From Takakia lepidozioides (Eukaryota > Plantae > Bryophyta), in assembly GCA_030704615.1 (NCBI GenBank), contig CM060734.1:10788001-10852000 (forward strand): 64,000 nt of DNA, read 5' to 3'. Of this stretch, positions 1-64,000 are shown piece after piece. The position numbers and the translations under genes were made by a program. The notes beneath the pieces are model-generated. The model was not told where the DNA came from. It saw nothing but the letters and a program-made list of their open reading frames with translations, and ran no database searches. The stretch's first letter is position 1; every line of letters begins with the position of its first letter.

Positions 1-3000
1 ACCACCTTGGAAAAGAGTCAAAATGGAGAAGTAGGTACCTCAATGCCAAAACAAGTCTCGAGGCCAGTAGTGACCACAATGCCAAGGGGGTGCCAGGTGG
101 CAGATGCCTCTCACTGTTACGAAGAGATTTAAAAGCTGCTAACAGGCTTTGTAGTATGGTAACTCGACCAGAAATGTCAGCAGAATGAAAAGCCATAAAA
201 AGAACCTCCATGTGAAATAAAGATGGTAAAGCCCTTGCCACGGATAAGTCCACTACTTTCACAGCCCGAGATTTACTTATAATGAACTCTGCAAAACATT
301 TCCAGACTTCAAAAATCAAAGGGTCATTAGGTGGATCAGCCCCTCTTCTGGTGGAGCGACTAATGAGCAATTTTGCAAAGAGAATGCAACTCTTTGCCGA
401 GAGAGCACAGCCAAGATCTCCTTCCTTCAAAATCTGGCCAGCCAGATGCACTTCCAGAGCATCACATAGTGCATGCCTTACCACCAATGCATGGAGCAGA
501 TCAAATGAGCCTTTATGCAGCTGAGCTAAGAGATCTGAGCTTGCATCTTCCGAGTCAACAACCTCAAAATTTGGTACATTTGGGTCGGCAAGGCTGGATG
601 GCGAGAAGTGTATTTGCAATAACACGTCGAGGTGTTCATTTGATAGATGTCTACAGGCAATATCAAAAGTGGGTTGATGCCAAGTGGGACAAAACACACA
701 ATCTTTCAGAAAAATCATCACTTGGTAGGCTGCTTGAAGAGGTGTGTTGTCAAGAGCATCAAGCTTCTTTGCTGATGAACAGGGTGGCAGAAGTCCCTCT
801 GAATTCACAGAATGCCTACCCGACTCTGAAAATAGATCCCCGAAAAGGGCCTCATCTTCACTTGCCACAGTCACAGAATCCACTGATCCAACCACAGAAT
901 CCTCTTCACTGTGGACAGACGATGCTGTTTCCATTACAGACCCCTCTTTAAGACCTTGAGCATGAAGCAAACCTGTAATAGCTACCAGGTTATCCAGCCA
1001 CTGCCCATCACTTGGGAACACAGTCTCCATGTGCTCCTGTGGACTCCGCACTTGACTCAAATCAAACAACTTTGACCGAAGCTGGCAAGCAGGCAACGAC
1101 TTTGTCAAACGAACACCGCCACCTAGACTGGAAACCCAGTCTTGGCCTACAGATTGCTGTTGAAACCTCCAAGATCTACATGCATGGACATCTTGAAGAA
1201 GTCCTAACAGGTGGCTTATGACGTGCGGTGAAAATGCCAACGGTAGCTGTTGGCTTGAAAGAGAAGCATCTTGCCTACACTTTCCCACTTCCAGTATGTT
1301 CAGCATGGAAGCAACAACAAATGTCCTCAGATTATAAAACGTGTTTGGCTCTGAGAGCATAATATCTGCCAGCTCAAGAGTCCCTTCAATCAACGTCGGC
1401 AATGAGTACCCCTGATTTGGGTCCATTACATTTTCAGGCTCCAGGCTGCTGAACTCATAGGTGTGCTTGAAAAATAATGGCAAGGTAGCAGCCAATTCCA
1501 CCAACTTTGACAAGACCTCGTCTTTCAAGACCCCAGAGACACATACCCTTGATAAAGCCACCAGGACGTTCAGCAGGCTAGATACAAGAGCAATCCTGCC
1601 CTGGAATAACCGGTCTTCTTCCTCATTAGTGATATTCCCAACACCACTCAGCAATGCTTGGCACACAGCTAAGAGACGCGGAACGCATTGAGCTTGGACC
1701 ACAGCAAACTTCTGGGCTGTAGTTACCATATTGCTAGCTGGCTTCAACACCATCTGAGCCCGTTGTGCTTCCAAACTACTGCTGAACTCATGTAGTGGCA
1801 GTTCCTCACTGACCAGAAATGCCAGTATGTTCCTTGGTGACCCAGCTGCCTCAAGGTTGCGAGGGGTACCCTCCTCTATTCAAAAAGCACATGACAATAC
1901 AATAGACAATGTATTCAATTTCATGATAACCTCCTTGGCGCAGTAATATAGGACATGTTAATTAACCCTAACCTTGGAGCATTTAAAGTCACAGCATGCC
2001 TTGGCCACCATCAGAACCCAACAAATCCTACCACCAACAATAGATGCAAAGCATACAAAGAAACTACCTTTGACAGCCTGCTTCCCAACATCACTGTCAC
2101 TTTCTCCTGATACCCTGAATGAAGGAAGATTGAAAAAGGGAACCTCAGATGCCGCATCTCCCAATGACTTTAAAATAGTCAGTCCATGTTCCCTCGCCTT
2201 CCCTTCAACAATGGCTGTCTCCAGTAGTACCAAGAGCTTCTGTTGCATCTGGAGCCACTCCAGTATCCCTCAAGGTGAGAAGCAAATAGGCATTTCAAGG
2301 TAACAACATCATCAAAACAAGCATAAAACAAATGCAGATGTTCAATTAGCAAAAGGTCTTAAAATCTGACGCATCATTCAGTACGAATATTGTAACAATC
2401 ATAAATGAATATTCAAACAACAATTCACACAACGCTCAACTGAAACATGGTCAGTGAACAAGAGATGAAGATACTTCAACACTATCTGAGATTTTCTCTC
2501 TCTCTCTCCCTGGTGCTTGATGAATTCACTCTGTAGCCCTGATATATCCAATGCCCTGCCATTTTGCAGCTCTTGACTGCCTTGCTGACATTGGCCGTAG
2601 TAAAGAGAGAGAAGTGTAGGGGATTAGAGGTTATGGGAGAGGGAGTTTGGCTTGGGGAATGGTACAATGACTGGGCATACTCATGCCAGACGTGAATGTC
2701 AGTGATTGCAGGTGGGTCCTGTGAGGTTTAAGGAGGGACAAAAAAGAACAAGGAGAAAATCTGACTTTTGCAAGGAAAGTAGATTGCAGCTTGAGAGTGT
2801 AGGCTCTCTTTTTGGATCTAATGAGGGACTTCAGTGCTTGAGAGCTAGGTTTGTGGAATCTGGAGAGGAATGGATATCGAGGAGTAGAGATTTGATGTGA
2901 CGTCTAGCAACTTTGCATTCTTCGTCATAGAATGGTGCATATTTGACAGCGTTGTCACCCCGGCTGCCACTTATGGTTGTGACTTCTGGGCACCTGGTGT

Positions 3001-6000
3001 GCCAGTTTCCTGGTGGGAAAAGAATTTGGAACCATTGCAGTCATTTTTTCTCCAAGCAATGCTTGGCGCCAGAGGCACAACTCCATCTCACATCCGAGGT
3101 GCAGAGGTCGCATGCATGCCACTGCAAACCAAGGCCCTCTTCGGGCCTTACAATTTTTCTTCATAGGTTACAAGCCCTTCCACCCAAGGGGCTCGTGGCA
3201 AGAGCCCTCACAACATCTATTAGGCTCAAAACTGCAGGTTTCAAGCACTCGTGGTATGCTCGAGTGGACAGTTTTTTTGAGCGCGATGGACTCTCTATTG
3301 CTTCTTTATTACCAGTGAATCCAGAAGGAGTAGACATCACATCCAAACAGGATCGGAACAGACTGATTAGAAGGGAGCTTATGGAACTACATGTCAGGAA
3401 AACTTGGAAGCTAGCCAATCTCACGACAAAGCTCCATTTCTATCGAGAGACAGAAATCGCTCCAAGAACTTCAGTCATGCTCTGTTAACGCAAGAAATGA
3501 AGTCGAAAGAGCAGTGGACTCTTGGGAGAGTTTCGTTTCCTCCGTGGCTGACAAGATCATTGGGAGGAAACTAATTGTCTGCGGTAGAGCAGTTAATTGG
3601 TGGACTAATGAGATTAAACTCAAGATAGCTGAGAGACGAGCCCTCTATAAAGAGTGCTGCAATTTGGAAACCAACAGAGAATTGTGGGCGAGGTACTACC
3701 AGCTCCGTAAAGATATCAATCAGCTTGTTAGGTCTCAGAAGAAATTATACTGGGACAAGTTATACAGTGAAATAAACTCAAACTACCATGGTGGTAATGA
3801 CAAGAAATTCTGGTTGGCCCTTCAACGTTTGTACAAACCGAAAAACGGTCAGCAAGTACAAGCGCTGAAGACTACTAAAGGTGCAGTGGTGACTTCATCG
3901 GTTGACATTGTCAAAACCTTTGAAACTCACTACAGTATCCTTGGCAGAACTTCTAGGTCTAACAGTGAGGGGTCTTCTGCTGAATGGAGGGACACAGTTG
4001 GAAAAACTGTTCCTATGATTCAAAACAGCCCTGATGAACTGGAGTATATTTCAATGGCTTATAATGCTCCCATTAGTTCTTCTAAGATTGTGGAAGCAAT
4101 TGAACATTTAAATGGATATAAAGCTGGTGGACCTGATGGTATTGTCAACGAGCTTATCAAGCACGGTGGCGATCCCATGATAGAGGCCCTAGTTCTCCTC
4201 TTTAACCTTATCTGGAAGACTGAAATGATCCCCTTTCGCTGGCGAAAGGGGGTCATTGTCAATCTATACAAGAAGGGTGACAGAGAAGAACCGGGGAACT
4301 ACCGTGGCATCACGCTCCTCAATGCTGTTGGCAAGACATTCTGCAGAGTTATAAGTACTCGTCTCGAGGTTGATCTGGAGTCTAGAGGTTGTTTCCACGA
4401 AGGCCAAGCTGGCTTTCGGCGAAACAGGGGCTGTGTGGATCATATCTTCACTCTAAGCCAGATTATCCAGGGAAGGAAAAAAGAAGGGAAACCCACTTAT
4501 GTCTTTTTCCTGGATGTCAAAAAGGCTTATGTGACAGTGTGGAGAGATGGCCTATGGTTCCGCCTCTGGTCTTGTGGGATCAAGGGAAAGATGTGGAGAG
4601 TTGTCCACAACTTGTATGCTCACACCAAAAGCTGTGTCACTGTTAACGGACAGAAGTCCAACTTCTTTGACATAGACCAAGGTGTAGCTCAAGGATGTAC
4701 TCTCTCCCCTCTGCTCTTCAATGTTTTCATCAATCAACTCCTCGAGGATGTGGAAAGTGAGGGATTTGGGTTAAGGGTGGGTGATACCACCATACCAGCC
4801 CTTATGTTTGCGGATGACTTCGCAGGCATAGGGGAGACTCCAACCAATCTCCAGGAGTTGATTGATTGCGCGAAGAGATACTTTGATCTTTGGGGGCTAG
4901 AGGCTAATGTCAGCAAATGTGCAGTGGTAGCATTCAACGACAGAGGAGAGGGAGGAAGTGATCTTAAGTGGCAGTGGGGTAGCCAAGAGATCCCGGTCCT
5001 CCCTTCCTACACTTACCTGGGCGTTGAGTTCTCCTCCAATTGTAATTGGGATGCACATATCCGGAAAGTTGTTCAAACTGGCAAGGGCAAAGCTCTGGGG
5101 CTCACTAAATTTTTCCACTGCAGAGGGGTCAACTCTGAGGTCAAGAAAACCATGCTTTGTCGCGTTATTAGACCTGCCTTGGAGTACGGATCTGCTATAT
5201 GGGTTGATAACTCCAACCAGGCTAAGTCTCTAGAATCCATTCAAGTGGGGGTGCTTAAGGAGTGTATGTCAGCATGCTCCAAAACAGCCAATGTGGCTGT
5301 TCGGGGTGAGTTTGGCATTCCGTCCTTAAGCTCCCGACGAGATGAATTCAAGGTCAGATGGTGGGGTCAGCTGCAACATATGCCCAACACCAGATATCCT
5401 AAGTTAATCGACTCTATATCTTGGAAACAGGACCGCCCTGTCAAACAGGCTAAGTCCTGGCAGAAGAGAGTAGAAGAGATCCTCAAGGACCTGGACCTGG
5501 ATCCGCAAGTCTTGACCCTGCTGGATAAATCTGACTTAGAGGCTGTCGTGTCCTCAGCCATGTCTGTTGCCATGAGATTGTCTGATGAAAATGAAGTTAG
5601 GCAGAAAACTTCCCTGAACTTGTTTCCAGTCTGTGACGTGGGGGAGGACATCTTGGATGACCTCAAGGGTCTACCCACTCTCGGCACTAGACTGAAATTT
5701 AAACTCAGGGCAGGAAGCCTACCTTTGAACAGCAAACAGAAGCAGAGAGGAAAGGGAGAGTGCAATTGCCCGTTGTGTGGGCAATCTGAAGACAGTATTC
5801 ATTTTCTGATACACTGTCCGGGGTTCTCTCACCAAAGAGACGCTCTCTTCAAATCTATTAAGGGAATTGTGCCTGTACCCCTGTTTACCAACTTTGAAAG
5901 TCTCGAGGCTGAGCCAAAAGCCCAGGCCCTCCTGAGGCCTAGTTTTTGGGCAAATCACACACAGCAGATTGATGCTTGTGTGAAGGGATTTCTAGAGGAT

Positions 6001-9000
6001 ATCTGGAAAACCCGGATTAATTCTTTATATGGAGGTAAGTCTTACTACCAACGTCAGCCCCTGACAGAGGTAGGTTCTGTCCCTTTTGTTCCCGCTCAAA
6101 CTGGGCGCGGGGTCAATGGCCACAAGGCTACGGCAAACAACGTCTTATGAGTACAATCTCTCTCTTCTCTCTCTCTCTCTCACACACAGCTTTCTGTGCT
6201 TTCCGTGGATGTTATAAAGCACCATTTCATTTCATTTCTCTCTCTCTCACACACACACTCTCCCTGTCCTCTAGGAAGCCCATTGCCATTGGGTGGACTT
6301 GATATGGGAGTAGATAAATGTCTCTGTGACTAAATGCCAGCCTTGTGACCTCGTGTCTTGGTTTGTTTTGACCTGAAGCACTCTGCTTCAGGTAAGGTAG
6401 TGCAGTGGAGTTAGTTGGAGAGTATGGGGCCTCTCCCTCTTTAGAATATGTCTACGCGGACCATTCCCTGCAGCTCCTTTGGAGTGTGATCTCTGAATGG
6501 TAACAAGCGGACCCCTACCGCTTGGGGGCAGCCCCTCCGCCCAATATGGGCAGTTGTATGCTCTGTCTAGCATGCTCAGCACTTGGGCTAGGGTTGGTCT
6601 TTGTGCTTAAACGTATAGCCTGCGAAATCAATCAGTATATCATACCATGTCGAAAACAACACTCCCCAGGGTGATTCCTGGGAATTGGTTACTTATGCCA
6701 AATCTCCCTCGACTGGCTGGAGACCGGTCTTAGACATTGGTGATTCAATGAGGCACTCTAGGAAGACAACCAAGGGTGGGGACTTCAACTTAAAAGTTTC
6801 TAACCGGTTTGATGCCCTGGATGAGGTTGATACCAAGCAGCCAGACAGACTAGCTGGCCCTAAGTGTGCTGAGCCCGAGCGTTGTGTGACTGAAGGATAT
6901 GGCACTCTGAATGCTTTGCCAATCCTTAAAGTTTACACAAGACTAGCAAAATCTACACACGGGGTAATTGTCCCCCCTATGCAGAAACGCAACCAATCCA
7001 TCTGCAAAGGGCTGGCTTGCGGCTGGGCACTTTCAACTTCTCAGGGCTGACTAACCAAAGGAAACAATTTGAAGTGGGACAAGTTCTTCAGGCAAATGGA
7101 TGTATTCACATCTGCGCTGGGCAAGAGACATGGAAAACTTCGGACAAACTGCTTAGATGTCAATGGTTATAGATGGTTAGGTGAGCTGTGTGCACTTAAG
7201 GCAGCCTCTGCCAAGCATGGTTAAAAAGGTGATGGCTTCTTCGTCCGTGATGTCTTGTGTGACAATTGCGAAATTATCAACAAGGGTTTGTGGTATGAGC
7301 ACAGTATCTGGCTGAAACTGAAATTGAAGGGCGGCTTGAGCACAAAGGACCTATTTGTGGGTTGTTTTTACATGCCCACAGAGGGGACCCTTAGTGCCGA
7401 CGCAGACAAAGCCTTCGAAGACGTAACGCTGGAGTGTGCTAAGATCCTCGCCAAAGGTTAGGTGGTCTTATTGGGTAACTTCAATGCCCAGGTGGGTAAA
7501 GGTCTTCATCAGGATGATCCCATTGGGCCTTTTGGTGAGGACAAGCTGAATTCCAATGGAGGACGGTTAATAAACTGTCTGGAAGAACTTCAGCTTTTGA
7601 CCTTGAAAAATAGGTCAAAAGAAGACCAAGTGCAGTGGACTCATGAGAAAGCCCAGACTGGGAAACGATCCATTGTGGATTATATCATAGTGGACAAGAA
7701 TTTGTTTCCCCAGAGTGCCAATGTGTTGATCGACAGAACTGATATTGGTACCTATAACCACTTCCTGGTTTGGACTGAGATCAAAAGGTGTTTTCCCAAC
7801 ACCACGAGATCTGTGAAACGTTTGATTCGGAAGTGGCGCATAGAAAAATTCCAAAATGAAGAGGTCCAAGCTGAGTATGTCCAGGCCTTGCAAGAGGCTC
7901 TCCCTCACTTTGTCCATTCGCTCCAAGATCTTCAGTCTCACTCTGGCAATGCAAGAAATGAAGTCGAAAGAGAAGTGGATCCTTGGGCGAGTTTTGTCTC
8001 CTCTGTGGCTGACAAGATCATTGGGAGGAAACTAATTGTCTGCGGTAGAGATGTTAATTGGTGGACCAATGAGATCAAACTCAAGATAGCCGAGAGACGA
8101 GTCGTCTATAAAGAGTGCTGCAATTTGAAAGCCAACAAAGAATTGTGGGCTAGGTACTACCAGATCCACGAAGATATCAATCAGCTTGTAAGGTCTCAGA
8201 AGAAATTATACCGGGACAAGTTACACAGTGAAATAAACTCAAACCACCATGGTGGACGAGATTCTGGTTGGCCCGTCAACGTCTGTACAAGCCAAAAAAT
8301 TGTCAGCAAGTACAAGCGCTGCGGACTACTAAGGGTGCAGTGGTGACTTCAATGGTTGACATTGTCAAAACCTTTGAAACCCACTACAGTATCCTTGGCA
8401 GAAATTCTAGGTCTAACAGTGAGGGGTCTTCGTAAGAAGAATAGGACACAGTTGAAAAAACTGTTCCTATGATTCAAGGCAGCCCTGATGAACTGGAGTA
8501 TATTTCAAAGGGTTACACCGCTCCCATTAGTTCTTCTGAGTGTGGATCATATCTTCACTCTAAACCAGATTATCCAGGGAACAAAAAAGAAGGGAAACCC
8601 ACTTTTGTCTTTTTCTTGGATGTCAAAAAGGCTTATGACTTAGTGTGGAGAGATGGTCTATGGCTCCGACTCTGGTCATCTGGGATCAAGGGAAAGATGT
8701 CGAGAGTGGTCCAAAACTTGTATGCTCACACCAAAAACTGTGTCGCCATTAATGGACAGAAGTCTAACTTCTTTGACATAGACCAAGGTGTAGCTCAAGG
8801 ATGTACCCCTCTCCCCTCTGCTCTTCAATGTGAAAATCCATCAACTCCTCGAGGATGTGAAAAGTGAGGGATTCGGGTTAAGGGTGGGTGATGCCACCAT
8901 ACCAGCCCTTATGTTTGCCGATGACTTCGCAGGCATAGGGGAGACTCCATCCAATCTGCAGGAGTTGATTGATTGCGCGAAGAGATACTTTGACCTTTGG

Positions 9001-11188
9001 AGGAGGCTAACGTCAGTAAATGCGCAGTGGTCGCATTCAACGACCAAGGGGAGGGAGGAGGCGATCTCAAGTGGCAGTGGGGAAGCCAAGAGATTCCGGT
9101 CCTCCCTTCCTACACATACCTTGACGTTGAGTTTTCCTCCAACTGTAATTGGGATGCACACATTCAAAAAGTTGTTCAATCTGGCAAGCGCAAAGCGTTG
9201 GGTCTCACAAAAAAAATCCACTGCAGAGGGATCAACTCTGAAGTAAAAAAAACCATGCTTTGCCGCGTTATTAGGCCTGCCTTGGAGTACGCATGGGTAG
9301 TGTGGGTTGATAACTCCAACCAGGCTAAGTCTCTAGAATCTGGGGGTGCTTAAGGAGTGCATGTCAGCATCCTCCAAAACAGCCAATGTGGCGTTCGGGG
9401 TGAGTTTGGCATCCCTCCCTTAAGCTCCCGACGAGAAGAATTCAAGGTCAGATGGTGGGGTCACACGCATCACTAATATCAGATATCCTAACGTAATCGA
9501 CTCTATATCTTGGAAGCAGGATCGCCCTATCTACTTACCTTGGAACAGAAGTTTTCCAGATATCTTCTAGAAATCCCTTTACACAAGCATCGATCTGCTG
9601 TGTGTGGTTTGCCCAATAACTAGGCCCCAAAAGAGCCTGGGCTTTTGGCTCAGCCTCGAGACTTTCAAAGTTGGTAAATATAGGTACAGGCACAATTCCC
9701 TCGATGGATTTGAAGAGTGCGTCTCTCTGGTTAGAGTACCCAGGACAATGAATCAGAAAATGAATATTGTCTTCAGGTTGTCCACACAACGGGCATTAGC
9801 AATCCCCCTTTCCTCTCTGCTTCTGTTTGCTGTTCAAAGGTAGGCTTCCCGCCCTGAGTTTTAATTTCAGTCTAGTGCCGAGAGTGGGTAAAACCTTGAG
9901 GTCATATGATGGCCTCCCCCATGTCACAGACTGGAAACAAGTTCAGGGAAGTTTTCTGTCTAACTTCATTTTCATCAGACAATTTCCTGGCAACAGACAT
10001 GGCTTTGGACACTACAGCCTCTTAAGTCAGATTTATCCAGCAGGGTCAAGACTTCCGTACTTAGATTCTCTTCTACCCTCTTCCGCTGGCGTCACTCCTG
10101 GCAAAGGTAGTTTCTGTCCCTTTGTGTTCCTTCAAACTGGGCGCGGGGTAATGGCCACAAGGCTACGGCGAACAACGTCTTATGAGTACAGTCTCTCTCT
10201 CTCTCACACACACACAACAGTTACACTGCACAATCACTAAGAACTAGTACCCTGAAATATACAAGAATCATTGAGCCATCATCTTTATTTATTTATGTTA
10301 TTTAAAATGTCCCATCACATCTACAATATTTGCACAATTGAACCTCTAAGTCACAAACCATTTGTTGTATCCAGAACAGAAGATTCGATTCTGAACGTGG
10401 TCAGAAACCTTGTAAGCACCAAGCAAGTCATCACATAGGAATCAATACACATAACCCAGACCTGCAAGGCAACACCCTGCCAAGAAAACTTGTGTGAACC
10501 CAAGCTTCATGTGCAGGTGGAACAATAGACGCAAACCTCTGGGTGCAAAAAAATGGCAGTATTTCCATGGCACTGGAGGGCACTGGTCTCCAGGCCTTGT
10601 AGACAAATCTCAACGGTCAGTCTGTAGATCTGTTCCACAGCCTCTTTCTCTCCTCCTTCTGCCATACATAACAATCAATGGACGAAGAGGAATGAATCCC
10701 GTTAGGTTTACCCTAATTCCCTTCAAACTCATCTTTTGGAATGCAATAGACATAGGTTATAGAAGCAGCTAACCATCTCAGCGCCCCAACTCCACCCGAC
10801 TCTCTCTGTACAACCATGTACACGGGCACATAGCCCAGATGACCTATCTGCCCCCGAAAATTTCCTCTTCCAATATGTTTCCAAGTGCAGCACCTATGTC
10901 TCTCAAACGAGTCCAACTTCCCCAAAGACAGCAACATAATGAAACAGAGATTGACCCACAACCTGCAATCAAATCGCAGGATGCGCACAGCACGGCATCC
11001 ACAATTGCAAGCCCGAAATCCAGCTGCTGCTCGCTCCATTTGTAGATGCCACCGCCCTCCACATCCAGTCCCTGTCTCAGAACCGATTCAAGCTGATGCA
11101 ATCCCGCCTGCACCTCACTCTCCGAAAGCCGTTGGAGCAACCCACCCCGCTGCTCTAGCACCTCCACCAGCTTCTGAAACGTCGCCAT
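1..11188 (-). CDS. BIG: Auxin transport protein BIG / UBR4-type giant E3 ligase, N-terminal part (gene runs off the left edge). Exons: 11188-10963, 10658-10537, 2248-2068, 1875-<1
   Basis: Manual minus-strand translation; four exons join in phase at GT-AG sites (…DLIA|EGGEKEAVEQIYRLTVEICLQGLE…LHPE|MQQKLLVLLETAIVEG…QAVK|EEGTPRN…). Exon 4 reads open in the stretches translated and contains SEDEALFGDLFSESGR, PLQAAYQVMIFLKDCVFCPTW and ALPSLFHMEVLFMAFH, recalled as matching Arabidopsis BIG (HDDEALFGNLFSEG; LPSAFHIEILLMAFH). It is absent from the ORF track, consistent with no stop inside the window. Confidence 0.92.
2900..3456 (+). mobile_element. Degenerate LINE fragment (post-RT region), different from the neighbouring LINE family
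   Basis: FDSVVTPAATYGCDFW…LEPLQSFFLQAMLGARGTTPSHI…EVACMPL resembles the region downstream of LINE RT; frameshifted. Confidence 0.6.
3457..6190 (+). mobile_element. 5'-truncated LINE (copy 1) in BIG intron; uninterrupted 878-aa RT ORF with C-terminal CCHC finger and (TC)n(AC)n tail
   Basis: ORF 3514-6150: KAGGPDGI, NYRGITLL, QAGFR, GVAQGCTLSPLLF, MFADD, YTYLG, CPLCGQSEDSIHFLIHCP. Lacks the endonuclease; a microsatellite starts a few nt after the stop. Confidence 0.95.
6600..10215 (+). mobile_element. Near-full-length decayed LINE (copy 2, same family): APE endonuclease and RT remnants, internal deletion and internal inversion
   Basis: Endonuclease motifs GCFYMP, LLGNFNA, SIVDYIIV, NHFLVW (7255-7800). 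Collinear with copy 1 from 7920. About 350 bp of RT is missing at ~8540, and 9535-10105 is the reverse complement of the copy-1 3' region. Ends AACGTCTTATGAGTACA plus microsatellite. 5' boundary approximate. Confidence 0.9.
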
Positions 11189-11288
11189 ATATTTCAAGCA
11201 CCCATCATCTGTGTGCACAACAATTTGATGTGCAATTTGTGCCACAGACTCAACATAAAGCTGGTACGATGATCAGATGGGTGTGCCT

Positions 11289-12130
11289 CTAAAGAACAGC
11301 GTGGGCAGAGGATGGGCCAGGCAGGGAAAGGCCAACCACCTCGGCTGCAATACACCTAGGTAGTCCCACTGTAGTTACCAGCAGCTCTACCTCGCATCAA
11401 CCTTCCTTCTCACACAACCCAGATCATAAAGTTACACATCCCACCACCTTCTCCAGATGGAATGCCCTGCCGAGATCTGGACGGTTGAATTTCTCTGTCG
11501 GTGCACCAGAGAATCCACGTTTCTATTGTTTCGACTGGTAGATTGAGTAATTAGGCCAAATTCCCTCATTATTCAAACCTTTCTTTACACCGAAGAGACT
11601 ACGCTTACCCAACGAGTTTAGTTCGAGCGTGCAAACCTGACAACACGGACGTCCGGACGCCGGCTCGGACGGCAGGCTGGGGGCCGCGTCAAATCCCCTC
11701 CCCTTGTCAAACCCTCCCCGCCTGCCGCTCTCAGGACCCCAACCCACCCCTGGGCCCGACCGGCCCCCAGCCCGCTCGCTCCCCTTGCCGCCCGCTTACC
11801 TCGCCTCCCCCGATTGCCAGAGCGGCCCCGCCTTCCTTGGCCCCCGGCTCCCCACCTCGTTATATACTCCGCGCCTGCCTTTCGACACTCGATCTCTCGG
11901 GTAGCTCACTGGTCGTCCCGCGCATCTGCCTGTGAGCAGCTCCCCGGTTCGATCTCGGGCCCGTGCCCTAAAATTCTTCCGCTCCTCTACGCACGCCGCT
12001 CCGCTCCCCGTCCCCCTCCACCTCCCGCTCCCCTCCTGCACAACCTGCGCACCTCCCGCTCCCACCGGCCTTCGCTCCCTTCCTGCTCCGCTCCCCGGTC
12101 CCCTTCTTCCATACACGTGGCTGGTCACCG
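11289..12130 (-). promoter_or_regulatory. Probable 5'UTR intron (11799-11289), non-coding first exon and GC-rich promoter of BIG
   Basis: Minus-strand donor GAG|GTAAGC at 11799, acceptor TTCTTTAG at 11289, CpG-rich tract 11640-12130 and a G-box CACGTG near 12115. Confidence 0.55.
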
Positions 12131-12659
12131 TTGTTAAGCATCCTATACATGGCGAGGAAACGTCCTATGGTCGCAGGGTAGATGCAGGGTAAGATGGACC
12201 AAAATTAGCGTCACCGACACAGTTTTCGGTGACTGTCGTGCATGATATCATGAATTGCTTTGAATAGAATCAATAATGTTGAGAAACATTTTCCATGCTG
12301 AATTCTTAACTTCAATATCTACCTATATCAACCGTCAAATTGTCAATCAAATAAAATGTCCAAGAGGTATGGACTTTTGAACACGACAACTGTGGACTGT
12401 CACCACTGCAAATGGAAATATATGGACTCAAAATAAGCCATTGTGCCTTTGGTGTATTACTTTGAACTTTGGAGGTAAGGGGTCTCTAGATTTCAAATTA
12501 AAATGACAATATCAGCTGTCATTTACTACCTATGGATTAATATGAGTGTTATATATAGGTGGATTTGTTCTAGTTTAGTACATCTTGTGTTTTGGGCTTT
12601 TGAGGTGTCATATTTTACTGCAAATGATACCAAAAAAAAATTATCCCACTCACGAACAT

Positions 12660-12780
12660 TAACTAACTCCCTTTACGCAAGGGGCCAGTCTCCTGATACA
12701 ACTCACAAGAGTAGTTGTCTATTTTGCAAGTTTTGGCAACCACCGCGTCCACCAAGCGGCTGATGGAATCTTCGGACAAA
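12660..12780 (-). repeat. Isolated copy of the Gypsy gag-protease linker found at 19505-19625
   Basis: TTTACGCAAGGGGCCAGTCTCCTGATACAACTCACAAGAGTAGTTG…CCACCAAGCGGCTGATGGAATCTTC is shared at both positions. Confidence 0.85.
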
Positions 12781-13775
12781 GACTGGACTTTGCATCACAG
12801 GGAGTTAATGATTGAGTTTGTTAGCAATTTCGATTCCATGATAGACACTACGATAGTGAAGGGCGTGGTTATACGACTCACTCCAGAGAGGCTGCAGGAA
12901 GTTTTTGAGCTGCCAATATATAGGGAAACAACCTGATAGGGAAGAACTGGAGGAGTTGCAGATTTCAGACTTGTTTGAGAAGGGAGCTTTTTCTGTTATT
13001 CAAAAATACACATGCACGAAGTCAAAGTATTCTGGTTTGAGAGATGTGGGTCAAATGCTTATTGTTTTGTTTAACATGAAGCACAATCAAATGTATCTCA
13101 GCAAAACTTTCGTGGAAAAAATCATCAGGGCTCTGAAACGGGAAGATGTGTTGTGGGCCGAGATGATGCACAAAGGGTTAGTGAAGGAGTTGAAGACACT
13201 TCAGGAGAAGAAGCCCAGTAGTAAACCCCCAATCATTGTTTCTGCACCTGTGATTGCCCATCTCATCATGGCTTCGTGCCAACTCTCTGTGAAGGAACGC
13301 AAGGCCATGGGCGAGCTTGTCATGCCAACCACTGTGAAGGTGGATTGGAGGGACAGGGTAAGACAAAGCGTCAGAAGACAACATCTTTCACGCCAAATAC
13401 AAGACCACAACCACATGTGATCGACTTGGTCGAAGAAGACAGTCTGGTGGGTGAGGAACAAGTGGGCGCAGTTCTTGAGGTGATGGTCACACAGCCACAG
13501 AGTTCCTTACAACGGGGTAAGGCTCACCAGATGGCTACATGGGAAAAAGATGTCAATTCGCAGCCACAGCCATCACAGCAAGATACTCGGGTTACCGTTG
13601 AGGGTTCAGTTTTGGATCTTGACCCTCTCTCTACAAGGCTGGCGGATTTTATTCCTACTTGTGAGCAGATTCAAGTAGAGATTGCCAGTGGAGATCTCAT
13701 ATATGAGACGGTTCCCTTCAAAGACAGTCTGAACTTGCAGACCCCATTCAACACAACATCAACCCCACATTGACA
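12780..13775 (+). pseudogene. Broken ORF resembling plant retrotransposon accessory proteins
   Basis: Three frameshifted segments (IEFVSNF…VKGVVIRLTPERLQEVFELP; DVLWAEMMHKGLVKEL…SAPVIAHLI); the family resemblance is weak. Confidence 0.4.
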
Positions 13776-13829
13776 AGACAGAAAAATTGCCATACACGAT
13801 CAAAATACAAACATCAGGAAACTATAAGT

Positions 13830-14500
13830 CACTACAACAGATCTCGGCTTTTACGTCTGCTATTTTCCAGTCGTATCAGCCTTTTACGACTGCATGACTG
13901 CCCAGTCAGATAAACCCAGTCAGTTGTGACAAATGAGTCGTAAGCGCCATAGAGTCGTATCTGCCAGTCGTGGAGCTCACTGTTGACGTGGCAACGGGGA
14001 CGCCTAATCATAGTCATTGATAAGACCATAGTAAATGACTGCGAATCCATGTCAGCTTCACGTGGAACGGAAGGGATATGCCACGTGTCACGTCAAAGGG
14101 AAGGCGACAGGGTCTTCACGACTGGCATATACGACTTCCGCGGATTAACCGCAGGACAGCACGTGGAGAATACCAGGAACGACACGTGGCATGACAGGGT
14201 GACTTCCACAGATTAACCCCAGGACAACACGTGGATTAGATTGGACATGACACGTGGCATGACAATATGGAGCGGGAGGGTCTTTCATGACTGGCATATA
14301 TGACTTCGGCCCAATCCCAGGTCCACACGTGGAGTCAAATTATGCAAGATGGGGGTGGGGTGGTCGTTATGACTGGAACATATGACTTCCATGGCGCACT
14401 TTGGATACTGCACTTGCCACGAGTATGGGCAAACACGAGGGATGAAAGTGGCACGTGGCGGAGGCTCTGTGGATGGGAGGTAGTTGTGTACATGACCATA
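13830..14500 (+). mobile_element. CACTA left end with subterminal repeats
   Basis: Starts CACTACAACAGA at 13830, followed by repeated ACGACTG/CAGTCGT and GACACGTGGC motifs; no matching right end identified. Confidence 0.6.
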
Positions 14501-14949
14501 CGAAAACACCATTGAAACATGAAAGCACATTTGAAATTGGAACATCGATTCAAATACAACATGACTTAATGTTCAGAGATCCATTCCATAATCTAATCCT
14601 CTGCTACAAAAATGCACAAAGCTGCAAAGTCTTAGTAGACTTCCAAATGCCTGAGCAGAAGATGCATACACTGGCTTGGCCGGACTTGGTCACCCACCTT
14701 CAACTGCCATCCAGCCCGAAAATGGCAGAAGATACATGAGCAAGCTTTCAGGCAATATAGCAACAGCAACATTGACATATGTGAAACAAACTAACATCAC
14801 TAAGAATGTCTAAGCACCATTACACAAACTTGATGTGAAGTTCAAGGTCCTTCATCACCTAATCTAGTCGAATTGAGTAATACAAGTGGTGTCAAATGGA
14901 GGCCCATACTTGGGCATCTTCTTACCAGCACAACAACAACCACCTTCCA

Positions 14950-15645
14950 GAATTTTGCAAACATGTCCACCACGGTATTGTTCAGAATGACATCTGGTAC
15001 AATTCCAGCTCTGAAGATGTCGCCATGGACCTCTTTCCCCTTTTCCAGAGTTGCTAGGGCAGTGTTTAGAATGACATTTGGTACTTTCCAGCTTTGACGA
15101 TATCCCCATGCACCTCTTTGCCCTTCTCTAGGGCTGCCAGGCTTGCATGACGCCACATCTTGTTCAGCCATAGTGTTGAACACTCCCTTTGCATCCTAGA
15201 TGCACCCACATTTTGCAAACATGTCCACCAAGGTGTTGTTCAAAATGAAATCTGGTACAATTCCAGCTCTGAAGATGTCGCCATGAACCTCTTTCCCCTT
15301 TTTCCAGAGCTACCAGGGCAGTGTTTAGAATGACATTTGGTACTTTCTAGCTTTGACGATATCCCCATGCACCTCTTTGCCTTTCTCTAGGGCTGCCAGG
15401 CTTGCACGACGCCACATCTTGTTCAGCCATAGTGTTGAACACTCCCTTTGCATCCTAGATGCACCCACATTTTGCAAACATGTCTACCAAGGTGTTGTTC
15501 AAAATGAAATCTGGTACAATTCCAGCTCTAAAGATGTCGCCATGGACCTCTTTCCCCTTTTTCCAGAGCTGCCAGGGCAGTGTTCAGAATGACGTTTGGT
15601 ACAATTCCAGCTTTGATGATACCCCCATGCACCTCTTTGCCCATG
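14950..15645 (-). pseudogene. Tandem triplication (~258-bp period) of a PLS-type PPR gene fragment
   Basis: TTTTGCAAACATGTC recurs at ~14953, 15211 and 15470; translation ALEKGKEVHGDIFRAGIVPDVILNNTVVDMFAK; frameshifted. Confidence 0.85.
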
Positions 15646-15939
15646 ACCAGCTCTTCTACTTGCTGCATTGTTCTTGTTTGAACTCAGTTAAGTCAGCCAC
15701 CAAAAGATCAAGTTGTTCTCCAGTAGCTTTCAGGTGTGATTGGGGCAGTCCTTGAAGCACCAAAATTCTGGCATTAACTATAGTTGCACTACCCACATGA
15801 AGAGTTGCCCTCTCCTCAGTAGCCTTGGCAGTCTTACTGAGTCCAACTATCATCACATGTAGGGTTTGTAGTTCATGTTCAGACTCAGCCACTCTGGTAT
15901 GTAAAGGGCGAATTTTCCCAGTAGAATCCTTTTGCTGCA

Positions 15940-16570
15940 CTGTCAATAGTTCAAGTGCCTCTTGTGCGTGACCTGACTGAGCTAATCCAACCATCATCCA
16001 ATTCCATGAGATCACATCACGCTTGGGCAATTTTGCAAACACTTCCCGTGCATCTTCCACACCCCCGCATTTGCAATACATGCTGACGAGGGCGTTCCCC
16101 ATACTGATATTTGACTGAAATCCAGCTCTAATGATGCCCTCATGGAGCTGCTTGCCTTGCTCTATTAACAATGGGCTGGAACATGCATTCAAGATGCACA
16201 AGAAAATGACCTTATCTGCCTTCACACCTTCTCTTTGCATCAGATTCACTCGATTGACACAGTAAACTTATGCACCCGATTGTCAACCTCAATGCAACTG
16301 TGCCCTGCCTCCTTTCTGACACCTTTGTCCTTCATCATTGCTCTCGCCTCTGTGGGATCACCCCACTTGCCAGCTGCAGCCCCACACTTGGCATACATAT
16401 CAACGAGAGTATTCTCCAGTTTCAAATATGACTCTGTTCCGACATCGATCGCAGCATGGACCTCTTTGCTCTTTTCCAAGGCTGTCAGGCTCGCACATGC
16501 ATTGAGAACGCAAATGAACATCACTTTGTTGGGCAATACCCCTTGCTCAATCGTTTGCTCATAGGTCGCA
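15940..16570 (-). pseudogene. Scrambled PPR fragments including an E-domain end
   Basis: FLCILNACSS…NALVSMYCKCGGVEDAREVFAKLPKRDVISWN; MMKDKGVRKEAGHSCIEVDNRVHKF (E motif) precedes further PPR motifs, so the order is scrambled. Confidence 0.85.
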
Positions 16571-16674
16571 AGCGCATTTGGCTTTAAGCCTTTATGTTGC
16601 AAGATGGACAAACTTCTTCACATCGTACATTGAGAAAAAGCCACACCTTGCGATTGCGGTTGTCCATCGTGATC

Positions 16675-16765
16675 GTGAAGGTGGCGAGCCGCTTCCCATA
16701 GTAGTCGATGGCCACATCGTTCACCACATCTTCATGCCCCGATTCTAGGGTTTGAGTCCATGTCC
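16675..16765 (-). pseudogene. Captured fragment resembling the first WD40 repeat of SEC13
   Basis: QTLESGHEDVVNDVAIDYYGKRLAT, recalled as matching the plant SEC13 N-terminus (IETGH.D..HDV.MDYYGKR.AT); nothing else of the gene is nearby. Confidence 0.7.
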
Positions 16766-16989
16766 GCCCCCTATCCCACCAACTCCGCTCGTCGTCTCTC
16801 ATGATCAGACTCAACACTAAAACAAAACAAACATAACTCCGCCCTGATCGACATCCCTCATGATCAAACTCGACACTATAAGAAAGCAAACACAGCTCCG
16901 TCATGTTTGTCGTCTCTCACGATCAAACTCGACACAAAGAAAACAAACAAATGGCATGGGAGAAAAAAAAAATGGTAAGTCCCCTCTAC

Positions 16990-17530
16990 TCATGACTGGA
17001 TGGATGTAGCGGTAGATGGATGGATTTTGGGTTTTCCATCAATACATCCATCCATTCATTTGTTTTTCCATTTTTTGGTCATTTTAATTTCATCCATTCA
17101 TCCAAAATGAATCTCTAAATGAGTTTCACTGTCAGTTCATCCATTACTGCCAGCTTAGCGTTTGCATTATTATTTATGTTCATCCAATAGTTGCCAACAA
17201 GGCATTTGTTGTATCATTCGTTCATACGTTCATCCAGTGCACAAAAGTTATGTTTGATATGTTCATCCAATAGTTGCCAACAAGGCGTTTGTGTATCATT
17301 CGTTGAGATAATACGGTCGTTTTGTTTCACTAACCTTAACCAGCAGTCGATTAGTTTACTGTTAATCTGTTGGGTCAGTGAAACAGTAGTTAAATGTTTT
17401 TACTACTTATTATCCTCAAACTTAACATTGCGACCTAGCAACCCTAAATTCAAGCACATTCATCCTAATTCATCCTAGTTCACTCATCCTAATTCATTTT
17501 AATCATTCATTTATCCATTCATTCCTTCAT
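16990..17530. repeat. CATCC/GGATG-rich low-complexity repeat
   Basis: Many CATCCA/TTCATCC motifs and a duplicated GTTCATCCAATAGTTGCCAACAAGGC; similar motif-rich patches at ~42500-42790, 45520-45720, 61440-61600 and 62590-62980. Confidence 0.55.
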
Positions 17531-17876
17531 TCACAGGGTGTGGCTTAGTGCCCATTTACGCAGGCTGTATGGTCTAAGGCTTTTGCCTTCAACTCCATAT
17601 GGAACCGCAATCTTCCCTACTCGCCATCTGCTCTTCTGCTGAACATTAAGGATGCTGTCATTTTCTACTCTTGTCCAGTGTGGGAATCAATTAGAGGGAT
17701 CATTCTTTGGAACATTTGGAAGATGAGGTGTGCTGTTATCATTTAGAATGTGAGACCTTGCTTGCAGAAAGTGTTGTATGGGGCTCACTCAGACCTGGTG
17801 TCTGAAGCTCGAAAAGCGTGGCATGTTGTTGCGACAGCTCTTCCCAGGTGCAGTGCCTCACGAAGGGATCAATTGC

Positions 17877-18599
17877 TCACTTCCTTTGACAATTCATGGG
17901 GGAACCACTACATCTTCTGCAGGAGACTCTTCTGTAGTATCTCTCATATATGCCTGGATTTCTCTCAAGCTTTAATGCACCCTTGGCTATACTAGAAGTC
18001 TCCGTTACCATATAACCATATGGCAAGCATGTCTGGAAAGCTGTTCTTGGTGTAAGTTTGATCCACAGGATATCCTTAGGAATCCAATTCTTTACCAGTA
18101 CCAATTCTTCATACATATGAGTGTAAACATTCACTTTCCGTTCCTCCCAGCCTTCAAACTCCACTCGTTTAATGGATAACAACGCTATCACATAAACCAG
18201 TGTTGGTAACCAACTTGCTCTCCCTCTACATGCCACTTGATAAATCTTTATCACTCCTTTCTCCAGACCCCACTCTGGATCTACATCATGCACTCTCTTA
18301 AGAATGTTTTCTTTGCAACCGTCTGGCAATTCCAAGAACCTCTGAAAGAATTGTTTGGACAATCTTTCTTTCTCAGTTCCACAGGGAATTTGATTCACAT
18401 CAAATTCTTTGATTCTCCAACCACCATGATCCCACCAGATGCCTGTCACATCTGGTTGTTCTTGACCCAGTTCCTCGGTATGGTCGCCAAATGTCGAGCG
18501 GCTTTTACTCACCCATCCCTTCGCTATCCGAGGTGGGAACTCCAAGATAGAGGAGTTGGATATCTCTAAGCACTCAGCCCGCTCATAACAATCAGTCAT
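17877..18599 (-). other. Unassigned repeat-family ORF remnant; related sequence at ~34440-34500 (+)
   Basis: The peptide LKLERNPGIYERYYRR occurs in both ORF 17877-18599(-) and ORF 34196-34612(+); no domain recognised. Confidence 0.45.
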
Positions 18600-19124
18600 G
18601 ACCTACAACTAGTGTATCATGGAAGTGCTTCCTATTTGTATTCCTTCTTGCCTTCATGTCAGCAAGTTACCTTACTGTTTATATTTAAGTATCAGATTGC
18701 TTCAGCAATCTATCAAGTTCCAATCACTCATCCATACATTCCACAACTTCACTCAGATCTCTCTACACAGTGTGAGTATGGAATGTGTATCAGATTAAGA
18801 TCTATCAAGTATCAGGCCGAAACCATAGTGTCCCTAGTCTGCTTTACAGTAACTCTACAGTTTGCATGGATCAAGCATCAGCAGTGTCTCCTCCTTCTAT
18901 GCGCTCTCCATTCCTCAGCTCCCGATCGCCCTTTCTTCCTGAAGGCCAAGTCCTGATGCAAGAAGTCATCTCCCCATTACTACTTTGCCTTTTCTACCTG
19001 CAAGCTGTTCTAACTGCCTAACTAACTAACTGTCATCCAGATAGAATACACGTTTCCGCTGCCGATGTCGTTCCCACTCAGTCGTTCCCTGCCCTGGTAA
19101 CCGTTCCCTGCGAATGCCGTGACG

Positions 19125-19285
19125 GGCTGTGCCCAACTGTGTCGGCTGTGACTGGCTGTGTTGAGCTATGTCGGGCTGTGGCTAACTGTGTCGGGCTGTG
19201 TCAGGCTGTGATAGACTGTGATAGGATGTGTAAGGCTGTGTCAGATTGTGACTAGCTATGTCAAGCTATGACTGACTATGTAAGC
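19125..19285. repeat. Degenerate ~10-bp tandem repeat (GGCTGTGTC-like)
   Basis: Repeated CTGTG/CTATG cores at about 10-bp spacing. Confidence 0.75.
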
Positions 19286-19419
19286 ATGTCTACCACCCCT
19301 AAGGCCTGTGTTGGTCTAAGTCTACCATCCATAAGTTTGTGCAAAAATTAAGGGTACCCCACAGAACTCGTAAAAACTGTCTAAGTCCCAGACAACCCTC
19401 TAACAAGCCCTAGCTTCAG

Positions 19420-21496
19420 TGCCATTGCCGGTGTCATGAAGGAGTGCGACGCTCTTGTGTCCACCAGCAACGACACGTTAGTTTTGGAAATTATACTACA
19501 AACATCAACTGACTCCATTTACGCAAGGGGCCAGTCTCCTGATACAACTCACAAGAGTAGTTGCCTACCTTGCAAGTCTTGGCGATCACCGCTTCCACCA
19601 AGCGGCTGATGGAATCTTCAGACAGCTCTGTGGTCGCCCGAGTCATGTTCAATTGACGGGGCTTCGCGCACTTCTTAGCCATGTGCCCGGGCTCCCCTCA
19701 ATTAAAGTACACTCCATCGAAGGTCGCCTTCTGTCCGCCATAAGCCGTCGCACCTGATTTTCCTTTCAGAGCACCAGGTGTCGCCTTGACGTGTGAAGGC
19801 CCTCCCTTCGATTTCCATGTGTCATTGTCGCCGCGTGGCCTATCCCACTTCTTTTCCGGTCGGAAGGAGTCACCCTCCCGCCGAGTCTTCTTGTGGTTCA
19901 GCTCCGTACGGCCTTGTCTTTCGCCCCTAGGGACATCCGAGAAACATTCAGCCCTTTCAATTGCATCATTCAAAGTCTTAGGTGGCTTCTCCTCCAACTT
20001 CCGCCTGGCCCATGGGGCCAGTCCCGCCACAAAGTTGAAGACCATTTCTGGTTCCGCCATATCCGTGACTTCGAGCAATAGCACATTGAAAGCCTGAACA
20101 TATCCCCGAATGTCATCCGTTTGCTTCAAATTCCTCATCTTGTCCCGGGCGAGCCAGGACGCGTTGAGGGGAACAAACAGTCTTTTCATAAGTTCCTTGA
20201 ACCCACTCCAGCTCAAGGTTTCTGGGTTTGGACCTTGGTCATGAAGGCATTTCTGCCACCATTGTTGAGCATAGCCCCTCAAATAGGTGGGAGCCACTTC
20301 CACCCGATCCTCGTCACTCAACTTGGCCGCCCGGAAGTACCGCTCTAGCTCCAAGAGCCAGGTGTTGAGTGCTTTCCGATTTTGGACGCCCTCAAAGGTG
20401 CCGGGTTCCTCAGGCTTCACCTTAAACTTTGCCTTCGTGGAAGTGGCATTAGCCACCTCAACACGTCTTTCAACGTCCCGCCAAACTGCGCCAACAACCC
20501 TTCCCAAAAGGCTGCTGGCATGGGAGGCATCTGTTGGTCTGGCAGAGCCTCCGGGAAGTCCTTGGGCTCCAACTCCCCAGATTCCTCCCGTTCTTGAGCG
20601 GCCTCGCTTTCAAAAGCATGAATCACCTCCTCAAATTGCCGCGTCGGTGACACGTTGCCCCCATCGGGCTCACCAGGATCATCATCTTTCAGGCCGTTCC
20701 GCTTTTGCTTTGGCTTGCCCGAGCCCATGATGAGGCCGATCTCAAGGATGATCGCGTAATGAACTCTAAGTTCTGATACCAGGTGTCGCACACCTCACTT
20801 CGGTAAGCTCCCCTTCAAGTGATAGTTACTCGCTTTGATGCGCGCGCCTAACTCCCAAACTGGCCGCCGGGCCAACTCGGTGCTTCGGCTACTCACCGGG
20901 ACATAACGGTCCCCCTTTGCTCCTCTACAAGACCCTCTCTCAATTGGGGCCTAGTGGAAATTCCCTTTGGTTGTTGGCAGTCTGGAACAGCTCCCCACAC
21001 CTTGGTTGCTTTCCGGCTCGCACGCTTACTCACTAGTTTTTGGTCACCAACGGGCTTGCACCGTTCTCGGGGTTACTACTCCCTTATATATACTTCTGTG
21101 ACTATCTGCGGGGGTTTCACAAACAACGCCATCCTTTTATGGCGAACCACCACGAAGACCCTCCATTCCCGGTGGTGAGTTGCGGTGAGTCTTGGCCCAC
21201 CCACCACGGCCCCATTGGACCGTGATGAGTCCCAAGACTCCCCATGACTCCCACCACAAGGTCTCCGCCCCATGGCGAGTCCTATGCCACCCCCACTAAG
21301 TCCCACTAAGCTACCACCACCCCTCCACCGCAACCCGGTGTGCGGGGTTCCACCTAGTGAGCGCCTCCGTCTCCTTGAGTGCTTTGGGCACTCAAGGGTG
21401 ATTCAGCCCCCGTATATATTGTTGCCACTGCCCCCACCACAGGGGCATCCCCTTTTGTGTCCCGACCCCCTGCCCTCAAGGCGAAGGGCCGCGACA
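19420..21496 (-). mobile_element. Ty3/Gypsy 5' half: LTR 20784-21496, tRNA-Met PBS, gag, degenerate zinc knuckle and start of protease
   Basis: LTR bounded by TGTCGC…GCGACA; PBS TGGTATCAGAAC (minus) at 20770-20781; gag ORF 19698-20507 (TYLRGYAQQWW, LKQTDDIRGYVQAF); GH..KKC knuckle remnant; LLVDTRASHSF protease motif at ~19440-19475. Confidence 0.92.
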
Positions 21497-21499
21497 CAA

Positions 21500-22480
21500 A
21501 TTGACCCAGAGTCGGGTCTATCTGCAATGCCACACCACATTGTCATACGTTTTGACAAAGATACAGACATGCCCAAGGAGCAGGCGCTCTACCGCGCAAA
21601 GAAGAGGTTCGCTGACATGAACATTCCACTTGGGACAGTGCTATACTCACCAATTACAGCATATTCTAAGCATGCTAGCAACTTGTGATCTGGGATTCTA
21701 AGAGTTGAGTTACTACACCCGGCTAAAGACGGAATTGCGCTACTCAAAGGCAACAGAGCCTTTGTCATGGAGATGGCCTCCGGAATTCCATTACACGGCA
21801 AAATTGAAAAGGCTTGTGACTTACTCGCACCCTCGGACTACCTCTCCCTTTACATGAACAGTGATGCCCTGCTGGGCATCATCAGCTACAGGCTCACAAT
21901 GCACTTCATACTGGAAACATACTATCATGGTGACGAGTTTGAGATCATCAACGTGTACAAGCAGGGGCCTGAGAAGAAATTCTGCTTTATCTACTTGGCT
22001 TCAGAAGACACTAAGAAACGAATGCTGGAGAAGAGTGTCCGCTTCAACCACACCCTCATCGACACGCAACTACGCATCCAACGAGGTGGCACGACGAGTC
22101 TAGCAACTACTCCCCAAGAAATGGTGGCCGAAAGGGATGCGCTCACACTTGTTGTCAAGGGCCTCAATCCCTTACTCTCCCAGACAGACACAGAAGCTGC
22201 TCTTCGAGACGCCTTCGGCAAAGGCAACATAATCCAAGTCTACTTCAACAGGATAGCACCAATGGAAAAGACCAAGCACTCAGGCACGGCGCTCATCACC
22301 AATAAGAACCCAACATTTACACCTAGTGGTGCAATCAGCCTCACATCAAAATACAAGGCAGGTATGTTAAATTCGAGCGCCACACGAATAGTCTGAACGG
22401 GTCAGCACCCCCGGCCAATGAGATTCTGGAGCGACTCCGTGTCGCCAACACTAATCAAGCCCTAGCAGATACAGTAAACT
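21500..22480 (+). pseudogene. Decayed ORF, probably LINE ORF1 with RRM-like segments
   Basis: Long reading frame with a stop and a frameshift; KFCFIYLASED and TLVVKGLNP…AALRDAFG are RRM-like. Interrupted by the LTR on the left and the Mutator-like end on the right. Confidence 0.45.
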
Positions 22481-22693
22481 CTAGGGGGCTGCTATTTCAC
22501 GAGCGGCATGAGCATGAGCGGAAAAAAAAAAAACATGAGCGGGCCATTGTGTGTCCACGGAAATAGGGTTAGGAGGCACGGAAATAGGGTCATGTGGACT
22601 CGTCATAGCAATGAAATGCAACATTTTATTGCAAATTTTATGGCAAGCCACGTTTATACAAGTGTGTCCTAACTGACATAGCAGGAATGGGAA

Positions 22694-25600
22694 CTACTCT
22701 CCTACACCTTCCGAGGAACTTGGCCCTCCTTCTTCCTCATCCCCCTCATCCCCCCCATCCTCCGAGCTCTGTGATGCATCGGTTGCACTATGCCTCTCAA
22801 AAATTCCGTCCTCCCCTTGGGGGACTGTCCACCTCACCTCCTGGGAATCTTCTGCCTCTTCTCCCCCACTTTCCTTAGCAGAATCCAAGACAAATCTACG
22901 AGCCCGACGGGCTCTAATATCTGTTGCCTCCTCCCTCATCTTCATTTTCTTGAGGCTTGCCTCGTCTAAAATCTGTTGTACATGACTAGGTTCGGAAGAC
23001 CTCCTAATGGACACCGAAGCAAGCCGGGCAGCATAAGTAGGAAGGATGTAGTCCCTTTCTGGACTAGGCATGAAATCCCCCCTGGCAAAAAAAGGCACGT
23101 TCCTCCTGCCCATGAACTCCGGTGTAGACGTCCCTCCTGCAGTACTTGGCATCCTACAGTAAGAACAAATCCACTTCAAGAATGTCAATACCAGCAGAAG
23201 CAGAAAGGGTTTTCAATGAAATAAGAGAACGAAGGGAGGTGCCTCACAAAATCTGGAGGCAACTTACAATGCGACCACTCACTCGTAAACCGGGGGCTCC
23301 TCGGCCTCGATCCCAACTTGTTCCTCCCCCTGCTCCTTCTCGGATTTTTCCTCATCCTCCGAGGGTGCCTCTTCCTCTTTGGGCAGACGTTCAGCCGCTG
23401 CAAGTTCCGAGTTGTGGAGGGTAGTATCTGGCTCGAAGGCGAACACATGCCTGTCGGACAACGTCCCTGCCCAAATTGAAGCACCTGAGGAACAAAGCGG
23501 GCGGTTAATAGCTTGCGGCATGCAATTGCAATCGGGCCAGGGGACAAACTGAGCACGTGAAGGCTTACCCGTGCCACATGTGAGGTCAAGAATCCGCCCT
23601 TGGACATCCGAGCACGTCTCCATGAGGGTTTGGATGAAAGCAGGGCTCCGGGTCTGGCTGTACCGCCACGGTTTGCTTGTCTTTGTGTCCTTCGGCATAC
23701 TGGAGTGGGGCACATAGTTGTAGAGGACATCGTAGGTAACAGGGTCCACAGCGGCATCAACAAGACGACCGTCGTTGCGGAATTTGAACGTAGACCCTCT
23801 CTTCACAAAGCAATATGCCTCAAACACCAATGTCTGCACATCCAACAAAAGAGGGATCAACTCCGGGATCTAGTTTAGATACGCCACAATATGAGGTGAA
23901 TGCAATAGATTGATAACTTACACTTTGGCCCTCTGTTCGCAACCCCTGTGTATTGATGCAGAACCATTTTCTGAGGAGGACCGGGGTGACACTTTTCGGT
24001 GTCCATCTTGCCACCGCATTCTCTGTGGTCTTCCCTCTTGTGGCAAGGACAACCACACATCCACCGTCATCCAAGAGCATCCCCGCCAGCCCAAACCCGG
24101 CTTTCCAGTAGTCCTCAGTAAACCTGTTCCAGTTGGGCACACCATCCAGGCCCTCCAGCAGCTCCCTATCTGGAATGTCGAGGAGAATCATATCGCAAGC
24201 TCTCTCCACCTCAACCCCCCCCCCCCCCCCCGAGTGCTCTTGCAATCCGTGCTCACAGCCGTGAAGAATTCCATCATGGCTTCAAAACTAGGGGTGTCTT
24301 TAGGCTCTGTACCGGCAGCCCTGTTCTTGCCTTTCCCCTTCTGCTCCGCCAGAGACTTGCTGTGTGCCACCTTCTTCGCCCTGGCAGCGAGAGCGTCAAG
24401 GAAGCTCTCATTGACGCATTGGATGATGGTTGGAGGTTCTAGCTTTGGCCTGTGCGTAAACGTCACCGCCGAATACCGCCGTGTAGGCTCGCCCTCAAAT
24501 ACCAACTTCTTGGCAGAGCCAGTCCCACTCCGAACTGACTTGGGAACCCGGACGACCGGTGACTTGGTAGCAGCAGTAGCAGTCGCAGGACCTTGAACAA
24601 AGTCGTCGTCCGAGTCACTCCCTTGGGTCCCCTCCTGCGCCTCCTCTGATGCCCCGATGGTTTTCTGTTTTTTGGGTGTTACTGTACTCACCTGTTTCCT
24701 TGTCCTTTTCTTTTGGCCTTTATTCTTCTCATTCAATTTCTCCTGAATTCCTGCATGAGCAAGCTCTGCCGCTTTCCTGGAGTTCGCAAGCGCTTTTGCC
24801 TCTTTTGGACCCAGCGGAGGCAGCGGAGCCCGGTTTCGTCGGGCCTCAACATCCAGCTTCAATTGAAACTCGGATATGTCGAGCGAGACGGGCGGAAGGT
24901 CCATATACCAAGGGCAATCACGCAAATGTTCCAGATGCCACTCCTTCACAATAACGTCAGTGTACATGGAGTCAGCCCCAGGGTTCCTCCATGCCAGGAA
25001 GAATGGTGGCTCGAAAGACAGATGACCTTTCTCCAAAAGGGAGAACTTGCAGTACCTGCATTCATGAAAAACACAGAATGAGGTCCCTGAACTGGAAATT
25101 CGGCACCATTTTCCCAGGTTGGGGCAGAACTGATTGGGCCTAGAACTGGGAAAATGGCGCCAAATTTCGGTTTTCGGTGCCAGCCACCCTAGGGACTTAG
25201 CCATTTTCGGAGCCCTGAACTGGAAATTCGGCGCCATTTTCCCAGGTCCGGCCCGAAAATGCCTAAGTCCCTGAACTGATTGGCCTTGGAATTGGAAAAA
25301 TGGCGCCGAATTTCGGTTTTCGGTGCCAGCCACCCTAGGGACTTAGCCATTTTGGGAGCCCTGAACTGGAAATTCGGCGCCATTTTCCAAGGACCAATTT
25401 TTATGCGCCACATGAGGCCTCTAACATCCTGAAATGCAAGGACTTGAAAGGAAGGCATCGCGTATGTACCTGTACAGAAGGCGCATTGCTGCTTTGTCCG
25501 CGTTCGGCTGGTCGGTGAACTCGTGGCTCCGGCGGGCATGGGGTATCTCCCGAAAGAATAGGTCGGTTTTGTACAGTAGAAAGTACCTCGTCACATAGTC

Positions 25601-28105
25601 GCGTAGGCTCTCTGCTGCAGGAGAAATCTCCATCTTGAATTGATGTGCTTGTGTGTCCAGCTGCTCTTGCGCATTCGTCGTCACCTGTGGAGATTCTCCA
25701 TCAGATCGCTTTCCTGAAAAAATACAATGAATCCACCCCCTACAAGAGTAGAAGCGCCAAACGAAGCGTGGGGAAGTACCTGAAACCACCATGTCATGCG
25801 GTTCATCCACATGTCGAATGTCGGGTCAGACAGTTTGTCCGGTTTGGGGAAGCTCCACATGTCCCTTGTACTTTGGGAACCATTCCAGATTTGGATCCAC
25901 CGGGTCTGTCCAACCACCCAGCATATTCGTAAGCGCCAAACACCACAAAAACGAGTTGTTGCCACCACAATTTGGTTAAGAATGTATCACCTTTTCTGTT
26001 GCATCCACACAGGATGTGGCTAGACAATGGAGCTTCTCCAATGTCATCGTGGGCTTCAGAGCGCGGGAGTAGTGCTTCCCCACCTCCACCAGAAAATCGG
26101 CACCAAGGGCGGGATCAGCTATGGCCACGTACTTTAGCATCCGCGACTTGTACTTTATGCGGGTCCTGGCCTCCGCAGCTTTGAGATACGATTCGAGTGC
26201 CGGGAGGGTTAGATTCTTCTCCTCTGACTCCATGTAGAACCTCCGCGCATGTGCCAAATCCTGCTGAATTTTCGTCTGTCAAGAATGCGCACATAAGATT
26301 AGAGATCCTGCTCAACACTTTTTCTTCTATTGGGGGAGGAGAGACAGATTAGCTCAACAAAACAGTCAGGAGCTTTACCCGAAATATGTAGTCCACCATG
26401 GCATCCATGCTCAGCCTATACCAGGTTCTGTCTGCCTTTGCCTCCGACTTGCGCAGGAGGTCGGCACTGAGCGAATTGGCAAACTCTTGCACCCCCTGCT
26501 TCCCGACATCCTTCACTCGGAAGAGCATATGGGACAAGTTGGTGGCAATGAAGGCATTCTCAGTCACCCTGCAATGCCACATTTCCATCAAACAATACTG
26601 AAATGGGAATTTTCAACAAATATGAGGATTCGCAATGAAATGACTTACAAATTTTGGGTCCAAAAGCAAGAGGCGTTGTAACTTACGAGTTGATGTCCGC
26701 CATTGCAGCTTTGAGAAGACTGCGATTTTTGGGCCCCGCAACCTTCAGCACAACACACTCCACGGCGAAATGCCAATCGAGGTCGTTGGGGTGGGCTTCG
26801 GCTATGTGCTCCATCCATGCCAGGAGGCGATGATTGCCGTCCCACACGTAAAACATCTTTCCGGACAAGTGCTGGAAAAGAGGATCAGTAGCAATCGATC
26901 TCTCGAACTCCTCATTTCGCCTTTGCCAATGGGGACCCCATTTGTCCACCTCATCGGAAGTGTGGGCACGGGAAGCTCCGTGGTCGTTCTCAATGGAAAC
27001 GTAAAACGCGGTAGACCCCATTCGATATCCATCCCGGAAAGAGAATTTCAGCTTGTCGATATCGTCTGGGAGGGCAGGTCTCACCACCTGCAAAGACACC
27101 AAGCGGCAAAGGGGAATTCGAAGCTTGGCCGGGTACACCATGCCACCCAGCACCCTGCCAATGTTGCTCTGGGTTGCCTCCAACATCTTGGCAGCGGCCA
27201 ACTTCATATCCGCCTCCGACATGACGTCTGCTGCAGAGGGGTTCTCCGGCAGCCCACCAGGACCGCCAAATTCAGCCTGTATGCTGCGGGTTTGGGGCCT
27301 GGGGATGTCCGGGAGGATGTCATCCTGGTCAGAAAGCTTGGTGTCGTCCTCCTCAACATGGTCAACCACCGGTGAAACCACCTCGAGCACTCTCCCCGTC
27401 TCTACTGCCATCTCCCCGGCTTCACCTCGAACTTGCACAATCCGTGCTCTTTGTGGTGTTTCTTTCCTCTCCTCCACTCTCCACCGTATGGGTAATTGCG
27501 GGGGCTGCTCTTGTCCGCGATGGTGTAACCGGTGTGTTACTACCTCTTTGTGGTGTCTTGGAGGGATCCACCGTCTCTGTGCGTCCCTCGCTTACATGGG
27601 CATCTGTCATTTCGGCACCCCTGGCCTCTTCAGTGGCATTTTCTCTTTCCTCCTGGCTAGCCTTCTGTCTCGCCTGTTCTTTTGCCCTCTCTTTTGCCCT
27701 CTCACGGGCTTTCTATTTCTTACTAGGGCTAGCAGCAGGGGAGCCCTCCAGGACGACCACCTTTGATTGAGGAGAACTGACACCCTCGCGCGCACTGCTC
27801 ACTCCCCCCTCCGCAGCCCGTGACGGCTCTCTCGCCGGGGATTGCATGTGTTTGGCTTTCTTCTTCTTCTTTGCGTGGGCGGGCCCTACTGCATGTGCAT
27901 CAACAACCTCCATTGCCGGATCTGCTGTCCTCACGTCCTCACGCCCTTCACCTGCCATGCCGCCTGCACCAACCTCCCTAATGCCTATTCTGTCGTACTC
28001 TCGCTGCAGGTCCTCCCGTCCACCAACAAAAGGTTTTAGTTTGCCCTCCCGCCCCAAGTTGGGCGATCCAAACATGCGATGAGTTGGAGCTGTTGATGAT
28101 ACCAC
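22694..28105 (-). CDS. Multi-exon cargo gene (possibly recent pseudogene): low-complexity N-terminus, ParB/Srx-like domain, helical region, beta-class N4C/N6A DNA methyltransferase-like domain, acidic tail
   Basis: In-phase GT-AG exons: ~27477-26687, 26568-26379, 26275-25991, 25905-25780, 25684-25470, 25055-23922, 23833(or 23869)-23569, 23484-23283, 23153-22694. ParB-like: IPLCRLV…VRPALPDDIDKLKFSFRDGY…FYV…YVWDGNHRLLAW. MTase-like: CDMILLDIPD (motif IV position), LLDDGGCVVV, then spliced TRSPAFIQTLMETCSDVQGRILDLTCGTG|ASIWAGTLSDRHVFAFEPD (motifs X-I-II). Lesions: TAG at 27713, frame change near 27480, frameshift in a 17-C run at 24215-24231. The start is uncertain. Confidence 0.75.
25080..25390. 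repeat. Intronic cluster of ~5 variant palindromes related to the central array
   Basis: CTGGAAATTCGGCGCCATTTTCC-type cores at ~25092, 25146, 25220, 25292 and 25366 inside predicted intron 25056-25469. Confidence 0.85.
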
Positions 28106-29089
28106 CAGCGTGCCGGGCTCGTCGTCACTCTGTCATTCCCGAAAATCGTGAGAACCAACATCGGAATGAAAACCACCATCCGCCACGAGCAGCGCAACCA
28201 CCATCGCAACAATCGTGGAACAACAATGAAAACAAAACAAAACCAAGTATGGAGTGCCATGGAACAACAATGAAAACAAATCCAACCAATGCCTAAGAAT
28301 GACATGCACAAGCAGCCTTCTTCAGAGCTGCCGGCTTTGCCCACGCATTGCAAACTATCTAAGGTTCACTCAACCAGTAACTTGCAGAAACACGATGAAC
28401 ATTTGAACACGAATTCCATAAGACGGGAAAACAGGGTGAAATGTTTTTAAGGCATTTCATTTGCTCAGACAATCTTCTCAGCTCAGCATGGATTTCCTTA
28501 ATTCCGAGATGCAACTTGTTATCTACAGCGAGGTGTGCACCCTGTTCTGGCAAGCAATCTGAATGCAGCAACGACCTGGCTCCTTTCTAACCACTCTGAC
28601 CTTGATCATTCTTCTCAACAACTCGTGCTTTTGCGATGCAACCATGCGCTTCCAGGGCTGCCAAGCGGAAGATGTGAAAACAAACTAAAAAAACGAAGAA
28701 AACCGAAAGAGGAAGGGCGGAACCTGAGAGTGCTCGGCTTCAGTTGGAGCGGGCTGTGAGCAAGACAATGGAATTTCCTGCTGGAGCTTAAGTTTGGCCA
28801 TGCGAGAGGTTGGACGTCGCCCGTAGTACAAAGCCTTCAGCTTCCGCCGCGGTCTGGATGTGGGGTTTCTCTCAGGAGAGCCACGCCCTTCTCCACGCGG
28901 CATAAGTCCCAGCAAAAGAAAAAAGATCTCACAGTATGTGTGCGTACATGCCTCGAATAGAAGTTCATCCAAGTTTAGCATCAGGTTTCCAAGGCGTATC
29001 CGGGAAGCAAGCGCGGAATCCTTGTGTCGCCAGCCCGGTTCAAAACCGACGGCGGAGGACATTTAATGCGCAACTACGTCAATCGCCCG

Positions 29090-30565
29090 CTGGATGGAAA
29101 AAATCGGCGCCGAATTTCCATCCAGCGGATGAAGTATGACGCAACGAGGCCATCCCTCCGCCCGAGCCGTTCTCATCCAGGAGACGCCGGATGGAAATCC
29201 TGCACCGCATTTCCATCCTGCAGGTAATTCGGAGCGCGGCCGGATGGAAAAACGGCGCCGACTTTCCATCTTGCAGGCAATTCGGAGCGCGGCCGGATGG
29301 AAATCCGGCGCCGAATTTCCATCCCAGAGGTAATTCGGAGCGCGGCCGAATGGAAAAACGGCGCCAAATTTCCATCCCAAAGGTAATTCGGAGCGCGGCC
29401 GGATGGAAAAAAGGCGCCGAACTTCCATCCTAGAGGTAATTCGGAGCGCAGCCGGATGGAAATCTGGCGCCGAATTTCCATCCTAGAGGTAATTCGGGGC
29501 GCGGCCGGATGGAAATCCGGCGCCGAATTTCCATCCTAGAGGTAATTCGGGGCGCGGCCGGATGGAAAAACGACGCCGAATTTCCATCCTGCAGGTAATT
29601 CGGAGCACGGCCGGATGGAAAAACGGCACCGAATTTCCATCCTGCAGGTAATTCGGAGCGCGGCCGGATGGAAATCCGGCGCCGAATTTCCAACCCAGAG
29701 GTAATTCGGAGCGCGGCCGGATGGAAAAACGGCGCCGAATTTCCATCCGCCAGGTAAGTCGAAGCGTGGATGGATGGAAATCCGGCGCCGAATTTCCATC
29801 CTACAGGTAATTCGGAGCGCGGCCGGATGGAAAAATGGCGCCGAATTTCCATCCTGCAGGTAATTCGGAGCGCGGCCGGATGGAAATTTGGTGCCGAATT
29901 TCCATCCCGCAGGTAAGTCGAAGCGCCAAATTACCATCCTGCAGGTAATTCTGAGCGTGGCCGCTTGTTTTTTTGGTCAAAAAAGACACAACCTTAAGTT
30001 TTAGACACGGTTTTCAGGGAATTCTCGACTGGTTGAGAGAAATTCCTTGCTTCTTTTCCATCCCTCGTAGTTCCTACATGGAAATTCGTTGCCGAAATTC
30101 CATCTGGCCGCGATTGCGATTAAATGCCGAATGGAAATTCGGCGCCGGTTTTCCATCTGGCCGCGAGCGCGATTACATGCCGAATGGACATTCGGCGCCG
30201 GTTTTCCATCCCCTCCGCCCGAGTCGACTTTATTCCGGCGCCCCCTGTTGGATATTCGGTGCCGAATTCCCGTCCGGGGGTTGTAATGTGACGGCCATGT
30301 GCCGGCCTCTCCCCCCGAGCCGACTGCATCCGAACGGCCCCGGATGTAAATTCGGCGCCGTTTTTCCATCCGGGGAGGTTTTTATGTCAGCCACTTTTCG
30401 GCCTGACCCCCTGACACGACTTCCTTTGGGGGGGCCCGGATGGAAATTCGGCGCTGAATTTCCATCCAGGGGATGTTCTCCGTCGGACAGGTGCTGGCCT
30501 CTCCGCCCGAGTCGACTTCATCCGGGCGGCCCATGTTGGATATTCGGTGCCGAATTTCCATTCGG
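29090..30565. repeat. Tandem array of 53-bp units, each holding a 30-bp palindrome (~14 strict units at 29189-29960, plus ~8 looser flanking copies)
   Basis: Unit GGTAATTCGGAGCGCGGCC + GGATGGAAATCCGGCGCCGAATTTCCATCC + TGCA/TAGA; period 53 measured at 29223, 29276 and 29329. The idealised core GGATGGAAATTCGGCGCCGAATTTCCATCC is a perfect palindrome. Confidence 0.95.
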
Positions 30566-30865
30566 GGGTTGTAATGTGACGGCCCGGTGCCGGCTTCTCC
30601 CTTCAGCCGACATCATCCGGGCGGCCCCCCACTTTTTGACTGCATACCGTTGGCAGTTATTGCGCAAAGACCAGGGGCCGCATTCCGGAGAGAATGTTCA
30701 TTAACACTCTGACTGTGGATTTTTGAGATAGTTGGCTCCCTGGATTTGGATGAGGCTTCGTCGCTCGGACAAATCGGCACCGCATTCCTTCCCATCGGTG
30801 CATCCCCCTTCTACCAGGGAGCTTGCCCGCACGCCATCCTGGTAGTCTTGTGTGCACATCTCCCA

Positions 30866-33488
30866 TGGCGGAAAACCCGAGCGCTACAGTGTACTGCCCT
30901 CCTCACGAGCATAGAGCTTCATTTCCGTGCAGAGGGGACATCTGCCGTGTGATGGAGAAATATCTGTGCGTTCGATACCACCTGAAACCGGGGTCGGTTT
31001 TTTTGGAGGAGGAAAGGAAGGACTCAAACGACGTTGTTGTCGAGAGTATTGTTGTGCTCCACGATGATTTCGGCGATGGCAGGGAATGGCGAGTCCCACC
31101 ATCGGACAGAGTCATATACAGGGCGGTTGGGGACTTCATTTGCCCACCAAATGCACCTTCTATCCTGGCGCCTTCCACGAAACAATCCGCGAATCAGAGA
31201 GTGGGTACCTCAAAGAGAGAAGTCCGCAACGAAGTAAATCCAGAGACCAACCCATCAATGAAGACGAGCGAGAACCGGGTTGTTCACAACCTGTCCGACT
31301 CCGACGAGGTCATGGAAGTTCCGAGATCGTCCTGGAGATCAAGCAAGTCCTCAATGGACGTCAGTGGACGAGGGAGTCATATTCCCAACACGAGCACCGC
31401 AGTTCGATCCATTCTTGAAATTCTGCGAGGGCTTCACATGGATGGACACCGCTCGGAGCTGGCCGGGCTGGACTACAGCAAGTTTGCAATTAAATCGGTT
31501 ACATGCCTTCCCGCAGACGTCGACGGTAATATCTTCTTTGAGTTCCCTCCTCGGACGGACTACTCGAGGGCGTCCGGAATGTTGACAGATATGGATAGAA
31601 AACATGACGGTCATCCTTGGTGCGTCACCAAAACCACCAGCATGAAGATGCTCGATGGTGTGCGGGTGCGCTACGTTGTTTGTGCGGGCGCGTTGCGGTG
31701 TTTCTCCCCAACTTGCTTCCATTTTAAATCCAGAGGTCACAGGAACGAGACCGATTGGACAGGCACAACTCATCAACCATTTCGAGCTTAGGAGAAGGTT
31801 CCGAACTCCACATTTAAGTGTGCACATTGCAAAGAACCACCACACTGCATGTCTGTTTGTAATGCCAAGCAGTTCTATGTGTTGCATCGTTTCCCTGACC
31901 TCACCCGAGCTTGCATACACGTTGGTTCCCATTGTCACAAATTGGCGAGGGGGAACTCGTGGGAGGCTGCCCACAAGGCAGAGCAGCTCGTTCAGGAGGA
32001 GGTTAAGTTGAGACCGGGTGCCAAACCCAAACAGATACAGCTCCAAGCCGCCCATAAGATGGCATTGGCCAGAATTATGTCGGAAGACGGCTCCGATAGA
32101 GTTCCTCTCAATAAGAAGGAAATGGAGGCATTGTTGGAGTCGGTGTCCCACGTCTGTTCACCGAATGTCCGAAACCACATTGTCTCATGCAAACAGAAAA
32201 TTGGGCGTGGCTCGGATATGCACTCCATTCTGGAGGTGAAGCGACGATGTGGATATGACTACATTCATGGAAGTAGGTTTCCAGGACAAGGGACTGAGGC
32301 AGATCGTTGTCCACGTGTGGACTTGGCAGCGGCGTCGAACTGGTCGACAGGATGACGAGTGGGGACTTGTCAAATAGTTGGGTCATGTTCGACCATATCA
32401 AGCGAATTACAAATCACCAGTGGGTGACAATGGGTGCACATGTCTACGACACCCACTGCAGGATGCTAATGACAATTGCTATTTGTGAGATGAAAGGAGA
32501 GGACACACAATCGGAGATGCTTCTTTGGCAGGGAATAAACAAACAGATGGCCAAGGCCCCCTCCCAATTTCCGTGGTTTCATGGCGGACAACACACAAGC
32601 AAATTGGGCTGCCATCCAAAGGGTGTATGGGCAAGACCCCAATGTTCCCATGGAAGGCAAGGAGAGATCTTGTGGGTTCCATTTTCTGCAGAGCCTTTCG
32701 CAGTACACAACCAGGCTCGTGGCGCCAGATTTCAGAGAGGAGCACCATTCCATGTGTCTTGCGTGGAAGCGCGCTCCCACCTTGGATGATGCAGAGACAC
32801 AGTTTGCATGTATACGGGCTTGGTGGACATCGTCAGGTGCTGTAAGGAAATCAGACGAGGGAGCAATGGTCAGTTGGCTAGCATGGTGGCATTATCATTT
32901 CCTCCAGTTCGGCGACTATATGCGGGAGGTGAGTTGCACGAATTCGCGTCCCGTTGAAAATTATTCTTGGCATTATTTGTAACTTGCTTGTAACCTCAAC
33001 ATGTGCTTGTGCAGGAAATGTGTCTCGACTCCGACACCGACATGCCCACGACAAACATGGCGGAATCAATGCATTCTTCCTGGCGTGCCTCCTCTGCGGC
33101 GCATCTGGTGGACATCCTCACTGCCACAACGGAGGACATTGTGAGGTCAATTATGCAGCAATGCAGGTACAACGAGTTCTTGAAAGAGAAACAGTGGGGC
33201 TTGGGGCCGGACAGGCAGGAAATGCTGATGCGGACTGCCTCCAGATCGAAGAATCCTCGGAAGTGGGCGGCGGCCTTGCGAGAGGGCCTTCGGGACACGC
33301 CATTACTTCGAAGAGGCCAACATTTGGAAGGAGATGTTCATACCCGTCCAGTGAGACGAAGACTTGACGAGGCACCTGGCGGGGAAGAGGATTTATGGCG
33401 AGCTGACAAGAATATTCGCACGCTCCCTCGTGGTCCCGTGATGTTGCTCGAGGAGGTCTTGTCGAGCACCGCAAGTCCTGCACGTTAG
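30866..33488 (+). pseudogene. MULE-type DDE transposase with N-terminal Cys/His-rich (GCM/WRKY-like) DNA-binding region; inactivated
   Basis: KHDGHPW…CAGALRC…C…CAHC…C…C…HVGSHCH; catalytic-type motifs WVMFDH, FMADN, CGFH (CxxH) and TTNMAESMH. Premature TAG at 31789, frameshifts near 32300 and 32560, intron ~32929-33014. Confidence 0.8.
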
Positions 33489-34524
33489 TGGTACTATTTG
33501 CACTGGTGGAATTCCGAGAGAAGATTGTGGGGTTGGATGTGGGGTTGGATGTATTAAGAGTATTTGTGTCGAGTACGTGCCCTCCAGATTATATGGAGGA
33601 TAGAGTGTAGTGGACGCCGGCCGGCGGGGGGGGGGGGGGGGGGGCGTTTGTAATAGACTAGCATGACGGTGACAGGCAGGGTGGAGTGCATACGTGGTTG
33701 GGTGCTGAATAAGGAAGCATAATTGAGCCTGATATAGATGCGGAACTAGGAGACAGATATGTTTAAGATGATAAATGGGGATTGAAAGGGAGGAGTAATT
33801 AATATTGCACAAGCACTTTGGGAACCACAGTGAGTAAGCGAGATTTGGCTTTCTCATCTTGCTTTACTGATTACACTGGTACCGATCAGTAAAATACGTT
33901 ATACCAGTTACAACTACAAAGTAGGTTGCTCAAATTATGACTACTGTCACACTGTCATAGAAGAAGTCAAATACTGGATGCCTAAAGACTTATTAATGGT
34001 CAGGTATACAGATCATGACAAATGGTATTATTGTGCCCACTAAAGATTGGTGATCAATTTAGTAAAGAAAGATTAAGTCGTGCTACGGATTCTAGCAGGA
34101 TGGTGTAATCTTGAAGAAAGGGCAGAGACCACTATAATTTTCTTTACTGAATCCAAGGCCTAGAAGAGGGTAATTAAAATAAATCCACATAGGATGTGGG
34201 ATTGAATGAAGAAAACAGGGAAAAAGCTAAGCAAGACAGAACTGAAAGATTAGAAAGATATGCAGGAAGAAAGGAAGCTCGATTAAGATTAGAGTTCCCA
34301 GAATTGCAGAACTTCAATATTCTCCCAGGAGAGACATGCGGACAAGCTAACACTGATAATCTAGAAGATCAGGAGACCAGATCTCTAGAAACTGAGAATA
34401 CCACACCAACGATAGCAGGACCTGTATTTGTTACTAGTGAGCAGTTAAAGTTAGAGAGGAATCCAGGGATATATGAAAGGTACTATAGAAGGGAGTTAGG
34501 AGTATTACCTCATGAGAGACGTGA

Positions 34525-35209
34525 CACTACAAGGAATAGGTGCTTTTTGCACCCGACTTGCGTTGCGATTTTGTTCGAAACGACTGCGCGTGGGACTCCA
34601 AGTTGTGAATGATGACTTGCTAGTCGTCGCAATCGTTTTTATGCCATGCTGGCATAAATGATGGAGTATACAAGTCGTGGAAGTGAACTCCGGGTTTCAC
34701 GCCGATTTATAGGCTGATTTCCAAAAATATGGAAAAATATATTTTTTATATTAATGAAATTTGCAGTCGTGTTGACGACTGCGGGTTGGACCCCCTGGGG
34801 ACATTTTTAGGGATTGTAACCCATATGGCACTATTTTGAAATTACAATGACACGCGTCGAATTGCGAGTGGGACAATTGATAGGGAGCTCGGGTTGTGAG
34901 CTCCGTAAGTCGCAGTGAGGGGGCCGAGGACTTAGCGAGATTTTCAAGTCACTCCTGCTCAGCGAACGCGACCTCCATCTCCTTCTTCTTCCCTTCCTTC
35001 ATCTACTATATTTGCAATGCGTGTGTGATCCTGGCAGCCCTGGAAAAGGGCAAAGAGGTCCATGCTAACATTGTCGAAGTTGGAATCGTACCAGATGTTG
35101 TTCTGAACACTGCTCTGATGAACATGTATGCAAAATGTGGGAGCATCGAGGATGCAAAGGGAGTGTTGGACAATATGGCCGAACGAGATGTGGTGTCTTG
35201 GACTGCGAT
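34525..35209 (+). mobile_element. CACTA left end followed by a PPR fragment (Pack-CACTA-like), interrupted by an LTR
   Basis: CACTACAAGGAATA at 34525; CGACTGCG/GTCGT subterminal repeats; 35005-35209 encodes NACVILAALEKGKEVHANIVEVGIVPDVVLNTALMNMYAKCGSIEDA…RDVVSWTAI. Confidence 0.65.
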
Positions 35210-37955
35210 TGTCGCGCACCTCACTTCAATAAGCTCCCCTTCAAGTCATAGTTACTCGCTTTGATGCGCGCGCCTGACTCCCAACCTGGCCGCCCGGGCC
35301 AACTTGGAGCTTCGGCTGCTCACCGGGACATAACGGTCCCCCTTCGCTTCCCACTAAACCCTCCATCTATTTGGGACTAGGAGAATTCCCTTTGGTAGAT
35401 GGCAGTCCGGAACAGCTCCCCACTCTTTGGTCGCTTTCCGGCTCGCTCGCTTACTCACTAGTTTTTGGTCACCAACGGGCTTGCACCGTTCTCGGGGTCA
35501 CTACTCCCCTTATATATACTTCTGTAGCTGTCCGCGGGGGTTTCACAACCAGCCATGCCATTTTATGGCGAACCACCACGAAAACCCTCGACTCCCGGTG
35601 ATGAGTCGCGGTGAGTCTTGGCCCACTCACTACGGCCCCTATGGACCATGATGAGTCCCAAGACTCCCCACGACTCCCACCACGAGGTCTCCGCCCCCAT
35701 GGTGAGTCCTATGCCACCCCCACTAAGTCCCGCTAAACTACCACCACCCCTTGTGGAGCCACCCCCACCGCAACCTGGTGTGCGGGGCTCCACCTAGTGA
35801 GCGCCTCCGCCTCCTTGGGTGCCTTGGGCACTCAAGGGTGCTTCAGCCCCCCCATACCTATCGCTGCCGCTGCCCCCACCACAGGGGCAACCCCTCATGT
35901 GTCCCGACCCCCTTGCCCTCAAGGCAAAGGGCCGCGACACACACCCCTACCAACAGGGAGTCGATGTCCTCATCGACTTGTTCATTTTGTAGAAACGAAC
36001 ATCCAAGTTGTGGCGTCCCACATCAAGGAGTTTGTTTCCGTACCATGGCGTCCCATGGCAAAGAACCAAACCCTACACTTGACTCTACTCTCCACTAGCT
36101 AGTTCGGCCGACTTCCTCCAAGTCCCGGCCAAGGGTGGAGCCTCTCCAGCTCCTCCCAGTGCACTCTTCTTGGCCTACTTCAAGGCCAAGGAACGCTCCT
36201 TCCCGAGGATCGAATCGCCTTACTGCAACAACATTGCTTGCGATCGCTCATGATGCCGCTTTTGGCATCACCTTGAGCAAAGGTTCACCTGGAACCCTCT
36301 TTGACTAGGAAGATAACCTTGAACCAACCGTGCGCCCCAATCACTACAATTGGGTCCGCCTTGGAATGCTGGCCTGAGGTACGGGAACACGCCGAAGCCG
36401 CACTACGACTTCGTCCCGAGGCTACACGATTATAGTACGTGAACGGAAGCACGTAGCTTCCACGTTAGCCCGCACTACAAGGCAACCCCCTCGGTAGCGC
36501 AGTTATAGTACGCGCACGCGCCAGGTGCGCACTAGCACGTGAACTCCCAAAGAAAGCGCAAGTTTCCTTGCCCCTTGGATGGGAGTCACCCGATTTCGGC
36601 ACTGCGCAAACACACGATTAACCCAATTTACCTCTCCCGCTTTTGTAAGCTAGCATGCCTTCTACACACTAGCCAACCATACCATGCATCGCCATTCCAA
36701 ACAAAAATAGGAAGCACAACATTTTGAAACATTTCATTTAAAGCAAATTTTGTACAATACAAGTTTTTGCAATTGGATTCCTGAGCTAGCTAAGCCGGGC
36801 TAAGCATGCATTTCCTCCCCCACGCTCCAATGTTGATGTCCCCATCAACGCTTCTTCCGCTTTTGAGGTCGCCCTTCGAAAGCTGCAACCGCCTCGGATG
36901 CGTTTCCCATTTCTGAGGCACGCACCCAAGATGCCTCCACATGATGATAGCCCTTCCATTTGACGAGATACTCCGTTTCTCGGTTCCTGAACCTCCTCGA
37001 CTTAAGTATTGCCTCCACCTCGTACTCAGGTTCATTTTCATGATCCAACAGCATAGGTGGTGGACGCAACACTTGATGCCGATTCGGACGCGCTTCATCT
37101 TTGAAGTAAGGCTTCAAAAGGGATACATGGAATACTGGGTGCACTTTACTGTTTGCCGGCAGCTCCAATTCATACACATCCTCATTCATAACCTTCCGAA
37201 TGCGAAAGGGTCCCGCATACGGAGGTACGAACTTCGGACTCACTTCCGGAGGTAGTCGGAAATTCTTGATGTTCAACCAGACCTCTGTGCCTGCCTCAAA
37301 CTTCACTTCCCTCCGCTTCCAATTCGCCTGTCTTTCATACCGTTTCCTAGGTTTGGCAATATTGTACTTTGCGAGCTTCAACAAACGCTCGCGTTCTTCC
37401 AGTACCGCCGCTACTGCCGGTTCCTCAACGTCCTGGGCGGCCCAACTTGTCGGCACCAGAGGTGCTTTTCCATAGACCAATACGAAAGGGGAAACTCCCG
37501 TTGCAGAGTGTTCTGTGTTATTATAACAGAACTCTGCCGCGTCTAAGTGTTCCACCCAGTTTGTTTGGTCTGCCGACACGTAATTCCGCAAGATCTGCTT
37601 CACTACGGAATTCACCATTTCTGTTTGGCCGTCGGTCGTAGGTCGGAAGGCAGTGCTCATCTTCAGCCTCGTCCCCATCTTCTTCCAAAGTGCCCTCCAA
37701 AATTTACTCGTAAACTTTGGATCGCGGTCCGAGACAATATCCTTCGGGACTCCATGATGTTTTAAGACGTGGGCGAAGTAAAGTCGCCCTGTCTCCTGCG
37801 CCGTTGCCGTCTCCTTGGTGGGGATGAAATGACCCATTTTACTGAACCTATCCACCACCACCATGATTGCATCGAATCCTTTTGACAGCGGCATAGCAGT
37901 CATGAAATCCATCGAGACGCTTTCGCAAGTCCCCTTTGGAATTGGCAAGGGTTGC
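35210..37955 (-). mobile_element. Ty3/Gypsy chromovirus 3' half: integrase with chromodomain, PPT and 3' LTR (35210-35939)
   Basis: ORF 36845-37987: SMDFM…VVVDRFSK, IVSDRDPKF, TDGQTE, GPF, HPVFHVSLLK, chromodomain YEVEAIL…YLVKWKGY…SW. LTR TGTCGC…GCGACA is closely similar to 20784-21496; GGTAGGGGTGTG PPT-like tract is adjacent. Confidence 0.93.
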
Positions 37956-38507
37956 CATCCCCCCCACCATTTTACATCCACCCTCATAGCTCCAGGCGCG
38001 CCAAAACTTTATCACTTATTTATACCCACCACAATATAAGACTATTTACCCCTATATTATACAACTATCATACTATCCTCTTACCCACTCTTCCCTTGGA
38101 TCTCCCTACTTCCAGCTATGCCGCGCCCAAAATTTTTACTTGTTTCACTATACCTAGCAATATTCTCCATACCATCCACACCCTAACTTCACCAAATTTT
38201 GTCTATACCAGATACCCACTATTCCCACCACCAACCCATAAAAATATCCCTAGCCCACATTACACCCTACAACACCAATGTTGCAACGTACATACCTACA
38301 TACATCCCACCTGATGTTTACACCCAGGCAGCCCCCCTCATCTGTGCTTATAATAATCACACCCAGGTCCTCCTCACTCCCCCCGTGTACCCCTCACACC
38401 AACTTTACACACCCACAACGTATACCCCCTACCCGCCACATCCGACCACTTCTTCTTCTCCCACCCCAATACTTCTTCTGCGAATCCATTTGGCTTTTAA
38501 CACTACA

Positions 38508-38940
38508 TTAGACGGGACCTCTAGGTGCTGTCCAAATGTTCCTGTCGGATCTCCAGGAATCCTCTTTGCACCCGGGTTCCTCTTCAATCCTCCGCCTCAC
38601 AGGGCGAGTACGGACGTCCCCCTCTAAGTGTTCACCTCTGCGGTGCAGAGGCATCCCTTTGATCTTCTCTCGCAATGCTGTCGCCCATTTCAGTGGATTC
38701 TTCGACCTCGAAGCTGTTCGTACCAACAATTCCTCCGTGTCCGGCCCAAAGCCCCATTGTTTGCCGCTCAGAAACTTGTAATACCTGGCTTGCTGCATGA
38801 TTGCTCTGTCGATGTCCTCCGTTGTGGCCGTCACTACGTCCACCAGATGTGCGGCAGAAGACGCTCGCCAGGAGAAGTGGACTGATTCTGCCATATTTGT
38901 GTTCGGCATGTCCGTGTCGGAATCCAGGCACCGCTCCTAC
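38508..38940 (-). pseudogene. Exon fragment of a second, diverged copy of the MULE transposase
   Basis: MPNTNMAESVHFSWRASSAAHLVDVVTATTEDI…RTASRSKNP.KWA.ALRE aligns with 33015-33440. Confidence 0.9.
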
Positions 38941-39049
38941 AAGGACAGAAACAATAGTGAGGGAAAAATGGAAAGATCCGTAGTAGAACGACAACACCCA
39001 AGATAGAAACCAGGGAAAAACCCTAAATCACCCCCAATTCACCCCCAAA

Positions 39050-41830
39050 AATGACCCCCCCCCACCACCCGCATTGCCACCCCAGGGCGTCGCTTGGGCC
39101 AGCGCCCTTGCGACGGGTTTTTTAGGCTTGCCACGGATCGGGGTCGCAACTAGCCACGGCCGAGCGTGGCTAGCAGCAACGCAGTGGCAAAGCCGGACCC
39201 CCCCGTGCGACGGGTTTTTCTTCTGTGCGACGTTCGGGGGTGGCTAGCTGCGACGCCTCGGTGTCCCTGAGCCCAACACAAGGCCTCCCCCACCTGTTTG
39301 TTTTTTGTAAGAAAAGACACCCAGCCACCCCCGGGCGTCGCAAGTAACCACGCCCTCGAGTCACACTGGGCGACTGCACTGAGGCGACGGGGTCTCCCCA
39401 TGCGACGTCGTGGCATGTTTGGCAGCGACGCCACTGGGTGGCTACCCCCCCTCCGCCACGTGGTGTTTTTTAGTCCGGGCATGGAAAAAAAAAAATATTG
39501 GTTGCCACGCCGAGCCGTCGCCCTAACCAACGCCGTCGCGGGGATGGTAGCGACGGCCGGGCGTGGCTACAAGGAGCCCCCCCCCCCCAGAGTCCCTAGG
39601 GTACCGCATCCTTTGTCTGGCACAATACCTCTTGTTCTTCAAGTTCTGCCCCACCATCTCCATCACCCTCGTCTCACTCCAATTGCCCGAAAACCGGCGG
39701 TCTAACTCACGGCATACTTGCGCTTCTAGCCATAGTGCTGATCACCCCGCTCGATGTGCCAAGGGAACCACGCCGCTGCAAGTTCGAAGGCTGGCCCCTT
39801 CATAGCCGCCCAAAACGCACCGCACGGGTCACCATGCTTATTGACCTCCACCGGTGGCACAACGATCTTTGCCAAGGCCACCTCCTTTATCCCCCAGGAT
39901 TTCTTCTTCTTCTTCTTCTTCCCACCCTCTCCCTTCTTTGCAGGCTCCTTCCCCACCTCCTTTGTTACCCCACTGCCCTCCCCCGCACGCACACCCACCC
40001 CGTCATCTCCATTCTTCCTCTTCTTCTTCTTTTCCTTCCCCTTCTCCACGACTACCTCCTTCCCCTTCCCCGCTACTTCCTCTCTCTCCTTCTCCCTAGG
40101 GTACCCCCGGGTACCCTAGGTACCTAGGTACCGCTATCCTATCTACTACTTCCCCCTGGTTACCCGGTGTCCCCTGGACACTCGTTTCTTTATAGGGCCC
40201 ACCCCTTGCCCACACTACAAGAAAAGGGGGGGGGGATTAGTGACGCCGAGGAAACGGCGCAGCCACGCCGCGACATCACTAAACGCCGCTTTTGAGGCAG
40301 AGGCGCAGGCGCCCTTTTGCCACGCCCAGGCGTGGCACGACCGTCCCCGGGGCGTCACTAATCGGACGTCGCATAAATGCGACGGATGGGGGTTGTAAGC
40401 CGCTACCCTCCTCCAGTGACGCCCCGCCGTCGCTTCTTGGCCATCGTGGCTACAATATGCGTAGTATATGACGCATCAATATTTATATCGTAATTTGGTT
40501 TCATGTATGCTTACCAATCATACTATATTATTAGATATACCAAATGTACTATGAATGAAGGTTAATGAGAGGGGGTGGAAAAAGACTCACCTTTGCCGCA
40601 TCGGCAATCAAGTTCCTCGCGTAAAGTTTTTTGACAATATGCGGTCGACGCCTCAGTGGTCTGGTGCCGCCCGGCGGTATCCGTGCCCAACACTTGGTGC
40701 ACCAACACTCAATCCGGTCGGGGGGGTCAAAGGTGGACGTGCGTGGGCGTTGTGTCTCTGGACTAGCAGGGCTCTCACCACTGGGTGGTCCGCGAGGGGG
40801 CAACCCGCGGCGCGCCCGACTCGATCCCGGAGTGTCAACATCCTCCGCAACACCTGAAATTTGATCCCGGTCCCTTCTACGATTGGGTCCACCAGCCTGT
40901 ATTGGATTAGGTGCAACGGGTTGCTCCTGACCAGGAAACACGGTTGGAATTGGGCCCTATTCGATCTGTGGCACCGCCTGCCCATCCTCGAGGGAGACGG
41001 GTCGATGTTTCCTCACCATCGCATCCTAATTAACACACACCACCCCCACTTTCATTTCTCAAAACCCGTTGGCAGAAAAACCCTATGTCCCTTTTCCACC
41101 CTACGACAGCAAGGGGTCGCTATGCCCCAACGCCGGGAGGCCGTAGCGACCCTCACAAATTCAAACTCCAAAACCCAATATCAAAAAAATATTGTAAAGA
41201 AAAAAAAAAAAATCCCAAAAAGACCAGTCCCACATTGCCCAAGGGCCTGAGCCTTTGCCTCAGCCTCAAGAATTTCAAAATTGATAAACAAAGGCGGAGC
41301 ATCCCTCTGGTGAGAGAACCCAAGACAATAAATCCTCCTCACATTCTGTCTTCGGGTTGCCCATGTCATGGAAAAATTTACTGAGACCCAGCGCTTTGCG
41401 CTTATCAGATTGAACCACTTTTTGGATGTGTGAATCCTAATTAAACCGTTTATCCTTTGAACCCCAAGACCCACAACCAAAACCTAGCACCATAAAGAAA
41501 AACCAACACCCTAGCCCAGAACCATAAGGGAACCAAAAAAACAAAACAAAAATCCCTAAAAACCCTAAAAACCCCAAAAGGCCCTAAACCCTAAACCTAC
41601 AAAGTCACCCCCTATTGCCTAGCTAACAAGGGGGAGGTTGGGGTTGCCACCCCCTGCCGTCGCTCATTGCCACGTCGCAGCATCGCATCTTGCGACGCGT
41701 TTTTCTGCTGTTGCCATGCAAGGGGGTTGCAAGCTGCGACGGCCGGCCGTGGCAACCCCCACTTTCAAATTCAAAAATAGGGCGCGGCGCTGGCGTGGCA
41801 CGTCGGCGCCGCGCCATTTTGTTTTTCCTA
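39050..41830. mobile_element. Nested CACTA-type remnants, with a terminal CACTACAAGAAAA at 40213
   Basis: Canonical CACTA TIR at 40213; GCGACG/CGTCGC subterminal repeats at 39080-39560, 40240-40450 and 41650-41820; short minus-strand ORF remnants (39726-40049; IECWCTKCW near 40700). Confidence 0.65.
41225..41460 (-). mobile_element. Short fragments of the LINE family seen in the BIG intron
   Basis: FSHQRDA…FINFEILEAEAKAQAL matches the C-terminus of ORF 3514-6150. Confidence 0.7.
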
Positions 41831-42459
41831 AGTGTTTGAAGCACCTGCTCTCCTCCCCTTCCCACCCCCCCCCTTGTTTTTGTTTGCTCTTTGGGAGAGA
41901 GAGAGGTGGGACTGTGGGGCTTAGGGTGGAGGAAGCTTACGTGCAGAGGTAGCCCCGGGTGGTCGCAACGCAGAGACGAACTCGCCCCAAGCTGCTGATG
42001 CCGCTCCAACGCCGCGCCGCGCCGCGCAGGTATGTTTTGCCTCCTTCCGCTCTTTCTCTCTTGCTCTCTCTTTCTCTCCTGTGTGCCAGAAACGTCGTGG
42101 AGAGGCGTCCGCAAAGGAAGCGGAAGGAGAGAGAGGGGCGTGGGGGAGCGGGGGAGAGAGCGCTGCAGCGGCGGGGAGACGCGCTGTTTGCAGCAGCCAT
42201 GGCGCCGAAGCAGCAAAGGTAGGTTTTCTTTTCTCCCTCTCCCTCTTTAGTTAGTTTTTTATTGTGGTGAGTGAAAAAAAAGAGGGAGAGAGAGGGAAAG
42301 AGGGGAAAGAGAGGGAGAGGGACAGAGGGAGAGAAAAGAGAGTGAGGGAGAGAGAGGGAGAGACAAGGGAAAAAAAAAAACAAAAAAGAAGGTGGGGGGG
42401 AGTGACTGAGCTGCTCAGTCAGTCCCCCCCCACCTTCGTTTTTTTTTCTTTGTTGCCCC

Positions 42460-43030
42460 CTCTCTCCCTCTCCCTCTATAACTCTTTGGATTTCATCTGG
42501 CCTTAACCTTTTTGAGGCTCGTTATTTGGTTTTTCATCCCAATCTTATTTTATCCAAATTTGGCTGTTTTTATTGTAGGATGATGAAACTTAATGTACAG
42601 AAAGCTTGGTCTACCATTTGTTTCTTTCATCTAAACTGGATGAACTACATGAATAATGGTGACCTATTTTAATCCAAGAGATAGTAATTTTACCATCATT
42701 TATTATAAATGATGGCAGTAATTAAACTTGAGCCTATACCCTAACCCTAAAAGATATCTTTTTATTGGATGTCATCCATTGACAAAGTGCTTCTCGTGCT
42801 AAAATGCGACTTTTCGTCCACCCTGGATGAGAAATCGAGGAGCTGTGCCCTAAGCAGGCCGACACATTTCACAGCACATAACTCGTGCTTCAGGGATCCT
42901 TGATGATGCGCCGTGTAAATCTGCTGCCCTGCTGCTACATGGTACTCGTAATGGCTGGCTCTTGGGATGCGCATTGGCGGTTAGGTAGATTCCTCTCTGG
43001 CAGGCGACAAAGCGATGATCGCTTTGCTCA
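42460..43030. repeat. Dispersed duplication, second copy at ~45510-45965
   Basis: CTCTCCCTCTATAACTCTTTGGATTTCATCT…GGCGACAAAGCGATGATCGCTTTGCTCA occurs at both sites; the second copy lacks ~135 bp. Confidence 0.9.
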
Positions 43031-45392
43031 GACCCTCATGGTTCTTTTTTAATTTGCAGCGGCGCTTTTACTCCTCGTTGGGAAGAACTCTATCCCTATT
43101 TATCTACAGATTACATGTGGCTCTCTTTTTGTATGATCTATTCTCTATCTGTGAACACTTATACTTTGATTGCGTTCTATTGGAGACGATCTGTTGGATG
43201 CCATGGCGCAGGGCATACCACAAACACTCAAGGTTTTTTGAGTTTACCATTGCTTGAATTGTGATCTGTACATGCTTTAGAATTCAACACTGACATGGAT
43301 AACAACTGTGAAGACCTGCCACTCACCTGATGCATCCTCACTAACACACATCTTTATGTGGTGGTTTTTGGGACGGGCACAGGTGAGGGTCTTCACTTGT
43401 CTTGATTTCTTGAAGCTTGCAGTTCCTATTCTTGCAAATGTGGGTGCTGCTGTTGCCTGCTGCTGAGCCTCTTGCTGCTTCAAAACTGCCAGCATACGGA
43501 TGCAGACCTGCTTCAACTTGGCTCCAATGAGGATCTACTTCTGCTCCTTACCTTGTTTGTGGTTTCTTGCAACCATATCTACATGGCAGGAGGTAGGGCA
43601 GACATGAGAACTCATGGAATACAAATCTACCGATTTATCTACTGTTTTTTTCATGTTTCAATGTGGGTATAATGTAGCAGTCGGTACCTTGGCTGCACTA
43701 AAATTCGGCTCTACAATGAAACCTTTCGGCTGGTTATTAAGACGGATTGTTGTGCCTTACTAGACAACACACATTCTGCAAGACCTTCATTTCACTTTGA
43801 TTTCATATGATGGACTGCAAACAGGGTTTTTGAATTACCTTTCTACCCTGGCAAAGCTGTTCTTAAGACCTTGGAATACCACTCCAGACTTGTATCTGCT
43901 TAAAAAGACTCGGCCCTGTTTTTATTTTATGAATCCTGCTTGTGTCTTATGTCTTGTAAAATAGACATTGTGGTTATTTATAGACTACCAAGCATCACAT
44001 TGTTGGGCTCTTTTTAGACTACAAACTGTTTTCTAAAGTACCCCAAGTGATCTCTTGGTACAAAAAATTGGTAAGCTCTATATGGTCTCTTAATATACTC
44101 CCTATATTGTGCTTGCTTTGCATCTCCGCTGGCCTACAATAGAAATACCAGATCCAGATGTACCAGTATGGGTTGGCTGGAATATGCTTAAGACATGTAT
44201 GTCTTAATGTTTCAATTTCAATTTTAAGTACTATATGCTTGGCTCTGGAGATTTATCTCCAGACCTGCAATCTGGGTTTTTGAAATGAGATTACAATCTA
44301 CAAGTATGGTGATGAATGTTTGATGTCAACCCATGGTGCTTTCATGATATGAATGACCAGGAATCCCGCCCTCCCAGCCTGTTTTTTCAGATACCCTAAA
44401 ATGTAACGAGGTATTCAAATGAGATGGTTAAAAAAAAAAGGTTGTTAGATGGTGCCCTGTAAAGGGCTGCATTGTCTTTCAATGACAATGACCTTAGTGG
44501 TCTTGTCCATGTCCTAACATGACATGTATATCTTCCCTCTCTTTATCTGATCAGTGTACTTAGTGGTTTTTGTACTCACCATCTACCGTTCTCCTTTCTG
44601 TTTCACCTTCTCATTTTGATGTACTAACAATATTTTTTGAAGGGCCTTGGCAGATAGGCAACAAACACATTCCAAACTGGAATGATGAACTGAAAGCCCT
44701 GGGGTATGAATCTCCCTTGGCCAGGTATGATCTTCTCCAGCAATAGTATGGTTGATTGATTGGGTATGAAAAGTAGGGCATCCTTGATAATACCTGAAAT
44801 AAGCATAGAGCATCTAAAGGACTTCTGAATGCCGATATTATGAGCTAAGCCCTGGTAATACAGCTTATGGGAGTATGTGTACACCTTATACATGATCCGG
44901 TCAATGCACACTACTTTGTTAGCTAGTCTCCTGTAGCCGATGCCTTATATCAGAATCAGATACCTTATGATTGAGTGACTACCATGTCCTTTGATCAAGT
45001 GCTCCTATACTTCTCTTAGATATGGCTTTGCTCCTTGTGGCACCATAAGAAAATACCCAACTCTAATCTATTGCTAGAAGATGTTTTGTCTATATCACAA
45101 GCATGGTACTACAGACCTGAGCTGCTGCTGTATCTTGACAAGGTTCCTTGAACGAGGTTCCTTCCCTAGCCTGTTCTTCCCTGTGCAAGAACTTATTGAG
45201 AAACTGAAAGGTATTTTCTAAAAACTTGTACCTATCCAGAGCTAAGTATACCACTAAACTCTCTGTTCTTTTCTCGTGATACTATACCAGTTTTGCTATG
45301 ATACACTTTATGCCAATATTTCATTCATGACCCGAGGAAGAGAGGATGTAGGATTCTACTCCCTTGGATAATATAATCTAAGGATAGAACTA

Positions 45393-45485
45393 CATGGAAG
45401 AGCGGAACCTTATGAGAAGGGGTCTGGTATGCACTCCCTTAGAGGGTGAGTGCATACCACACTCACTCCGTAAGGTTCTGCCATG
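45393..45485. repeat. ~90-bp imperfect inverted repeat (hairpin)
   Basis: GCGGAACCTTATG pairs with CGTAAGGTTCTGC and TGGTATGCACTC pairs with GAGTGCATACCA. Confidence 0.75.
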
Positions 45486-48400
45486 CTAGGGGATTGGCTG
45501 GTGGGTCCCTCTCTCTCCCTCTCCCTCTATAACTCTTTGGATTTCATCTTGCCTTAACCTTTTTGAGGCTGGTTATTTGGTTTTTCATCCCAATCTTTTT
45601 TTATCCAAATTTGGCTGATATTATTGTAAGATGATGAAACTTAATGTGCAGAAAGCTTGGTTTATCATTTGTTTCTTTCATCTAAAAGATATCTTTTTAT
45701 TGGATGTCATCCATTGACAAAGTGCATCTCGTGCTAAGATGCGACTTTTCGTCCACCCTGGATGAGAAATCGAGGAGCTGTGCCCTAAGCGGGCCGCCAC
45801 ATTTCACAGCACAGAACTTGTGCTTCAGGGATACTTGATGATGCGCCGTGTAAATCTGCTCCCCTGCTGCTACATGGTACTCATGATGGCTGGCTCGCGA
45901 TGCGCATTGGCGGTTAGGCAGATTCCTCTCTGGCAGGCGACAAAGCGATGATCGCTTTGCTCATAGTAAGATGTTAAGACATAAGAGAGCTTACTGATGA
46001 GACGCGTCTCCTAAGTAAGCAGAATGCACCTTCTCCAAGTCATGTATGTCCTTCACCTGCCTCACACGACATTCAAAAATAGATCGCCAAGAAGTTAAAT
46101 TGAAAATACACTTGCAAGGCTCCAGCAGCAAGCTCCCTCCATGTGGTGCCAGCTGTGAGAATCTTTACTGCTATAAGAGGCCCAATCTGCATGGTGATGA
46201 GCCTTGCAAAGTCTAGAAGTTGTAGCTGTACAGTGTAAGACCTTCGGTGAGCACCTTGGCCAACATGGTCTGCTTCGCTGACAAGAACAAACAATCAGGT
46301 ACCTACTCTCTTTCTGCATTCCCCTAGGTTAATCCTTAGCCCATGGCACCTCATGAAAAAACAAATATAGATTATAAGAGACAAATCAATCTTCAAATCA
46401 GTATTGAAAGGAGATCAAGGCAGAACCTGGTGCTAGATGCAGTGAAGAAATTTGCTCCAAACAACATAGCGTTGCACTGTGGTCACCACATGGCCTATTT
46501 GCTGCCTGGCCCATCTCGTCCACAGACGTCTTAAACATGTTATACATACTCTCATAAAGAGCCACCTTGGAGGTCCAAGAATCACAATTTCCTTAATTTT
46601 GCAATTCAGTAGCTCGAAAGTGGATGCAGTTCAATGTCTGATGCTTGTGTAATGAAAGGCTCACCTAGGCGGTCATTTCCAGTTCAAACACACTAAAAGT
46701 TGAATTTTTTTGATAGGTAACTGCTGATTGGTTCATGGAAGTCCATGATAGCATATGGTATTGCCTGGGGAAATAGTCATTTTACTAAAACCGTGCGAGC
46801 AGACTTCAAGCCAAATGTGGTGAGCCCATACTGCGACATATTTTCCCATAGTCACTGGATAGCAGCTATTAGTCAACTGACCAGCAGACAAGGTGAAGAT
46901 AATCAATATAAGGGAAGAAGGCATTAAACATAGGCGCACAATAACCAGCCTTTCTCTCTGTTGTTGTACTACTATAAGCTGTCTGGGCCTCCCGTGCAGG
47001 TTCTAGACTTTTCCTGCTGAATCACATGTCTCAAAGCAAGCACAAGGGAAACACAAAAAGGATTAGAGGGCAAAATGTGACCTGAAGAGCTGTAGGGCAC
47101 GAAACTGCTCCTTCTGTTGCTGATAGTCTGGAAAACATCTGGCTTTGTCCAAAGAACATCCAATCACCTGCAATTCTCAGTTTTTCCCTACAATGTTTTC
47201 AAATCTACATTTATCTATTCATGCAAACTTTTTCTTCACCCACCGACATGTGGAGGATGGCAGAAGGAAGTTACTCGTGGTTCATTGTTACTGGTGGCCT
47301 TCTCCACAAGGAATTGACCAGGAACAATACCCTTTAGAACATGGCAATGCTGTAGGCCCTTGAAGAAAGGCCCACAGTGCTGGCAAAGTGGCCATCGGAC
47401 TGAAACATTAATCATTCAACTATGGAAAGCTAAGGTTGGTAGGATCTGTGTAGAAGAACCGTGGATAGCAACGAAAACAACTGCAAAGGAAGTTGGTACA
47501 CTTGTAGATAGCAAATCACCGCTAATATTGCTCGCATTTATGAGAAAGAGAACAACTGAAAGAGGGAACATACTGATTTGAGCAAAAGGTGGTTTTGACC
47601 CAGTGAAAGCAAGCTGCGCTAGAGGGACAAGCACCAACCTGAAGATAGCGCCACAGTAAGCTTAGACTTTAGTGCGCATCAAAAAGGAGAATATTGAGCT
47701 GTACAGACTCAGTGAACTGGATGTGAGGACCAGACTGAGAGGCCATTCCACCTTGTAGCCCAACTTGATGAAGTCAAATGCGTGAAGAGTGAAGTGTCAT
47801 CTGCAAGAAGCACTTGAGACCAAGTTTCATCACTCGCTGGCCTGTTTACTTCTCAGTCCTCTTCAACCACACAAGCAGACACCAGTGACGTTGCAACTCA
47901 GTCACAAAGCCATGCAAAGATGAAGAATGATTTTTCTGGTGCAGGTCTGGAGGTCTTCGATCTGTGAAAGGTTTATAGTCAAGGGCTTGGAGAGGAGAAG
48001 ACGACGAGAGAGATGGGAGTCAATTAGGGCACGTTGGAACGTCGAACCATGTATATGGATGTAGAAAGTTACAGTTGGATGAACATATGTTCCATCTTTA
48101 AATATTGAAATGTAGATAGATGAAAAACGGGTAGCAACTAGCAGGCAAGAATCTAGAAACCCCTAGAGAGGTGCAGCGCTTTAAGCAGTGGGCACTGACA
48201 ATCTTACACACAATGAAAAGACAGTGTTGTGAATTCTTGCTTTCCGAGGTTCAGATTAGAGTAGATGAAGGATAGAGCGGGTAACCTTTTCTAAAACTGT
48301 GGAATGATGAATGGTTGTAGGAGGGATAGAGGCATCTGAAGCTGTTATCGGATGTTGGGGTTGTTTGAATTACTGTAGAATTTGAGGAGCAGATTACATA

Positions 48401-49419
48401 TTCCTGAGAAATGGCAGTAAGGAAAGGCGTTGCCATAGTGGCCGAAGCTGTAGAGCGCTGGAGTAATGGCGGCGTGTCGACTGCCTGCCCAAATGGTGCA
48501 GGTGCGGCAAGGAGATTGGTTACTAATCAGTTCCAAGCTCACAGCTCTCAAGCGATTCCAGATGTACGTGCATCAACTAGTAGAGTTCATTCCAGTTCTG
48601 CATATACATGTCATTCCAGCCAAGAATATTGATATTGCAGTTATCACATGGTTATTTGGAGTCCATCTAATTTAGCATTTCTTGCTCGATCCAGTGGAAA
48701 TGAGAAGAGTCATGATTGTTGAAAAGGATGGAGAAGACCAATATTTGGCCATGGAGGTATCTGCTGCATATTCTTTTGTAGCTTGTACTAACATTTTTTG
48801 GATGGAAAATAGAAATAAAGTAGATACTAAACATTCAGGGTTTGTTTTGTTGCATTGCAAGGTAAGAACATGTGACTGTTAAACTCGTTGATAGACGTTT
48901 TCAATCATGTTTATAAGCTCTCTTTCTCTGTCAATGTCCAATGAAGTTCAAGTCTTAATTCTGCCTTGATCTATGGCTTCTAACTAAGATTGTTGAAAAA
49001 ACAAGGCATGGATCACATATTGTACAGGAGGCTCAGACACTGCTTGCCATAATTGAGACAAATGAAATAGGTGGAAGTGACAATGTCCACACTGTAAAAG
49101 AGCAGAAAGGGATAGAATTCAGAATGGCCATGGGGCTCCCCTGTTTTGAGAGATCATGTGCAGCTAAAAGAGAGCTGCGTGATGACCTTGTGGTAGGAGG
49201 TGGAGCTGAAGGGGGATGGAACTGCTACATGGAACTGGGAGCTACAACAAGGCGCAGACAGGAGACAAGAAGGATGAACTGGCAGGCATCCCTACTGGTG
49301 AACAGCAGATCACACATAGCAAATTGATGCTTGTGTGAAGAGCTTTCTAGAGGAAACTGGAAAGCCTGAACAAGTTGTTTATATCAAGTAAGTCCCACTC
49401 CTGGAGTGAGCCCCTCACA

Positions 49420-49506
49420 AAGGTATTGTCTGTTCCCTTTTGTTCCGTCCAAACTGTTCACGGGGTCTATGGCCAGAAGGCTTAGGGCAAATGTCTTATG
49501 GGTACA
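49420..49506 (+). mobile_element. Old 3'-end fragment of the same LINE family
   Basis: TCTGTTCCCTTTTGTTCC…GGGGTCTATGGCCAGAAGGCT…GTCTTATGGGTACA matches 6075-6155. Confidence 0.7.
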
Positions 49507-50724
49507 TTCTTAATGACTGGGAAGTGGATGCAAGACTTTCGTTTCAGGACTTCAGCATTCATAGGTTGATTGTCTGAGTTCAAGTTTAGGACTGTCTGTC
49601 TCGTTCCCTTTTATTCCCTCACCAAACCAGCACAAACCAGTAGCATGAGCAACAGAAGGCATTTGAGAATCTTGTGACTGCTAATGCTTTGCTGGAAAGC
49701 TCCCAGGTAAGGCCCTATGATATGTCATCATCAACTCTTAAATTCCATCTCAATAAACTTTGGGGAGTGCTAGCGAGCTAATTCATCAAAAGCTCCCTTT
49801 ATTCGAGAGGCAAGTTGGGCAGGTGTGCAAGTGAATTCTCTTCCTAACTCCATCCTATTGTCATGAAATGTGTTTCTGACAAGAAACAGTTGCAGGCAGA
49901 GGCACCCTGACATGAACCACCAGAACTAAGTACTGGGAACATGTAGTTCTTTTGTCGGAATATCAACCTTAAGAAAACTGCTGTGTACAAGGCTGTCCTC
50001 TGGCAGTACTGATGAGTAAGGCAAGATACCTGGTGTACACCTGTCTAACTACCCACGGGCTCTCTGTTACTATTGATATGTCATGCCTGCGAACAAATGT
50101 GGCTTGAGCAGCCCCAAGGCCAGAAGAGTTGTAGCAGGGAGCTCTTACTCTTACGCTAATAAAGACAGCGAAGCTTTTTCTTATCACTTGAGCAATGCAA
50201 TATTCAGGATGCTAAGTCCATGTCTCAATGTCCGCTTGTGTTGAGGTCATATAGTTTGGCGATAACCACTGTGATTAGTGCCATTCCTACCTCATTTCCC
50301 TCTATGTGGTTGTTTTAGGATTTTTAAAACAAATACATCTAAGAGATTGCATCAATACTTGGCGATGGTTTCATTGGTCCATTCACTTATACCAGGCTGC
50401 TGACATGTTTCGCATGTTGTCGTTGGGTATGGTTATCTACTTTGGGCCTGTCTTTAGTCTAATTACCAGTACAGGAACTATAGATACTGAAAGGTGGGGT
50501 TTTGGATTGTGGTGACTGACAAGAAGCGTGGTGAGAGTCTGTTCCAGATCACCATGGCTACAGACATCAAAGCCCTGAGACTGGAAGTTAGTGAGCTAAA
50601 CCTTCAAATTGCAAGACTGAGCACTCGATGATGGGAAGATGATGACGGATCAGAAAAGTCAGTCGAGGTGACCAACCAAGCAGGTCCTTCTGTAGTTTCC
50701 ACTCGGCAGGTTCCTCCTCAGCGT

Positions 50725-50912
50725 GAATTGTACATTTTGGGTGGCTTGGCTGATACTTGGCTCCAATCTGTCTAGTAGTGTATTCACCAACAACCAATAA
50801 AGTCAGAGCTGCAGCATCCATGCTGGCCCCCCGTTCCTATGCAGCTTTGAGCCTGCTGGATGGACACATATATCTGTATGGAGGAGGGGATGGGGCATCC
50901 TGGTCTGACATA
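50725..50912 (+). pseudogene. Isolated Kelch-repeat exon fragment
   Basis: YILGG…W…VYSPTTNKVRAAASMLAPRSYAALSLLDGHIYLYGGGDG..W then a GT donor; frameshift near 50775. Confidence 0.75.
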
Positions 50913-52539
50913 GGTATGTTTTCTTGTTGTATCTGTGACTGTCTCTTCCAAACATGTTGTCTTGTAGGTATACATCTCACCATGTTCCCCTTAACTGCTG
51001 AATGGCGTTATGCAACCATTCATGTGCAGGGGACGGCGACTGGACAAAGCAAAATGGAACAACCCAGTATTCTTTCATCTCTCAAGAACAAAATATTTGG
51101 TATTACACCCTCAAGTGTGTGAGAATGTCTAGGTGTATGTGAGAGAGAAGAAAGAACAAAGATATTTCTATCTCTGCGGGAGGTCAAAGACCCATCGGAT
51201 AGAGAATGGAACCATAGAACTACTTTGGCATGGTGACAAAAGGAGAAATGAAATGAAATGAAACGGAGAGAGTCCGGGTCTGTAACAAAGATACAGTGCT
51301 AATCTTGCTTGTATGCAGAGACAGGGAAACTGTCCAAACTCAAAATGGACATAGCACAGCATCACCTCCTCGGCAGCTAGCAGATGCGAACTGCGCTAGT
51401 GATGTCCTCCAGAAAGACTTCCTTCTTAACCCCTCTTTTTATACAGGTCTGCTCGCTCGCGACTACTTCATATAGTACAAGTCTCAGTCAAAGACTACTA
51501 TCTGTCAATGCTTCGCCTTTACAGAGATGCTCATGTAACCTTGGTCATGGTATCGAACTCCATAGCTCTTGATTGTTCCATTGCCTGAGCGATTATTAAA
51601 GAGATGACAATTGAGTCAGATGATGTCAAACTACAGTCTAATACCGCCTAATACCTAATAGAAGTAACTCCAAAATATACTGCATTAACCTGTTCTTCGA
51701 TATCCAGATAATGATCCAGGAGGCGAAGACCAAGTAGAATTTCCAATACAAGCAGCAAACGGAGGGAGGGATCGGGATACTTCTTCCCCTGGGCCAGTGC
51801 CTGTTTCACGGAGACAATGTCCTGCTGCAACTCTCATGGGTCCGGCCCACCCGGCTAACGAAGTTAGCAGACGCCTCAACACCACCTTCCCTTTCACAAC
51901 ACCAACAGATCCCTCCAACAAACGCAAGGGACTAATATTACCAAACTGTCAATACAGGTTCACACATTTTGAATGCTGATTCAAGCTCCTCTTTGGTAGC
52001 TCCTGTTTTACGCCAAGAAGGTGCAGCCATGACCATGAGCCTGAGCATGGCCCTGCCAGCTTCTGTCTTCCCGCCACAAATGCCGGCGGCAACTGCAGGA
52101 GCGCTTCATGAAGCGCTTGGTTTTAGTACTGGTAATGATAGGATGATGAGCATCGCCAACAGCAATCATTTATAGTGTTTTATGCTTCCCATAAGTACCC
52201 TAGTTTCATGCTCTTGCTGTGGCGTGCTTCCAATTGGCCGACCCATTTTCTTCTTTTTGGTAATCTCTAATTTGAGCTTATAGCAACATTCAGAAAAACC
52301 ATTCCAAAAATGAGAGCTCAAGGGGAGAACTCTTTTGAGGGGTTGAGTTCTCTTTGGCTTACTTTGTACTCAGCTGTGTGCTTCTAAATATGAATGCCAA
52401 CATCTTTGGATTTATCTTTTATTTCAATTTGTTTGATAAAAAATGTCTAAATAAATCATATGGATTTATCAAATCAAATCTATCAACAATGTACACATAA
52501 AGCGATTACAGTAATACTTCAGAAGTGCATAGCCAATAT

Positions 52540-52856
52540 AATGCTAGCCACGAGCCACACGAAATTAACATGTCTTCCATTGTCCACAACTACAATATCA
52601 ATTTAGCATGAATGCCATGAACACGTGGGGAACACATTTTCAATGATGTTATCGTGTGAATATGTAAACCCAGATTGCACAAATGTGCCAATAGGAAATT
52701 GTGCGTGATGGACACAATCACAATATACACGCCAATTGCATTATTTTGGTGTAATATGTGTTAAAATCATGATGATATCATGATCGTGTGGTGATAATGC
52801 ATAGCACTATGACACGAATGATCGCGAGGATTTAGCAATGCAGAGAACGGGTAGTG
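52540..52856. mobile_element. Probable CACTA right end
   Basis: Ends …AGAGAACGGGTAGTG (reverse complement CACTACCCG), preceded by degenerate CACG/CGTG repeats. Confidence 0.45.
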
Positions 52857-53221
52857 GGCCCGCTGAGAGACCAGCAAGCCTCGTGATCGCCAATGATCAC
52901 GACAAAGTCTGCCTAAGATTCACAAAGATTTTACATGAACAAATGCCAATTGTGCAAGCGGAGAGCTTGTCAAAGCTGGTCTTTCCCGAACGTCGGCCAT
53001 CCCTATTTGTTGCCCAAACCTCTGATCGTCAACGATCATGTTAACAACAAAGTGTTGCCAATGCAGGTTCAAAAGAAGAAAAGGAAACGAGAAAGGCGGA
53101 GTTCCATGGAAAATATCCCCGTTTCAAAGATGCACTGGTATCACTTTGGAGGAAACAAATCAAGACCAAACCGAAAATATAATTAAGTTCAGGAAGTATG
53201 TCCTCATGTTTGATGTATCAC

Positions 53222-53967
53222 CTGTAAACGACACGGAGAACCGCTGATTCACCCCCAACCTGGTCCTTGAACTCGTTGGACCTATTAATACCCCCCTCCC
53301 TTGAGAACTCTCTAAAAAAGCAGTGTCTCCAGGTGAGCCCCCTCCACTTCCGAATGTATGCTTCCAAGCTCATATTTGGTGTGGTCATCGTGATGTCCAG
53401 GTCCTTGAACGTTTGCTCGAGCACAGTGAGGGTTCTCTTCTCCAGCTGCCAGAATGAATGCTTGTCAGTTCATTTCTATGCCACATTCAACAAACAGGAA
53501 CGACAACAGGTGTGACTGACATATTTTACCTGGCTCCAGAAGGTGGCTTTGTGCAACCAAGTATTGAAGACCTGGTCACTGAACCCCATAGTTTTCGAAC
53601 CAGACTCCTTAGTGCTCCGAGGAGACATGTTAAGGTCTCTCACCGCAACGTCAGCGTTCCAGATTTCCAACCACCTAACCTTCGTTGGCGGATCGACCAT
53701 GGAAATGGACAGCCTGTGTAGTTTCTTTTATGTCATTTCCGGCTTGGTGTGATTGTCATAGTGTACTTTGATTTGAGCCAGGAAGTCATCCCCCAAAGCA
53801 AGGTTAGCAATTCGCAACTGCTTCATGAAGGCTGAAAGAAGATTTTTGCGCTGAAGATCCATTTCCTTTAGTATTGTCTCCTCAACTCCCTTCGCTGTCT
53901 TATCTCCCTCTCGGGTTTTGGCGTAGTACTCTGCCTTCCCCCTTTCACCTGCTTCCCTGATTTCTTG
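53222..53967 (-). pseudogene. Two-exon fragment of a distant homologue of the ParB-MTase cargo gene (central region)
   Basis: Exons 53967-53530 and 53445-53222: IANLALGDDFL…HY…KPEMT*RKLHRL…VD…KVRWLEIWN…SDQVFNTWLHKATFWSQ| …FFRE…RSNEFKDQ…AVLRVVYR| aligns with IADPALGADFL…HY…KPTMTLEKLHCL…VD…K|TRWIQIWN…SDPTFDMWMNRMTWWFQ| …FFRE…RSHEFTDQ…AAMRLLYR|. Confidence 0.8.
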
Positions 53968-54469
53968 CTGTACATCAAAAAACACTGGTCATTATTTGTA
54001 AAAGCACAGTGTTTTGAGAAGCGCAAACCCCATGGGATTTACTCTGGACTTTTGGGAGGAAACGACATCCTACAGGCCGGAATGGCAGTCAGGGGATGGC
54101 CGACGTGCATTGCTCCCAGTGCGGTTTATTGGGAATGTAGCGGTGGATCATATGAACATGATGCCTACATTGGCTGCATTTTCAGGGGTGGTGAGCTCCT
54201 GGAGGGCAATAGCCATGCAGATGATATGCCACCACCTGATGAGGACAAACAATTGGCATACAAGGCTGATTTGCTTCCTCATGTGCCTGTGCATATTCCA
54301 CTGTGGGGTACGGTTGGGAATTTGCATCGAGTAGCAAGCGAGTGTGTGCACCAAGCATGGCAGAAGGCCTTTCCATTGGTGAGTAAGGGGAGTTCAGTGA
54401 CATCACCTGGACCTCCTCAGTTAGCTCATTTGGACACTGTGCCCATTACCTGGCAACCACCTGACTCAA

Positions 54470-55950
54470 GGATTTGTTTGCTAGACCTGTTTTGAGGCAT
54501 GAGCACTGGGCTTGTTGGAGTATTGCAGGCAGGGATCAAAGTACGAAAGTACTTGTATGTGGAGAAGGATGAGATTGCTCGGCATGTCTCCATGCACCAT
54601 ATTTCCTTGCTCACACACCAGTATCCTGAGTTGTTGTCTCTCTAAGCAATTCCTGGCCCTTCAAACTCCCCAAATTCTTCAAACCGAAGGTAAAGTAATT
54701 TCTATAAGCCCTTAGAAATCGCTGGATCCTCCGTCTCTCTCCTCCAGTGACTGTAGGTCCAACATCTGGTTCCCAATTGTCCTCAGTGACTGCAACCTTG
54801 GGTACACTAGGCTTGGAGGTAGGAGACGCATCCTTTGGTTGCTACATAGCAACCTCTTGGGCCTTGTCCGCCCACTCTGACTATGGCATAGCCTCCACTT
54901 GCTCCGCCATAGCCACCTTGAGGACATCCTCTGCGCAAGAAACATCCTCAACCTCTTCAAAAACCTTGGCCACCTTGGCCTCCAACTGATCCTCAGTCCA
55001 TGGCTCTCCCCACCCCTCATATTGCTGTTTGAGAGATCCAATGACTCTATCTTTGCGCATCTCGTCCCACATATGCCAAGGGTGTTTGCACCCCACGATC
55101 ATGTGCTCGCCCCCACTCACTGCCTCAACCGTCTCGGTTGGCAGGGAAAATGCACCATCCAATGGAAATGCCAAAGTAACCACCAATCTCCGTTGCTCAG
55201 CCATGCACAAGTCAATGACCCATGTCAAACAATTTAGATCCATTGCTTGACCCAACACTTGACGGCGTGATATCTCTGACAGAGCTGGCACAGCTGTAGT
55301 GCCCGTGGCAAACCCCATTGCCCGCTCTCGCTTATCCCCATTGGGCTCCACCAATTGCTGGAGCACACTGTCCCAAATCAACCTAGGACCATTGTCTCGA
55401 AAAGCATGAGACAAAGGGAAGCTCATGAGTGTAGGCAAGGCCGCACGTGGCTGCCCCACTCGATTGACCACTGCTAAAGGTGGACGGTCATCATGTCGTA
55501 CCCTTTGTGGTTGCCTCCCTTGGTCCAAAATGCCTTCAACCGTGAGATTAGGTGGCCGTTGAATGGAATCATATGCTCTCTTGAACAACTCTGGTGGTGC
55601 AAGATTGGTCCACCATAATCGAGATCGATGCGCGCGTGATCCCACTACTGCTGCATCCAGTAGCACCGCCGATCCAATCCAAGACTGCACCTGATGCACA
55701 CTGGCCCGAAAATCCCCTATAAGAGGAACATTCTACAATATATAGGCTAAAGGTTGCACTTGCCTCGTCTGCAAGTCACGCAACACTCACAACATCTCCC
55801 AAAACAAATGCGATCGTGCATCATGCAAGCCATTCCTATGATCTGCGGGAGAGTATCCTTGGCAAGGCCATCCGGCTATCACCAAGTTAATGGCACCATG
55901 TCGGTCCAAATCATCCGCCCCCAGAAAGGTAATGTCTACTGGCAAGGCCT
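54470..55950. pseudogene. C5-cytosine DNA methyltransferase domain within Gypsy pol; motif I on plus strand, motifs IV-X on an inverted segment (~54651-55950)
   Basis: Plus: LLDLF*GMSTGL…GIKVRKYLYVEKD (I-II). Minus: LVIAGWPCQG (IV), a frameshifted NVP (VI), DAAVVGSRAHRSRLWWTN (VIII), ERAMGF (IX), RRQVLGQAM (X). Confidence 0.88.
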
Positions 55951-58729
55951 TTTGGTACCCATTCGTATTGATTTGGCAAGTGACACGCCAATCTTTCGAA
56001 GGCCCTACATGTATAGTGACATAGAGAGATCTTTGATCCAGTCATGGACTATGGAGTTGTTCGAAGCTGGATTAGTGGAGTTGTTAGGTGGGGAGTATGC
56101 CTCGACAATAGTGATGCCCGCTAAGAAGGATATCTATGGCAATTGGACAGAAAGAAGGATGTGTGGGGACTATCATCCTGTGAACCGTCAGACTAAGTCC
56201 GATAGATATGCCATGCCAACTCCAGAGGAGATCTTTGATGCCATTGGGCATGCAAATGTGTTTAGCACATTGGACTTACGATCGGGTTATCACCAGTTGC
56301 CAATCAAAGAGGGTGATAAGCAAAAGACGACATTCTGGGGGACTGACCAACATGAGAAGGATTGTTTAGGGTTGAAGAATGCTCCTGCAGAGTTTCAGAG
56401 GGTCATGGATATGATTCTTGAGGGGCTAGACTTTGCCCGGTGCTACATTGATGACATCATCGTCTTTAGTGCTACGATTGAGGAGCATGAGAGACACCTT
56501 CAGGTGGTGTTTGAGCGCTTGAGAGCGCACGGGTTGAAACTGCACCCCGGAAAGTGCAAGTTCTTCCACAACCAGATTGAGTATCTGAGCCACATGATAT
56601 ACCCTGGAGGATTGGGTGTTCAACAGACAAAGGTGGAGGCCATTGCATGTATTCCACGCCCCATGGATGTGAGCAGAGTTCGTGCTTTCATTGACAAACT
56701 ACTATCGACGGTTTGTCAAGGGATTTAGCAGCATTGCAAAGGCTCTTACCAAGTTGACCAAGGTGGGTCAGGAGTGGCAGTGGGAGGAGGAGCAGAATGA
56801 AGCCTTTGGGAACTCAAGGCTGATTGACTTCTGCACCTATTTTGAGGCGGTCTATTCGGGGGCGGCCTTTCCAGCTACATACAGATTGGAGTATGCTGGG
56901 AATTGAAGCAGTGCTCACACAGGTGGATGATGAGGGAAGAGAGTTCGTAGTGGCATATGCTAGCTGCTTGAACAATGATGTCGAGGCAAAGTATAGCTCA
57001 TCTGAATGAGAGTATCTTGCTGCAGTATGGGCAATGACACATTTCAAATGCTACCTCTATGGCAATCTCTTCACCCTTGTTACGGATCACCAACCATTGA
57101 AGTGGTTGATGGAATTAGACTAGCTTACAGGGAAGCTTGCACGGTGGGCAATTGTGCTTCAAGAGTACGACTTCCAGGTGGTGCATCGAGCCGGTATTGT
57201 CAATTGGGATGCGGATGGGTTGAGTCGTAATCCATGCATGAACGAACATGATGATACTGGTACTCGGTGGCATGGTGAGACAGATGAGGAGATGGTGCCA
57301 GGATGACATGCATCTGTTTTTTTGTGCATTTTAGCAATGGGAGCTCAAACTGGTCCATCGCACGCGATTGGTCATGTAGATATTATGCATGACGATCCGG
57401 AGATCAATGAGGAGCTTGGTGGTGCTAAGGATGTGCATGAAGATGCAGTAGTGGTGGCCTTCATTTGTACCGGAGAAACAACAGTCAGTGTGACTACTAA
57501 GGAGAGAGATCGGATCCTACAATGAGCCAAGAGGTTCAAGTGGGAGGGGACTCACCTACTCCGAGTATGGGAGGATGGACGAGTGAGGATTGTGCCTCAT
57601 CCAACACAACGAGTGCGATTGGTACGCCATACCCATCAGGAATTGAGACATTTTGGGGTGCGACGCACTCATAGTTTGCTGTAAGGACAGTACTAGTGGC
57701 GAGGCATGCACACGGATGTGCAGCAGTTAGTGGCAAGGTGCATGGTGTGTGATAGAGTACGGGCTTCTTTCAATGCCCCTACTCCACAATTGCATCCTTC
57801 ACCCATTATGGGTTTGGGCTATCGTTGGAGTCTTGACTTCGCAGGCCCATTGCCACTAACGATTCGCCATAATAAATATATTGTGCTGGTGATGGTGGAA
57901 CACTTCTCCAAGTGGATTGAACTGGTGGCATTGCCTGACAAAACAAGTGAGGGGGTTGCGTATGCATTCTTAGATAGAGTGCTTAGCCAATTTGGTGCTC
58001 CAGCCGAGGTACTCACGGACTAGGGGAGAGAGTTATTGGGGGAGTTTCCGGCTTTGTGTGAGCAAGCCTTGATAGATCACCGCACTACTTCTCGAGATCA
58101 TCCCGAGGCTGATGGCTTGGCGGAGAGAGTTGTTCGGACAGTTAAGAGAGGTTTGCACAAGTATGGCTTACAGAAGGGACACCTAGGATATTGGGACCTT
58201 CAGCTGCCTTGGCTAGCTATGGGCTATAGGTTCAGCAAACAAGCTTCACTTGCCTCATTTTCACCTTACTTTCTTTTCTTTGGCCGAGAGCCAGATTTGC
58301 TTGCATCTATTCGCAGGGAGGCTGTGGTAGTCCTCAACCTTGATTATCCGGATGTGTGGACACAAGCATGTGCCCAGCGGGCAGAGTTGTTCAAGAGAAA
58401 CATGCCTATGGCTTTTGAGAACCTTGCTATTGCCCAACACCGAGATACATTGAGGTACGTCACTATACGTGGAGGGGGATGTCGGCCAAGTGTTCGGCGT
58501 TTCCACCCTGGGGACTATGTGTATCTATAGCAGACAGCGCCTACGACCTTGGATGTCACAGCATGACGTGTGATTATAAGGGTTAGGGAGGTATTGCCTT
58601 CAGGAGTATTGATTCTGGAGGGTCAAGATGGCATGGTATGGAAGGACCATGTGCGCAATTGTGCACCATGTTATCTTCCACATGTGGATGGGAGGATAGA
58701 TCCCAACCTTGCAGTGGTACCTGCAGGTT

Positions 58730-58884
58730 TGCATTGCATGCTGTGTGGGCATGCTGGTGGTGTCGCAACCATGTTGGTGTGTGACAAATGCTCAAGGAGG
58801 TGGCACATGGGATGCTTGACACCGCCACTTGAGGAGGTTCCTATCGGAGAATGGTTGTGTCCACGATGCCTTGGACAGAAGTAG
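58730..58884 (+). other. PHD finger at the C-terminus of the Gypsy integrase
   Basis: CMLC…MLVCDKC…WHMGCLTPPLEEVPIGEWLCPRC fits C4-H-C3. Confidence 0.92.
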
Positions 58885-59750
58885 TGGGCATGACAATGGT
58901 GAGGCTGACAAGTGATCCAAGGTCTAGCTAATGGGGCTTCAATGCCATGGATACTCAACTGAAGATCATGGATTGCAGGAAGACGACTAACAATGGGGCT
59001 ACTTTTGCACCCGCCTCTTGATCCATTGACTTCAGATGTTGGAACTTGTGCGATTGAAGACCAACGATGATCTCATTGGGGAGGATACTTGCGAGCTATC
59101 CGGTGTTAGAGGGACCTAATCACCAGCTAGGGGGGGATTGTGTCATAACTTTCTAGGTGTATATGCTAGGAAGTATGGTTGGACAACGATGTATGTTGTG
59201 GCACGATGCTTAGGTGCACGACAGCTGTCATGGTTTTGTTTGGGATTAGTTAGAAATAGTTATTTCTAGCTAATTAAGACTTTATATGTTTTTATTTTTA
59301 TTTTGTTGGCATTGGGATTTCATTTGGTTTCATGTGGCAAGTGAGGTGGCAACCTCACTTGGGTTGTGGAGAGGTTATCTCCACGTGATGTGCATGAAGG
59401 CTCGTCTTCTTCTAGTCGAGCCTTCCGAGGCCTCTCTCGCCGCCATAGCTCTAGTACTTGAGATGGAGAGTGGGTGAGGTCTGTATGGTGGAGTCCTTTA
59501 GCAAAGGCGCCATTGGCTTGACTTATATAACGTGATAGAGTGGGTTCACCTCTTTCACCATTTCCGTATCATTGTGGCATAGCTTTCTAGGACTATATGC
59601 TAGGAAGTGTGGTTGGACAACAATGTATGTTGTGGCACGATGCTTAGGTGTATGACATGCGCCATACTGGCCATAGTGTAATGGTATAGTAGAAAGGATC
59701 ATCAAAACTCTGAAACAAAGCATTACAACTTTGGGGATCAGAATCCTTTC

Positions 59751-59975
59751 CACTAGAAATATAAAGCGACCGCCAGAATTTGCGGTAGCTTTTTTTTTCT
59801 TATTTTTTATAATTTGTTTGCCACCGCCACCGTGTCGGCAACGTGGCTCCTTAAGTGGCAATGTTTTACCTAGTTGTTTTTTTACTAGAATATTCCCGAA
59901 ACCTGACGTGACGGAGGTCCCGTCAGCGTCAGGTCTGACGTAACCTGACGCTGACTGACGTCACTGACGTTGAAA
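59751..59975 (+). mobile_element. Possible CACTA left end with a dense TGACG/CGTCA cluster
   Basis: CACTAGAAAT at 59751; about nine TGACG/CGTCA motifs in 59903-59970. Confidence 0.4.
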
Positions 59976-62900
59976 ACCGGGGTCCACAGGGCTATGGTGC
60001 TACGACCTCCCGCATGTATGACTCGCAGACAAAGGTCACCATCCCTCAACCTCCAAGCATGATTAAAGAAATAGAGCCTAGGCTCGGAATTGACACTGCG
60101 AGCACGCTGACTGAAGCAGACTAAGATGTCCCCAATGCTCGGTTCATCGGGTATCAGTGTGTGATCCCTACCAGCCATTAAAGGGCTTACTCACAGAAAA
60201 ACACAGACAATCATTGCAACAAGCTCATTCCACCATCACAAAAATGACATGAGCTCTGATACCAAAGAAATGGGCTCCACTATGCATGCACTAAGTATTA
60301 GAATGACCAGAGATACGTGAACCCCACCCACGCCGCAGCGGAAGGAAGACATGGACAAGGCCGGGTTTGCATCGATATTCCACGATCACCTGTGATTGCT
60401 TATGGAGCTAGGCCCCTACATCCACCCCACAAATGCACACTCATGGGCGGTGATGCCCATGATAAGTTGTCAAATACCTATCCGGATGATTCCTTCATAA
60501 TTCAGACCATGGAGGCCACTATGTGATGCCTATCCGGCACTCTCATATCTTCTCGCTCATTATATTGACTCTCCCCTTTTCTGGTGGGCAGTATCATCAC
60601 AATTCCAACATAGCGTCAGGCAGAAAACAGCCTATAGATGCATCATTGGAGCAGAACTATGCCATGTTGTACACTATGGTGCATGAGAAAAGATGATAAG
60701 GATGAGAGCCCAAATGCACTAAACCCCAAGCATGACTCTTTCTTTCTCTAATTCATGAACCCTCAATGCAAAGCCAGTGCTAGCTGCAGGAATGCAGTGA
60801 CCAAGGGAAGAGAACTACATCAAGACCCATTTGACAATGCAGCCTACACCCACTGTCTCCCTAGTTTACCATGCTTCCAATTGACAATGCTAGACTCAAG
60901 CAAGCATTCTGATGATGCTGATGCAATCCTAAAGTCTAAGGCAATGAGTCAAAGGGCATCCACTCCAATTATCTCCAACCAGAGTTCACCACATTCGTGC
61001 CTAAAGTTCTGCATATCTCTTCTCTCCCCCTCATCTCACCATCTTCTCAACCCCTTCATCTCTGTTACCTCACTCTACTTAGCGCACTCTACCATCCGCA
61101 AAAAAAGACTCGTACCAGCTGAATGCCTGGTCTAAATCCTATCCGCCAAAGGCCCAACGAATTACTCCTACTGCAGACTTGGTCGGCCTGCACGCTTGCA
61201 AATTATGCATCTCTGCCGCCCTACAGCCCATTACCATCCTTTCTACTTTAAACATAGCCGCAAAGAGTCGACACATAACTACACGCTGAAATGCTAAGCA
61301 CACACAGCTATGAAGCTCAGACACAGGAGTTACTCTTGTCAGCTGCTCAAGATTCCAACCCCCACCACACTGCCTCCAGCCCGCCGCCCATGCTCATCCC
61401 CGCAGATCTAGGGTAACAAGGGATAAATGAATAGTAATCCCATATCATCCATCCAGGTCAACTTCATCCAAAATTTCCAAATGGCAAATCAAACACTAGG
61501 GCAGTAGGCAATGTGGATTCGAACCCCAAACCAATTGATGCTGCCACTCAACATGGAAGAGATGGATGGATGAGGAATCCTCTTACACTCCACCCATGCC
61601 AACACATCCGTCCACAAACCCTAATCTTTGAGTTTACCATTCAAAATGCCAGACACAAGAATCGATCTCTGGACTTGCATGTACCCGCCTGCCATGTGCA
61701 CGGATGAACGGAGGCACTCATGTCATGCAAACCCACGTGACAAGATCATCAACTCAAAATGCCAGAGAGCCTCGTTTGCTCCCTGGACTTATAATCGTGA
61801 GCACCATGGCCACCTTTCATGCTAGATACAGACAGCCTGCAAAACACCTGCACACAAATGTACCAATCCCACATACTGAAAGCAAAAACTTTGTGTACCA
61901 AGAATTCACACTACAACTCACTCTGAGACAACACTTCATAGTCTAAGGAATTGCAAAAAAGACGTAATCTCTCGGTCTTTCAAAGATGATGAGAGTATCC
62001 TACAATACTTAGAGAAGATTCTGGATTTGACCGAGGTGCCAGTAGCTAGTAAGGCTGCGACATCCTCACAAAAATTATTAAAATTATTGAAATCAACTTT
62101 CAAATTTCAAACATAATAATAATAATAATAATAACAACAACAACAATAAAATGTTTATTTTCTTAAAGTTTCACAAAAAATTATGGAAACGATTGAAATC
62201 AACTTTCAAATCTTTATGGTTATTCTATTAGCACTTGTATTAAACAACATCATTTACATCTAAACCGTCATTAACCCTTAAGGGCCTAGGACCCGTGTCG
62301 GGTATTGAAACAAAAAGAGAGAGAGAGAGAGATGACTCCGGCAAAAAGCCGGCGTAACTAAGAGCCACTTCACCTTGCGGCTACTGCCCCCTATCGGGGT
62401 GGGCCCTATAGGAAACAAAAAAACACCAAAAAAAAAAAAGGTGGGGGGGGGGAGTGAATGAGCAGCTGTTGCTGAGGCTGCTGCTCAGTCAACCCCCCCC
62501 CCCCCCCCCTCTTTTTTTTTTTTCTTTGTTGCCCCCTATCTCCCTCTCTCTCCCTCTGGACACTGGGCTTATGGAATTGTTGTCCCGACTTCCATCCTTG
62601 AGGAAATTGAAAAAAATTGCAAAATTGGGTTGCAGGGAATTTTAGATGTTCTTTATCCATTTTTTATTTATTTTTAACTATATTTTTAGTGAAATATTTC
62701 TTCACTAAAAAAATTGTGAAATTCCCGTCAGTTTCTACTTTTTCAATCCAACCTGGATGAAAAAAAGACCAGGACCTAAATACAGGGCAAAACAGTTTAT
62801 TTTAATATAAAAAATCCCCCATGTTTTTCATCTAACCTAGATGAAATACAGACTACATCCGTTGAAGTGCAAGGCAGGATGAAAGCACGATGTCTTTCAT

Positions 62901-64000
62901 CTTCCACGAATGAGAAACGGACAACGTCCGTCGGACGGACAGACTGGCGGATGTTTTTCATCTTGAGAAGGATGGATGACGGGTCAGGCAGGGGAAAACC
63001 CTGCGCAACCCTGCCTTTCTTTTTGCGCTGCGAGAGCGCGCGCGATGGCGGCTTGTGAGGAGCGATGGTGCTCGTGCTACAGATACCTTGAGCTACCAAT
63101 TGTTGAGTGTTTATGGCTCCTGTGAGCGACGCCTGGGCGAGCTCTTTAAGGCGATGGCGGTGGCTTAGTGATGAGGGAAGATTCCCTGTCTCAGTTGTCT
63201 GTTTTTTTGCTCCACAAGGGAACCGCGGCAGTGATGGCGAAGGCACCACCTGCATGCCTAGGACGTTTCCCTAGCATCCCTCCTCTGGATCTTTGATGAA
63301 TGTCGGCACAAAGAAGTTTCTCTCCTCCCTTTATAAACCCTACCTTTTGAAACCAAGCTTTTTTTTTCTTGTGCTTGGCAAGATCTGCTTTGGTTAAGGT
63401 AGCAGTGCTGTGGTGCTGGCGGAGTCCTCCCTGCACGGTTAGGCTTGTGGAGAGATGGTGACTCTCCCCCAAACAGTAAAAAAGGTTTTTTTTTCTGTTG
63501 ATTTTGCTTCTTTGTTTCCTTTGGCATTCTCTGCGCTTAGATTGAAGTGTATTGGACCTCGATAGCAAGTGTGGAAGCCTGCTACTCACCTCGTGCATCC
63601 TCACTAACTCACAATGCGTTGTGGTTGTTTTTGGGACGGGCACAGGTGAGGGCTTCCACTTAATATTCTGATGTCTAAGTGCTGCTGGATGCCAAGTGGG
63701 ATTGCAGAGCAGGGGAAGGAATCGTTTGCCAGGGACTCATCCTAAAATGTTGAAAAACTAAACTACTCTATGGTTTTTCTTGATCCTGCCTCTTTCCTTC
63801 CTTGATTTTTGAAGAACAAGTGTAATGCTTTCTACGGTGGGCTAGTTCGGCCCAGCCAGTGGAAAGACTCTGTTATGATGTGACAGTCGAGTTTAGGATG
63901 GCTTGTGTGAGAGACACACATCTGTTTTCCAGGCCCTAGTTTGTTTTGCTTACCTTATGGTAGTTGGAACAAATTGAGAGGCTGCAAGGAACTGTTTGCT

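What the first reader, a model, noticed from the sequence alone, without database searches (positions are those of the whole stretch)
23283..24215. Beta-class N4C/N6A methyltransferase fold revealed only after splicing, with an altered catalytic motif (DIPD)
Seen: removing the 84-nt intron 23485-23568 restores RILDLTCGTGASIWAG…RHVFAFEPD, matching the VLDPFxGSGTT…GRxxIGxE SAM-binding consensus; the motif IV position lies upstream as CDMILLDIPD. Established: motif IV before motif I defines class beta, and the canonical motif IV is (D/S/N)PP(Y/F). Eukaryotic 4mC writers of bacterial origin are known in bdelloid rotifers (N4CMT) and Marchantia (DN4MT1). Inference: this is either a divergent active enzyme, a copy-specific mutant of DIPY, or a catalytically dead DNA-binding fold.
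Basis: partly seen in the sequence, partly recalled or inferred. Interest (0 to 1): 0.8.

Follow-up and report, generated by a model that had tools for sequence, protein, structure and literature searches.

The report
Plant transposon's disarmed bacterial-type methyltransferase
A highly repeated plant jumping gene carries a spliced gene for a bacterial-type DNA-methyltransferase domain whose key catalytic tyrosine is replaced by aspartate throughout the family, so the protein likely no longer methylates DNA and instead likely binds a palindrome repeated in the element's non-coding DNA, which would help the element stay switched on.

Summary
Splicing lifts the score against a beta-class methyltransferase profile from 2.6 to 14.1 bits. 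DIPD aligns with DLPY. DIPD is not a copy defect: no variant at 1% or more was listed at those codons in 1,010 genomic contigs or in the RNA-type contig, whereas other oddities of this copy revert in the family. The domain is the C-terminal part of a predicted protein of about 1,140 aa or more with a likely ParB-like N-terminus. It lies head-to-head with a broken Mutator-type transposase. One palindrome occurs at 26 sites, all in an intron or the spacer. This copy is frameshifted. ParB-methyltransferase cargo is described in algal transposons, and this scan noted it in other plant genomes, including a 'disarmed' case. What stands out here is family-wide loss of the catalytic aromatic residue. 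Best reading: a pseudo-methyltransferase that binds its own element (0.5). Rivals: dead hitch-hiking cargo (0.25), atypical active enzyme (0.2). A 4mC writer like N4CMT or DN4MT1 is not supported.

The parts
23922..24215 (-). Methyltransferase-fold exon part with motif IV DIPD (24179-24168; family majority reads DIPDG) and following strands
23834..23921 (-).
   Evidence: skipped in X8 contig; ends checked
23569..23833 (-). Exon with the variable (target-recognition-like) region and motif I DLTCGTG
23485..23568 (-). 84-nt in-frame GT-AG intron inside motif I; position shared with homologues
   Evidence: skipped in one RNA-type contig; homologues break or carry an insert at the same place
23283..23484 (-). 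Exon with the motif II strand (HVFAFE) and an acidic tail
22694..23153 (-). Predicted last exon (low-complexity, acidic) after a predicted 129-nt intron
   Evidence: GT-AG and frame only
24215..24231 (.). 17-nt C run that frameshifts this copy; other copies have 7, 8 or 10 fewer letters (8 fewer is in frame)
24232..25055 (-). Long exon part: basic, low-complexity linker upstream of the methyltransferase domain
   Evidence: open frame; covered by X8 contig 28
25056..25469 (-). 414-nt intron holding 5 copies of the element's palindrome
   Evidence: joint in X8, letters between not known
25470..26568 (-). Four middle exons (26568-26379, 26275-25991, 25905-25780, 25684-25470); no family assigned
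   Evidence: 95-nt intron skipped in X11; others predicted from GT-AG and frame; first exon matches P0028
26687..27240 (-). Likely ParB/Srx-like domain with the DGNHR (GxxR) box
   Evidence: PHROG ParB-like E 0.0055; 44-46% identity to P0028 and P0029; Pfam, PDB and fold tests gave nothing
27241..28100 (-). Probable N-terminal low-complexity region; copy-specific stop at 27715 and a 1-nt difference near 27459
   Evidence: start codon not determined
29080..30620 (.). Spacer arrays (14 x 53 bp, 2.5 x 53 bp, 4.3 x 96 bp) carrying 21 copies of the palindrome with core GGCGCC
30754..33470 (+). Divergently oriented, broken Mutator-like (MULE) transposase gene
   Evidence: ESM Atlas MULE clusters 0.90 and 0.84; stops and frameshifts; no Pfam hit
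22480..22530 (.). Approximate left end of the repeated element (right end not found)
   Evidence: X1 depth 0 at 21500-22450 and about 12,000 in the next bin; loose ends at 22484 and 22528

Best explanation
This is the spliced cargo gene of a highly repeated plant DNA transposon, likely Mutator-type, encoding a beta-class DNA amino-methyltransferase fold that has lost the aromatic residue of its catalytic motif across the family and is therefore likely inactive or nearly so, joined to a likely ParB-like domain that would bind the palindromes in the element's own intron and spacer. Shown: splicing, motif order, family-wide DIPD, repetition, palindrome placement. Inferred: the protein loads at the palindromes, the dead methyltransferase fold adds DNA grip or dimerisation, and the complex keeps the promoter region between the two divergent genes open against host silencing, as VANC does for VANDAL elements and the ParB-like VirB does against H-NS. 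The copy in this window is broken and would not make the full protein.
For: Splicing of 84- and 88-nt introns in one RNA-type contig, and of 414- and 95-nt introns in X8 and X11. Beta-class ancestry: profile of homologues hits 14 PDB sequences at E up to 10, 9 of them methyltransferases, best E 7e-4; homologue P0009 hits PF01555 at E 7.6e-6; the DIPD exon's three best Atlas clusters (0.90) carry PF01555 in 48%, 14% and 56% of members; 200 columns align to a phage beta-class profile, probability 83%, with DIPD over DLPY. DIPD fixed: only two substitutions listed in 24125-24255, neither in the motif, at summed depth about 21,000. Majority letters elsewhere restore conserved residues (G after motif IV, R before motif I, the stop at 27715) but leave the D. 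The aromatic residue stacks on the target base, and eroded motifs mark non-catalytic subunits such as METTL14 and MTA9 (PMC7544214, passages); Y-to-G abolished HP0593 activity (PMC3036652, passages). Motif I is also loose in relatives: the first G is kept in 2 of 10 representatives that have a residue there. The palindrome occurs at 26 sites, 5 in an intron and 21 in the spacer, none elsewhere in 64 kb, none in 100 shuffles. VANC targets lie in tandem repeats in introns and upstream regions (PMC5735166, abstract and section 9).
Against: No activity or binding was measured. The ParB call is weak: PHROG E 0.0055 only; Pfam, NCBIfam and PDB found nothing; the profile match covers 31 columns at probability 47% and is circular. 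No DNA-binding helix-turn-helix was identified. No RNA-type contig crosses the C run, so a single ParB-to-methyltransferase transcript is not shown, and copies with 7 or 10 letters fewer are out of frame too. Genomic copies are mostly 95-100% alike, so the family is young and fixation of DIPD may be a founder effect. The Atlas hits share 133-142 features, below the 170 typical of true members. The unspliced C-half also hits two small-molecule or peptide methyltransferase families weakly (E 0.034, 0.12). The acidic motif II residue and this family's GTG loop are kept, so SAM binding may persist. The palindrome pattern was drawn from the sites it counts. The 53-bp array shows 11 CpG transitions from its consensus, so it has likely been methylated at times.
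Confidence: 0.5

Rival explanations
1. Dead hitch-hiking cargo: the founder of this burst had a one-base Tyr-to-Asp loss that killed a once active self-methylating enzyme, and the gene has been copied along without present function.
For: TAT to GAT is one base change. Copies are mostly 95-100% alike, so little time for decay. This copy has a stop and frameshifts, and several C-run lengths are out of frame. The transposase here is broken too.
Against: Spliced transcripts appear in two runs of separate studies (X8, X11). The X8 contig, which differs from this copy at 25 of about 770 letters, also keeps DIPD and has only a 3-letter gap. Motif I erosion is spread across distant relatives. An unchecked scan note reports a motif-less version in a Mutator-like element of another genome.
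Confidence: 0.25
2. Atypical active enzyme: the protein still methylates an exocyclic amino group, more likely adenine than cytosine, in or near its palindromes, with stacking supplied by another residue.
For: The first Asp and the Pro of motif IV, the following Gly, the GTG loop and the motif II Glu are kept. Phage beta-class proteins with no Phe in motif I are common in the set fetched, though their activity is untested. Algal ParB-methyltransferase cargo is proposed to modify its own element (PMC12477816, passage).
Against: An acidic residue replaces the base-stacking aromatic; non-aromatic substitutions cut or abolish activity. A search on DLPY and motif IV listed no paper with DLPY among 10 shown of 237, and I saw no active non-aromatic example.
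Confidence: 0.2
3. DIPD is a mutation private to this copy, or the domain is an RNA or protein methyltransferase.
For: This copy has several private lesions. Weak hits to non-DNA methyltransferase families.
Against: No variant listed at the motif in 1,010 genomic contigs or the RNA-type contig. The best PDB, Pfam, PHROG and NCBIfam hits of relatives are DNA amino-methyltransferases.
Confidence: 0.05

Closest known systems
ParB-like + N4/N6 DNA-methyltransferase accessory protein of Ectocarpus Sola1-1_Ec32 (PMC12477816; passages read, supplement list seen, FASTA supplements not readable)
   Same: About 1,100-aa fusion of the two domains, encoded on the strand opposite the transposase, proposed to act on its own element.
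   Different: Land plant host, Mutator-like rather than Sola transposase, and motif IV has lost its aromatic residue. The Ectocarpus motif was not seen.
Plavaka accessory genes PAG2 and PAG3 of the red alga Bostrychia (bioRxiv 10.1101/2025.02.11.637652; one passage read)
   Same: ParB-like cargo beside tandem arrays of inverted repeats; a putative adenine methylase in the element.
   Different: There ParB is fused to a 2OG oxygenase and the methylase is a separate SET-fused gene.
Prokaryotic beta-class amino-methyltransferases (PF01555; PDB 5hek, 1g60, 1eg2) and phage ParB-N6_N4 fusions (PMC12704722, PMC4738411; passages read)
   Same: Motif IV before motif I; alignable over about 200 columns; ParB fusion is frequent in phages.
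   Different: Spliceosomal introns, long linker, DIPD instead of (D/N/S)PP(Y/F/W), about 25% identity.
N4CMT (bdelloids, PMC8885841) and MpDN4MT1 (Marchantia, bioRxiv 10.1101/2021.02.12.428880); passages read
   Same: Beta-class fold of bacterial origin in a eukaryote, with introns in N4CMT.
   Different: Both are host genes with SPPY and shown 4mC activity; this is transposon cargo without SPPY. The PDB match to the cytosine-N4 entries was weak (E 0.55).
VANC anti-silencing proteins of Arabidopsis VANDAL Mutator-like elements (PMC5735166; abstract and section 9 read)
   Same: Mutator-like element with an accessory gene and family-specific motifs in tandem repeats in introns and upstream regions.
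   Different: Unrelated protein domains (DUF1985, DUF287). VANC binding and demethylation are shown; nothing is shown here.

Membership tests
Beta-class DNA amino-methyltransferases (PF01555) | Order motif IV - variable region - motif I | tested here: met
   one RNA-type contig carries both in that order
Beta-class DNA amino-methyltransferases (PF01555) | Catalytic motif (D/N/S)PP(Y/F/W) | tested here: not met
   DIPD, no aromatic; fixed in the family
Beta-class DNA amino-methyltransferases (PF01555) | SAM-binding motif I FxGxG and acidic motif II | tested here: inconclusive
   TCGTG (no Phe, glycines kept) and Glu kept; many relatives lack the first Gly
Beta-class DNA amino-methyltransferases (PF01555) | Pfam score at the curated cut-off | tested here: not met
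   window ORFs no hit; best relative 26.5 bits against 26.7; the spliced protein was not scanned against Pfam
Beta-class DNA amino-methyltransferases (PF01555) | Seven-stranded Rossmann-type fold | tested here: inconclusive
   model of one exon pLDDT 48; no model of the whole spliced domain
Beta-class DNA amino-methyltransferases (PF01555) | Methyl transfer to N6-adenine or N4-cytosine | not testable with these tools
   needs an assay
Eukaryotic 4mC writers (N4CMT, DN4MT1) | SPPY catalytic motif | tested here: not met
Transposon ParB-methyltransferase accessory proteins | N-terminal ParB-like domain | tested here: inconclusive
   GxxR box and PHROG E 0.0055; add nothing firm
Transposon ParB-methyltransferase accessory proteins | Both domains in one gene, opposite a transposase in a repeated element | tested here: inconclusive
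   a GT-AG gene model runs open from 27240 to the C run and on; repeated from about 22480 to at least 31000; no contig crosses the C run as RNA
Transposon ParB-methyltransferase accessory proteins | Arrays of one inverted repeat in non-coding parts | tested here: met
   26 sites, all in intron or spacer
Mutator-like elements (MULE) | MULE DDE transposase | tested here: inconclusive
   Atlas 0.90 (MULE in 38% of members) and 0.84 (73%); no Pfam hit
Mutator-like elements (MULE) | Terminal inverted repeats and 9-bp target duplication | tested here: inconclusive
   no inverted partner of the left end found in the window; right end unknown

The most novel reading that the evidence does not exclude
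A land-plant Mutator lineage has converted a phage-derived ParB-methyltransferase into a catalytically dead, parS-like palindrome-loading clamp that shields its own family from silencing: a bacterial partition module reused as a eukaryotic anti-silencer, independent of VANC.
Probability: 0.3. Interest if true: 0.8.

Novelty: new variant of a known kind. Interest (0 to 1): 0.5.

Why it matters
It would show that transposon-borne ParB-methyltransferases, so far proposed to mark their own DNA, can persist after losing catalysis, which points to DNA binding as the selected function. It gives a testable pair, one protein and one palindrome, for sequence-specific anti-silencing outside Arabidopsis VANDALs. 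It lends no support to a new plant 4mC writer.

Tried and rejected
No whole genome is held. Pfam found nothing in the element's ORFs. Two of three protein searches found nothing among longer proteins, so no full-length homologue and no homologous motif IV was obtained. Metagenome scans and a viral scan gave no related loci. Runs of other organisms did not cover the motif (X9 no contig, X10 one 31-nt piece), so conservation of DIPD across species is open. No RNA holder was listed as such on record. The phage hit for the DIPD exon (E 2) is an unrelated 842-aa protein with no such motif: rejected; P0009 had no phage match. PDB sequence search with the DIPD exon alone gave only chance hits. Both structure models were low confidence (pLDDT 48 and 38) and the fold search found nothing at E up to 0.001. 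A co-fold of three exon pieces with SAM gave weak support, 0.35 against best control 0.02, runs agreeing in at least 78% of contacts, partner pLDDT about 51; at such scores the mark was reached by 5 of 78 solved complexes and by all 4 mismatches that passed, and pieces of one gene can pass by likeness to solved structures, so I give it no weight. My first guess of a 52-nt second intron was wrong; the contig shows 88 nt. No terminal inverted repeat was found. CpG observed/expected is 1.29 in the arrays, 0.66 in the gene and 0.43-0.54 in the LINE pieces; age and the motif's own CG confound this, so it is not used. The Iyer 2016 supplement search showed only MT-A70 rows for moss and Selaginella in the 6 passages returned.

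Full report
Observation. On the minus strand the 84-nt segment 23568-23485 begins GTAAGC and ends CCTCAG. It keeps the frame and has no stop, so outside evidence was needed. A 770-nt contig of run X8, which the tool guesses to be RNA, lies on 24220-23922, 23833-23567 and 23482-23276. DNA run X1 (49,566 contigs laid) and run X6 list neither joint. The evidence is one contig in one run. Homologous fragments agree: several stop resembling the query right after motif I, P0005 carries an in-frame insert there and resumes, and P0009 runs straight through.

Fold class. I built a profile from 65 distinct phage proteins (67 ORFs in 122 loci picked by a recalled DLPY-type motif). It scores the spliced domain 14.1 bits, 2.6 with the 84 nt kept, 3.5 for the raw ORF, -2.6 reversed, and at most -0.1 for 200 shuffles, of which 101 were reported. 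A global profile alignment covers 200 columns at 25% identity and probability 83%, placing DMILLDIPD over DMILCDLPY and motif I and the motif II strand over their counterparts. A profile of 18 homologous pieces matched 14 PDB sequences at E up to 10; 9 are methyltransferases, 7 labelled as DNA adenine, cytosine-N4 or modification enzymes, best E 7e-4. P0009 hits PF01555 just under the cut-off and phage DNA-methyltransferase families at E down to 2e-7. The DIPD exon alone recalls PF01555 clusters at 0.90, a lead-level score. Against: the window's ORFs hit nothing in Pfam, the unspliced C-half weakly hits two non-DNA methyltransferase families, and no confident 3D model was obtained.

Is DIPD private to this copy? 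No. Over 24125-24255, with differences listed from 1%, X1 (1,010 contigs, summed depth about 20,000-24,000 at the motif) and X8 show only 24167 and 24192. The first turns the residue after DIPD into Gly, as in DLPYG; the second is silent. Other majority letters restore an Arg conserved in homologues and remove a stop at 27715. So this copy has drifted, but the Asp in place of the aromatic residue belongs to the family. Other species were not covered, and no homologous motif IV was retrieved. The aromatic residue stacks on the target base, and eroded motifs mark METTL14 and MTA9 (PMC7544214, passages). Y107G was inactive in HP0593 and Y108A/G reduced TaqI activity (PMC3036652, passages). Motif I keeps both glycines here but lacks the Phe; the phage set also commonly lacks it, and among 10 relatives with a residue at the first Gly only 2 keep it.

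The whole gene. A GT-AG model of nine exons runs without a stop for 731 codons from 27240 to a 17-nt C run at 24215-24231, then 406 codons in a shifted frame to a stop at 22694. Four of eight introns have contig support (84, 88 and 414 nt in X8; 95 nt in X11); the rest are predicted. Other copies have 7, 8 or 10 fewer letters in the run; 8 fewer is in frame (9 contigs in X1, one in X6), the others are not, and no RNA-type contig crosses it. The N-terminal domain is 44-46% identical to two unnamed proteins, has the GxxR box described for ParB-CTPase folds (PMC12704722, passages), and hits a ParB-like PHROG at E 0.0055. Pfam, NCBIfam and PDB found nothing, and my profile test was short and circular (4 of its 10 phage rows had a ParB-type Pfam hit).

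The element. X1 depth is zero at 21500-22450 and 3,000-22,000 from there to 31000, the end of what was laid; this shows heavy repetition, not a copy number. Head-to-head with the gene, at 30754-33470, lies a broken ORF series whose core piece resembles MULE clusters (no Pfam hit). No terminal inverted repeat was found. One palindrome gives 41 matches at 26 sites: 5 in the 414-nt intron, 21 in the spacer, none elsewhere in the window, none in 100 shuffles; the pattern was derived from these sites. PPR remnants, LINEs and Ty3 elements point to a land plant; unchecked scan notes call the host likely a moss, which I did not test.

Mechanism. Shown: splicing, motif order, family-wide DIPD, repetition, palindrome placement. 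Inferred: the full protein binds the palindromes, cannot methylate efficiently, and protects the shared promoter region from silencing, as VANC proteins do through tandemly repeated motifs in introns and upstream regions (PMC5735166, abstract and section 9) and as ParB-like VirB counters H-NS (PMC10676424, abstract). I put this at 0.5, dead cargo fixed by a founder event at 0.25, an atypical active enzyme at 0.2, and the rest at 0.05.

Comparison and novelty. A 1,104-aa ParB-like plus N4/N6 methyltransferase protein opposite the transposase is described in Ectocarpus Sola1-1_Ec32, with similar proteins cited for green and red algae (PMC12477816, passages; its FASTA supplements could not be read). 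Bostrychia Plavaka elements pair ParB cargo with inverted-repeat arrays (one passage). DAM-carrying retrotransposons are a different class; that preprint does not mention ParB (abstract and passages). N4CMT and DN4MT1 have SPPY (passages). Five literature searches listed no paper describing such cargo in land-plant Mutator elements or a catalytically eroded form; the library lacks most subscription papers, and Iyer 2011 was not seen. This scan has noted the same architecture in other plant genomes, one of them as lacking the catalytic motif (unchecked). Verdict: real, a new variant of a known kind, interest 0.5.

Noticed in passing
window 29080-30620: Three arrays (53, 53 and 96 bp units) share the same palindrome in different flanking sequence; the two 53-bp arrays are 74-78% inverted matches of each other.
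   Followed up: partly
window 31500-31900: Cys/His-rich stretch before the transposase core that recalls a GCM-like zinc domain (from memory; no Pfam hit).
   Followed up: no
window 20784-21500 and 35210-35940: Two 87-94% identical LTR-like copies about 14.4 kb apart flank the transposon; Ty3 gag lies at 19698-20609 and a chromodomain integrase at 36845-38008.
   Followed up: partly
window 14952-16500 and 35015-35200: PPR-gene remnants, including a 259-bp tandem triplication, with an inverted related piece 20 kb away.
   Followed up: no
window 21500-22450: ORF remains covered by RNA-type contigs (X8, X11) but by no contig of DNA run X1 or X6 at 85% likeness; no Pfam hit; unexplained.
   Followed up: no
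window 28456-28617: Short stretch with very high depth and many loose ends in both RNA-type runs: likely a small, widely transcribed repeat inserted in the spacer.
   Followed up: no
window 3415-6150 and 7462-9900: Two related LINE reverse-transcriptase copies, 85-93% alike, with inverted segments between them.
   Followed up: no
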